A model generated the notes under the pieces. It worked only from the letters and a program-made list of their open reading frames with translations, made no database searches and was not told the origin of the DNA. From the NCBI GenBank assembly GCA_946965045.2, contig OX337235.1, forward strand, positions 434,001 through 498,000: 64,000 nucleotides of DNA, read 5' to 3'. The position numbers and the translations under genes are program-made. Below, one piece after another: positions 1 through 64,000 of this stretch (positions are counted from its first letter, which is position 1; each line of letters begins with the position of its first letter). The stretch comes from Epithemia pelagica. Lineage: Eukaryota > Protista > Bacillariophyta.

Positions 1-276
1 TCAAGTGGTCCTCAAGGTCCACAATCAAGCCTTTGGCAAAACATTCAGTGGCTGATATTGCGGTCGGAGGTCACCAACCGTGACAATCAAATTCTCAGCC
101 GTGTGGTCCTCAACAAGGCCCACAATCAAGCCTTTGGCAACTCCGCCTTGTCTCTTGGTTTGTTCCAAACCGTTGCCAATATTGCTGTTGGGGGTCACCA
201 AGGTATTGCCCTTCGAGGAGTTACGCCCCGACGAGTGCCCCCGACGAGAAGCATTCCGAGCAGCAAATGATTGCGT

Positions 277-3200
277 CCGAGGGGGGGATGTAATAAAGTA
301 CGTTGAGTTTTCTAATTGTTTGGAATACATAGGAAAACAGTACCATTGTAAAGAAAGATTACTTACGACAATAAGGAACAATCTAATTAGGACTCACAAA
401 TATACTTAGAGGTTACTTAGGATCTACGAGTTTCCAAGCAGATAAAGTGGCCGCATTTGTGTGTTGGGCGTTGTGTTTTGTGTTTTCATCATTCGTTTGG
501 AAAAAGGAAGACCTGACCATGACGAAACCTCCTACGGCCGTTGTCAGCCCCATGCCTTCCAAGGACAAGGGAAATCGTGGCATTGTGTCTTCTCCTATCT
601 CCATTGCTTCTTCTTCGTCGTCTTTGTCGTCGTGTTCATCGTCTTCGTCGTCTTTATCGTTGTGTTCATCCTCGTCGGACGCCATCTCACTCGCCTTTGT
701 ACCTTTGGACGGTACCTTCGTTCCAAAGATGGATGAATGCACTGGGAGCAACACCGATGCTCACAGTGTTCATTCCGATCCTTGGTACCTTGCCAAGTTG
801 GAGAAAATGTAAGTTTGATTGTTGTTTTTCGTCATTGTCGACCAGTCTTCCTTCCTGCAACTCTTCCTTCCTTCCTCTCTTTCTGCGCGCGTGCCCCGCC
901 TCATCCATTTTTGAATTCGTTGCTGTGTTTACCGTGCAAAACAAACCTCACACTTTTTCTTCCATTGCCATTTTTGCATCCCATTGAAGGAAACAAAAGA
1001 CCATGGCCAAGACTCCGCTCCGCCCCCGTCGATCTAAACGCAAGCTGCTGCTGCAGCAGCCAAGAAGAGGTACCGCGATGAAGAGATAGACGACATTCCT
1101 CGCCCTCCTGTTCGGAAGGTTACAAAGAAGGTTCATCCGAAGAAGAAACTTCCTCCTCCCACCGTTGACAATGGGAAGGAAAACGTTCCTCCTCCTCCTT
1201 GTCACCATCCTCACCCGAAAGAAAGGTAAGTTGTTGGATCATCATTACCGTCGTCTTTTCTGTATGATTGTTGTGTCTGACAAGAATGGCCTCCTCTTTT
1301 TCAGCACCAATGGGAAGAAGGATCGTCCTTCCCTTTTCGACGAGGAAGACGACGACGAAGAAGACGATCGTCTTCCTCCTCTTGTTCCTTATCTTCCGGA
1401 GTAAGTTGAGGATGAGATACTCCCTTCTTTTGTATGATTGTTGTGTCTCACACGAATGTCGTTCTTTCTTTCAGGGACGATGACGATGAAGATGAAGACG
1501 ATTGGTACCACCTGTTGGAAGATACGGACGACGAGGAACCACTGGACGAACATCATCCTCCTGCTGCCATTGGTCCCCCATCTCCACTCGATACACGAAC
1601 CATTGCCATGGCATGCGTCAAGCAGAGACATGTGACCGAAAATGAGGATGGCGAGCTGATGATTGCGGAGTATCAAAAACTCCCCGTGGATGTGCCACAC
1701 ACCAAGGACAGTATTCAGTACTGGAACACCTTTGCTCGCATCAGCGAGGATGTATACGAAGACGAGAACCACAAGTACGACGTTCGCGAGCTCTCGCAGA
1801 ACTCGGAGTCGTTCAACAAGGCCATAGCAGAACTCTCATTGAGAATTCAGAAGGGTAATAGGTAGTTGGGTAAAAGGCTCGCTGAGCCGACAATCGATCA
1901 CCAACCGATACAACAATCCTCCACGGGTCAGAGAAGAGTTGCAAGTCGAAGTCCGCCGTGGGTTGGGGCAGTCGGTCCACTGATAAGAGGTTAGTCTTAA
2001 GATGAGTGTTAAAATGGTGATATTGTAGTTTTCGATGTCTAGAGGTACGTCCACGATCCGTTGGATTGTCGTATGGATCACACGCTTCTCACCTCTGCTT
2101 GTTGTTTCTACTCAGATGCATTTAGCAAAAGTAACAGACTTTCTATTTGTTAAAAGTCTAGATGATTCGCACGGCGATCTCGCTGGTAAGGCGGCGATCA
2201 TCCCTCTTGACTCCGGTCACCATAAAAATGTAAAATTGACTCTTGCCAACCCTTCGTTCCGGCGTGCAGTGGATTGCAAAGGGAACATGATTGTGTAAAA
2301 CCCCAAGGATCCATGGAGCACCTACAAACTGGTCATGGAGTACCGTAGAGTTGCCCACCTGCCGGGTTGGAAAGGGCTCTTCTTCCTTCGTGAAGCACCC
2401 GCCAAAGTTATTGCCACACGCGCTGACGGATCGACTCACCGTGCCTGGACGGATCTTGTTCCTGATATGTCGAAAACAAAGATTAATCCATTGACTGGCA
2501 TGCTTCCTGGTGGAAAGTTGGGCGAAAATTTCGCTGCGCGCAAGACGAAAGAGTTGGCTAAGCGTTGTGGTTTCGAAGGAACCGACAACTTTACTGGTCG
2601 TTCCGCTCGGAGAACTGGGATCACCACGGTTGCGAACTCGGGCGTTCCTCAACCTCTTGCGACGAATTATGGCCGCCACAAGGGTGAAAAGATCAACTTT
2701 GAGTATCAAGAAGTGACGGACCACTCGAAACAGAAGGCGGTGACGGCCCATTGGTGAATGCCATCCGATGACGAAGAAGAAAGCAAAAACGGTACGTTGT
2801 TGTCTGACTGATGCATGTTGTTACTACTTCTGTATCTTACCTCTCTACTGTTCTCGTTTCAGAGGAACCTAAGAAAAAATCTCCACCAGTAGCCGCAAAA
2901 AAAGACGACGAGGACAAACCACCCCCGCTCCTTCCTCCTTCTGCATGGGACAACAACAATACAACAAACACCACACACTCTCATCACCAACACGACAACT
3001 ACCACCACAACTACCAGCGCAACGAGAGTCGCAGTCACTACCACCAACGCGACAACCACTACAATCGGTTGCCTCCTCCTCCTCCCCCTCATTTTCGATC
3101 GTACTCCTACCATTCGAGCGATCGTAACCATGGTGGGTGGACTCCTCCTCCACCTCCACCATCGTATGGACCCCGTTAGGATCATTACCGCGGGCCTTCC

Positions 3201-4180
3201 CCTCCGCCACCCCCTCCTCGATCATATTCGCCACCTCCTCCTGTTCCTTCATCCCGTGTGAATGGCCCAACGGTCCATCACTATCACCATCATTCCTTGC
3301 CACCACCGCCTCCACGTCAGTATCCTGCATCTTCTTCGTGGCCAAACCACGGCAACCACCACAGTGGCTATCACCGACATGGCGGTGATCACTACCATTA
3401 CAACCACGGGGGTCGTCACTACTGTATGACAGAATGAAATGTGTAAGTTACTTCGTTTGCTTTGCTGTCTGTCTATTGCTATTCTCTCACCATCTTCGTC
3501 TTAACAGGTTGATGCTTGAGCTCTTTGTGATGTTCGCTACAAATCCATAGGTAAGTTTGTCTTTTGCTGTTTCTTCTTGATTGCTGTGTTCTTTCCAAAG
3601 GCATGTCTAACCTTAATCTTGATTTCTCTTTGATTTTGGTCCTTCTCGAATGCCGTTTCTCTTTGATTTTGGTCCTCCTCAAATGCATTCACCCTCCCTA
3701 TTCCTTGTTGATTGTTGTCTCTTAATGGCTCTCTTCGATTTCTGTTGTTGCTGGTGCTATCTGTTGTTTTTGCTTTGTCTTGCCTTTGTCTTTGCCTTTC
3801 TCTGCCTTGCCTTCCTTCTTTAGTTGTCGACTTGTCTCGCCTTGTGTCTCTCTTTGGTTGGTTTTCATGTCTCGCCTTTATCCTTTGGTCTGGTTGGTTG
3901 TGATGTCCTTTTTGTTACATTGTCTTTGTCCTGGCTCTGCTGTTGTTTGTTCTTGTTGCTATTGTTGTTCTTGTTGCTATTGTTGTTGCTGTTGTTGCAC
4001 GCGGTTTGTTTTTCGTGGTCTGTTTCGGCTCATTTTGTGACGGTTTCCGTTCGCCTCATTTTTTCGGTTTTTCCCACGACCAAAAATTTTACTTATATAC
4101 ACTAAAATTAAAATTTGAGTACAGTAAAAATTCGGGCTATAGTAACTAGGCACGTGCGGGGGGAATACATCCCCCCGAGG
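277..4180 (+). mobile_element. Crypton-like tyrosine-recombinase DNA transposon, copy 1 (defective)
   Basis: 6-bp terminal direct repeat CCGAGG (277-282, 4175-4180) with inner inverted arms GGGGGATGTA / TACATCCCC. Internal spliced YR gene; no RT. Confidence 0.8.
519..3436 (+). pseudogene. Spliced tyrosine recombinase gene (Crypton/DUF3504-like), inactivated
   Basis: GT..AG introns near 810-988, 1226-1303, 1401-1474, 2046-2115, 2792-2861. C-terminal motifs FTGRSARRTGITT...GRHK...FEY. Lesions: 1-bp deletion near 1040, replacement at 1824-2023, TAA at 2296-2298, TGA at 2755-2757. Confidence 0.8.
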
Positions 4181-4929
4181 ATCAGCGGTCGTCCTCAACA
4201 AGGCACACAATCAAGCCTTTGGCAACTCCGCCTTGTCTCTTGGTTTGTTCCAAACCGTTGCCAATATTGCTGTTGGGGGTCACCAAGGGTGGTTGGACCA
4301 TTCCTGTGGATTGTGCTGCCCCTACGATGACAATGATCCACGATGCTGCTGCAATGCCAAGGCCGATGAGGCTACCATTGTCATGGCTCGAGTGGCGGCG
4401 GCCGCTGGTCCCATGGAACAAGTCATGCCAAGATTTTGCACAGTGACTTGGAAGACTTTGTTTGCTTGGAACTTTGTCAAAGTGGGAGTGCCACCTTTGA
4501 ACATGTCCACGATTGTACCTTCAACTTTGTGTACAATCCCGTTGACAAGGCCTTGACCAAGGTCCATTAAGTGTTTGGGGGATTGTAGTGGACAAGGTTC
4601 GTCGATTGGAGGCACGTGGAGCTCGGCTCCGGTTTCCGATACACCATTCTGAAAATAGGATGGAGCGTTAAGTATATACATGAATAGAAAAAGAAGATTG
4701 CAATCACAGCAGTTTACTTCCTGGAGGAGTTGTGGAAGCCAAGGCGTTTGGACGGGGACACGTGTAGAAGAGGGTCATTTCATGCAGGGTTTGCTCGTTG
4801 AAAGATTGGGTTGTGAGGGTGTGTGCGAGATTTGTTTTCCCATGTTGCAACCAAACCTTTTAGTGTGTCGACACTGTCCATGGCGGGGCCTCTGGGACAA
4901 ACAAACAAAGGAACAAAAATTGCAATCGA

Positions 4930-6240
4930 TTACCGCTTCTTCTTTGGCGTTTGCTTCTTCTTATTCTTCTTCTTTTTCTTTTTGGATGCAGCAGCCATGA
5001 GACGGGTCGGATCGGGTGCCTTTTGCAACCGATACAAGAGTAATTGATTGGAGACATCGTATCGAATTTCCACATTTTGCCACAATCGTTGTTGTTCTTG
5101 TTCTTGTTTGTGGTTGGTGGTGGTGGCAGAACCATTCGAATTGGGAAAGAGGACGGGCCAAAAGTATTCGGGTTGCGACAGGGACCAAATGCAATAATAT
5201 CCCAATGGTTTCAAGACGCGATGGACGGCCTGCATCATGGAATGGACTTGGACTTGTCGACGATCGTGATGGGGATAGGTACAAGAGAGTGGATCGAGCA
5301 AGCCCTTGTCGACCACGGCCTGTATGGAATTGGGACGAAGATTGGGAATCCCATTCGTGGTTTGCGAGGACAATTCCGTCGCATTGTCCAGATACAATTG
5401 CATGCGACCCGCCTCGATTTGATCGTGACACAAGCGAGATTGGACTTGAATGACGGGAGAGGACCAATCGACTTGAATAATGGGGCCTCGATAATACTGT
5501 GGGGGTTGATTGGCCATGTCCCACCCCAATCGTGAGACACCGCATCCGAGAATCAAGACGGGTTCCTTACTATCATTGTTGTTGTTGTTGGAACGAGTAC
5601 TCGAGTTGGTTGTGGATGGTATCCACAACGAGCCACGGTCCTCTCTTTTTCTCGTGTCGCTCTCAATGACACTGTCTTGTTCTTCTTCTTCTTCTTTTTC
5701 CTCCTCCTCTTCCAACTCGGCATTATCACTGTCGTAATCTTTGTCATTGTCGTAGTCGTCTTGCGGTGGCGACAAACCCAGGGTTTTCCACAGAGTTGTG
5801 GTATGCAAGGTGGCCAGTGGATCGTCCTCTTACTTTTTGGTTGAATTGGTTCGCAGTTGGTCCACGTCAAACGTGGTGAGAAACAAGTGTGTTGGTGGTT
5901 GTGCTTCTTCGTTTGAACCGTATGGTCCTTGTGGTGGTGGTGGCGGTGGCACGGGAAGTGGATGATAGGAATAGGATTGCAAGGCGGCATGCGAGACATG
6001 ACCCCATTCACCGGCTGGATTGGTATTGGATCCCGCCGTGGCCAAGAGTGACGACACGGACCCACTGTTGCGATGCGCATAATCCCAGTACACGACGGAT
6101 CCATAACGATGGACGGGCAAACAAAAGTCCAAGGTTTGCCACACCCACTGCTTCCATCGATCCCACATATGCCGATTTCGTAACAACTTTAAGGCGGAAG
6201 AAGAACGGGTCGTCGTCGTCATGATGGTGTCTGGTTCCAA
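4930..6240 (-). pseudogene. Class I SAM-dependent methyltransferase (EEF1AKMT4/METTL13-N-like), one in-frame stop
   Basis: YGSVVYWDYAH, VLILGCGVSRLG (motif I), QVDWS, NSIQAVVDKGLLD. TAA at 5830-5832 where the intact paralog 48774-50078 reads Q. Confidence 0.85.
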
Positions 6241-6463
6241 TCGAATCTATAATAGCTTTCGTTGTTCTCGTCTTCTGTGTGTCTCCTCTCGTGAAAATCT
6301 TTCCGGAGAAATGGACGGACCGGATGACAAAGCCGGCTGGAGGACAGACGCTTTTACGGAGTGTGGACAGACGCCTTAAACCATGACCAAACGCGACCTG
6401 ATCGGGAAAGAAACGCACTTCAAACGCACCTATTTCGATCGAATCTGTTCGGGAGGGCCACAC

Positions 6464-6623
6464 TGTTGAAATTGTGCATGTATCCGTGAGAGATCTAATT
6501 GTATGTCACATTGTATAACCGTTCCAAACGGTCAGCGATACGAGCCGGCCGTCTTCGCCAAATTGGACGACGACAGTAGTGGAAAATAATCTTATAATCT
6601 CTTTGAAACACGAAATTTTAGCA
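6464..6623 (+). repeat. 5' LTR of element A
   Basis: TG..CA ends; matches the split 3' LTR. Confidence 0.95.
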
Positions 6624-6644
6624 GTTTATCAGACCCATCGTCTG
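6624..6644 (+). promoter_or_regulatory. Primer-binding site of A (complementary to a tRNA-Ile(GAU)-like anticodon arm)
   Basis: GTTTATCAGACCCATCGTCTG abuts the LTR. Its reverse complement contains TGGGT-CTGATAA-AC (stem, loop with GAT anticodon, start of 3' stem). The same 21-mer is found in B. Confidence 0.75.
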
Positions 6645-6680
6645 CTTTGAGTTTGTTTTTGTTGTGAAGTACAAAGTACT

Positions 6681-8276
6681 ATGGTCCTCACCGCTGCCCA
6701 GAACACCGCTTTCTTCGAGAACCCTGATCAAATGGGCATTCCCCATGCGACAGTGGTCCAGCTTCAAGTTGAAGGGATTACGACGATTCTTGATTTGGCC
6801 GACTTCGACTCGGAAACTCTCAAGCAGTTGGCTGAGAACCTTCGTAAGCCGGCAGGGAGAATCCCCGATCCCAACCCTGGAGCTGCCCCTGGCGCAACGA
6901 TACCTACACCACCGTTTACCTTCGGCGCGAAGTCTCAGCACCGCCTGGGCGTAGCCTGTGAGCTGGTCCGATTCTATGAAACGGTTGGGCGTGATCCATC
7001 GGCTGGTAATATGCGTTGGACGCATGTTGTAAAGAATTTCGAGGTCCAGTGGAAGGCTTTGAAGGACCGAAAGGATGGTGACGATCCAGAAGTTCCTAAA
7101 ATCACCAAGGCCCTACCGATCATCAAATGGACGGAAGCATTTCACGACTATGCCAACCGCGTGATCGGTGCGAGAATGATTCCCCTTTCATATGTCATCA
7201 GGCCCGAGGTCGATGTCCCGGTTGTTGCACCTCCCCAGGCAGCAAATAAGCCCCATTCGGAAGAACATGGTTCTGTTGAGGCGGAACTAGTTGCCCGTGC
7301 CTCACATGGACATGAATTGTATCGTGAGGACAATGCTACCGTGTACTACAGTTTGGAAGAGGCGACGCGTGGTACGTCCTATGCCGCGTCGATCAAACCT
7401 TTCCAACGTACAAAAGATGGTAGGGGAGCCTGGAATGCTCTAACAAATCAATACGCGGGGAAAGATAAATGGGAGTCGGAGATCAAGAAACAAGATGATC
7501 TACTCCATACCCGCATCTGGAAAGGGCAAAACAATTTTCCCCTTGAGGGATTTTTGGCCCAACACCGAAATGCATTCGTGTCTATGCAACAGTGTGCTGA
7601 GCACGTTGAGTACCAACTGCCCAATGAACATACCCGAGTAGGGTATTTACTCGAAGGCATCCAATGTTCGGATGCTGGATTACAGGCTGCTATGGCCAGT
7701 GTGCGGACCGATGACGGCCCGACTGGAATGCGTAATAATTTTGAAGCAGCAGTGGCACATTTACTGCCATATGACCCCGTTGCTAAGAAAAGGGCTGCTG
7801 CTGGAGCAAAACGACAGTCGGCACAAATCTCTTCTGTCGATAATGAAACCAGTGAATCAACCGTTGCTGAGGTCAGTGGGGCCAGTGCTGGTGGTGGAAA
7901 GTCTACAGCCAAGCCGAGCATTGGCAAAACAGGCGTCCACTTTCGATACCACACACCCGATGAATATCACACCCTATCCAATGAGCAAAAGGATGAGCTC
8001 CGTGAGTGGCGCAAAGCCAATCCTCAGAAGTCGGAAGGGAAAGGCAAGAGTGACCGAAAGGCCAAACGAGCAGCACGACGCCAAATCTCGTCGGCAGTCG
8101 CAAAAGCCATCAAGAAATTGGCAAAGGAATCCCAACCGACAAATGACGACCAAGTCAGCCTCGACGCCCAGGTTGCATCCATGGTTCAGAACGCATTAGC
8201 ACAAGAGGTAGATTCGAAGCCTCCTGCAAAGAAGCAAACAACTCTTCAGTCCATCCTGAAGTCTGTTCGAAATTGA
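6681..8276 (+). CDS. gag: Gag of element A (531 aa)
   Basis: Long ORF directly after the PBS; copia Gag-like core (IPLSYVIR, DGRGAW..L..QYAG); no CCHC knuckle seen. Confidence 0.85.
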   Translation: MVLTAAQNTAFFENPDQMGIPHATVVQLQVEGITTILDLADFDSETLKQLAENLRKPAGRIPDPNPGAAPGATIPTPPFTFGAKSQHRLGVACELVRFYETVGRDPSAGNMRWTHVVKNFEVQWKALKDRKDGDDPEVPKITKALPIIKWTEAFHDYANRVIGARMIPLSYVIRPEVDVPVVAPPQAANKPHSEEHGSVEAELVARASHGHELYREDNATVYYSLEEATRGTSYAASIKPFQRTKDGRGAWNALTNQYAGKDKWESEIKKQDDLLHTRIWKGQNNFPLEGFLAQHRNAFVSMQQCAEHVEYQLPNEHTRVGYLLEGIQCSDAGLQAAMASVRTDDGPTGMRNNFEAAVAHLLPYDPVAKKRAAAGAKRQSAQISSVDNETSESTVAEVSGASAGGGKSTAKPSIGKTGVHFRYHTPDEYHTLSNEQKDELREWRKANPQKSEGKGKSDRKAKRAARRQISSAVAKAIKKLAKESQPTNDDQVSLDAQVASMVQNALAQEVDSKPPAKKQTTLQSILKSVRN

Positions 8277-11200
8277 TGGCGTCCGGCGGCTCTTATCTCC
8301 TCGCTCTCATCAAGAGGAGAGAGTGAGACAGAAGTGCTGCAGCCGGATTCTACAACGACGTGGGACCCAGGGGTGGCCCACATTTCAAATTTTCACAGCG
8401 CGCGCGACGTTGCTAGCAATATTGCGTCGGCTGCAACCCATGGTGATGACAGCGATGAGACCATGGATGACAACGAAACATCCTTCGACGGACCTCGAAC
8501 GGATTTAGACAGTCACGCAAATATGCCGGTCGTAGGCCGAAACTCCTACGTGATTGAGAGGCTTGAAAGGACAGTAGATGTCAAGCCATTTTCAAATGAC
8601 TACAAGGCCATGACGGCCGAACTGGTTCAAGCTGCCGTACGGTACGAGTCACCATATAACGGCAAAACGTATATTCTGGTAATACGAAACGCTATATACG
8701 TCCCAACCATGAACAACAACCTAATTCCTCCTTTCATGATGAGAGAAGCAGGAATCCATGTCAACGAAAGAGCCAAGATACACACGAGTGAGCCCACAAT
8801 TGATGACCACTCGATTGTTTTCCCATCGACAGGTTTCCGAATTCCCCTGTCTCTCCATGGCGTATTCTCATTCTTCCCTTCGGACAAGCCAACAGAAGAT
8901 GATCTTCAGGCTGGGTACGACACCTATGTGTTAACACCTGCTGTCTGGCAGCCTCATTCAACGGTCTATGCAGACAACGAGGCTGGGAGAGTGGATTGGG
9001 AGGGGAATATCAAGGAGCAGAGAGATTGGTCCATCCGCGTTGTGTTGGATGATTTGCCTCCAGTCGACGAATCGACAATGACAGCTAATGTGGCATCTGC
9101 TTTGGAAGCAAAATCAATTGACTGCACGTGTGGGCAAAGAGAGGCTGGCAGGCCAGAGAGGAGTAAGCGGCAAATAAGAACGTCCGATTCCCAACTCCAC
9201 GAAATCTCAGCTGTGCTTGCCGAAGAAACCATGATCAATACCTTGACAGCAAGGGCAGAGTTTGGCCATGACTGCATGGCAATTGGGGCAACAGATGTGG
9301 GCGAAAACCCATATGTGGTAACGGACGATGATGACAGGTCCATGAGTGATGGCTCGCATGAGTCGGTGAGCATTACAAGTGAAATGGATCTCGATGAATT
9401 CTTTGTTTCCGGTGTGACTGCTGGTAAATCACATGGAGTGGATGCTGCGCATCTGTCAAAAGTGTGGCGAATCAGCCATGACGATGCCAAAAGGACAATA
9501 CAAGCTACGTCACAGCATAGTGCCCGTCCAACTGACCCAACTCTCACCCAAAATTATGGTACGAATGACCGCATGCTTCGATACCGCCGAATCCACGAAT
9601 ACTTCTACATGGATACCTTCTTTGCTACAAAGCACGGGGGTAAATCTTCTCGTGGAAACATGTGCTGCCAACTGTTTGTGACGGACAAAGGTTTCATCTA
9701 CGTGGTACCGATGAAACGTAAATCCGAGGTCATGTCTGCTGTCAAGCAATTTGCCAAGGAAATTGGAGCTCCCGATGCCATCATCTGTGATATGGCACAG
9801 GAACAGGTCTCGTCAGACCTAAGAATGTTCCTGAATGACATAGGAACGACCCTTCGCGCGTTGAAGGAAGGGACACCATGGGCGAACAAGGCTGAACTCT
9901 ACATCAAATTGATGAAAGAGGCCGTTCGCAAGGATATGCGGGAATCCCACTCCCCTCTCCCTTTCTGGGACTATTGCCTTGAGAGGAGGGTGAGGATTTA
10001 CAATCTGACGGCCCGCGATTATCACAAGGTACGAGGCTCCAACCCGTACACATTGACTCTTGGGGAGGAGGGCGACATATCAAATTTATGTCAGTTCCAA
10101 TGGTACCAGTGGTGTTATTTCAGAGAACACACCGCTCGATTTCCCCACAACCAAGAGGTCCTTGGACGAGTTTTGGGCCCTGCACGAGGCGAGGGAAATG
10201 AGATGGCTCAGTGGGTATTGAAGGCAAATGGACGCATTGTCCCACGGCGTTCCGTGCGTGCCTTGCACCCCGCTGAAGAAACGAGTTCCAGTGAGCAATC
10301 AAAGCGACAAGCTTTTGACGCATTGATCGAGAGGAGGTATGGGAACTCCATCAATCCTCCACCACACCCCATCTCAGAAAATTCCGAAACTTTTGATCCG
10401 TATGAAGATGATCAAGAACCAGCTAGACCAATTCCAGAGATCGAAGACGCCGTCGACTTCAACGGTAAATTGCTGGATCAAGCACCGGTCTATGATAGGC
10501 TGATCAATGCAGAAGTCCAACTGCAGCTTGATGAACGAATGGCGAAAGGTATGGTCAAGCGTCGTGCACTGGGACCTGATGGAAAAGTATCAGGGAAATA
10601 CGACCATAACCCAACAAACAACTCCATCATATATGAAGTAGAATTCGATGATGGAACGGTGAAAGAGTATGCCGCGAATGTGATTGCAGAGAATATGCTC
10701 TCACAGGTAGACTCAGACGGAGTCACGATTCAGCTATTGGAAAGCATCATTGACTACAAGAGAGATGAGTCGGTCGCCGTGTCTAAGGCGGACAAATACG
10801 TCTACAATAAGCATGGACGACGACGGCTACGGAAAACCACAGCTGGCTGGTGGCTACTCGTACGGTGGCGCGACCAGTCTGAGTCCTGGATGAGGCTGTG
10901 CGAAATGAAGGAGTCATATCCAATTGAGACGGCAGAATTTGCGATCGCAAGAGGAATAGATGACGAACCGGCCTTCATATGGTGGGTTCGATACACCATA
11001 CGACGAAGGGATGCGATAATTGCGGCCCTGAAAACGCGTGCAAAACAAATCCGACACAAATATGGGATTGAGATTCCCACGAGTGTGGAGCATGCAAAGG
11101 AACTAGATCGCAAGAATGGAGACGATTACTGGATGAAAGCTCTCGCAAAGGAAATGTACAATGTGGGAGTTGCTTTTGAGATCCTGGAACCTGGCCAGCC

Positions 11201-12791
11201 TCCGCCGAAAGGCTGGCATAAGGTGACAGGCCATCTGGTGTGGGACGTGAAGATGGACTTTACCCGCAAAGCCAGATGGGTATTGGATGGGCACAAGACA
11301 CCAGACCCTGAGGGATCCACTTTTGCTGGAGTTGTATCTAGAGAGAGTGTTCGGATTTCCTTCACCTATGCTGCGTTGAATGGGCTGGACGTCTTCGCGG
11401 CCGACATTCGAAATGCCTATCTCCAAGCGCCATCATCGCGCAAGGATTACATTATTTGTGGCCCCGAGTTTGGGCTCGAGAATGTGGGGCGAGTTGCGCT
11501 GATACATCGGGCACTCTATGGGGGAAAGACAGCCGGAAAAGATTTCCGTAACCATCTGCGGTCTTGCATGCATTATCTGAAATTCCAGTCATGCCCTGCC
11601 GACCCTGATGTGTGGATGAGACCAGCTGAGAAAGCTGATGGTACCCCATATTATGAATTTGTGCTTCTGTATGTTGACGATGCACTGGTGATCAGTGAGA
11701 ATGCCGAGAGGATCCTACGAGAGGAAATCGGTCGATATTTTGAACTCAAGGAAGAGTCCATTGGAGCGCCAACGCTCTACCTTGGTGGAAGAGTACGAAA
11801 GGTACAATTGGAAAACGGTGTGTACGCCTGGGCCTTCAGTTCGTCACAATACGTTCAAGCCGCTGTGAAAGGGGTGGAAGAATGGATAAGCAAGCGGGCT
11901 GATGATTGTTGGAAGCTGCCAGCAAAAGCCGAGACACCGATGAGGTCAACATATCGTCCGGAGCTCGATGTGACCCCTGAGCTTGGTCCAGAGGAGGCAT
12001 CATACTATCAGTCGTTGATTGGTGTGTTGCGATGGATTGTCGAGCTAGGGAGAGTCGACATTTGTCTGGAAGTGTCCGTCATGTCTTCACATCTGGCTCT
12101 ACCAAGGGAAGGACACCTTGAGCAAGTCTTCCAAATCTTTGCCTATCTCAAGAAATACCACAATGCCGAATTGGTTTATGATCCGAGTGACCCCGTTGTG
12201 GAGATGAGTGACTTTGAGAGGAGAGACTGGACGGCAAGCAAGTTTGGCCATATAGAGGGTAAGGAAGAATATCCGCCAAATATGCCTGAGCCTCGCGGCA
12301 TGGGTTTTGTGATGCGAGCGAAGGTTGACGCCGACCATGCGTCGGACACTGTTACCCGCCGATCCCGCACGGGCTTCTTTGTATTCCTGAACAGTGCCCT
12401 GGTTTTTTGGTGGAGTAAGAAACAGACGAGTGTTGAGTCCTCGTCTTTCGGGTCAGAATTCATTGCCATGAAGCAATGTTGTGAGTACTTACGTGGTTTG
12501 AGGTACAAGCTCCGCATGTTGGGGATCCCATGTGAGGGACCTGCTTTTATTTACGGCGACAACCAATCGGTATTAGCCAACACGACGATACCCGACTCTG
12601 CTTTGAAGAAGAAGAGCCAGTCGATTGCGTATCATTTTGTCAGAGAAGGATCTGCCAGAGACGAATGGCGGACATCTTATGTGAACACCCATGAAAATGA
12701 GGCAGATCTGTTGACGAAACTTCTGCCGAGCGGTGAAAAGAGGAGAGGGTTTGTGATGAAGCTCCTACACCACATTTTCAGAACTGGATGA
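8277..12791 (+). CDS. pol: Pol of element A (PR, IN, RT, RNase H), in frame with gag after a single TGA
   Basis: PR DLDSHAN; IN MDTFF / ICDMA / KAELY; RT LLYVDD; RH VDADHA..YGDNQSV..NEADLLTK. Confidence 0.95.
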   Translation, partial: WRPAALISSLSSRGESETEVLQPDSTTTWDPGVAHISNFHSARDVASNIASAATHGDDSDETMDDNETSFDGPRTDLDSHANMPVVGRNSYVIERLERTVDVKPFSNDYKAMTAELVQAAVRYESPYNGKTYILVIRNAIYVPTMNNNLIPPFMMREAGIHVNERAKIHTSEPTIDDHSIVFPSTGFRIPLSLHGVFSFFPSDKPTEDDLQAGYDTYVLTPAVWQPHSTVYADNEAGRVDWEGNIKEQRDWSIRVVLDDLPPVDESTMTANVASALEAKSIDCTCGQREAGRPERSKRQIRTSDSQLHEISAVLAEETMINTLTARAEFGHDCMAIGATDVGENPYVVTDDDDRSMSDGSHESVSITSEMDLDEFFVSGVTAGKSHGVDAAHLSKVWRISHDDAKRTIQATSQHSARPTDPTLTQNYGTNDRMLRYRRIHEYFYMDTFFATKHGGKSSRGNMCCQLFVTDKGFIYVVPMKRKSEVMSAVKQFAKEIGAPDAIICDMAQEQVSSDLRMFLNDIGTTLRALKEGTPWANKAELYIKLMKEAVRKDMRESHSPLPFWDYCLERRVRIYNLTARDYHKVRGSNPYTLTLGEEGDISNLCQFQWYQWCYFREHTARFPHNQEVLGRVLGPARGEGNEMAQWVLKANGRIVPRRSVRALHPAEETSSSEQSKRQAFDALIERRYGNSINPPPHPISENSETFDPYEDDQEPARPIPEIEDAVDFNGKLLDQAPVYDRLINAEVQLQLDERMAKGMVKRRALGPDGKVSGKYDHNPTNNSIIYEVEFDDGTVKEYAANVIAENMLSQVDSDGVTIQLLESIIDYKRDESVAVSKADKYVYNKHGRRRLRKTTAGWWLLVRWRDQSESWMRLCEMKESYPIETAEFAIARGIDDEPAFIWWVRYTIRRRDAIIAALKTRAKQIRHKYGIEIPTSVEHAKELDRKNGDDYWMKALAKEMYNVGVAFEILEPGQPPPKGWHKVTGHLVWDVKMDFTRKARWVLDGHKTPDPEGSTFAGVVSRESVRISFTYAALNGLDVFAADIRNAYLQAPSSRKDYIICGPEFGLENVGRVALIHRALYGGKTAGKDFRNHLRSCMHYLKFQSCPADPDVWMRPAEKADGTPYYEFVLLYVDDALVISENAERILREEIGRYFELKEESIGAPTLYLGGRVRKVQLENGVYAWAFSSSQYVQAAVKGVEEWISKRADDCWKLPAKAETPMRSTYRPELDVTPELGPEEASYYQSLIGVLRWIVELGRVDICLEVSVMSSHLALPREGHLEQVFQIFAYLKKYHNAELVYDPSDPVVEMSDFERRDWTASKFGHIEGKEEYPPNMPEPRGMGFVMRAKVDADHASDTVTRRSRTGFFVFLNSALVFWWSKKQTSVESSSFGSEFIAMKQCCEYLRGLRYKLRMLGIPCEGPAFIYGDNQSVLANTTIPDSALKKKSQSIAYHFVREGSARDEWRTSYVNTHENEADLLTKLLPSGEKRRGFVMKLLHHIFRTG

Positions 12792-12934
12792 AACACAGAT
12801 GGGTGACGAGTGGATTACGTACGGAGCGGAACCACTCGGCTAGAATGCGGTGGACGTAGCCATGTTGGTGAACCACCTGAAATACGAAATTGTGGGAACG
12901 GTTGCAAGGTTACCCCATGCGGTGGGATCACCTT

Positions 12935-12942
12935 GAGAGGAG
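12935..12942 (+). promoter_or_regulatory. Polypurine tract of A
   Basis: GAGAGGAG immediately before the 3' LTR TG. Confidence 0.75.
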
Positions 12943-13285
12943 TGTTGAAATTGTGCATGTATCCGTGAGAGATCTAATTGTATGTCACATTGTATAACCG
13001 TTCCAAACGGTCAGCGATACGAGCCGGCCGTCTTCGCCAAATTGGACGACGACAGTAGTGGTGTCTTATTCTACCTGATAGAATCCGTTCCAAAGAAAGA
13101 CTAAGATAATCGTTACAACTACATCCAACGCATAAAACCAGTAAAGTGGTAACCGATAATGTCCGTACAAATTTCCCCCCGGCCATAAGGCCCAATCTAC
13201 GTCATGCTGACGTATCAATCCCGTATCGACCAGAATGAGACAGTCCCCGCCAGTCAACATGCCATGGAATTGATGACTGGCTCCC

Positions 13286-16200
13286 TCAGAGGGCGGATGG
13301 ATTGATACCAGCAGTGGACATAGAAGGTGGACCACTGGACCCAAAAGCCGAAGAATACGTAAACTGCGAAATCAAGTTGTTCCGCCGCTCCTGTGGCAGG
13401 ACCTTGGTAAACAAGTCTGCAATATTGGATTCGGTATCTTCCTTGCCGACGCGTATAATCGACGCTGCAGCCGCCTCCCGCACCGCATGATAATTGATAG
13501 CATTATGCCGCTTGCTGAGAACCGAAGAAGGCAGACTGGTGTTCTTCACCACGCCACGATTGTCACAGAGTACATTGGCTGGTCCGGCCAAAGGAACCCC
13601 GAACATCCGAAGTTTGTAACGCAATGCAACAATCATCTCCTTGGCGATCCGAAGAGCAACGAACTCGCTCCCAAAACTTGAAGTCTCCACAGTATTTTGC
13701 CTCTTCGAGTACCACAGGATGGGAGCATTTTGGAGAAAGATTAAGATCCCGGTGTGCGATCGACGAGTCACGATGTTCCCGGCGTGATCGGCATCAACGA
13801 AACACGTGATAGTCACGGGCCGTCCTAACGCCAGCGGCATATCGGACGGAATCTCTTCAGCAACATCCCCATAAAACTCTTTCCATTAGTCCAATGGAAC
13901 CTGCGGGAAACAAGATTCATCCAGCACCACATCTTTTGGATTGAACACCAACTTCAGCTTGGGATGTGTTTTGAGGAAGGCGAATATGTGATACACCGCT
14001 TCGAGATGCCCTTCCCTTGGATTCGCTAAGAACTGCGACAAGATCGAGACCTCCAAATAGACGTCCACACGACCGAGCTCCACTGCCCACCTGAGAATCC
14101 CAATCAGCTGTTGATATCGTGAGGTGAGTCTTGCGTCTAGCTCTGGGCTGGTATCCAGTTCAGGCTTGTACGATGAGATGACGGGGACCCGTGCCGTGGT
14201 CTTCAAATGTTTGCCGTCCCCGTCCTCCTTCAGCAGGTCTTCGACGATCCGAATGGCATTGGACACATACTTTTCACTGGACATTCCCCATGCCCAGTCA
14301 CCACTAGGTAAGTTGTGCTTGTAAATCTGCGCGCCCAAATATACAGTCGGCTCACCCACGCTTCCTGCCTTGATCTTGTAATGTCGGTCGATCTCGTCGA
14401 TTACCGGTTGTGGGTCATCACTGACCAACAAGATGTCATCCACATATACTAAAATAAGCTCGTAGTATTCCTCTCCCGATGCCTTTCTCGCCTTTCTCCG
14501 TAGGACGCATGCATCCGCTCTAGTATCGACAAAACCCATGTCATAAAGCGTGACCATGAGCGTGGCTCTCCAACTTGCACCCGATGACTTGAGCCCGTAT
14601 AGCGCTCGCACCATGACACAAACCTTGCCCTGGAACTCGTTCCCTACCTCAGCTCCGCCATGGAACCAAATCTTCTCCCTGCATGGTGCATTCAAGTATG
14701 CGTTCCCGATGTCGCATGCCAACACTTTCAGCCCATTTAGTGCGGCAATGAGAAAGGCGACTCGGATAGAATCTCGGCTGACGACACTGGAATATGTGAG
14801 GCTGGACGGCGCGTCGGTCATATGGCCACCAGCCACCAACCGCGCTTTCCTCGTCAGGTCCATTTTAACGTCGAAAACCATATGACATTTAATTTCCGTG
14901 TAGCCAATGAGCTGTCGCCCGGCGCGTACCTCGTCGATGTCTAAGTCGTCCCGTGCTTCCCATGCTACCTTCACTACCTTGAGTTCCTTGTTGATAGCGT
15001 CCCTCCAGAACGTAGTTCCAGTTAGTTTGTCTATCTTTAAAGCTTCTTCCACCGAGTGGGGTAGTTTTATCCCATACTTCTCGGTGGTTTTCCAGTATTT
15101 TTTCTTCACCTTCTTTACCATCCGACGCATGTGGTTGAGCGTCTGTGGGACCCACCACTTGAACGCCGGTTCCTCCACGAGCCCTTGTGCGACCGCGTAT
15201 TCTGCCAACTCGATGGCGTACCCATTTTTCGCGTCCCGTAGAGGTATCCACATCTGTTTCCCAACGCGGCATTCGACAGCTATTTCCCATCCCTTGGTTG
15301 TTCTCTTCGGGTGTTTGTTACCATTCTTGCCTTCATGGTACCCATCCTCAACCCTCACGGCGTCCCCGTTTTTCCTGTGACCGACTACCTCTTGGATCAC
15401 CAGAAACCTTTTCCCTTCAGTATCCAGTTGAGAATATAAGTTCTCCGCCACCAGGTTCGCCGTGTATTCCTGTATTACTCCACCTGGGAATCCTACTTGG
15501 TAAGTCCTGGTGTCAAATCGTGGGTTGCGATGCGGTTTTCCCACAGGCTTCCCGTCTAACCCTTTCTGTCTTTTCACTACCGTGCCGAACATTCGCTCGC
15601 CTCCCACTTCGACTTGTATCTGTGCCCCAATGTATTCGTCGTGTCCTTCCCCATGTGCGTCAGCATCCTTTGTTTCCTCCACCACCATATCTCCGTATTC
15701 CTCATCAGACGGGACGATCCCGATCCGTCCCCGTCTTTCCTCTTCTGACTCCAAATTCTCCATGTCCTCCAAGTAACCTGGTCCTTTCCCTTCCGTGTCA
15801 GTGAAGTTCCGGTCATCTAACCTCTCTTCAACAATCAACTTGAACTGCTTAACCTTCTCGGCGATTTCTGGCTTCAGCATATCGTCGTCTGTGACGTGCT
15901 GGACTGTTGTCCGAGCGATGACCTTGCCGCTTTTGGTCAACACCCAATAGCAGAGATCGCTGCCAATTCGGTGAGCGATTCCCAACCAGTATCCCAATTG
16001 AGCATTGTCGTCAGCGGTATCAGTTTTCACGTTGTTGTGAAACCAAACTAAGTCAAAAAATGAAAAATCAATCCACTCCGAGATGTCGGGCGTATCCCCC
16101 GAGAGTCGTTCCAACCCGGTTCGGCCGTCTTGTCCCCGAGCGACTCGACTGAGTATGCCCGCTTCATAAACGAGGCCAAAATCCCACAGTCGCTTGGGCA

Positions 16201-19200
16201 CATGCAAGTCAGTGGCACGACGGTGCCATCGTTGCTTCAACAATCCGATTTCGCGCTCGGCGCGATGATTTTGCTTTCCAGTGTGACGTTCCGTCCAGTG
16301 GATGTCCACACGGTGCATCCGGACTAACTTCCGGAATAGGGTGGATTCTCCAAACTGCTCACCCGCCATATCCGCGGTGAGCTTGTCCGGGATCCCAACT
16401 TCGTCGATAAATTGCGCGAGCGCCTGTCCGACTTGTGCCTTACTAGGTAGAGGGTAAACCGCGGTAAAGTGTCCGTCCGTAAACAACTGAGCACATTTGT
16501 TTCCGGACAAAGACGTCGTCTTGGAGAACAATGTGTCCGTATGAAAGCGTGTGTGGAGGCGATTCCGGTGTAATGCTAGATTGTCTACCCTGTATCGCCG
16601 CGTGATTGGCGAGATAGCCGTGCGGATCCCCTGTTGGGTGGTCACTCGGAGGGTATTTCGAGCGGAATCGAGCCCGATGCGCCACTTGCGACTGAGACTC
16701 TCCGCAGTGGCCGAGCCATGCCGCGAGCTCTCGACTTGTTTAACTCGCGGACGAGAGGCCAACTCGCGTGTAATCCCTTCCGGGGTCAAGGCGACAGAAA
16801 TCTCCCCAATCCCGGCCATGCTCGGTCCATACGTTTCCAGATATGGGCTTGCGTCCTGGACTGACAGGTCAACCGTGTGGGGATCCCACATTTCTTGACG
16901 TGTAACAGTAACAGAAGGCATCTGTTCGATGTCTTGAGGACTTGGTGCTCGGGACTCAAAGTACACCGTCGTTCCGTGTAACTGAAACGGGATGTGAAAC
17001 CCATCCACCCAAATTCCGAATCCTTCACGATCCTTTCTCGTCGGGTCGTCCCGAACATCGTGCCCAGCATGGCGAATCTGGTTTTGATTCAACAATGTTT
17101 TATCCAACTTATCCCCGAACCACAACATTTGGTGTCCTATCACTACGATTTCTAAGCCAGATTTCGCCTCCCTGACGACAGTGGCACATGTCGCCACTGG
17201 CACCGAAGATTTTCCCACCTGGTTGCCTGCAAAATCGTTAACGGTACACTCCATCCCCGTTGTCTCAAGCAGAGTCCAATTGCGCCCCGCGCAACATGTA
17301 TCCGCCATCGTGTCCATTTCGTTCCTACCAATGGTTCCCGCTTTTCCTTGTTCCAACAACCAACCCTTGGCGACTTGACCAACGCGTCGCTGTGGCCCGC
17401 AATGGACGACCGCCATTCCCCGATGGCCATTCCCAGTGCTCCCTGCTGTCCCAGTGTTGTCATCTCCGTATGCCCCATTCCCAAATCTTCTCCCGTTTGT
17501 ACTCCCCCTTTCTCGTTCCCCTTGTGTGGCTGTGCCAGTTTCCGTCCTTGTGTCCTGATCGTTGTTGGTGATATCGGTGATAATTGACTGGTCCCCACCA
17601 GTCTGGATCTCAGAAATGCCACGACCACGGCCTGCACCGCGACCCCCATGTCCATGACGTCCCCGACCACCGAGACCGCGGCCGCCGCCACGACCACCAT
17701 GAACACGAACCCGTGCGCGTTCCTGGTGAATATAAGCTTGCCCAGCAGGGCCAAGGGTCGCCATTTCTTCACTTGAAAAACGACGAGTGACGTCGGTGAC
17801 ATCAACACCGTAGAAGGTGTAGATTCCGTTGGTTTGCTGGAGTCCAGTAAAGTTCCGTGGACGGTTGGCGGGGTTCGAGGTGGTTTCCGATATGAAGCGG
17901 TGACGGCCTTGGTTACGTCGATTACCACCAACGGCGACGTCCGGATAGATATCCGATATTTCGCGTGAGATATACGCAATGGCCCCTGGTAAGTCCGTGC
18001 GATGGTTGCTTCGAACGTACGACTTGATGACAGCGAACTCAGCCGTTGCAATCTTCATGTTGTCAATGAGAATCTTGACTTGGTTCGATGCCGTGCGCCG
18101 ATTAGGGGTATTGTCCAGGGTACGAAAAGCCCGCAAAAGTTTTGCAGAGTAAGCATCAAAACTAAAGACGCGTTCGTTTTGATATAAGACCGTCTCTAGG
18201 ATGGCCTCGGCCTTGGAGATACGCCGTTCCTTTTGGCCGCCGCCATCGAAATGATCCACGAGTGCAAGCCATGCACGGCGTCCATCTTGAGATGCCTGGT
18301 ACGGCTGGATCCAAGTGGCAGGTTGATCTTTCACTAGATCGCTCAACAGCCGAAATACCTCCTTGTTATCTTCCTTGTAGTAGGGGCCACCTAGAGGGTA
18401 GCTATAGAGCTCTTGTTCCCTAGTACTAGCAAAAACATGAGTCGGAGCTAGGTCCGGACGGATCACATAGTCCAATGGGGCCTTCTGTTTTCCGTATATG
18501 TGAGACAGATACGTGGGGAATTCTTGACTCCAATCTTCCCAGTCTTCTTCCTTGAGGGCGGAGGGCTTAATATCTGGTGCGGAGGATTTTTCTGCCTGGA
18601 TTTCCATGGCGTCCAACGATTCTGCCAAGACTTCCGTGGTGAAATCTCCATAGTTAAGCGGACGACCCTGTCGACGCGCCCGTGCCGACCAGAAACACAT
18701 TCCTTGAATGTTCTTGACGACACTTGTAGGGATGGCGACGTTATGCGGGTAAGGACGTTTCTCCAATCGCGACGCTAGCTGAGTCACGTCATCCGATGTC
18801 ATCCTTCCGTATGACTCTAGAGTATTAAGCCGTTCCGTGTGTTCCAAGGCATAAATCTCGAAAGGATTCGCGCCACACACGGATAGGGCCATTCCGACTG
18901 CAGAAAGTGGCGGTGGTGGTGGTGGTGGTGGCACGCCTGGAGGTACTCCACCCCCGCCTCCTCCTCCAGCGCCTCCTCCTCCAGCACCTCCGCCGTCGCC
19001 TCCTCCTCCTGCACCATGCCCTCCAGCACCTCCTCCGCCAGGGGCGCCAGGTCCTCCCGCCCCAGCTGCTCCTGGCACTCCTCCACCTGCACCGGCGATG
19101 CCGCCGGCGCCTCCTGTTCCTGCGGCACCTGCACCTGCAGTGCCCGTTCCAGACGCGCCCCCTGGCGCAGCTACTCCTGGAGCCGTTCCTCCTGCGGCCA

Positions 19201-19414
19201 TCCCTGCCGCGCTTCCTCCCGTTCCCGGTGTACCTCCGGGCGGGTCACTTCCTCCCGTCGGTACCGTACTCGTGCCATGACGTGAAGTACGGCCCGTGGC
19301 TCCAGGGTTCCCACTTCCACTTCCACTCCCAGTTCCGCTTCCGCTTCTGCTTCCGCTTCCTCCGCTTCCGCTCCCGGTTGCAGTTTTCGTATTCGATCGC
19401 GTCGATGTAGCCAT
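13286..19414 (-). pseudogene. Gag-Pol of element B; single ORF broken by one TAA (13886-13888) between RT and RNase H
   Basis: Gly-rich N-terminus; PR EMDTMADTCC; IN HTDTLF / TADMAGE / RAERE; RT LVYVDDIL; after the stop WKEFYGD continues in frame to RH VDADHAGN..LCDNRGV..NIADLFTK. Confidence 0.92.
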
Positions 19415-19431
19415 CCTTCGTTATCCTTTAC

Positions 19432-19452
19432 CAGACGATGGGTCTGATAAAC
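19432..19452 (-). promoter_or_regulatory. Primer-binding site of B (same 21-mer as A), now separated from its LTR by element C
   Basis: Minus strand reads GTTTATCAGACCCATCGTCTG; its first 5 nt were duplicated as C's TSD. Confidence 0.75.
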
Positions 19453-19975
19453 TCGCACAAGGTAGATGACCGTGACTGATCGTACGATGAGTCACGATCA
19501 ATACCTAGTGGTTTCATCTGGCTGTGACGTCATAATATACAAACACCTAGCACATGTAGATCGTAGTTTAGACAATGGGGAGAAAGGGAATACGATAGGA
19601 GGCGCTTTCAATGGCCTTGGACATGAGCTAGACATCATCCATGAACATGTGCGATATCTTGGGACGATTGAATGCGATCTAGATGTCAGATGCACACGAA
19701 CCAGCAATGCTGCGTGTAGATTTCTACGTACCTAGTACAAATGGATGGAAAAGGGGAAACAACAACAACGAGCACTAACATAGACGATAACACTCACAAT
19801 TCTAAAAAGCATCATCATCACATCTCTTTGTGTCCTACCTACTCTTCTAGTAGTTGTTGGCCTTTTCCTTGACCCGTGGGGGATTGGCTACGTGGTTGGT
19901 GCCTTGAATTGTCTAACGCTTTGTTGTATCTTTGATTGTTGTGTCGTAACGACCGGAGTCCTTCATCTTTTGTCA

Positions 19976-19991
19976 GATTAACAGTCTCAAC
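19976..19991 (+). promoter_or_regulatory. Primer-binding site of C (complementary to a tRNA-Asn(GUU)-like anticodon arm)
   Basis: GATTAACAGTCTCAAC abuts the LTR; reverse complement TGAGA-CTGTTAA-TC is an anticodon stem-loop with GTT. Confidence 0.7.
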
Positions 19992-21050
19992 AGCACGCCT
20001 GTTGATTGTTGTTCTCGTTTCCTTTCCGAATCGTTTGGTTGATTGTTGTCTTTGACCGATCTCTTGCGTTGTTTGTGTTTGTTGGGTTTGCTCTTACTTC
20101 CGAAGGTGAAATTCGTTCGGAGGGATTGATTCTCATATCCCGTCCTCTCCGTCTCGTCATATTCGATCGATTCATCCATTTGGTTGGTTGTTGGGTCGGT
20201 TGGTTGTCGTCTTATCGTTGTGGAAAAAAAATCTTCATTGTCGGCATCGAATTTTGTTTTTCGTCGTTTCTTGTCTGTGTCGGAAAACAGAGTTGGGGGA
20301 ACTATCCGAGGTAACCAATCCCACGGGCAACCCAACTCCCAGTCCCCGCGAGACTCTCGTATCCCCATCCCGTACTTTACGTACAAGTAAGCCGCAAGGC
20401 CGAAAAGAGGGCGATCCTTGCCAGACCGGCTGGATACCGTCAGGGGGCGAAGTTAAGGTACTCAACAGGTACTACTTCGCGTGCTCCGGCACACGTGTTC
20501 GTTACTAACAACGCATCTGTTGCTGTCGCCCGCCAAGCGATCAGGCTCTCTATCTTTGCGCTGTGGACAGATTGCTTAACCGCCAGACGTTACCTTCCTG
20601 GTGCGCGATTGTTCTTGGTCTTTCCCGCCTTTTGATCGCTTCTTTTTCCTTCCTACACGTGGAGTTTGGGCTAGGGATTGGCAATCCCGGTGTGTGGAGT
20701 CAAGAACAGACACCGTCAGATCTTGCTAGTTCTTCGTTACCCTCGGGTAGCAACCTAGCCTAAAGACTGCAGTGGAAGCGCGTCACATTCTAATTAGCTT
20801 CGCTCAGCGAGCCCCGTGACATTGCTCCCGGTTCTGAATAGCACCTCTGCTTGGAGTTTTATTTTCAATCGGTTTGATTTCAAGTGTTTTATTTGGTTTT
20901 ATTTTCAAGTTTTTCAAGTTTTTGGAGACGGATACAAGTAGGCTACTACCTGGTGAATTTGATTCAGAGGGCTCTTCAGTAGTAACTTCATCCTATCTCC
21001 GCTCAAGATATTCAAGTTTTTCACCTAGTTCTACCTAGTTTACTGATATC

Positions 21051-24000
21051 ATGACGGAACCGACTGAGAATGCAGTAGATCTTTCCCAGGATCCAGTTTT
21101 TCAGCACATCTTTACTACGATCTTGAATCAACCCCCAGATCGCCTTTCTGATTTCCAAGACTGGTTTACTCATCACAAGTTTTTAAACTTCTCTGAGTTT
21201 CTTGAGTTGTATGTCTTCGAACCTGAAACCCTTGCGGATGACCTTGAATTTAAAACTAAGCGACAGCCTAAGACCCAGAAATTACATCCTACCTTCGCTA
21301 AGCAAATTCGTGCTTTCCTTCTTTGGGCTAATCATCTTCACTCTCTCGCCCAACGTTTCTTTGGTGCTGATGACTGGTTAGCACTTACTCGCGAGGATTA
21401 TGGTCGGTTTCGCATCGGGACTTATTTCCCTACTTCTTCTCAGTCTCGGGCCTTAAACGTGCCGTCTACTCCAGGTACTCCATCTCTTGGCACTCCGGGG
21501 GGGAAGTCTACTATGTCTAACTCGTCTCAGTCCCAGCAAGATTTGACTACCTTTCGTAAAGGCATTAAACGCGACTCAACGGCATATGAAGTACTCAAGG
21601 AAGAGAAAAACTATGACCCCTTTATGCGTAGTTTTCGTGCTACTGCACTTGCTCAAGGATTAGGCAATGTTTTGGATCCTTCTTTTGTTGTGGATTCCAC
21701 AGATCCTGCTGCCTCTGCTCTTTACCGAGAACAACAGATCTTTCTATATTCAGTTTTAGTTCGTTGTTTACAAACTGATAAAGGTCGTGCTATCATTCGT
21801 GCCCATACTACGGACATGGATGCTACAGCCGTCCTAGATGAGTTACGCACTCATCATACGGACTCCGAGTTGTCACGCAAGGAAATCATGCGTCTCACTG
21901 CCTATCTTACAAACATTCGTCTTGATTCAGCATGGAGAGGCACTACATCCCAGTTCTTGCTTCATTTCAATGAACAACTACGTCTTTTAGATAGTCTATG
22001 TGATTCTAGCCAAAAGCTACCTGATTTTTCACGTACTACTTTTCTCATGCAAGCTGTGGATGGTAATGAAGATCTTCGACGTGTCAAGATTTTCGATGAT
22101 TTTCTTAAATCCCAATCTGGGACTCATGCAAAGATGTCCTATGATGACTACTATCGTGTGTTGACTAATGCTGCTTTTCAATTTGATCAGCACTTAGCTA
22201 GCAAGAATGGATCTAAACGACGAGCTTATGTTTCCCAACAGTGTGATCACGATATTTTTGACTCTGATCATTCTAGTTCTCATGATGATTTCATTCAAGA
22301 GGATCTTGTATCTATTTTTCAAGCTAATCGGTCTCGTAATCGCATTGATACTCGTACTCAGCGTATTTTTCTCCCTAAGGATATTTGGGATGCTACTTCA
22401 GATGAAGTTAAAGAGATGCTAAAAGCACACAATAAACGTATCTTGGCTAACTCACCTAATTCTAAACCTCGTCAAACGAACCTACATGAGGTTAGTGAAT
22501 CATCTGCTGATGAAAATCCAACAGCTACTGATAATACTGAAGAAGCTTGCCAAGAAGCTGCTGTTGCTACTGAGTCTGATCCTAGTCCTGATCAGCTTCT
22601 CACAATGTTACATGAGCAAACTGATTATCCTGAATCTGATATTCAGCGCGTCCTTTCTGCCAACAAGGCTAAATCTAAGGGTGTTAGTTTCTCTATCAAT
22701 GCTACCTATCGCTTCTCCAAGGCTAACCTTAATCCTACCTTTCAGTTGATTGATAGAGGGGCCAATGGTGGTTTAGCTGGGAGTGATTTGAAGATTATCC
22801 ACAAAACTGGTCGAAAGATTAACATTATTGGCATTGATAATCACGAGGTAACTGGTTTGGACATTGTTACCGCTGCAGGTCTTTATTCTACACAGCTAGG
22901 TACAATCGTTGGTATTTTCCATGAGTATGCTTACCTTGGCAAAGGTCGTTCGATTCACTCTCCGCCACAAATGGAATATTTCAAGACTCTTGTTGATGAC
23001 AAGTCAGTTCTTGTCGGTGGTCGACAGCGTATTGAGACTCTAGACGGTTATGCCTTACCTTTGATCTTTAAGGGTGGACTTGTCTACTTGGATAGTCTCG
23101 GCATTCCTACTGATAATGACCTAGCTACCTATCCTCATGTCGTCTTTACGTCACCCGATGAATGGAATCCTGACGTCATGGATCATTCTCATTCGTCCAA
23201 TCCTGATACACATTCTGATTGGATGGATCTTGTCAACCCAGACCCTATTGATCGTGATTTTTCTGCGACTGGAGACTATGTTCATCGCGTCAACCTAGTT
23301 TCCCAGATTCTTACCCTTCATCAACAGACAAACCTAGCTGGTGCCGTCGACTTTCAACACAGTCGTTATCATCAACAATCTCTGAAATCTGAAGATTTTG
23401 AAGCCCTACGTCCTTATTTTGCTTGGGCATCGGCTGATAGCATAGCTAATACCTTTAAGGTTTCTACACGCTATGTGGGATTTTCCCCTCATGATTATCT
23501 CAAGAAGCACTTTCGCACTCGTAACCCTGTGCTCAATATCGGTCGTCGTCGTGAAGGGGTTGCCACTGATACAGTCTTTGCTGATACACCTGCTATTGAT
23601 AATGGTTCTAAGGCTGCTCAGATTTTTGTTGGAAGAGATACCCTTGTTTGCGATGTGTATGGAGCCAAATCTGATGCTCAATTCGTCAATACCCTTGAGG
23701 ATAATATCTGACTACGGGGAGCTATGGACGTTTTAATCAGTGATCGTGCTCAGGCTTTAGTTTCTAAGAAAGTACAAGACATCCTACGGTCTTTGTTTAT
23801 TTCTCAGTACACATCTGAACCTCATCATCAGCATCAGAATTTTGCTGAAAATCGGTACTCTACTCTTAAGCGCTGGACTAATCTTATTCTCAATACCTCT
23901 GGTTGTCCACCTAGCTGCTGGTTACTTGCTCTAGACTATGCGTCGACCGTGCTTAACCACCTTGCTTCGCCGGCGCTTAACGGTCGCACCCCCATTGAGC

Positions 24001-26678
24001 GCCTGACGGGCTCCACTCCTGATGTTAGTTTCTTACTTGCTCATTATTTCTGGGAACCAATTTATTTTTCTTATGATCCTGATCGATCTTCTTACCCTTC
24101 TACTGGTAATGAATCTAAAGGTCGTTGGGTAGGTTTTGGTACTGGAGTTGGGGATCCATTAACATGGAAGATCCTTACTGATGAGACCTCTACGATTTTG
24201 TTTCGATCTACTATTCGTAGTGCTACCTCTTCTTTACCTAACCGACGTCTAGATCCAGAAAAAGGGGAGATAGTTCATGTCAGAGGTCGTCATGAAGATA
24301 GTTCTTCTGGATCTACACCTCCTATGCCTACTTTAGATCCACATGATCTACTTGGCCGTAAATTTCTTGGCCCTAAACTGGAAACTGGGGAGCGTTTCCG
24401 TGGGTTAGTTGTTGCTATGGTCCAAGATCAAGCTTATCGTGACCGAAAACGTTTTGAAGACCTCAGTTTTGAAGTGGAATATGATGAAGGTCGCCTTCGT
24501 GAGATTGTCACTTACAACGAACTTCTCAATCATCTAGATCATGATCCTGACGACGTTGTTTTCTCTGAGCAAGAGTATCGCATGCGGCAAATCACTGCTC
24601 ATCAAGGTCCTCTCAAACCTACTGATGCTCATTACAAGGGATCTAGCTACAACGTTCTTGTCGAATGGGAAAATGGGGAGACTAGCTATGAGCCTCTTTC
24701 TTTTATAGCTAGTGATGATCCTTTGCTATGCGCTATCTATGCCAAGAATAATGGACTACTCGACTTAGATGGCTGGAAGCACCTAGCTAAATACGTCAAG
24801 ACTGAAAAACGACTCATCAAGACACTCCGTCGACATTTGCAGCAAGCCAAGAAAAAGATGATCCGGCGTAACTCTCGCGCGCAAATCAAGTACCGTTTTG
24901 GCGTGCAAGTCCCACGGGATTATGATGAAGCTATCCTGCTAGATGTTCAGAACAAGAATAACTTATGGTCAAAAGCAACTGAACTCGAGCTAGATCAAGT
25001 CATTCATCAATATAAGACATTCCTAGTTCGGGATAAGGCTATTTTTCAAAATGGGAAGCTTATGAATGCTCCTGAAGGATACCAACGGTTGAGAGTTCAC
25101 CTAGTTTTCGATGTCAAACATGATGGACGTCGAAAAGCTAGACTTGTAGCTGATGGGCATTTGACTATACGAGACCCGTCTATGTCAAGCTACTCAGGAG
25201 TGGTATCAATACGTGGCCTACGTCTAGTTATCTTCCTCAGTGAACTGAACAAGCTGGAGATCTGGGCAGCTGACATTGGAAATGCTTACCTAGAAGCACA
25301 AACAAAGGAGAAGCTATTCATCATAGCTGGTCCTGAATTTGGAGATTTGGAAGGAAAAATCTTGATTTTTGATAAGGCACTTTACGGGCTTGTGACCAGT
25401 GGAGCACGATGGCATGATAAACTCTACGACGTTTTACAAGAAATGGGATTTAAACCATGCAAGATTGAACCTGACATCTGGTTTAAGCTAAACGAAGAGC
25501 ACGGCGTCTACGAGTACATAGCAGTTTACGTAGACGACCTAGCAATTGCTGCAAAGAACCCGAAAGAAATTTGTGATACTTTCACTGAAAAATTTAAATT
25601 CAAACTCAAAGGTGTGGGCCCAATAGCATATCACCTAGGGTGTACATACAAGAGAGAACCAGATGGAACATTGGTTGGGGACCCCAGACGATACGTTGAG
25701 AAGATACTCGAAGGATACGAAATCTTATTCGGGAACAAACCGAAAAAGTACAAGACTCCATTAGACCGGCAAGATCATCCTGAACTAGATGATAGCGAGC
25801 TATGTGAAGAAAAGGACATTGCCATCTATCAATCCATTATAGGGCAACTGCAATGGGTGGTGACTATAGGTCGTTTTGACATCTTCACTTCCGTCATGAC
25901 ATTGGCTAGATTCCGTGCCGCTCCACGAATTGGCCATTTGGAACGTGCAAAACGAGTTGTTGGATACCTAGCAGGCATGTATCATGGAGCAATCCGTTTT
26001 AGACTACATGAACCAGACTACTCCAATCTGCCAGACCAAAACTATGACTGGTTCCGCGTTTACGATGGAGCACGAGAGGAAGTTCCAAAAGATGCACCGG
26101 AACCTAAGGGTCTACCCGTTGTTACAACTACCTATGTCGATGCTAACCTAAAGCACGACATGATTACGGGGAGATCAGCATCTGGGATTCTACACCTAGT
26201 CAATGGAACTCCCATGGACTGGTACTCCAAGCGACAGGCAACGGTTGAGACTGCAACCTTTGGCTCTGAATTTGTCTCTGCACGGATTGCATGTGATCAA
26301 ATCATGGAACTACGCATTTTTCTTCGTTACCTAGGAGTACCACTACGAGATTCTAGCTACCTATTCGGAGATAACAAGTCAGTGGTAACCAATAGTACGG
26401 TACCACATTCAATCCTTAGCAAACGCCATCATTTTCTGAGCTACAACCGTGTACGTGAGTGTATGGCATCGAAGGCTATCAAGTTTTACTGGAAAGATGG
26501 CAAGACCAATCCCGCTGACGTGTTGACTAAAAATTGGGATTTTGTCACGGGATGGCCACTCCTTAAACCTCTGCTATTCTGGCGAGGTGATGTTAGTGCT
26601 TTGAACGATAAGATCAATGAACCAAAACAAGACAGACAGACGAAAGGGGAGTCGCACAAGGTAGATGACCGTGACTGA
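21051..26678 (+). pseudogene. Gag-Pol of element C, one in-frame TGA (23709-23711) inside the integrase
   Basis: PR LIDRGANGG; IN ATDTVF / ISDRAQ / FAENRY; RT AVYVDD; RH VDANL..FGDNKSV..NPADVLTK. DNI*LRGAMD reads as a lost codon, plausibly CGA>TGA. Confidence 0.92.
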
Positions 26679-27539
26679 TCGTACGATGAGTCACGATCAA
26701 TACCTAGTGGTTTCATCTGGCTGTGACGTCATAATATACAAACACCTAGCACATGTAGATCGTAGTTTAGACAATGGGGAGAAAGGGAATACGATAGGAG
26801 GCGCTTTCAATGGCCTTGGACATGAGCTAGACATCATCCATGAACATGTGCGATATCTTGGGACGATTGAATGCGATCTAGATGTCAGATGCACACGAAC
26901 CAGCAATGCTGCGTGTAGATTTCTACGTACCTAGTACAAATGGATGGAAAAGGGGAAACAACAACAACGAGCACTAACATAGACGATAACACTCACAATT
27001 CTAAAAAGCATCATCATCACATCTCTTTGTGTCCTACCTACTCTTCTAGTAGTTGTTGGCCTTTTCCTTGACCCGTGGGGGATTGGCTACGTGGTTGGTG
27101 CCTTGAATTGTCTAACGCTTTGTTGTATCTTTGATTGTTGTGTCGTAACGACCGGAGTCCTTCATCTTTTGTCATAAACTGTCTTATTCTACCTGATAGA
27201 ATCCGTTCCAAAGAAAGACTAAGATAATCGTTACAACTACATCCAACGCATAAAACCAGTAAAGTGGTAACCGATAATGTCCGTACAAATTTCCCCCCGG
27301 CCATAAGGCCCAATCTACGTCATGCTGACGTATCAATCCCGTATCGACCAGAATGAGACAGTGGAAAATAATCTTATAATCTCTTTGAAACACGAAATTT
27401 TAGCAACACAATGTTCGCATCGATTGTGGCATCTTTCTTGACTTGTGGTGTTCCTTCCTTTTCACTGTGTGTGTGGTCCAATCATCATTGTCCTCGTCCT
27501 TTTCCGTGTTTCACAGTGTCCGTATTATATATACATATC

Positions 27540-28933
27540 ATGCCGTCTTTGCGTGGTCGCTATTTCATTGATTGCCTAAAGCGTTGGACCTTGGCCCAGT
27601 TAAACCTGGCCTTGCCGGTGCCCCCCTACGGTACCTCTCAGTATTGGGATCATGCCTATCGATCCATGTTGCAGCAACCGGATCAAGTCGAACCGCAAGA
27701 ATGGGGTGATGCCTCGTATGAAACGCTCAAGAAATATCACTACAAGACGCTTTCGATCCCCACCTCCTTGCTCCTTTCGTCGCCGCATTCGCAGCAGCCT
27801 CTGTCCTCCGGTTCCATCTCCACAAGAATCACAACTATAACCAGCCCGTACCCACCACCTTGGATTCGTCCCATGCCACGCGACCGGTGCATTCCACAAC
27901 CTTGGCGGAAACCATGGGATTGACCGAGAATGATGATGATGATGATGAGGAGGAGGAGGAGTATAATCCAGAGGACGACCATGACCACAACGATTCGTCG
28001 TTTACCGAGAAACACAAGGCTCCCATTGTCATTTTGGGGTGTGGGATTTCCCGATTGGGTACCGATTTGGCCGCACACGAACCCTCTCTGGGACGACGAC
28101 CAGGACGACAAGGACGACGAACCGTGATTCAAGTCGATTGGAGTCCGCACATTGTGCAATTGCAAACCATGTTTTGTCACGACCAGGTACAATCCGGTGC
28201 CTTGCACATTCGGGAAGATTCGGCGGCGCAATTGTCAAGTATTTCGCAGGACAATTCCATTCACGCTGTACTCGACAAGGGATTGATGGATCCCTTGTCT
28301 TGTACCTGTGCCCATCACGATGGACGATCCAAACACGTGCAAGATATTTTTCGAGTGGTCCATCGCGTCTTGAAACCCAATGGGTATTATTGTATCTGGT
28401 CCCTGTCGCAACCCGAATTCTTGTTACCCTTGTTGGAACAAGAAAACCTCATTCAACCCACTTCCGACCATGAGGATGATACCGACCACAAGAACGACAG
28501 GAACGCAACGGGGGAATTGTTCCAGGATCGTTCCATGTTTGCTCCACAATATCTGCATCGTCCATCCATGCCCTCGCCACCACCCTTGTCCATACAACAA
28601 CAACAACAAGAACGACTCCAAAACATATATCGCAATTATCAACCCTTGGCATCCCTGTCATTATCATCGTCTTCCACCCATTCTACCACGATTCCGACGC
28701 GCACGCCTCGCAATCCCATGACCGGCAAACCCTACTTGTGGCAACGCTTGGACATTCGCCATGATGTCACCAATCCATTCCTCTTGTATCGGTTTCAAAA
28801 AGCGGCTGCCAGTGATCCGTTTTCAACGACGACACGTCGTCGCGGAGGTGGTGGTGCGCAACCACCATCCTCCCGCTTGCCACGCCATTCGGAAAACAAC
28901 AACAAGAACAACCATCGACAACGACGAGCTTGA
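27540..28933 (+). pseudogene. SAM methyltransferase M (X copy), frameshifted near 27810-27850
   Basis: MPSLRGRY..YGTSQYWDHAY in one frame; IVILGCGISRLG..VDWS..AVLDKGLMD in ORF 27860-28933. Intact paralog at 53826-55205. Confidence 0.85.
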
Positions 28934-29199
28934 AAAAAAACAAACACAGTCCATCAACCATTGTAAACATGAATCTTGGGTGCGTGCGTGTTGCTGGACG
29001 AGTTTGGAATCTCCATTGTTTCTCACGAAACACAGAGCTTGCGTGCGCAATTCAAAAGCCGCAATGGATGCTTTTTCACCTCCTATAATATTTATTTGCT
29101 GAACTCCCCATCCTTTTTCAGGATGGTACATCGGAAACCGGAGCAGGGCTCAACGTGTCTTCAATCGACGAAACATGCATATACTACAATTCCCCAAAC

Positions 29200-29733
29200 T
29201 TAGTTGGACTTGGTCAAGGCCTTGCCAACGGGGTTGTACACAAAGTTGAAGGTACAGTCGTGGACATGTTCAAAGGTGGCACTGCCACTTGGACGTAGCT
29301 CAAAGCAAATAAAGTCTTCAAAGTCACCGTGCGAAATCTTGGCATGACGGTAACTGACTTGTTCAATGGGACCAGCCGCAGCAGCAACACGGGCAACGAC
29401 AATGGTAGCCTCATTGGCCTTGGCATTGCAGCAGCATCGTGGATCATCGTCATCGAAGGGGACGGTCCAACCAACGTTGGTGACCAACGACCGCAATATC
29501 AGCCACTGTATGTTTTGCCAAAGGCTTGATTGTGGGCCTTGAGGACCACTTGATTGATTGTCACGGTCCGACAATTCGTGGGGCAAACCAATCAAGGTGA
29601 GCTGGGCTTGGGTGATTTCGTCATGCCGGTAGGCCGTTTCGACAGGTCCAATGTTGTTCAGGGGCGCCAAGAAGGAAAAGGTACAGTCCTTGGCATGAAC
29701 TATAAATTGACATACGAGGACTTTTGAAGACAA
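29200..29733 (-). pseudogene. Truncated and internally deleted S-gene fragment
   Basis: HAKDCTFSF..EITQAQLTLIGLPHELSDRDNQ..DDDDPRCCCNAK matches the C-half of S; no signal peptide. Confidence 0.85.
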
Positions 29734-29984
29734 GTCTACCCGTGTTGTAAGTAAAAGGGGGCGGAATCATGGGATATGGGTAACAATCATAGCAAGAAGA
29801 TAATTGGAGTGGTCGATCAGGATTAGTTCGTCGCAAAAGGACGAGCCTTTCTCTTTCCCTCTTTCCATGAAAGAAACCTACCAAAACACAGACAACTACC
29901 TTGGACTACTCTCCAACAAAATTATGTCGGTTCAACAAGTGGGAGTAGTATATAAACTGTGAGAACTGTTCTTTCCCTGACTCG

Positions 29985-31039
29985 TGTTTTCTTGATAGGT
30001 AGTATCTTCCTGCCATTCGGACCATTTACTGGTTACCACTCAAAGTGAAATCCCCCCATTATGACAATGTAGCGAATTTGAACTACATGAGCGCAACATC
30101 CATGTCGGCCTGCAAGTAATTTACAAATCAATATATTCCAGTGGCTCTTCTTCGAGCTGTTTTTTTGTTGTTGTAGAAAAATGAAGCAGATCTTTCACGT
30201 TCCTTCGTTCCACACAATCCAAACTTGCAGAAGCACCATTGTATCCTCCCATATCGTAGCTGCCTTCATTGCACACCGCCGCGGCATGTCCCTCATGCCT
30301 CTTGTTCATGGGTGGTCCTTCTTGCCATTTCTTGTGTAGTTCGGCCAAATTCAGCTATTGGTGGCACAGAGACCGTTTCGGTTTCCTCCCAATGCGACAG
30401 CGGTTTGTCCCCTCTTGTCATCATTGTTGCAAGGGTTCAGTGCGACCAGCGCAGTCTTACGCAAACGCCATCCAAACCCTCAAGTCCATTTTGGTTTTTT
30501 GTCCAAGATAAAAAGCCCCGAATATCGTGCTTGTTCGTGCAGTGGCATCATTCTTTGCATGGTTCCAATCGTCGAATATAATACAGGGACTTTTAGACTT
30601 GGAATCAATGGAATGGATGCGAGCACGTCTGATCCATTTTGTGACGAGACAATCGTGACGCCGGCTCGCGTGAGCTCCCGCCGTGTACCTTGCCTGTGCT
30701 TCTGCACGACCAAACCATCGCCCGGCCCACCCAAACGGTTTTGGGTTTTGGCCCTTCCAAAATATGACCCGAAAGCAAAAACCGTGACATCGACCATGGT
30801 CTTTTTGTTTTCTTCCTTCTCCCGGTGTTGACGACTTGTGTCGTGGATGCTTGGTCTGTGGATTTTGGCGTATGCGTACCAGAATCATGTTGCTGAGGCA
30901 TTTTGCCTTCCTGGATCCAATATACAATCCTTTGTGGAAGGCCAAAAGTAAGTATTAGTTGGTTGTACCAAAGATTTGGTGTCGTCGTTTTGTTGAGTGG
31001 TGACAAGTGGTTTGTCCCTCTTGTATCCTTTTCCACCAT
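29985..31039 (-). pseudogene. Decayed kelch-repeat gene K (X copy)
   Basis: WQEGPPMNKRHEGHAAAVCNEGSYDMGGYNGASASLDCVER is a kelch motif; pieces lie in several frames. Confidence 0.7.
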
Positions 31040-31213
31040 GTTTCTTCCTTGAACTAATGTTTCTGTGGCTTGGCATGGATTCTTGTTCTGGCATGACTAA
31101 TTACAAACTTTACACTATACTATCACTCGGAATGATTCGACAATTCTCGATCGTCTACTGCACTGTATCAACGAATCCAACTCTGCTACAACAAACTTAT
31201 TTGTCGCTATATT

Positions 31214-32488
31214 GTGTCTACAACTCAACGCAACAACAACAACAATAGAACTCTTGTCGCGATACGGAGTAATCGAGGCTCTACCAACAACGAGGGGGGA
31301 GAGGTTGGAGGGGGCAATGACGGAACCGGCCCATCTAAAAAGAACCGTAAAGTGACCATAAGGAAGACACGCCAAATCTTGAAAGCTAGCTCTCCGAATC
31401 CACCAGAGGACAGCAAAACACTTGGTAACTACTTGGAAGACACTTGGTTCAAGACAAATATGTCACAAGAATTTAAAGACTTTATTCGAAGTCAATCGAT
31501 CAAAATGTTGAAAGAAAATCCTAAACTCTCTGCAGCTTTTCAAGACTATTTGAAGATTGACTTGGCACATTTTTTGACAACAGGAAAAGTAGCTCGTATG
31601 GATCTTTCCCCCAATGAATCCCAGAGAGTGGCCTTGATCGACTTTGACATCAAAAACAACGCTATGTTTTACAAACGAGACTTGAATGCATTCAATGCTC
31701 GAGTGGAAGAACTTTTCAAATGGAAAGACTCCACAAAAGACGAGTACATGGCTCCGTATTTTCCGCTCATCCAATCGAGTGGAACTGGCAAGACCAAATT
31801 GCTACACGAATGCAAAAAGATGTTTAACAGTGACAATCAAAGCGACGTTCACTGCGAACTTATTCTGTGCCATTATGGTGAAGTCACGCACTTAGCATGG
31901 GGCAGTGACATATTCTCCGACACTCTGGACGTTAAATCAATTGGAACCACCCAAGATGGCCGAGAAACGCTGTGGAAGAAGTTGGATGCTTTTGTAGAGA
32001 AGGCAAGAACGAAAAAGGTCGTGCTGCTATTTGACGAGTCCCAACACCTCATCAACAATGGTGATGGGTTTTATTTTCGAAGCATACGATGGTGGCTTCG
32101 AAAAGAACGAAATGAACATAACATTGTTGGCGTGTTTGCAGGAACAAGCATGAGTTTGGCAAACTACTTTCCGGAACCACCGCAGAATTCATACTACTCA
32201 AGAAATGTAAGACCAACATACAACTCAGGCAAAAGAATGTATGCTCCATTTTTCGAAATCACAACGAATGGACTTGTTTCAATCACCAATGGTTCCGAAT
32301 TCGATAAAGAATCTTCTACAGAGTTTGATGTTGCAGTTCAATATGGGCGCCCGTTGTTCGCTCGGATGCATCTAAAGGGTGATTTGAAAGATGCGTTGGA
32401 CTCAATTTTGCTTCGGATGAAAGGTGGGACCTACAAGATTGAATTGGAGTACCCTCTCTTGGATAAGGACGACAACGACGAATGGTGA
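31214..32488 (+). pseudogene. 3'-truncated NTPase gene N (X copy), joined by deletion to an M' fragment
   Basis: Walker A IQSSGTGKTK, Walker B VLLFDESQH; homology with the full 771-aa copies stops at ELE (about 32449). Confidence 0.88.
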
Positions 32489-33110
32489 TTCAAGTCGATT
32501 GCAGTCCGCACATTGTAAAACTGTCGAGTATTTCCAGGAAAATTCGATTCTCGCCGTACTGGACAAGGGATTGATGGATCCGTTTGTCTCGTACCTATGC
32601 CCATCACACGATGGACGATCGAAACACGTGCACGAAATTTTTCGAGCTGTCCATCGCGTCTTGAAACCCAATGGGTATTTATTGTATCTGGTCCCTGTCG
32701 CAACCCGAATTCTTGTTGCCCGTGTTGGAACAAGAAAATCTCATTCAACCCACTTCCGACCATGAGGATGATACCGACAATCCAAAACACGTATCGCAAT
32801 TATCAACCCTTGACATCCCTGTCATTATCATCGTCTTCCACCCAATCTCCAACGATTCTGACGCGAACGCCTCGCCATCCCATTACAGGAAACCCTACTT
32901 GTGGCAACGGGTGGACATTCGCCATGATATTACCAATCAATTCCTCTTGTATCGGTTTCAAAAGGCGGCGTGGAGTGATCCGTTCCCAACGACACGTCGC
33001 GGAGGTGGTGCGCAACCATTCTCCTCCCGCTTGCCACGCCATTCGTCTCACAACAAGAAGAAGAATAACCATCGACAACTAGGAGCTTTAGAAAAAACAA
33101 ACACACAAAA
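32450..33110 (+). pseudogene. 3' fragment of methyltransferase M'
   Basis: ENSILAVLDKGLMDPF..VHRVLKPNG..YCIWSLSQPEFL; frameshifted. Confidence 0.8.
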
Positions 33111-33415
33111 GTAGACACACAAAAGAAAGACTTTTGCCACACCAAAAAAGAGCCATGACGGATGAATTCTACCTAAAGACACGCATCTACACTATATCGA
33201 AAGGAACGCGTGTGGATCCTACCAAACGCACCAGAAAATGTATTTGTGTGCGAGCTTGCGCGCAATAAAAAAAGGACGCTATGGATGTTTTTCCCCTTCT
33301 ATTATAGGTATATGCTTAAATCTCCATCCTATTTTCAGGATGTTGCATCGCAAACCGGAGCAGGGCTCAACGTGTCTCCACTCGACGAAACCTGCATATA
33401 CTGCAATGCCCAAAC

Positions 33416-34444
33416 TTAATTGGCCTTGGTCAAGGCCTTGCCAACGGGGTTGTACACAAAGTTGAAGGTACAATCGTGGACATGTTCAAAGGTGGCACTG
33501 CCACTTTGACGAAGTTCAAAGCAAACAAAGTCTTCAAAGTCACCGTGCGAAATCTTGGCATGGCGGTAACTGACTTGTTCAATGGGACCAGCGGCAGCAG
33601 CAACACGGGCAACGACAATGGTAGCCTCATCGGCCTTGGCATTGCAGCAGCATCGTGGATCATCGTCATCGTAGGGGCAGCACAATCCACAAGAACGGTC
33701 CAACCACCCTTGGTGACCACCAACAGCAATATCGGCAACGGTTTGGAACAACCCAAGAGACAAGGCGGAGTTGCTAAAGGCTTGGTTGTGGGCCTTGAGA
33801 ACCACTTGGTTGAGAGTTTGATTGTCATGGTCCGACAATTCGTGGGGCAAGCCAATCAAGGTGAGCTGGGCCTCGGTGATTTCGCCATGTCCATAGGCCG
33901 TTTCGACGGGTCCAATGGTGTTCAAGCCAGTGTGTTCCAAAAAGGAAAAGGTACAGTCCTTGGCATGAACTAAATTGACATATGAGGACTTTTGAAGACG
34001 GTCGCACAAGTCATATTGGAACTGTTCGTGAAGAAGACCAAGATCGGCCGTGGCACCCAACACACTGTCCTTGTAATAAAAGACATCGACTTGAGCATTG
34101 ATAAAGGCAGCTTCTTCCTGGCTATTCTTTACAAGCGAAGTACTGCTGGGTGTCCACCAGAAGGAGTCGGAAGGAATGGTGGAGAAGCCTTGAGTCTTGA
34201 TATCGCCCAACTTTTGGCCCGCCTTGTCGAAACCAAAGGCCTGGTTGTATGCTGCCTGAGCTTGCTTGGTAATAAAGTTGGCTTCCTCGTCCGAGACCAT
34301 GTCCGAAAGACCACCCACGACAATGCGAGCATTGTACGATTCCGTCGAGGCACTGGCAACCATTTCTTGAAAGGCAGCACGCAAGCTAAAGTCGGCGGCA
34401 GCCGAAGAGAAGAGCATGGTGAGAGCAGCAAGAGAAAGCTTCAT
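33416..34444 (-). CDS. Secreted two-repeat protein S of unknown function (342 aa)
   Basis: Signal-peptide-like MKLSLAALTMLFSSAAA; two internal repeats ending LCDRL..HAKDCTFSF and VCFEL..HVHDCTFNF; CGLCCPYDDDD motif. ORF intact in three copies. Confidence 0.9.
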   Translation of the reverse strand: MKLSLAALTMLFSSAAADFSLRAAFQEMVASASTESYNARIVVGGLSDMVSDEEANFITKQAQAAYNQAFGFDKAGQKLGDIKTQGFSTIPSDSFWWTPSSTSLVKNSQEEAAFINAQVDVFYYKDSVLGATADLGLLHEQFQYDLCDRLQKSSYVNLVHAKDCTFSFLEHTGLNTIGPVETAYGHGEITEAQLTLIGLPHELSDHDNQTLNQVVLKAHNQAFSNSALSLGLFQTVADIAVGGHQGWLDRSCGLCCPYDDDDPRCCCNAKADEATIVVARVAAAAGPIEQVSYRHAKISHGDFEDFVCFELRQSGSATFEHVHDCTFNFVYNPVGKALTKAN

Positions 34445-35244
34445 GGTGAATGTACTTGTTTTTTAAAATCGGTGCAAAGACTTAACGTTCTGCTGGTGCG
34501 ATGGAGGCTTTTTGGTTTTGCCGTTCGGGAAATTGTGAGCAAAGTGAGAGATCTGGAATTTGGAGTGATGTGGGTCCACAAGGCCACGTGTCGTCTGAGT
34601 GGGATTACAGCGGAAACATTTCATTGGAACGTTACCTAGTGTTGATAGCGTCTCGGTCACGGGAAGTGAGATGTGACCCATGCATCTATCCAGATTTGTT
34701 TGGCGTGTTTTGGTAGTGGAAGAATGTCATGAGAATGTTTTCCTCTATTAGTCGACACAGCATTGAGATCTGATTGGCTGTTTACTTCGTTAGTAGGGCA
34801 AGTCCTTAGGCCGGCTGCGTCCTTAATGTGTGTTGTCGGTTGGATCTTGTGGGTTGTCGTTTTCTCGCTGGCTTTGATTGGTTGTTTCGATGCAGCGTGG
34901 TCTATACACAAACTAACAACTAACACTCTCAACGAAAAAAGGAGAACAACTATACGAACACGAGTATGTTTCCAGATTCCCGAACATCATCATCATCATC
35001 CTTTTTGGCTCCTTGATGCCATTGGTGGAATAGACCCAGTCTACTTGCTCCGTATGCTCAAGTGGCTCTCGAGAGTGTATTCCCGATTGTGGAATTTATT
35101 TCTCCGCCCCCCCCGCCTTGCACTCAACCCAATCCTCGCTCCCCGTAAATAAAAGGGGGAGGAATCCCATGGATAGGGATAGCATTGATAGTAGGAATTG
35201 ATGATTGATGAATAGGAGTAGCAGTGGAGGGAGTATTTTTGCTA

Positions 35245-35989
35245 TACCCCCTAGCGGGGGTGGTTTTGAGGTTGTAGTTTCTGTGAACCACCCCCATACC
35301 TTTTTCCTGGCTCCAGTCGGCCGGCATATCTCATTCCTTCCACCGCGATAACAACACGACAATCAAACTTTGTCGTTGCTGGTGACCTCCTACGGCCACC
35401 CCATCATGATCCGACCATCACATGCTTTATATCGGTACCATGGCAGTACATTGTGAGGGGCACAGTGCATGCGGGCCATTCTAGGAAATGACCAATACAG
35501 TGACGCTGTAATACGGCACACTAGGAGACCATGATGGCGTCAAAATACATGAGAGTTGCTGTTTTGCTATCAATACACTGTGTAACTCCTACTGTGATGT
35601 GTATTGTGTACCAATATGTGTCCAAACAATGCATGATAAGAGCCATATAGTCCCTTTGAGTTGCTTCGTTCGAAATGGCAAGACGTCGCGCTTCCGTACA
35701 TGTGCCACGAGGCATGGCGCCTATGAGTCTGATGCATAATAGCCTTAACCTTTAAATTTTGGTGATGCCGATGCATTCTACACTATTGGTTTGAGGTCTA
35801 TGACTAGGAAGACAGGTTTCACGAGTCCGAATAGGTGCACAACAACCTGTGCAACACCATGGCCCGTGTTGTTATCGTGGTGGAGGAAATGAGATATGCC
35901 GGCCGACTGGAAACAGGTTATTTTTGGCAAATAGGTATGGGGGTGGCTCAGAGAAATTACACCCTATAAGCCACCCCCGCTAGGGGGTA
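35245..35989. mobile_element. Non-autonomous Mutator-like MITE (745 bp)
   Basis: About 115-125-bp imperfect TIRs starting TACCCCCTAGCGGGGGTGG; 10-bp TSD ATTTTTGCTA (35235-35244, 35990-35999); no coding capacity seen. Confidence 0.85.
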
Positions 35990-36459
35990 ATTTTTGCTAT
36001 CGTTCGTCGCAAAGGCGCTCCTAGAGAGTTTCTCATCATGGTCAAGACACATTGTTGAAAAGCGTTCTATCTCATGAGAAAGATTGACGGACTCCGCCAT
36101 ATGTCTTTAAAGTTCGATACATCCTATACTTTTATTTGGAGAAGACAATGTAACCATTTTATATTAAACGGAGCCGTGTCAAACTGAGGGCATTGTCGTC
36201 GTTTCGAGAATAGTCAGGTAGCTATGGTGAATCGTTGTTGCAGCCGCCGATAGAACACGAGACAAATGCCCCTATCCAACGACGAGCAACGTTAAGGCAT
36301 AGTGTACACGATGCAACCCAGCTGTGACGCGATCAGGTAATTCTTCGTAACGTAAACTATTTAGCGGCGCAAACGTCGTGATGGTTGCCTTAAACGAGAC
36401 GAGGATGGTGCTGTCATTGTGCTTGTGGCTGTACGGATGGTTGCCACAGTACCAGTACG

Positions 36460-36535
36460 ATGATTTATTCGTCATTGCCCCCTCCACCCTCTCCCCCGTC
36501 GTTGTTGATAGAGGCGTCTCTTGTATTTGGAAAAC
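36460..36535 (-). pseudogene. Relic of the 5' end of NTPase gene N in the palindrome spacer
   Basis: CGTCATTGCCCCCTCCACCCTCTCCCCCGTCGTTGTTG matches about 41756-41795 (GSTNNEGGEVGGGND region). Confidence 0.65.
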
Positions 36536-37417
36536 CATTACTCCTCAATGCGACAATTGTCGTGGCCTTCGTAGAATCAGTAATGGGAATCAACACATAG
36601 AAGCTCCACAGTAGACCCAAAAAATACAGTGATATCGACGAGCTCGTCGCCTAATATGTTCTTTTGGGTTCATGCTATCTTCCAGCTATCCATGCTACCC
36701 CTATTCTCCACCCTTCTGTATCGGTGTGCATAATGTGGGGGAGGGGGGGGGGGGAACATAATCATAAATCATATTCAGGGAACACGGGAATAGATGACCA
36801 ATCAGCCAATCACAGCAGCATAATTTACGACCAATGAGCATTCGGTCTTTTCCACCAATGGTATCAAGTATATCAAAGAGCCAGAACCTCCGGGACGGGG
36901 ATGGACGAACACCTTTGTCGTTGTAGATCTCTTTTTGCTGGGAGACTGCTGGTTGTGTCTACTCGTAGGGTCTAGACGACGCTATATCTGAACAACCAAT
37001 AAAAACCAACGAGAAAATGTCAGCACACAAGGTCCATCCAACAAAAAGAACGCATCCGGTTTCAAGTCCTTGCCCTACTTACGAGGCGCTCCTAAATCCT
37101 AAACCACCAATCCGATCGCAACGGTGTATATCGACTTAAAGAGGAAACATTCCACTGCGATTCGCCCACTATAACGAAATGTGCCAATCCAAACTAATGC
37201 ATTGAAAGGCAAACACGACCACGCCTTACTGGGCCCCTTGTCCCAATGTGTTTTCTTTTTTATCCCATTGTTCCCATCGAGACTCTGTCTCCGCCCTCCT
37301 CAAAATTCCATCTCTCACTTTGCTCACAATTTTCCAAACGGCAAAACCAAAAAGCCTCCATCGCACCAGCAGAATGTTAAGTCTTTGCACCGATTTTAAA
37401 AAACAAGTACATTCACC

Positions 37418-38446
37418 ATGAAGCTTTCTCTTGCTGCTCTCACCATGCTCTTCTCTTCGGCTGCCGCCGACTTTAGCTTGCGTGCTGCCTTTCAAGAAAT
37501 GGTTGCCAGTGCCTCGACGGAATCGTACAATGCTCGCATTGTCGTGGGTGGTCTTTCGGACATGGTCTCGGACGAGGAAGCCAACTTTATTACCAAGCAA
37601 GCTCAGGCAGCATACAACCAGGCCTTTGGTTTCGACAAGGCGGGCCAAAAGTTGGGCGATATCAAGACTCAAGGCTTCTCCACCATTCCTTCCGACTCCT
37701 TCTGGTGGACACCCAGCAGTACTTCGCTTGTAAAGAATAGCCAGGAAGAAGCTGCCTTTATCAATGCTCAAGTCGATGTCTTTTATTACAAGGACAGTGT
37801 GTTGGGTGCCACGGCCGATCTTGGTCTTCTTCACGAACAGTTCCAATATGACTTGTGCGACCGTCTTCAAAAGTCCTCATATGTCAATTTAGTTCATGCC
37901 AAGGACTGTACCTTTTCCTTTTTGGAACACACTGGCTTGAACACCATTGGACCCGTCGAAACGGCCTATGGACATGGCGAAATCACCGAGGCCCAGCTCA
38001 CCTTGATTGGCTTGCCCCACGAATTGTCGGACCATGACAATCAAACTCTCAACCAAGTGGTTCTCAAGGCCCACAACCAAGCCTTTAGCAACTCCGCCTT
38101 GTCTCTTGGGTTGTTCCAAACCGTTGCCGATATTGCTGTTGGTGGTCACCAAGGGTGGTTGGACCGTTCTTGTGGATTGTGCTGCCCCTACGATGACGAT
38201 GATCCACGATGCTGCTGCAATGCCAAGGCCGATGAGGCTACCATTGTCGTTGCCCGTGTTGCTGCTGCCGCTGGTCCCATTGAACAAGTCAGTTACCGCC
38301 ATGCCAAGATTTCGCACGGTGACTTTGAAGACTTTGTTTGCTTTGAACTTCGTCAAAGTGGCAGTGCCACCTTTGAACATGTCCACGATTGTACCTTCAA
38401 CTTTGTGTACAACCCCGTTGGCAAGGCCTTGACCAAGGCCAATTAA
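37418..38446 (+). CDS. Secreted two-repeat protein S (342 aa, identical to 33416-34444)
   Basis: ORF-track translations are identical. Confidence 0.9.
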   Translation: MKLSLAALTMLFSSAAADFSLRAAFQEMVASASTESYNARIVVGGLSDMVSDEEANFITKQAQAAYNQAFGFDKAGQKLGDIKTQGFSTIPSDSFWWTPSSTSLVKNSQEEAAFINAQVDVFYYKDSVLGATADLGLLHEQFQYDLCDRLQKSSYVNLVHAKDCTFSFLEHTGLNTIGPVETAYGHGEITEAQLTLIGLPHELSDHDNQTLNQVVLKAHNQAFSNSALSLGLFQTVADIAVGGHQGWLDRSCGLCCPYDDDDPRCCCNAKADEATIVVARVAAAAGPIEQVSYRHAKISHGDFEDFVCFELRQSGSATFEHVHDCTFNFVYNPVGKALTKAN

Positions 38447-38747
38447 GTTTGGGCATTGCAGTATATGCAGGTTTCGTCGAGTGGAGACACGTTGAGCCCT
38501 GCTCCGGTTTGCGATGCAACATCCTGAAAATAGGATGGAGAGTTAAGCATATACATATAATAGAAGGGGAAAAGCATCCATAGCGGCCTTTTTCTATTGC
38601 GCGCAAGCTCGCACACAAATTCATTTTCTGGTGCGTTTGGTAGGATCCACACGCGTTCCTTTCGATATAGTGTAGATGCGTGTCTTTAGGTAGAATTCAT
38701 CCGTCATGGCTCTTTTTTGGTGTGGCAAAAGTCTTTCTTTTGTGTGT

Positions 38748-39412
38748 CTACTTTTGTGTGTTTGTTTTTTCTAAAGCTCCTAGTTGTCGATGGTTATTCT
38801 TCTTCTTGTTGTGAGACGAATGGCGTGGCAAGCGGGAGGAGAATGGTTGCGCACCACCTCCGCGACGTGTCGTTGGGAACGGATCACTCCACGCCGCCTT
38901 TTGAAACCGATACAAGAGGAATTGATTGGTAATATCATGGCGAATGTCCACCCGTTGCCACAAGTAGGGTTTCCTGTAATGGGATGGCGAGGCGTTCGCG
39001 TCAGAATCGTTGGAGATTGGGTGGAAGACGATGATAATGACAGGGATGTCAAGGGTTGATAATTGCGATACGTGTTTTGGATTGTCGGTATCATCCTCAT
39101 GGTCGGAAGTGGGTTGAATGAGATTTTCTTGTTCCAACACGGGCAACAAGAATTCGGGTTGCGACAGGGACCAGATACAATAAATACCCATTGGGTTTCA
39201 AGACGCGATGGACAGCTCGAAAAATTTCGTGCACGTGTTTCGATCGTCCATCGTGTGATGGGCATAGGTACGAGACAAACGGATCCATCAATCCCTTGTC
39301 CAGTACGGCGAGAATCGAATTTTCCTGGAAATACTCGACAGTTTTACAATGTGCGGACTGCAATCGACTTGAATCACCATTCGTCGTTGTCGTCCTTATC
39401 CAAGAGAGGGTA
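38748..39412 (-). pseudogene. 3' fragment of methyltransferase M' (mirror of 32450-33110)
   Basis: Same 147-aa and 161-aa partial peptides as the X arm. Confidence 0.8.
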
Positions 39413-39548
39413 ACTTAGGGGGGCACCGACAAGGAAAGTTTCAAATTGGCCAACGACCAATAACGACCAACGCTTTATGCAAAAAGTAGAAATGGCGAGG
39501 TGGTATGCTCTCTTGTTCTTCTTTTTTACTGCAATAGGAGAAAAGTAT

Positions 39549-41864
39549 TTAGATGTCATTTTCTTGCAAGGCGTCCTCAAAGCCCTTTGCGATCTCTTGC
39601 AAAAACTCGGATGATGGGATCTGCTTCAGTGTCTCGTCTCGCAGCAACCGCTCAAAGCTTTTTCCACTTCCCAATGCAACGTCTGAATGAGACACCATGA
39701 CCTCCGACTTTTCCCCTCCTCCACGAGTCGAAGAAGCGGCGAGCTTGGTCGCTCCAAAACGGTCATTGGCAGGCACTTCGATTATAAATGTCGAAATTGA
39801 ACCACGGGAGAAATTCATACCAGGGCCGGGGTTTTGCGATGGATCCTTGAGGCCAATCAGTAAGAGAATACACAACCCAGTTTCAATGCCAGCGCCCTTA
39901 AACACCTTTTCCATGGCGCTGAGTGCACTCTGGCGTTCCTCGGGAGTGTAAGATAGTCGATTCTTTACGCTCACTAGCATGGGACAATAGTGATCATGAT
40001 TATTGTGTTTGTATCGCACAGGTATCACCAGGTCGTAAGCTGGGCAAGAGGCATATGCATAGGATGCCCTTGCACTTCGATACCAGTGCTCCAAAAGGCC
40101 ACTCTCCTGCAGTTCTTTTAGGCTGTAACGCAAGTAATTACGACACACTTGGATGAAATTGACGCTTGCTTCTCCAGTGCTATCAACGCTAGATGAATCA
40201 TCATCGTTGCCTTGCAGTCTTTTGATAAATTTCTCGAGTGGAACAGAGAGTTGTAACAGATCTTGTGATTTTTCCCAGCGCAACTCGTCTCCACAAGCTA
40301 GCATGTAAAAAGCAGCCGCGACTTGACCAACATCTCCCTTTTCAGGACGACACAATGCAGACGTATACATCTTGATGGCAAATTCGGACCAGAAAGAAGG
40401 AGGTTGAGAAAAGGCGCCAAAAGACTCGCAGTTCTCAATCATTTGGGACATGGCAAGCCATGCGCATACCGGATCCGGAAGGTACGCAATATCTGCGACA
40501 GATGGTTGTTCCGGGTCAAAATGAGTGAGATGGGCATACCCCGAAGCCACTTGTTTTGACGCAAGATCAAATGAAACTTGGCCCAATGGCAGACGAGCTG
40601 CCAAAATTGAAAAACATGAACTCACGTTCTCCAATTCAATCTTGTAGGTCCCACCTTTCATCCGAAGCAAAATTGAGTCCAACGCATCTTTCAAATCACC
40701 CTTTAGATGCATCCGAGCGAACAACGGGCGCCCATATTGAACTGCAACATCAAACTCTGTAGAAGATTCTTTATCGAATTCGGAACCATTGGTGATTGAA
40801 ACAAGTCCATTCGTTGTGATTTCGAAAAATGGAGCATACATTCTTTTGCCTGAGTTGTATGTTGGTCTTACATTTCTTGAGTAGTATGAATTCTGCGGTG
40901 GTTCCGGAAAGTAGTTTGCCAAACTCATGCTTGTTCCTGCAAACACGCCAACAATGTTATGTTCATTTCGTTCTTTTCGAAGCCACCATCGTATGCTTCG
41001 AAAATAAAACCCATCACCATTGTTGATGAGGTGTTGGGACTCGTCAAATAGCAGCACGACCTTTTTCGTTCTTGCCTTCTCTACAAAAGCATCCAACTTC
41101 TTCCACAGCGTTTCTCGGCCATCTTGGGTGGTTCCAATTGATTTAACGTCCAGAGTGTCGGAGAATATGTCACTGCCCCATGCTAAGTGCGTGACTTCAC
41201 CATAATGGCACAGAATAAGTTCGCAGTGAACGTCGCTTTGATTGTCACTGTTAAACATCTTTTTGCATTCGTGTAGCAATTTGGTCTTGCCAGTTCCACT
41301 CGATTGGATGAGCGGAAAATACGGAGCCATGTACTCGTCTCTTGCGGAGTCTTTCCATTTGAAAAGTTCTTCCACTCGAGCATTGAATGCATTCAAGTCT
41401 CGCTTGTACAATATTGCGCTGTTTTTGATGTCAAAGTCGATCAAGGCCACTCTCTGGGATTCATTGGGGGAAGAATCCATAGGAATTACTTTTCCTGTTG
41501 TCAAAAAATGTGCCAAGTCAATCTTCAAATAGTCTTGAAAAGCTGCAGAGAGTTTAGGATTTTCTTTCAACATTTTGATCGATTGACTTCGAATAAAGTC
41601 TTTAAATTCTTGTGACATATTTGTCTTGAACCAAGTGTCTTCCAAGTAGTTACCAAGTGTTTTGCTGTCCTCTGGTGGATTCGGAGAGCTAGCTTTCAAG
41701 ATTTGGCGTGTCTTCCTTATGGTCACTTTTCGGTTCTTTTTAGCTGGGCGGGTTCCGTCATTGCCCCCTCCAACCTCTCCCCCCTCGTTGTTGGTAGAGC
41801 CTCGATTACTCCGTATCGCGAAAAAAGTTCTATTGTTGTTGTTGTTGCGTTGAGTTGTAGACAC
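39549..41864 (-). CDS. P-loop NTPase plus PD-(D/E)xK-like nuclease (Crinkler-type NTPase-REase architecture), 771 aa
   Basis: APYFPLIQSSGTGKTK (Walker A), VVLLFDESQHL (Walker B); C-terminal KGDVGQVAA..YDLVIPV..LVSVKN. Intronless. Confidence 0.8.
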   Translation of the reverse strand: MSTTQRNNNNNRTFFAIRSNRGSTNNEGGEVGGGNDGTRPAKKNRKVTIRKTRQILKASSPNPPEDSKTLGNYLEDTWFKTNMSQEFKDFIRSQSIKMLKENPKLSAAFQDYLKIDLAHFLTTGKVIPMDSSPNESQRVALIDFDIKNSAILYKRDLNAFNARVEELFKWKDSARDEYMAPYFPLIQSSGTGKTKLLHECKKMFNSDNQSDVHCELILCHYGEVTHLAWGSDIFSDTLDVKSIGTTQDGRETLWKKLDAFVEKARTKKVVLLFDESQHLINNGDGFYFRSIRWWLRKERNEHNIVGVFAGTSMSLANYFPEPPQNSYYSRNVRPTYNSGKRMYAPFFEITTNGLVSITNGSEFDKESSTEFDVAVQYGRPLFARMHLKGDLKDALDSILLRMKGGTYKIELENVSSCFSILAARLPLGQVSFDLASKQVASGYAHLTHFDPEQPSVADIAYLPDPVCAWLAMSQMIENCESFGAFSQPPSFWSEFAIKMYTSALCRPEKGDVGQVAAAFYMLACGDELRWEKSQDLLQLSVPLEKFIKRLQGNDDDSSSVDSTGEASVNFIQVCRNYLRYSLKELQESGLLEHWYRSARASYAYASCPAYDLVIPVRYKHNNHDHYCPMLVSVKNRLSYTPEERQSALSAMEKVFKGAGIETGLCILLLIGLKDPSQNPGPGMNFSRGSISTFIIEVPANDRFGATKLAASSTRGGGEKSEVMVSHSDVALGSGKSFERLLRDETLKQIPSSEFLQEIAKGFEDALQENDI

Positions 41865-42038
41865 AATATAGCGACAAATAAGTTTGTTGTAGCAGAGTTG
41901 GATTCGTTGATACAGTGCAGTAGACGATCGAGAATGGTCGAATCATTCCGAGTGATAGTATAGCGTATAGTTTGTAATAAGTCATGCCAGAACAAGAATC
42001 CATGCCAAGCCACAGAAACATTAGTTCAAGGAAGAAAC

Positions 42039-43040
42039 ATGGTGGAAAAGGATACAAGAGGGACAAACCACTTGTCACCACTCAACAAAACGACGACACC
42101 AAATCTTTGGTACAACCAACTAATACTTACTTTTGTCCTTCCACAAAGGATTGTAGATTGGATCCTGGAAGACAAAAGGCCTCAGCAACATGATTCTGGT
42201 ACGCATACGCCAAAATCCACTGACCAAGCATCGACGACACAAGTCGTCCACACCGGGAGAAGGAAGAAAACAAAGAGACCATGGTCGATGTCACGGTTTT
42301 TGCTTTCGGGTCATATTTTGGAAGGGGCACAAAACGACCAAAACCGTTTGGGTGGGCCGGGCGATGGTTTGGTCGTGCAGAAGCACAGGCAAGGTACACG
42401 GCGGGAGCTCACGCGAGCCGTCGTCACGATTGAATCGTCACAAAATGACTCAGACGTGCTCGCATCCATTCCATTGATCCCCCGTCTAAATATCCTTGTA
42501 TTAAATTTAACGTTTGGAACCATGCAAAGAATGATGCCACTGCACGAACAAGCACGATATTCGGGGCTTTTCATTTTGGACCAAAAAACCAAAATAGACT
42601 TGAGGGTCTGGATGGCGTCTGCGTAAGACTGCGCTGGTCGCACTGAACTCATGCAACAATGATAACAAGAGGGGACAAACCGCTGTCGCATTGGGAGGAA
42701 ACCGAAAAAGTCTCTCTGCAAGAAATGGCAAGAAGGACCACCCATGAACAAGCGGCGTGAGGGACATGCCGGGGCGGTGTACAATGAAGGCATCTACGAT
42801 ATGGGAGGATACAATGGGGCTTCTTCAACCTTGGATTGTGTGGAACGAATGAACGTGAAAGATCTGCTTCATTTTTCTACAAAAACAGAAAACAGCTTGA
42901 AGAACATCCACTGGAATATATTGATTTGTAAATTATTAGCAGGTCGGCATGGATGTTGCGCTCATGTGGTTCAAATTGGCTACATTGTCATAATGGGGGG
43001 ATTTCACTTTGAGTAGTAACCAGTATAAATGGGCCGAATG
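42039..43040 (+). pseudogene. Decayed kelch-repeat gene K (Z copy)
   Basis: WQEGPPMNKRREGHAGAVYNEGIYDMGGYNG..LDCVER and GCCAHVVQIGYIVIMGG. Confidence 0.7.
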
Positions 43041-43780
43041 GCAGGAAGATACTACCAATCAAGAAAACACGGGTCATGGAAAGAACAGTTCTCACAGTTT
43101 ATATACTACTCCTACTTATCGAACCGACATTGTTGGAGAGTAGTCCAAGGTAGTTGTCTGTGTTTTCGTAGGTTTCTTTCATGGAAAGAGGGAAAGTGAA
43201 AGGCTCGTCCTTTTGCGACGAACTAATCCTGATCAACCACTCCAATTATCTTCTTGCTATGATTGCTGCCCATGTCCCACGAGTCCGCCCCCTTTTAGTT
43301 GCAACACGGGTAGACTTGTTGTCAAAAGTCCTCTCGTATGTCAATTTAGTTCATGCCCAGGACTGTACCTTTTCCTTCTTGGAGCCCGCAAACAACAGTG
43401 GACCTGTCGAAACGCCCTACGGACATGGCGAAATCACCCATGTCGAGCTCACCTTGATTGGTTTGCCCCACGAATTGTCGGACCATGACAATCAAATTCT
43501 CAAATCAAGTGGTCCTCAAGGTCCACAATCAAGCCTTTGGCAAAACATTCAGTGGCTGATATTGCGGTCGGAGGTCACCAACCGTGACAATCAAATTCTC
43601 AGCCGTGTGGTCCTCAACAAGGCCCACAATCAAGCCTTTGGCAACTCCGCCTTGTCTCTTGGTTTGTTCCAAACCGTTGCCAATATTGCTGTTGGGGGTC
43701 ACCAAGGTATTGCCCTTCGAGGAGTTACGCCCCGACGAGTGCCCCCGACGAGAAGCATTCCGAGCAGCAAATGATTGCGT

Positions 43781-46700
43781 CCGAGGGGGGGATGTAATAA
43801 AGTACGTTGAGTTTTCTAATTGTTTGGAATACATAGGAAAACAGTACCATTGTAAAGAAAGATTACTTACGACAATAAGGAACAATCTAATTAGGACTCA
43901 CAAATATACTTAGAGGTTACTTAGGATCTACGAGTTTCCAAGCAGATAAAGCGGCCGCATTTGTGTGTTGGGCGTTGTGTTTTGTGTTTTCATCATTCGT
44001 TTGGAAAAAGGAAGACCTGACCATGACGAAACCTCCTACGGCCGTTGTCAGCCCCATGCCTTCCAAGGACAAGGGAAATCGTGGCATTGTGTCTTCTCCT
44101 ATCTCCATTGCTTCTTCTTCGTCGTCTTTGTCGTCGTGTTCTTATCGTTGTGTTCATCCTCGTCGGACGCCATCTCACTCGCCTTTGTACCTTTGGACGG
44201 TACCTTCGTTCCAAAGATGGATGAATGCACTGGGAGCGACACCGATGCTCACAGTGTTCATTCCGATCCTTGGTACCTTGCCAAGTTGGAGAAAATGTAA
44301 GTTTGATTGTTGTTTTTTGTCATTGTCGACCAGTCTTCCTTCCTGCGACTCTTCCTTCCTTCCTTTTTCTTCCTGCGCGCGTGCCCTGCCTCATCCATTT
44401 TTGAATTCGTTGCTGTGTTTACCGTGCAAAACAAACCTCACACTTTTTCTTCCATCGCCATTTTTGCATCCCATTGCAGGAAACAAAAGACCATGGCCAA
44501 GACTCCGCTCCGCCCCCGTCGATCTAAACGCCAAGCTGCTGCTGCAGCAGCCAAGAAGAGGTACCGCGATGAAGAGATAGACGACATTCCTCGCCCTCCT
44601 GTTCGGAAGGTTACAAAGAAGGTTCATCCAAAGAAGAAACTTCCTCCTCCCACCGTTGACAATGGGAAGGAAAACGTTCCTCCTCCTCCTTGTCACCATC
44701 CTCACCCGAAAGAAAGGTAAGTTGTTGGATCATCATTACCGTCGTCTTTTCTGTATGATTGTTGTGTCTGACAAGAATGGCCTCCTCTTTTTCAGCACCA
44801 ATGGGAAGAAGGATCGTCCTTCCCTTTTCGACGAGGAAGACGACGACGAAGAAGACGATCGTCTTCCTCCTCTTGTTCCTTATCTTCCGGAGTAAGTTGA
44901 GGATGAGATACTCCCTTCTTTTGTATGATTGTTGTGTCTCACACGAATGTCGTTCTTTCTTTCAGGGACGATGACGATGAAGATGAAGACGATTGGTACC
45001 ACCTGTTGGAAGATACGGACGACGAGGAACCACTGGACGAACATCATCCTCCTGCTGCCATTGGTCCCCCATCTCCACTCGATACACGAACCATTGCCAT
45101 GGCATGCGTCAAGCAGAGACATGTGACCGAAAATGAGGATGGCGAGCTGATGATTGCGGAGTATCGAAAACTCCCCGTGGATGTGCCACACACCAAGGAC
45201 GGTATTCAGTACTGGAACACCTTTGCTCGCATCAGCGAGGATGTATACGAAGACGAGAACCACAAGTACGACGTTTGCGAGCTCTCGCAGAACTCGGAGT
45301 CGTTCAACAAGGCCAAGGCGGACTCTTTCAAACGATTCTTGGACATTCTCCGTCGCCATAAATACTATAGAGGACTCGCGGCGCCCATCATTGATCCTGA
45401 TACTGAAAAGGGCGAGAATTTGAAGGTGCCCAAGCTTTTTGTTGCTCTCAGGGGGGGGTATTACTCGTGGCAAACTTGGGTTGTTGAATTCTCTCTGCAT
45501 GATTTTCTGCATGAATCTGCGCATGGCTGGGTACAAAAAGGGGGAGCACGATCCCCACGACCCCAAGTATCACTACCAGCCAAACACGACCGGCAAAGTG
45601 CTCAATCACATCTTTTCCATCCTGCGAGCCAATGGAGTCGTGATCACGCAGTCGGACCTCAAAGGGGAGGGCTCGTACCATGCCTACTTGGAGAACTTGT
45701 GGTCGGAAACCGCCACCGTCCGTTCTGAGTTTGGCGGAGTTTGCCTCAACGACGAGAAGTCCATGCGAAAGTATGCGAGTCCTCCACTTCGTCCGTTCGA
45801 AATTTACAGGGATCTCCTCACGATGGTGTTCTACAAAGTCTGCCGTGACTGTAGTTTTCGATATCTAGAGGTACGTCCACGATCCGTTGGATTGTCGTAT
45901 GGATCACACGCTTCTCACCTCTGCTTGTTGTTTCTACTCAGATGCATTTAGCAAAAGTAACAGACTTTCTATTTGTTAAAAGTCTAGATGATTCGCACGG
46001 CAATCTCGCTGGTAAGGCGGCGATCATTCCTCTTGACTCCGGTCACCATAAAAATGTAAAATTGACTCTTGCCAACCCTTCGTTCCGGCGTGCAGTGGAT
46101 TGCAAAGGGAACATGATTGTTGAAAACCCCAAGGATCCATGGAGCACCTACAAACTGGTCATGGAGTACCGTAGAGTTGCCCACCCGCCGGGTTGGAAAG
46201 GGCTCTTCTTCCTTCGTGAAGCACCCGCCAAAGTAATTGCCACACGCGCTGACGGATCGACTCACCGTGCCTGGACGGATCTTGTTCCTGATATGTCGAA
46301 AACAAAGATTAATCCATTGACTGGCATGCGTCCTGGTGGAAAGTTGGGCGAAAATTTCGCTGCGCGCAAGACGAAAGAGTTGGCTAAGCGTTGTGGTTTC
46401 AAAGGAACCGGCAACTTTACTGGTCGTTCCGCTCGGAGAACTGGGATCACCACGGTTGCGAACTCGGGCGTTCCTCAACCTCTTGCGACGAATTATGGCC
46501 GCCACAAGGGTGAAAAGATCAACTTTGAGTATCAAGAAGTGACGGACCACTCGAAACAGAAGGCGGTGACGGCCCATTGGTGAATGCCATCCGATGACGA
46601 AGAAGAAAGCAAAAAAGGTACGTTGTTGTCTGACTGATGCATGTTGTTACTACTTCTGTATCTTACCTCTCTACTGTTCTCGTTTCAGAGGAACCTAAGA

Positions 46701-48024
46701 AAAAATCTCCACCAGTAGCCGCGAAAAAAGACGACGAGGACAAACCACCCCCGCTCCTTCCTCCTTCTGCATGGGACAACAACAATACAACAAACACCAC
46801 ACACTCTCATCACCAACACGACAACTACCACCACAACTACCAGCGCAACGAGAGTCGCAGTCACTACCACCAACGCGACAACCACTACAATCGGTTGCCT
46901 CCTCCTCCTCCCCCTCATTCTCGATCGTACTCCTGCCATTCGAGCGATCGTAACCATGGTGGGTGGACTCCTCCTCCACCTCCACCATCGTATGGACCCC
47001 GTTACGATCATTACCGCAGGCCTTCCCCTCCGCCACCCCCTCCTCGATCATATTCGCCACCTCCTCCTGTTCCTTCATCCCGTGTGAATGGCCCAACAGT
47101 CCATCACTATCACCATCATTCCTTGCCACCACCGCCTCCACGTCAGTATCCTGCATCTTCTTCGTGGCCAAACCACGGCAACCACCACAGTGGCTATCAC
47201 CGACATGGCGGTGATCACTACCATTACAACCACGGGGGTCGTCACTACTGAATGACAGAATGAAATGGGTAAGTTACTTCGTTTGCTTTGCTGTCTGTCT
47301 ATTGCTATTCTCTCACCATCTTCGTCTTAACAGGTTGATGCTTGAGCTCTTTGTGATGTTCGCTACAAATCCATAGGTAAGTTTGTCTTTTGCTGTTTCT
47401 TCTTGATTGCTGTGTTCTTTCCAAAGGCATGTCTAACCTTAATCTTGATTTCTCTTTGATTTTGGTCCTTCTCGAATGCCGTTTCTCTTTGATTTTGGTC
47501 CTCCTCGAATGCATTCACCCTCCCTATTCCTTGTTGATTGTTGTCTCTTAATGGCTCTCTTCGATTTCTGTTGTTGCTGGTGCTATCTGTTGTTTTTGCT
47601 TTGTCTTGCCTTTGTCTTTGCCTTTCTCTGCCTTGCCTTCCTTCTTTAGTTGTCGACTTGTCTCGCCTTGTGTCTCTCTTTGGTTGGTTTTCATGTCTCG
47701 CCTTTATCCTTTGGTCTGGTTGGTTGTGATGTCCTTTTTGTTACATTGTCTTTGTCCTGGCTCTGCTGTTGTTTGTTCTTGTTGCTATTGTTGTTCTTGT
47801 TGCTATTGTTGTTCTTGTTGCTATTGTTGTTGCTGTTGTTGCACGCGGTTTGTTTCTCGTGGTCTGTTTCGGCTCATTTTGTGACGGTTTCCCTTTGCCT
47901 CATTTTTTCGGTTTTTCCCACGACCGAAAATTTTACTTATATACACTAAAATTAAAATTTGAGTACAGTAAAAATCGGGCTATAGTAACTAGGCACGTGC
48001 GGGGGGAATACATCCCCCCCGAGG
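43781..48024 (+). mobile_element. Crypton-like tyrosine-recombinase DNA transposon, copy 2 (more complete)
   Basis: CCGAGG direct repeats at 43781-43786 and 48019-48024; perfect 10-bp inner inverted arms GGGGGATGTA / TACATCCCCC. Confidence 0.82.
44023..47251 (+). pseudogene. Spliced tyrosine recombinase gene with Pro/His/Tyr-rich tail
   Basis: KYHYQPNTTGKVLNHIF (core-binding-like); candidate catalytic residues R (FYKVCR), K (HHKNVK), R-x-x-R (GRSARR), H (GRHK), Y (FEY). Frameshifts near 44140 and 45540; TGA at 46581-46583. Confidence 0.82.
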
Positions 48025-48773
48025 ATCAGCGGTCGTCCTCAACAAGGCCCACAATCAAGCCTTTGGCAACTCCGCCTTGTCTCTTGGTTTGTTCCAAACC
48101 GTTGCCAATATTGCTGTTGGGGGTCACCAAGGGTGGTTGGACCATTCCTGTGGATTGTGCTGCCCCTACGATGACAATGATCCACGATGCTGCTGCAATG
48201 CCAAGGCCGATGAGGCTACCATTGTCATGGCTCGAGTGGCGGCGGCCGCTGGTCCCATGGAACAAGTCATGCCAAGATTTTGCACAGTGACTTGGAAGAC
48301 TTTGTTTGCTTGGAACTTTGTCAAAGTGGGAGTGCCACCTTTGAACATGTCCACGATTGTACCTTCAACTTTGTGTACAATCCCGTTGACAAGGCCTTGA
48401 CCAAGGTCCATTAAGTGTTTGGGGGATTGTAGTGGACAAGGTTCGTCGATTGGAGGCACGTGGAGCTCGGCTCCGGTTTCCGATACACCATTCTGAAAAT
48501 AGGATGGAGCGTTAAGTATATACATGAATAGAAAAAGAAGATTGCAACCACAGCAGTTTACTTCCTGGAGGAGTTGTGGAAGCCAAGGCGTTTGGACGGG
48601 GACACGTGTAGAAGAGGGTCATTTCATGCAGGGTTTGCTCGTTGAAAGATTGGGTTGTGAGGGTGTGTGCGAGATTTGTTTTCCCATGTTGCAACCAAAC
48701 CTTTTAGTGTGTCGACACTGTCCATGGCGGGGCCTCTGGGACAAACAAACAAAGGAACAAAAATTGCAATCGA

Positions 48774-50078
48774 TTACCGCTTCTTCTTTGGCGTTTGCTT
48801 CTTTTTATTCTTCTTCTTCTTCTTTTTGGATGCAGCAGCCATGAGACGGGTCGGATCGGGTGCCTTTTGCAACCGATACAAGAGTAATTGATTGGAGACA
48901 TCGTATCGAATTTCCACATTTTGCCACAATCGTTGTTGTTCTTGTTCTTGTTTGTGGTGGGTGGTGGTGGCAGTACCATTCGAATTGGGAAAGAGGACGG
49001 GCCAAAAATATTCGGGTTGCGAGAGGGACCAAATGCAATAATATCCCAATGGTTTCAAGACGCGATGGACGGCCTGCATCATGGAATGGACTTGGACTTG
49101 TCGACGATCGTGATGGAGATAGGTACAAGAGAGTGGATCGAGCAAGCCCTTGTCGACCACGGCCTGTATGGAATTGGGACGAAGATTGGGAATCCCATTC
49201 GTGGTTTGGGAGGACAATTCCGTGGCATTGTCTACAAATAATTGCATGCGACCCGCCTCGACTTGATCGCGACACAAACGAGATTGGACTTGCATGACGG
49301 GAGAGGACCAATCGACTTGAATAATGGGGCCTCGATAATACTGTGGAGGTTGATGGGCCATGTCCCACCCCAATCGTGACACGCCGCATCCGAGAATCAA
49401 GACGGGTTCCTTACTATTATTGTTGTTGTTGTTGGAACGAGTACTCGAATTGGTTGCGGATGGTGTCCCCAACGAGCCACGGTCCTCTCTTTTTCTCGTG
49501 TCGCTCTTAATGACACTGTCTTGTTCTTCTTCTTCTTTTTCCTCCTCCTCTTCCAACTCGGCATCCTCACTGTCGTAATCTTTGTCATTGTCGTAGTCGT
49601 CTTGTGGTGGAGACAAACCCAGGGTTTCCCACAGAGTTGTGGTATGCAAGGTGGCCACTGGATCGTCCTCTTGCTTTTTGGTTGAATTGGTTCGTAGCTG
49701 GTCCACGTCAAACGTGGTGAGAAACGAGTGCGTTGGTGGTTGTGCTTCTTCGTTTGAACCTGGTGGCCCTTGTTGTGGTGGTGGTGGTGGCACGGGAAGT
49801 AAATGATAGGAATAGGATTGCAAGGCGGCATGCGAGACATGGGCCCATTCACCGGCTGGATTGGTATTGGATCCCGCCGTGGCCAAGAGGGACGACACGG
49901 AGGACGACCCACTGTTGCGATGGGCATAATCCCAATAGACGACGGATCCATAACGATGGACGGGCAAACAAACGTCAAAGGTTTGCCACACCCATTGCTT
50001 CCATCGATCCCACCCATGACGATTTCGTAACAACTTCAAGGCAGAATAAAAACGGGTCGTCGTCGTCGTCGTCGTCAT
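48774..50078 (-). CDS. Class I SAM methyltransferase M (Z type), intact, 434 aa
   Basis: YGSVVYWD..EW; VLILGCGVSRLG; VDWS; VVDKGLLD; VHRVLKPLG. Resembles METTL13-N/EEF1AKMT4-type protein-lysine MTases. Confidence 0.85.
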   Translation of the reverse strand: MTTTTTTTRFYSALKLLRNRHGWDRWKQWVWQTFDVCLPVHRYGSVVYWDYAHRNSGSSSVSSLLATAGSNTNPAGEWAHVSHAALQSYSYHLLPVPPPPPQQGPPGSNEEAQPPTHSFLTTFDVDQLRTNSTKKQEDDPVATLHTTTLWETLGLSPPQDDYDNDKDYDSEDAELEEEEEKEEEEQDSVIKSDTRKREDRGSLGTPSATNSSTRSNNNNNNSKEPVLILGCGVSRLGWDMAHQPPQYYRGPIIQVDWSSPVMQVQSRLCRDQVEAGRMQLFVDNATELSSQTTNGIPNLRPNSIQAVVDKGLLDPLSCTYLHHDRRQVQVHSMMQAVHRVLKPLGYYCIWSLSQPEYFWPVLFPNSNGTATTTHHKQEQEQQRLWQNVEIRYDVSNQLLLYRLQKAPDPTRLMAAASKKKKKKNKKKQTPKKKR

Positions 50079-50403
50079 GGTGGGTCTGGTTCCAATCGAA
50101 TCTAGAGAGAGCTTTCGATGTTCTCGTCTTCTGTTGGTCTCCTCTCTCGTGAAACTCTTTTGGAGAAATAATGAAATTGCCTTAAAAGCTGGTTCCGTCT
50201 CGGACGAGAGGCTGCCAAGAGATCGGCCAATAACCTGTCGAGTCCGAACGAGAAGTCTGGCTAGTAGTCATAACACAACCTATCCTAGTTAATCATTGCC
50301 TTGAAGCAGATAGTGTTGACAGTCCATAGCTAAAACCCAAATTTCGACAATGGCTAATTTCACTAGTATCTGTTACGACTATGGACTATGGATCTGTGGA
50401 CGA

Positions 50404-51402
50404 CTAGGATGGATCTGTGTAGTCAACGGAGAAGAGTTTCTCTCCATTGTTGATGGCAAGTTGCGAGACGATGAGGATGACACGGAAAGCACGGCCATGG
50501 GACGCAATGTCATGCCGCCACGTTTGACGCAGACAACCCCAGTCCTTGAACCGCTTGTTGATGGTTTCTTGTCGGCTTCGGACTCGTTGTTGCATTTTTA
50601 GATTGTCTGCTGGATTGCTGAATCCAGCTGGGCACTTGACAAACTCAGGATGTTCGCCACGGTAGCCATCATCAGCCTCGACCCTCTCATTGGGGTCGAG
50701 GTGTGACAGAAGACAGTCACGGAAAATTGTGATGTCGTTGTGGCTGCCAGCAACGTAGGGCCCATTCAACCACACGACATCCCCTGTCAAAATACACAGC
50801 CCAATTTCATATCTGAGGGCACTTTTCTTGAATTTGTGGCTGTAGAACTTGCGTCCGTTCTCAGCCACCCGAAAGTCTGTCCCATCAACACTAATGAGGC
50901 AGTCATTCCCTTTGTCTAGCTTATAGCGGTTTTCCCACACTATCTGTAAAGCATTCTTGGAATGTTAGATAATGAAACAAAAACAAACAAAAATGACTGT
51001 AGGGAGACTTACCACTTGACTTTCAAGGCGGACAATGGCATCAATGAAGAGCCATGTCCATTTCGAGAACGTGTTCCTGTTGACACCACCAGCCAGAGTG
51101 CACAATACTCGTTCCTTTGCATACACCCGAAGGAACATGAGTGTCCAAAGAAGATGGGACATTGTTCCTGACACAGGCACCGAGTCGGACTCCACAAGAG
51201 CGCACCACAAATTCAAGCAAACAAGAATGCCACACCCAAAATACTGCCGAAACATCCGCTCCTCACTTTGGACGGTCCCCTTTTTACGGTGGAACAAAAG
51301 GGAATCGTTGCTCCAGATCAACCGGGCATAGTACAAAAAGTCTTCAGGGTTTGGGGCAGACCAGCGTTGCCGCTTGTTCCCCTCGGCATTCGACGGAGCC
51401 AT
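50404..51402 (-). CDS. DDE transposase (DDE_Tnp_4/Harbinger-like), 309 aa, one intron at 50944-51012
   Basis: Exon 1 MAPSN..ESQV, GTAAGT..TTTACAG intron, exon 2 IVWENR..SVDGTDF..EADDGYRG..RQETINKRFK. Confidence 0.9.
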
Positions 51403-51767
51403 GATGGACAGTTTTTGTGAGAAATCTTGAGGACGAGACACGACTTTTAGGTAGAAATCGTACCTTTCACGATTCACGCGAGCATCGATTTCTCCTTTCT
51501 ACTTCTACTAGGGACTACAACTGTGGATTAGGGACCGTTCCCCACCGAAAAATTTGAACGGATCCATGTTGATAGTGTTACATAGGCAGATGACTATTCA
51601 TTCGTGACCAATATAACACCACTCTCTAGACCTGTCATATTGACTTAGCACGTACATGTCCATTACAGATTAGACAAACAACCGATTAAGCGTAAGAAAG
51701 CGGGCCGGTCAGTTGGATGGCACGTGTCAATAATTAATTTTGGTCCTGATGTCAGAAATCTGGCCCC

Positions 51768-51971
51768 GATCTCGGAATTCGGGTCGATCTCGGAATTCGG
51801 GCCAGATCTCGGAATTCGGGTCGATCTCGGAATTCGGGCCAGATCTCGGAATTCGGGTTTTTACTCTGAAATAAAGTATACTTTGGTCGGAATTCGGGTC
51901 GATCTCGGAATTCGGGCCAGATCTCGGAATTCGGGTCGATCTCGGAATTCGGGCCAGATCTCGGAATTTGG
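51768..51971. repeat. Tandem array of alternating 18/19-bp units GATCTCGGAATTCGGG(TC/CCA)
   Basis: Five units, a ~30-bp AT-rich break, then one partial and four more units; lies between the two divergent transposon genes. Confidence 0.95.
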
Positions 51972-52167
51972 GCTTTCCGTTGAACGGACCAATTATGTTT
52001 TTTCAGTTACCGCGCCTGCTTGCAATGCCGTGTGACTGCGAGAGGGAAAGTCAACTCGTTTCTGATTGCAAGCATGCCAGTCACACAAACACAACGGAGT
52101 GCTCAGAAGAAGAACTTCACGTCGTTGTCTCGCAATCTCTTGCCATCATAAATTTTGTCTCAATGAA

Positions 52168-53400
52168 ATGAAAGTGGTGCTACCGACCGACAGAGTACCT
52201 GCTTGGAGTAAGAAAGACGACGCCAAGCTCGCTGAACTCTTTCGCAAGGGTCCAAGCCACGGTGGAATTTCAAGCAACGACACGTCCGTTAACACTGCGA
52301 AGAAAGTCCTTCTCACTCACTTTCCCGAGCGCTGCAAGCCCGACGTCCACAAGGCATACAAGAATTTTGGCCCTCTCTTTCGCGAAAAAGCCAGAGCCTG
52401 GAATATTAACCAGACTTTGACAGGGGCACGGAAAGCCCGAGCTGGTAAACGACGTAAGTAAAGTGTCCATTGTTGAAAGTTGCTTCATGATTCTAACTAC
52501 TTTCTTTCTTTTGTTATAGAATCAGCTGTTGCTGCTGAAGAGCAAAATCGCCTAGAGGTTAACAACCTTGTCGAGGACGAAGCCGAGGAAGTTGAAGACG
52601 GAGACTACAGTGGGGCTGAGGAGGAGGAGGACATCTCCATTGATCTTGAAGAGGCGTCAGTTGAATCTGGTGCAGCAGAAGAAGAGGTAGAAGACAACAA
52701 CAGCGAAATCAACAGCTTCAGCATGGAGGAGGCGGTTCAAGCGTTCAAAAAGATGGGCCTCACCCCGGCCAAGACACCTAAGAAGGGTGGTGGTGGTGCT
52801 GCTTTCAAGGAACTGGTAGTAGCGGCTTCATATCCCTACTGTGCATCTAAGTTTGAGAGTTCTAATACTCTGTTCTGTTCTGTGGACATGTGTGTCCCAG
52901 GAGGGTCCACGAAGACCTACACTCCGGGGCTGGTGGATGATGGCATGGCAGTCCAGGTCGATTCTGTTGTGCCAAGCTATTTCTTCCAGAAAGGTCGACT
53001 GTTGGCGGCGCATCCTGATCTTGGGCAAGAGGACGATAGGGTCACAGAGTTCAAGCAACTCTGTGACCGGGCCAAACAGGAACATGCAACGTATGAGGGT
53101 GGCAAACCAAAGTTTGTAGCGAAGCAGAAAATCAAGTTACCTTTCAAGTGTGTGAAGGAAGATATGCAATACGAACTACAAGCCTTCACTTCGAAGGACA
53201 AAGACTTCACCAAGGAGCACAGGGGTGCTGCCAAGATGTTTGTTTTCTCGATACTCCTCAAGGCCGCCAAGCAACCGGAACGAAAGCGTGCAAACCAAGG
53301 CACTGCACGGACCATCGCCCCTTACAATGATTCTGATGACTCCGATGTCCAAGATGTGGATGAGGATGAGATGAGTCATGATGGTGACTACCAGAACTGA
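52168..53400 (+). CDS. Accessory protein of the Harbinger-like element with a Myb/SANT-like N-terminus (about 388 aa, intron about 52454-52519)
   Basis: WSKKDDAKLAELF resembles a Myb first helix; GTAAGT..TTATAG intron keeps frame; acidic linker; lies within the TIRs. Confidence 0.7.
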
Positions 53401-53825
53401 ATTTTGACCTACGAGAATGTCGCCTCCCCTAAATCTTGGTGGAATGATGTTTGGACTAACGACCTAGCCTTTTGGGACATTGACGAGACCTAGTACGAGA
53501 AAGGCTAGCTTACGTAGATAATCGATTAGTAGTGCAATCCGAGACGGAACAAGCTTTTAAGGCAATGGACGGACCGGATGACCAAGCCGGCTGGAGGACA
53601 GACGCATGTGCGGAGTGCGGACAGACGCCTTTGACCATGATCCAACGCGACCTGATCGGACCGAAAACGCACTTCAAACGCACCTATTTCAATCGAATCT
53701 TTTCGGGAGGGCCACACAATCCATTGGCATCGTTGGATGGACTTCCTTCCCTGTGTGTGGTCCTATTATCATTGTCCTCGTTCTTCTCCGTTTCACAGTG
53801 TCCTTGTCCGTATACTAGGTATATC

Positions 53826-55205
53826 ATGCCGTCTCTGCGTGGTCGTTATGTCATTGATCGCCTGAAACGTTGGACCTTGGCCCAGTTAAACCTGGCCTTG
53901 CCGGTGCCTCCGTACGGTACCTCTCAGTATTGGGATCATGCCTATCGATCCATGTTGCAGCAACCCGATCAAGTCGAACCACAAGAATGGGGCAATGCCT
54001 CGTACGAAACGTTGAAGGAATATCAGTACAAGACGCTGTCGATCCCCACCTCCTTGCTCCTTTCGTCGCCGCAGCAACAGCCTCGGTTCTCCGGTGCGGC
54101 CGTCTCGTATTACGAGTCCCACCCGAATCACAACCAGCCCGTACCCACCACCTTGGATTCGTCCCATGCCACGCGACCGGTGCATTCCACAACCTTGGCG
54201 GAAACCATGGGATTGACCGAGAATGATAATGATGATGATGATGATGAGGAGGAGTATAATCCAGAGGACGACCATGACCACAACGATTCGTCGTTTACCG
54301 AGAAACACAAGGCTCCCATTGTCATTTTGGGGTGTGGGATTTCCCGATTGGGTACCGATTTGGCCGCACACGAACCCTCTCTGGGACGACGACCAGGACG
54401 ACAAGGACGACGAACCGTGATTCAAGTCGATTGGAGTCCGCGCATTGTGCAATTGCAAACCATGTTTTGTCACGACCAGGTACAATCCGGTGCCTTGCAC
54501 ATTCGGGAAGATTCGGCGGCGCAATTGTCAAGTATTTCGCAGGACAATTCCATTCACGCTGTACTCGACAAGGGATTGATGGATCCCTTGTCTTGTACCT
54601 GTGCCCATCACGATGGACGATCCAAACACGTGCAAGATATTTTTCGAGCGGTCCATCGCGTCTTGAAACCCAATGGGTATTATTGTATCTGGTCCCTGTC
54701 GCAACCCGAATTCTTGTTACCCTTGTTGGAACAAGAAAACCTCATTCAACCCACTTCCGACCATGAGGATGATACCGACCACAAGAACGACAGGAACGCA
54801 ACGGGGGAATTGTTCCAGGATCGTTCCATGTTTGCTCCACAATATCTGCATCGTCCATCCATGCCCTCGCCACCACCCCTGTCCATACAACAACAACAAC
54901 AAGAACGACTCCAAAACATATATCGCAATTATCAACCCTTGGCATCCCTGTCATTATCATCGTCTTCCACCCATTCTACCACGATTCCGACGCGCACGCC
55001 TCGCAATCCCATGACCGGCAAACCCTACTTGTGGCAACGCTTGGACATTCGCCATGATGTCACCAATCAATTCCTCTTGTATCGGTTTCAAAAAGCGGCT
55101 GCCAGTGATCCGTTTTCAACGACGAGTGCGCAACCACCATCCTCCCGCTTGCCACGCCATTCGGAAAACAACAACAAGAACAACCATCGACAACGACGAG
55201 CTTGA
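53826..55205 (+). CDS. Class I SAM methyltransferase M (Y copy), intact, about 459 aa
   Basis: MPSLRGRY..YGTSQYWDHAY..EW..IVILGCGISRLG..VDWS..AVLDKGLMD..VHRVLKPNG. Confidence 0.85.
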   Translation: MPSLRGRYVIDRLKRWTLAQLNLALPVPPYGTSQYWDHAYRSMLQQPDQVEPQEWGNASYETLKEYQYKTLSIPTSLLLSSPQQQPRFSGAAVSYYESHPNHNQPVPTTLDSSHATRPVHSTTLAETMGLTENDNDDDDDEEEYNPEDDHDHNDSSFTEKHKAPIVILGCGISRLGTDLAAHEPSLGRRPGRQGRRTVIQVDWSPRIVQLQTMFCHDQVQSGALHIREDSAAQLSSISQDNSIHAVLDKGLMDPLSCTCAHHDGRSKHVQDIFRAVHRVLKPNGYYCIWSLSQPEFLLPLLEQENLIQPTSDHEDDTDHKNDRNATGELFQDRSMFAPQYLHRPSMPSPPPLSIQQQQQERLQNIYRNYQPLASLSLSSSSTHSTTIPTRTPRNPMTGKPYLWQRLDIRHDVTNQFLLYRFQKAAASDPFSTTSAQPPSSRLPRHSENNNKNNHRQRRA

Positions 55206-55471
55206 AAAAAAACAAACACAGTCCATCAACCATTGTAAACATGAATCTTGGGTGCGTGCGTGTTGCTGGACGAGTTTGGAATCTCCATTGTTTCTCACGA
55301 AACACAGAGCTTGCGTGCGCAATTCAAAAGCCGCAATGGATGCTTTTTCACCTCCTATAATATTTATTTGCTGAACTCCCCATCCTTTTTCAGGATGGTA
55401 CATCGGAAACCGGAGCAGGGCTCAACGTGTCTTCAATCGACGAAACATGCATATACTACAATTCCCCAAAC

Positions 55472-56005
55472 TTAGTTGGACTTGGTCAAGGCCTTGCCAA
55501 CGGGGTTGTACACAAAGTTGAAGGTACAGTCGTGGACATGTTCAAAGGTGGCACTGCCACTTGGACGTAGCTCAAAGCAAACAAAGTCTTCAAAGTCACC
55601 GTGCGAAATCTTGGCATGACGGTAACTGACTTGTTCAATGGGACCAGCCGCAGCAGCAACACGGGCAACGACAATGGTAGCCTCAACGGCCTTGGCATTG
55701 CAGCAGCATCGTGGATCATCGTCATCGAAGGGGACGGTCCAACCAACGTTGGTGACCAACGACCGCAATATCAGCCACTGTATGTTTTGCCAAAGGCTTG
55801 ATTGTGGGCCTTGGGGACCACTTGATTGATTGTCACGGTCCGACAATTCGTGGGGCAAACCAATCAAGGTGAGCTTGGCTTGGGTGATTTCGTCATGCCC
55901 GTAGGCCGTTTCGACAGGTCCAATGTTGTTCACGGGCGCCAAGAACGAAAAGGTACAGTCCTTGGCATGAACTATAAATTGACATACGAGGACTTTTGAA
56001 GACAA
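55472..56005 (-). pseudogene. Truncated S-gene fragment (Y copy)
   Basis: Near-identical to 29200-29733. Confidence 0.85.
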
Positions 56006-56259
56006 GTCTACCCGTGTTGTAAGTAAAAGGGGGCGGAATCATGGGATATGGGTAACAATCATAGCAAGAAGATAATTGGAGTGGTCGATCAGGATAAGTT
56101 CGTCGCAAAAGGACGAGCCTTTCTCTTTCCCTCTTTCCATGAAAGAAACCTACGAAAACACAGACAACTACCTTGGACTACTCTCCAACAAAATCATGTC
56201 GGTTCAACAAGTGGGAGTAGTATATAAACTGTGAGAACTGTTCTTTCCCTGACTCGTGT

Positions 56260-57807
56260 TTTCTTGATAGGTAGTATCTTCCTGCCATTCGGACCATTTA
56301 CTGGTTACCACTCAAAGTGAAATCCCCCCATTATGACAATGTAGCGAATTTGAACTACATGAGCGCAACATCCATGTCGGCCTGCAAGTAATTTACAAAT
56401 CAATATATTCCAGTGGCTCTTCTTCGAGCTGTTTTTTTGTTGTTGTAGAAAAATGAAGCAGATCTTTCACGTTCCTTCGTTCCACACAATCCAAACTTGA
56501 AGAAGCACCATTGTATCCTCCCATATCGTAGCTGCCTTCATTGCACACCGCCGCGGCATGTCCCTCATGCCTCTTGTTCATGGGTGGTCCTTCTTGCCAT
56601 TTCTTGTGTAGTTCGGCCAAATTCAGCTATTGGTGGCACAGAGACCTTTTCGGTTTCCTCCCAATGCGACAGCGGTTTGTCCCCTCTTGTCATCATTGTT
56701 GCAAGGGTTCAGTGCGACCAGCGCAGTCTTACGCAAACGCCATCCAAACCCTCAAGTCCATTTTGGTTTTTTGTCCAAGATGAAAAGCCCCGAATATCGT
56801 GCTTGTTCGTGCAGTGGCATCATTCTTTGCATGGTTCCAAACGTTAAATTTAATACAAGGATATTTAGACGGGGGATCAATGGAATGGATGCGAGCACGT
56901 CTGAGCCATTTTGTGACGATTCAATCGTGACGACGGCTCGCGTGAGCTCCCGTCGTGTACCTTGCCTGTTTCTCGTAGTAGTTTTAAGGACGGGGTGGAA
57001 CCATAGAAACTCCAAATTTTCTCCTCCCCCAGAACAGCTATTTTACAATAGCGAAAACAGACCCCCCGGGAAATTCTGGCAGAGGCAAGAACGCTTGCCA
57101 CATTGCTGGCGTAACGGGAAAGAAGAGTTTGGAATAGAAATTTGCAGACTCGGGTGATCGTGAGAAAAAGGGATACCGGTCAATTAACGTAGAAGGAAAA
57201 AATAACAAGGGAGGGGTGAAAAAATCGGCTAGTATCGATGTCACTGACTGTTTTGGGGGTATGCTGTAGGACTACCGTAATTTTCGGTTTCCTGTACCCC
57301 CGGAATGTGCATGGATCAGTGAGGGGGGTACAGGACCAAGAGAATTTTTGGGTGCGATTGGGGGGTACCTTTGTTCGTCCGTCATCCGAAAGGAAAAAAT
57401 TGTCTCGATACGATCCAATCCTGACGCCGGCTCGCGTGAGCTCCCGCCGTGTAGCTTTTGCCTTTGCTTCTGCACGACCAAACCATCGCCCGGCCCACCC
57501 AAACGGTTTTGGGTTTTGGCCCTTCCAAAATATGACCCGAAAGCAAAAACCGTGACATCGACCATGGTCTTTTTGTTTTCTTCCTTCTCCCGGTGTGGAC
57601 GACTTGTGTCGTGGATGCTTGGTCTGTGGATTTTGGCGTATGCGTATCAGAATCATGTTGCTGAGGCATTTTGCCTTCCTGGATCCAATCTACAATCCTT
57701 TGTGGAAGGCCAAAAGTAAGTATTAGTTGGTTGTACCAAAGATTTGGTGTCGTCGTTTTGTTGAGTGGTGACAAGTGGTTTGTCCCTCTTGTATCCTTTT
57801 CCACCAT
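56260..57807 (-). pseudogene. Decayed kelch gene K (Y copy), interrupted by a ~450-bp alien insert at 56969-57420
   Basis: Same kelch motif as the X and Z copies; insert flanked by a ~45-bp imperfect duplication. Confidence 0.7.
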
Positions 57808-57981
57808 GTTTCTTCCTTGGACTAATGTTTCTGTGGCTTGGCATGGATTCTTGTTCTGGCATGACTAATTACCAACTTTACACTATACTATCACTCGGAA
57901 TGATTCGACAATTCTCGATCGTCTACTGCACTGTATCAACGAATCCAACTCTGCTACAACAAACTTATTTGTCGCTATATT

Positions 57982-60297
57982 GTGTCTACAACTCAACGCA
58001 ACAACAACAACAATAGAACTCTTGTCGCGATACGGAGTAATCGAGGCTCTACCAACAACGAGGGGGGAGAGGTTGGAGGGGGCAATGACGGAACCGGCCC
58101 ATCTAAAAAGAACCGAAAAGTGACCATAAGGAAGACACGCCAAATCTTGAAAGCTAGCTCTTCGAATCCACCAGAGGACAGCAAAACACTTGGTAACTAC
58201 TTGGAAGACACTTGGTTCAAGACAAATATGTCACAAGAATTAAAAGACTTTATTCGAAGTCAATCGATCAAAATGTTGAAAGAAAATCCTAAACTCTCTG
58301 CATTTTCTCAAGACTATTTGAAGATTGACTTGGCACATTTTTTGACAACAAGAAAAGTAGCTCGTATGGATCTTTCCCCCAATGAATCCCAGAGAGTGGC
58401 CTTGATCGACTTTGACATCAAAAACAACGCTATGTTTTACAAACGAGACTTAAATGCATTCAATGCTCGAGTGGAAGAACTTTTCAAATGGAAAGACTCC
58501 GCAAGAGACGAGTACATGGCTCCGTATTTTCCGCTCATCCAATCGAGTGGAACTGGCAAGACCAAATTGCTACACGAATGCAAGAAGATGTTTAACAGTG
58601 ACAATCAAAGCGACGTTCACTGCGAACTTATTCTGTGCCATTATGGTGAAGTCACGCACTTAGCATGGGGCAGTGACATATTCTCCGACACTCTGGACGT
58701 TAAAACAATTGGAACCACCAGTGATGGCCGAGAAACGCTGTGGAAGAAGTTGGATGCTTCTGTAGAGAAGGCAAGAACGAAAAAGGTCGTGCTGCTATTT
58801 GACGAGTCCCAACACCTCATCAACAATGGTGACGGGTTTTATTTTCGAAGCATACGATGGTGGCTTCGAAAAGAACGAAATGAACATAACATTGTTGGCG
58901 TGTTTGCAGGAACAAGCATGAGTTTGGCAAACTACTTTCCGGAACCACCGCAGAATTCATACTACTCAAGAAATGTAAGACCAACATACAACTCAGGCAA
59001 AAGATTGTATGCTCCATTTTTCGAAATCACAACGAATGGACTTGTTTTAATAACCAATGGTTCCGAATTCGATAAAAAATCTTCTACAGAGTTTGATGTT
59101 GCAGTCCAATATGGGCGCCCGTTGTTCGCTCGGATGCATCTAAAGGGTGATTTGAAAGATGCGTTGGACTCAATTTTGCTTCGGATGAAAGGTGGGACCT
59201 ACAAGATTGAATTGGAGAACGTGAGTTCATGTTTTTCAATTTTGGCAGCTCGTCTGCCATTGGGCCATGTTTCATTTGATCTTGCGTCAAAACAAGTGGC
59301 TTCGGGGTATGCCCATCTCACTCATTTTGACCCGGAACAACCATCTGTCGCAGATATTGCGTACCTTCCGGATCCGGTATGCGCATGGCTTGCCATGTCC
59401 CAAATGATCGAGAAGTGCAAGCGTTTTGGCGACTTTTCTCATCCTCCTTCTTTCTGGTCCGAATTTGCCATCAAGATGTACACGTCTGCATTGTGTCGTC
59501 CTGAAAAGGGAGATGTTGGTGAAGTCGCTGCTGCCTTTTACATGCTGGCTTGTGGAGACGAGTTGCGCTGGGAAAAATCACAAAATCTCTTGCATCTCTC
59601 TGTTCCACTTGAGAAATTTATCAAAAGACTACAAGGCAACGATGATGATTCATATAGCGTTGATAGCACTGGAGAAGCAAGCGTCAATTTTATCCAAGTG
59701 TGTCGCAATTACTTGCGTTACAGCCTGAAAGAACTGCAGGAGAGTGGCCTATTGGAGCACTGGTATCGAGGTGCAAGGGCATCCTATGCGTATGCCTCTT
59801 GCCCGGCTTACGACCTGGTGATACCTGTGCGATATCAACACAATACTGATGATTGCTACTGTCCCATGCTAGTGAGTGTAAAGAATCGACTGTCGTACAC
59901 TCCCGAGCAACGCCAGAGTGCAGTCAACGCCATGGAAAAGGTGTTTAAGGGCGCTGGCATCAAAACTGGGTTGTGTATTCTCTTACTGATTGGCCTTGAG
60001 GATCCATTGCAAAACACCTTACCTGATATGAATTTTTCGCACAATGCAATTTCGACATTGATAATCGAAGTGCCAGCCGATGACCGTTTTGGAGCGACCA
60101 AGCTTGCTGTATGTTCCACTTGTGGAGGAGGGGAAAAGTCGGAGGTAATGGCATCTCATTCAGAGGTTGCATTGGGAAGTGGGAACAGGTTCGGACGGTT
60201 GCTACGAAGCAAGACAACGAAAAAGATGCCATCGTCAAAGTTCTTGCAAGAGATAGCGAAGGGCTTCGAGGACGCCTTGCGAGAAAGTGATATCTAA
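57982..60297 (+). CDS. P-loop NTPase plus PD-(D/E)xK-like nuclease, 771 aa (Y copy)
   Basis: Walker A/B as in 39549-41864; C-terminal KGDVGEVAA..YDLVIPV..LVSVKN. Confidence 0.8.
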   Translation: MSTTQRNNNNNRTLVAIRSNRGSTNNEGGEVGGGNDGTGPSKKNRKVTIRKTRQILKASSSNPPEDSKTLGNYLEDTWFKTNMSQELKDFIRSQSIKMLKENPKLSAFSQDYLKIDLAHFLTTRKVARMDLSPNESQRVALIDFDIKNNAMFYKRDLNAFNARVEELFKWKDSARDEYMAPYFPLIQSSGTGKTKLLHECKKMFNSDNQSDVHCELILCHYGEVTHLAWGSDIFSDTLDVKTIGTTSDGRETLWKKLDASVEKARTKKVVLLFDESQHLINNGDGFYFRSIRWWLRKERNEHNIVGVFAGTSMSLANYFPEPPQNSYYSRNVRPTYNSGKRLYAPFFEITTNGLVLITNGSEFDKKSSTEFDVAVQYGRPLFARMHLKGDLKDALDSILLRMKGGTYKIELENVSSCFSILAARLPLGHVSFDLASKQVASGYAHLTHFDPEQPSVADIAYLPDPVCAWLAMSQMIEKCKRFGDFSHPPSFWSEFAIKMYTSALCRPEKGDVGEVAAAFYMLACGDELRWEKSQNLLHLSVPLEKFIKRLQGNDDDSYSVDSTGEASVNFIQVCRNYLRYSLKELQESGLLEHWYRGARASYAYASCPAYDLVIPVRYQHNTDDCYCPMLVSVKNRLSYTPEQRQSAVNAMEKVFKGAGIKTGLCILLLIGLEDPLQNTLPDMNFSHNAISTLIIEVPADDRFGATKLAVCSTCGGGEKSEVMASHSEVALGSGNRFGRLLRSKTTKKMPSSKFLQEIAKGFEDALRESDI

Positions 60298-60399
60298 ATA
60301 CTCTCCTATTGTAGTATATGAGAAGAAGAACAGAGCATATCACCTCGCCATTTCTACTATTTGCATAAACCGTTGGTCGTTAGCCAATTTGAAACTTTT

Positions 60400-61637
60400 C
60401 TTGCCGGCGCCCCCTACGGCACCTCTCGGTATTGGGATTCTCCTATCGATCCAAGTTGCAGCAACCAGATCAAGTTGGACCGCAAGAATGGGTCGATGCG
60501 TCAGGAATATCAGTACAAGACGCTTTCCGTATCCACCTCGTTGCTCGTAGCGTCGCAGCATCAGCAGCATTTGTCCTCTGTTTCGGCAGTCTATTACGAT
60601 CCAAACAAGAATCACGACCATAACCAGCCAGTATCCACCACCTTGGATTCGTCGCATGCTCATCGACCGGTGCATTCTACAACCTTGGCGGAAACCATGG
60701 GATTGACCGAGAATGATGATGATGACAATGATGATGAGTATAATACGGAGGACGACAATGACACCAAAGATTTTGCCCAGAAAAAGAAGGCTCCCATTGT
60801 CATTTTGGGTTGTGGGATTTCCTGATTGGGTACGGAATCGGCCGCGCACGAACCCCCTCTTGGATAAGGACGACAACGACGAACGGTGATTCAAGTCGAT
60901 TGCAGTCCGCACATTGTGCAACTGTGGATTATTTCGCAAGACAATTCCATTCACGCTGTACTCGACAAGGGATTGATGGATCCCTTGTCTCGTACCTATG
61001 CCCATCACACGATGGACGATCGAAACAGGTCCAAGATATTTTTCGAGCCGTCCATTGCGTCTAGAAACCCAATGGGTATTATTGTGTCTGGTCCCTGCCG
61101 CAACCCGAATTCTTGTTACCCTTGTTGGAACAAGAAAACCTCATTCAACCCACTTCCGACCATGAGGATGATACCGACAATGACTGGAACGCAACGGGGG
61201 AGTTGTCCCAGGAGGAGGATCCTCGTCGTTCCATGTTTTCTCCACAATATCTGGATCGTCCATCCATGCCCTCGCCACCACCCTTGTCCATACAACAACA
61301 ACAACAACAACAAGAACGACTCCAAAACACGTATCGCAATTATCAACCCTTGGCATCCCTGTCATTATCCTCGTCATCCACCCATTCTACCACGATTCCG
61401 ACGCGCACGCCTCGCAATCCCATGATAGGCAAACCCTACTTGTGGCAACGCTTGGACATTCGCCATGATATTACCAATCAATTCCTCTTGTATCGGTTTC
61501 AAAAGGCGGCTGCCAGTGATCCCTTTTCGACGACGACACGTCGCGGAGGTGGTGGTGGTGCACAACCACCCTCCTCCCGCTTGCCACGCCATTCGGCTCA
61601 CAACAAGAACAACCAACGACAACGACGACGAGCTTGA
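60400..61637 (+). pseudogene. Methyltransferase M' (multiple frameshifts and stops)
   Basis: PYGTSRYWD, IVILGCGIS*, AVLDKGLMD, YLWQRLDIRHD occur in different frames. Confidence 0.82.
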
Positions 61638-61922
61638 GAAAAAACACCAACAACAACACTGTCAATCCAAGATGGTGAACAGGACTCTTGGGTGCGTGCG
61701 TGTGGTGCTCAAGCTGGAAGAGTTTGGAACCAGTGTTTCTCGCGAAACACAGAGCTTGCGCGCGCGCAATCAAAAAGGCCGCTATGGATGCTTTTCCCCC
61801 TTCTATTATTATATTTATTTGCTGAACTCTCCATTCTATTTTCAGGATGGTGTATCGGAAACCGGAGACAAATTCAACGTGTCTCCACTCGACAAAACAT
61901 GCATATACTGCAATACCCAAAC

Positions 61923-62954
61923 TTAATTGGCCTTGGTCAAGGCCTTGCCAACGGGGTTGTACACAAAGTTGAAGGTACAATCGTGGACATGTTCAAAGGT
62001 GGCACTGCCACTTTGACGAAGTTCAAAGCAAACAAAGTCTTCAAAGTCACCGTGCGAAATCTTGGCATGACGGTAACTAACTTGTTCAATGGGACCAGCC
62101 GCAGCAGCAACACGGGCAACGACAATGGTAGCCTCATCGGCCTTGGCATTGCAGCAGCATCGTGGATCATCGTCATCGTAGGGGCAGCACAATCCGCACG
62201 AACGGTCCAACCATCCTTGGTGACCACCAACGGCAATGTCAGCCACTGTTTGGAACAACCCCAGAGACAAGGCGGAGTTGCTAAAGGCTTGATTGTGGGC
62301 CTTGAGAACCACTTTATTGAGAATTTGATTGTCACGGTCCGACAATTCGTGGGGCAAACCAATCAAGGTGAGCTGGGCTTCGGTGATTTCGCCATGTCCA
62401 TAGGCCGTTTCGACGGGTCCAATGGTGTTCAAGCCAGTGTGTTCCAAGAAGGAAAAGGTACAGTCCTTGGCATGAACTAAATTGACATATGAGGACTTTT
62501 GAAGACGGTCGCACAAGTCATATTGGAACTGTTCGTGAAGAAGACCAAGATCGGCCGTGGCACCCAACACACTGTCCTTGTAATAAAATACATCGACTTG
62601 AGCATTGATAAAGGCAGCTTCTTCTTGGCTGTTCTTGACAAGAGAAGTACTGCTGGGTGTCCACCAAAAGGAGTCGGAAGGAATGGTGGAAAAGCCTTGA
62701 GTCTTGATATCGCCCAACTTTTGGCCCGCCTTGTCGAAACCAAAGGCCTGGTTGTACGCGGCCTGAGCTTGCTTGGTAATGTAGTTGGCTTCCTCGTCCG
62801 AGACCATGTCCGAAAGACCACCCACAACAATGCGGGCATTGTACGATTCCGTCGAGGCACTGGCCACCATTTCTTGAAAGGCAGCACGCAAACTAAAGTC
62901 GGCGGCAGCAGACGAAGTGAAGAGCATGGTGAGAAAGGCAAGAGAAAGCTTCAT
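61923..62954 (-). CDS. Secreted two-repeat protein S (343 aa, Y copy)
   Basis: MKLSLAFLTMLFTSSAAADF; a few substitutions relative to the X and Z copies. Confidence 0.9.
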   Translation of the reverse strand: MKLSLAFLTMLFTSSAAADFSLRAAFQEMVASASTESYNARIVVGGLSDMVSDEEANYITKQAQAAYNQAFGFDKAGQKLGDIKTQGFSTIPSDSFWWTPSSTSLVKNSQEEAAFINAQVDVFYYKDSVLGATADLGLLHEQFQYDLCDRLQKSSYVNLVHAKDCTFSFLEHTGLNTIGPVETAYGHGEITEAQLTLIGLPHELSDRDNQILNKVVLKAHNQAFSNSALSLGLFQTVADIAVGGHQGWLDRSCGLCCPYDDDDPRCCCNAKADEATIVVARVAAAAGPIEQVSYRHAKISHGDFEDFVCFELRQSGSATFEHVHDCTFNFVYNPVGKALTKAN

Positions 62955-64000
62955 GGTGAATGTAGTTGTTCTTGAAAATCGGTGCAAAGACTTGAGGCTT
63001 TTTGCTTTTGCCGTTTGGAAAATTGTGAGCAAAGTGAGGGATCTAGAATTTGGAGGTGGAAGAGCAAAAGTCGAGTGGATCCATAAGACCACGTGTGGCG
63101 TCCGTGGGATCAGAAACGAAAACACATTGGGACAAGGAACCCAATACTCACATTTCACATTGTTTTTGACGTTTTGGCCACACGGGGTTAGACCCACGGA
63201 TGCATCGAGATTTGATTGTCATATTGAGAACTGATTGGCTGTTTCCGTTGTCAATAGGAAAGGGACTTGAAACCCAAAGCGCCCTTGTGCTGTCATTTTC
63301 TCTCGCTGGTTTCGATTGGTTGTTTAGATGCAGCGTCAACCGTTTTCCCCATCGGAGATTTCTGGTTCTTCGATACCATTGGTGGAATAGAACAAAAGTC
63401 TATGATTGGCTAAAATGGCCCTAGAGTTGTATTTCCGAAATCATTGCCACTGATTTCCCCCCCCCCCCCCCGCATTGAACTCAGAATCCCCGGTTCCCGT
63501 AAAGAATAAAAGGGGCAGGAATGATGCATAAGGGTAGCTAGGATAGCAGTATGATAATGTCCGTGGAGTATGTACGCAAAGGCACCCCTACGTAGAGAGT
63601 TTGCCATCATGATCAAGACGCATGAATGAAAATCGTCATATCTATTGGTAATATTTCAATAAGTCCTCCCGTTATTTGGAAGAGGCAAGGAGGCAAGGTA
63701 TAGCCATGCTACTAAACGGAGCCGTTGCGAAATGAGGGCATTATCATCGTTCCAAGAATAGTAAGGTCGTTGGAAGGAATCTGCGAAAACACAGATGAGA
63801 AGCTCAGACTACTTCTCACCAAAATCATGTCGGTTTGAGACGGAGAAAAGGCTGTGAGGTACTGTTCTTTTCGTGTCTCGTGTTTTTTGTATCACCCTGC
63901 CCTGTTCAGTCCTCTACAGCACGGACTGTACCAACCTCAAAAGGAATACAAAGCTGGCTATTCTTCGTTTGGCTCCATGTTCGTTTCGTCTCTGGTTCTC

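Follow-up and report, generated by a model that had tools for sequence, protein, structure and literature searches.

Two blocks in the 64,000-nt stretch of the Epithemia pelagica assembly analysed here (the window) had been read, from the letters only, as copies of an intron-rich, Crypton-like tyrosine-recombinase (YR) element. Each was said to be bounded by CCGAGG, and the joined ends to rebuild a loxP-like 10-6-10 site (TACATCCCCC-CCGAGG-GGGGGATGTA) through which the element integrates. Is this locus a transposon, where does it end, and what would its recombination site be? Comparison with further copies answered the first question: the block in question is a left-truncated and broken copy of a genuine diatom Crypton-type tyrosine-recombinase element.

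The window copies are duplicates of a truncated insertion

The features of the two copies and of the host DNA around copy 1 are as follows.

95-203, minus strand: host repeat unit B, left of copy 1, part of a minus-strand repeat-protein gene
204-4191, plus strand: Crypton copy 1, 3,988 bp, left-truncated, beginning at full-element position 143; pseudogene
204-292, plus strand: remnant of the palindrome right arm, with heptamers at 214, 229 and 242, CCGAGG at 277-282 and arm GGGGGGGATGTA at 281-292
519-3425, plus strand: copy 1 recombinase pseudogene, exons 519-808, 990-1225, 1305-1400, 1475-2044, 2116-2791 and 2863-3425
1825-2023, no strand: foreign filler in copy 1, 199 bp of unrelated sequence replacing 534 bp of exon 4 (45316-45849 in copy 2)
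4157-4191, plus strand: true right end of copy 1, with hairpin 4157-4177, TACAT plus C-run 4166-4176, CCGAGG 4175-4180 and terminal ATCAGCGGTCG 4181-4191
4192-4288, minus strand: host repeat unit B', direct duplicate of 112-203; the host gene resumes at 4289
43708-48035, plus strand: Crypton copy 2, 4,328 bp, with the same truncated left junction and flanks as copy 1
44023-44296, 44480-44716, 44796-44891, 44966-45870, 45942-46617 and 46689-47251, plus strand: copy 2 exons
45942-46580, plus strand: catalytic core in copy 2 exon 5, with the beta-hairpin Lys region, box II GRSARRTG, RH and the nucleophile Tyr (FEYQE) (alignment A1)

Window positions 1-1824 matched 43505-45315 at 98.2%, and 2024-6312 matched 45850-50169 at 96.8%, flanks included in both cases. 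The two blocks had been counted as separate support for the proposed ends; they are one segmental duplication, and the element is present twice in the window because the surrounding host DNA was duplicated. Two further paralogous copies were found in the same assembly, one ∼19 kb before the window start and one on another contig. The truncated left junction is common to both window copies (W1 and W2) and L008, and L008 shares its right flank with L007. By sequence comparison, at least four copies, two in the window and two outside it, stem from a single insertion.

Unit B matched 4182-4288 at 96% and carries an uninterrupted target-like site, ccgTGTGG/tcctc, at about 103-116 (a slash marks a junction here and below). 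Its paralogues at 38031 and, on the minus strand, at 33831 and 62338 run contiguously through the unit, and the truncated copy is flanked by a 109-bp host duplication. The host gene family of the insertion is expanding.

Transfer of the exon map of an intact copy (L003) onto copy 1 revealed a 1-bp deletion at 1041 and stops at 2296, 2755 and 3177, and the spliced reading contains 26 in-frame stops. Copy 2 has a 16-bp deletion at 44142, an extra G in a poly-G tract near 45451, an 18-bp deletion at 45735 and a TGA stop at 46581. Judged by these lesions, both window genes are pseudogenes. The 199-bp filler of copy 1 showed a contig depth in public runs ∼100 times that of its flanks and is therefore a high-copy sequence; Rfam returned nothing credible for it.

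At the left, the window copies retain 73 of the 223 bp that precede CCGAGG in full copies, and ∼142 bp of the left end are gone. From 204, contigs of public runs carry on to the left into the palindrome found in full copies, with a loose end before 204. The junction 203/204 was considered as a recombinase product at a pseudo-site and rejected, GGACC/TATTG and GGTCG/TAATA being alike at only 7/11 positions; on sequence, we treat it as a probable deletion or repair breakpoint close to the centre of the palindrome. Lacking the left arm, the window copies cannot rebuild the site and are therefore very probably immobile.

Independent copies place the ends outside CCGAGG

Independent full-length copies on other contigs define an element of ∼4.49 kb, from TAATATTACA... 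to ...ATCAGCGGTCG; the left end of the functional element can also be given as TAATATTACATTTGC..., with the same right end. Homology spans TAATATT to GGTCG in L002, L003 and L005 and begins 10 nt inside the left end in L006. Copy 1 is homologous to L002, L003 and L005 from 204 to 4191-4193. Eight copies show an identical right junction, in differing flanks at five independent sites (L002, L003, L005, L006 and the host-family site), and three of these L-copies have the same sharp ends. Copies are 96-99.5% identical.

Among the three full copies, the 5-mer at the target is TGTGG twice and TGTTG once; the uninterrupted host unit has TGTGG, and the sister family represented by L009 has TGTTG. The left 5-mer is always of target type and the right 5-mer always GGTCG. 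Alignment of TGTKG/TAAT... with ...GGTCG/t gives GT.G(T) in common, of which only the G and the next T are truly repeated; this falls short of the 4-6 bp given for Crypton terminal repeats. There is no terminal inverted repeat (TIR) at the true ends. The true junction, ...GCGGTCG/TAATATTACA..., was absent from the family loci examined and from JGI metagenome contigs. Neither a circle junction nor an empty allele was seen among the assembled contigs of public runs.

These ends bear directly on the CCGAGG model. Its motifs do occur where it placed them, at 277-282 and 4175-4180 in copy 1 and at 43781-43786 and 48019-48024 in copy 2, and the 12-bp inverted arms, GGGGGGGATGTA (281-292) and TACAT plus C-run (4166-4176), are conserved in eight of eight copies. 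However, these arms are internal to the element, since the differently flanked copies L002, L003, L005 and L006 share a further 223 bp leftward and 11 bp rightward of CCGAGG. Homology thus continues beyond the motif on both sides in other genome copies, which are the differently bounded copies that the sequence-only reading had itself named as grounds for its rejection. The supposed empty site, GCGT-CCGAGG-ATCA, is refuted, GCGT and ATCA being element sequence. The 10-6-10 string can be assembled from copy 2 (7 C) but not from copy 1 (6 C), and the real ends never form it, because the element does not stop at CCGAGG; the 26-mer junction TACATCCCCCCCGAGGGGGGGATGTA was absent from all family loci examined. 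The copy boundaries already refute the model; CCGAGG is, moreover, one of ∼14 iterated heptamers, both supporting copies are one duplicated insertion, and integration at a CCGAGG-bounded site is very improbable. The 7-7-7 hairpin was found at 4157-4177; two substitutions weaken it in L002 and L003, which are among the three intact copies. The opposite doubt, that the window holds only a segmental duplication of a host gene carrying a recombinase-like gene and that nothing transposed, draws on the flanks common to W1, W2, L008 and L007. Yet the flanks of L002, L003, L005 and L006 are unrelated, three of these copies end at the same sharp borders, and identity between L002 and L003 is 99.5%. Duplication without transposition is refuted for the family, for which it has next to no likelihood, and holds just for the copies in or near the window.

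The element encodes a predicted tyrosine recombinase

Intact spliced six-exon ORFs of 927-935 aa were present in L002, L003 and L005, the same gene being broken in W1 and W2. The intact copies contain the recombinase gene only, with five introns whose GT-AG borders are conserved in spanning copies. The five-intron gene, its GRSARR motif and its Pro/His/Tyr-rich tail, all read correctly from the window, are real. The protein consists of a Cre-like core-binding domain, a catalytic domain and the tail, and its catalytic signature is R...K...R-x-x-R-R...R-H...Y. The R-x-x-R(-R) box and the low-complexity tail, suspected to mark a new lineage, are family traits and not decay: box II has Arg, not His, in 38/40 aligned diatom homologues. 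In the alignment Arg I is invariant, and R165, H188 and Y197 are conserved.

Family-level sequence searches returned little. Pfam on the exon translations and ten long homologues gave no integrase match, bar a weak Phage_integrase in P0045 (E = 0.004), and phmmer of the catalytic exon against PDB sequences gave nothing relevant. Protein homologue searches (P0029 region 400-760; profile A1) added a single match, P0102, from the same assembly, and an exact look-up of a short shared ORF returned the known locus only. A profile search against PDB gave XerA as best match, with the catalytic positions aligned (RxxR on HxxR, RH on GH, Y on Y).

Structure prediction pointed the same way. AlphaFold2 modelled the catalytic exon with pLDDT 85.6, and an exhaustive aligner matched the model to XerA (Z 6.7), Cre (6.6) and QRICH1 (6.1), all moderate scores below 8; the top 19 structural matches were all tyrosine recombinase, topoisomerase IB or DUF3504. 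The exon 4 domain matched the Cre N-terminal domain (Z 8.8), ALOG (8.3) and QRICH1 (7.9). Foldseek against PDB gave weak rows only (QRICH1 at E = 0.2, then Cre), and Phage_integrase clusters scored 0.96 in the Atlas. As modelled, both protein domains have a recombinase fold, and sequence and models together identify the gene product as a tyrosine recombinase with predicted activity.

Joining the true ends completes a split palindrome

When the true ends are joined, a ∼265-nt imperfect palindrome results (fold -96.8 kcal/mol), the junction lying 27 nt in from its base; its left-end part alone has z = -14.2. The palindrome is whole only in the joined form and is split by the element ends, in two families. 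The inverted arms discussed above are its base and lie 234 bp apart in the joined form. Between complementary blocks, ∼14 same-strand heptamers, CGA(G/C)GAG, form unpaired bubbles, the outermost pair of which is the CCGAGG of the sequence-only reading. Nine exact CGASGAG occur within 165 bp, all on the plus strand; the expectation for both strands of the entire 14.7-kb locus is only 3.5. Two sister families (60% and 69% protein identity) have the same layout and no minus-strand heptamer, and 10/72 pairs are compensatory in the sister-family comparison. We infer that the palindrome and heptamers have a role in recombination.

Two other explanations touch on this structure and on the gene behind it. 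The array lies ∼220-450 bp upstream of the ATG with all heptamers on the coding strand, a direct orientation as might be expected of a transcription-factor array or of an RNA hairpin containing internal loops, so that it might be a promoter, 5'-UTR, replication or silencing element instead of a recombination site. A palindrome that the ends split, and that is whole only when they are joined, in two families, is nevertheless hard to explain unless the joined form matters, and arm complementarity is kept by compensatory changes; we consider a purely non-recombination role unlikely. Alternatively, the element could be the remnant of a DIRS/Ngaro-type retroelement that lost its reverse transcriptase (RT), DIRS elements likewise using a tyrosine recombinase and, in the circle, having ends matched by an internal region. 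Against this, introns with conserved GT-AG are retained in every spanning copy, no RT/RNase H ORF or Pfam match was found in any called gene inside the element, and the recombinase gene stands alone in intact copies. A retroelement origin is scarcely credible, and the retained introns together with at least five independent insertion sites uphold the original assignment to an RT-less, Crypton-like YR DNA transposon family.

A model for the locus and the family

The explanation we favour, and regard as highly probable, is that the window records a single old insertion, from a young diatom Crypton family, that landed, was truncated, decayed and was duplicated with its host, the functional element of ∼4.49 kb being intact elsewhere in the same genome. 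The insertion would have landed at TGTGG inside the minus-strand repeat-protein gene. Its left-most ∼142 bp would then have been lost and the copy would have decayed to a pseudogene, before later duplication of the host segment gave the paralogous copies, at least four in number. In the functional element, the recombinase would excise the element as a circle. End joining would create GGTCG/TAATATT (ATCAGCGGTCG/TAATATTACATTTGC) and complete the palindrome, in which the heptamers, all on one strand, would alternate with complementary blocks. The circle would then integrate beside T-G-T-(G/T)-G of the target.

By analogy with folded sites elsewhere, the split palindrome may be a cruciform or single-strand hairpin substrate, on which the Arg-for-His recombinase would tell strand and orientation from roughly seven 7-nt bubbles in each arm, made by the same-strand heptamers; this further step is speculative and, as it stands, rather improbable. 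For the window itself, the result is a corrected annotation: two dead, left-truncated duplicates of one insertion, offering no evidence for a loxP-like site.

Comparison with known systems

Like Cryptons, the family has a catalytic tyrosine recombinase (with the box II His to Arg deviation), has no RT/RNase H and moves as DNA, and presents the same sharp ends in several genomic contexts (five independent sites). For fungal Cryptons, Goodwin and co-workers (2003) proposed excision and integration as a circle, with short terminal repeats as the crossover and no TIRs or LTRs (summarised in PMC3212892). The proposed circle cycle and the lack of TIRs or LTRs as true ends are alike here, whereas the GCR1_C domain and 6-bp perfect direct repeats of fungal CryptonF (PMC3212892) were not seen in the diatom element.

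CryptonS elements occur in stramenopiles, namely oomycetes and the diatom Phaeodactylum tricornutum (Kojima & Jurka 2011, PMC3212892). By that published description, they resemble the present family as recombinase-only DNA transposons without GCR1_C, with an extended C-terminal region and low copy number (PMC3212892). Their 5-bp end motif is mostly TATGG, to which the target-side TGTGG/TGTTG is similar, not identical, and here the end 5-mers differ from each other (TGTKG left, GGTCG right). The published tetrad is R-H-R-Y, while Arg replaces the box II His here. A split 265-nt palindrome with iterated heptamers is unmentioned in PMC3212892, where 'palindrom' occurs 0 times. A new lineage is possible.

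The Crypton-derived host domains DUF3504 (QRICH1/ZMYM), ALOG and Ndc10 rank with the closest structural hits for either domain, which fits a Crypton-type recombinase. Most of the tetrad has been lost from published DUF3504 domains (PMC3212892), whereas Arg I, Arg II, His/Trp III and Tyr are all still present in the diatom protein. Of the simple tyrosine recombinase systems (Cre/loxP, XerA and XerCD/dif), Cre is matched structurally by both domains and XerA by the catalytic domain, but the joined ends contain no simple loxP- or dif-like site of the 13-8-13 type; the real junction is asymmetric inside a long imperfect palindrome.

Crypton biochemistry is, to our knowledge, almost unknown, and we know of no Crypton recombination site that has been defined experimentally. 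The family offers a concrete candidate for the joined-end site, a 265-nt palindrome covarying between families with iterated directional heptamers, together with an Arg-for-His catalytic box and intact, recently moved copies. Integron attC and CTX phage attP are folded-DNA recombination sites. The diatom site, known here from sequence alone, would share with them an imperfect palindrome whose non-complementary positions would distinguish the strand hairpins, and differs in having 7-nt bubbles, about seven per arm. If it is indeed used as a folded substrate, it would be a eukaryotic analogue of integron attC/CTX-phage recombination and mark a distinct diatom Crypton lineage.

True ends of the element

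The sequence-only reading had bounded the Crypton-like element by CCGAGG repeats, and these were present where it placed them (copy 1: 277-282 and 4175-4180; copy 2: 43781-43786 and 48019-48024). Inverted arms were found immediately inside them (GGGGGGGATGTA at 281-292; TACAT and a C-run at 4166-4176), as was the small hairpin at 4157-4177. The 10-6-10 string could be assembled from copy 2, with 7 C in the C-run, but not from copy 1, with 6. The catalytic exon fell in a 90% cluster of eight proteins, and we built a comparison of copies on the genomic loci fetched for these. Unrelated flanks were found at four loci, and the copies there extended past CCGAGG:

L002, L003 and L005, on ctg1258l, ctg1325l and ctg1334l respectively: full-length copies with unrelated flanks
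L006, ctg1348l: older copy, also with unrelated flanks, lacking its first 10 nt
L007, ctg1180l: right flank tcctcaacaagg in common with the window
L008, ctg1297l, ~19 kb before the window's start: same flanks as the window's
Copies 1 and 2, 204-4191 and 43708-48035: both begin at full-element position 143

Homology ended on the left at TAATATTACATTTGC in 3/3 full-length copies and on the right at ATCAGCGGTCG in 8/8 copies (GGTTG in L007). Copies with unrelated flanks place the true ends 223 bp further left and 11 bp further right than CCGAGG; GCGT and ATCA, proposed as flanks of the empty site, are both element sequence. Next to intact copy L002, on its left (1-2963, ctg1258l), lies a retrotransposon ORF of Copia type carrying Pol_BBD, rve and RVT_2.

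Joined ends form a palindrome carrying directional heptamers

The joined true ends of L003 formed a 265-nt imperfect palindrome (-96.8 kcal/mol, DNA parameters), with TACATCCCCCCC / GGGGGGGATGTA as its exact base and the junction GGTCG/TAATATT 27 nt inside the left arm. The contiguous left-end portion folded on its own at -73.4 kcal/mol (z = -14.2). Interleaved with the complementary blocks are heptamers, CGA(G/C)GAG or CCGAGG/CCGAGC, which point the same way on the two arms and so are unable to pair. The joined form holds ~14 of them; L003 carries nine exact CGASGAG in 165 bp, all on the + strand, whereas the expectation for both strands of the complete 14.7-kb locus is only 3.5. The two CCGAGG are the outermost heptamer pair, separated by 234 bp once the ends are joined, which refutes a loxP-like 10-6-10 site at the joined ends.

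The same layout was present in two sister families of the same genome, L009 (protein P0002, 60% identical) and L010 (P0003, 69% identical), with no minus-strand heptamers in either. In the sister-family comparison, 10/72 predicted pairs were altered on both sides yet still paired, and the predicted joined ends of L009 restored the palindrome (-96.9 kcal/mol). All that is left in the window copies is the distal right arm and three exact heptamers.

The gene encodes a tyrosine recombinase

The five-intron gene was borne out in intact copy L003, where six exons and five GT-AG introns (183, 79, 74, 71 and 71 nt) give an uninterrupted 927-aa ORF; L002 (935 aa) and L005 (932 aa) are also intact. The intron splitting box I (…SFRCLE / MHLAKVTDF…) was confirmed by homologues P0029 (Entomoneis paludosa transcriptome) and P0052 (EukProt Cylindrotheca fusiformis set), which read straight through.

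A phmmer search of 1.84 billion representatives with the 213-aa catalytic exon gave 90 relatives at E ≤ 0.001, 40 of which were aligned (A1). D65, R187 and Y197 are invariant in this alignment and R162, R165, R166 and H188 nearly so; Arg I, in the R-x-x-E that closes exon 4, is invariant. Box II reads R-[ST]-x-R-R-T, with Arg at the His position of tyrosine recombinases in 38/40 homologues, so the R-x-x-R noticed from the sequence holds. Many aligned members have Pro/Gln/His/Tyr-rich tails.

Pfam did not recognise the protein, but the best PDB match of the A1 profile was XerA (E = 0.35), with catalytic positions in register. Modelled with AlphaFold2, the catalytic exon (pLDDT 85.6) matched XerA (Z 6.7), Cre (6.6) and QRICH1 (6.1), and every one of its 19 best structural matches was a tyrosine recombinase, a type IB topoisomerase or QRICH1, a Crypton-derived DUF3504 protein. 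The exon-4 domain model (pLDDT 66.1; 76-93 in blocks of 10 residues across 111-250) matched the Cre N-terminal domain (Z 8.8), ALOG (8.3) and QRICH1 (7.9). A protein language-model atlas placed the catalytic exon among Phage_integrase clusters (0.96).

The window copies descend from one insertion

The two window copies proved to be related by duplication. Window 1-1824 matches 43505-45315 (98.2% identity) and 2024-6312 matches 45850-50169 (96.8%); both segments reach beyond the element, so the flanks were duplicated along with it. The truncated left junction, caccaagg/TATTGCCC, is identical in L008; this, with the flanks common to both window copies and L008 and the right flank found again in L007, indicates a single insertion spread by host duplications. 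The window itself is part of contig ctg1297l (ENA assembly ERZ21939226), and locus L001 matches window 39942-52583 at 100% identity.

Both flanks are parts of a gene on the minus strand made up of ~100-bp tandem units, and the paralogues of this gene carry the sequence uninterrupted (alignment A2):

38031-38565, host-gene paralogue
33831-33297, host-gene paralogue
62338-61800, host-gene paralogue
29553-29090, host-gene paralogue
55825-55362, host-gene paralogue

At copy 1, host homology breaks off on the left at 203 and is back on the right by 4192. The same host unit flanks the copy on each side (95-203 and 4182-4288, 96-98% identity), and no host paralogue matches the 73 bp at 204-276. The family, encoded on the minus strand in 33-aa units with motifs such as AKGLIVGLVEDH, occupies 1-300, 4192-5400 and the five paralogue spans; unit number differs among the at least five paralogues in the window. 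The window, a mosaic of recent segmental duplications, also holds a 94% inverted repeat of 2.8 kb (39514-42332 and 57514-60332) and a perfect (100%) one of 2.1 kb (32450-34552 and 37310-39412, spacer 2.76 kb), which could be an assembly artefact.

Both copies are damaged:

Copy 2, 44142: 16-bp deletion, exon 1
Copy 2, near 45451: one extra G, exon-4 poly-G tract
Copy 2, 45735: 18-bp deletion
Copy 2, 46581: TGA stop
Copy 1, 1041: 1-bp deletion, exon 2
Copy 1, 1825-2023: 199 bp of unrelated DNA in place of 534 bp of exon 4 (copy 2: 45316-45849)
Copy 1, 2296, 2755 and 3177: stops

Both also lack the left 142 bp and 12 bp more near 270. Since the left arm is absent, the joined-end site cannot be rebuilt, and we infer that these copies are immobile. 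The truncated junction might have arisen by either of two routes, both tentative. The host may already have held two tandem units, the element entering at the TGTGG that opens the second, with ~170 bp (inter-unit linker and left palindrome arm) lost afterwards. In the other route, the DNA might have broken close to the centre of the palindrome, and repair might have copied ~100 bp from a paralogue or an empty allele before end-joining. Palindromes are known to be fragile DNA.

In assembled contigs of four public runs of the same organism, sequence extends leftward from 204 into the full palindrome, and ordinary exon-4 sequence is seen on both sides of the 199-bp filler. Filler depth is ~100-fold above its flanks, marking it as a high-copy or highly abundant sequence of the organism; it had no second copy in the window or fetched loci and no credible Rfam match.

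The exon-4 poly-G tract (45451-45458) differs in length among copies: 7 G in L003, 8 G in copy 2, where the frame is shifted, and a longer run in L005, where the frame is kept and ~8 Gly are encoded. The tract resembles a slippage-prone switch within the recombinase gene. The codon 729 stop is TGA in both window copies (2755, 46581) and TAA in L008; the codon 846 TAG (3177) is in copy 1 and L008 and absent from copy 2. Overall, however, it is copy 2 that is most similar to L008 (99%, the closest pair). This mixed stop-codon pattern suggests gene conversion among paralogous copies.

Target site and relation to known Cryptons

The 5-mer left of the element is TGTGG in L002 and L005 and TGTTG in L003, and sister family L009 has TGTTG/TAATAC on the left and CGGTAG/t on the right. 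These 5-mers indicate integration directly after T-G-T-K-G. An uninterrupted host unit in the window reads ccgTGTGG/tcctc, and the right junction falls at the same spot, GCGGTCG/tcctc. The target resembles the element's own right end, G-G-T-C-G; on the left the 5-mer is target-type throughout and on the right element-type, and the strict repeat is only G and the next T (4/5 sites). The L010 family, judged from one copy, seems to end ...GGTAG/TAGTTCT ACATCTGC (3360-3400), containing TAGT.

As first proposed, the family is of Crypton type, in the definition of Goodwin and of Kojima & Jurka: it is recombinase-only, without RT, with introns kept and several sharp-ended insertion sites. Cryptons were previously known from one diatom (PMC3212892). 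The T-G-T-K-G target is reminiscent of the TATGG described for CryptonS termini (PMC3212892). In contrast to the published description (PMC3212892), the family has Arg for His in box II (38/40 aligned homologues), imperfect end 5-mers and a split palindrome with directional heptamers.
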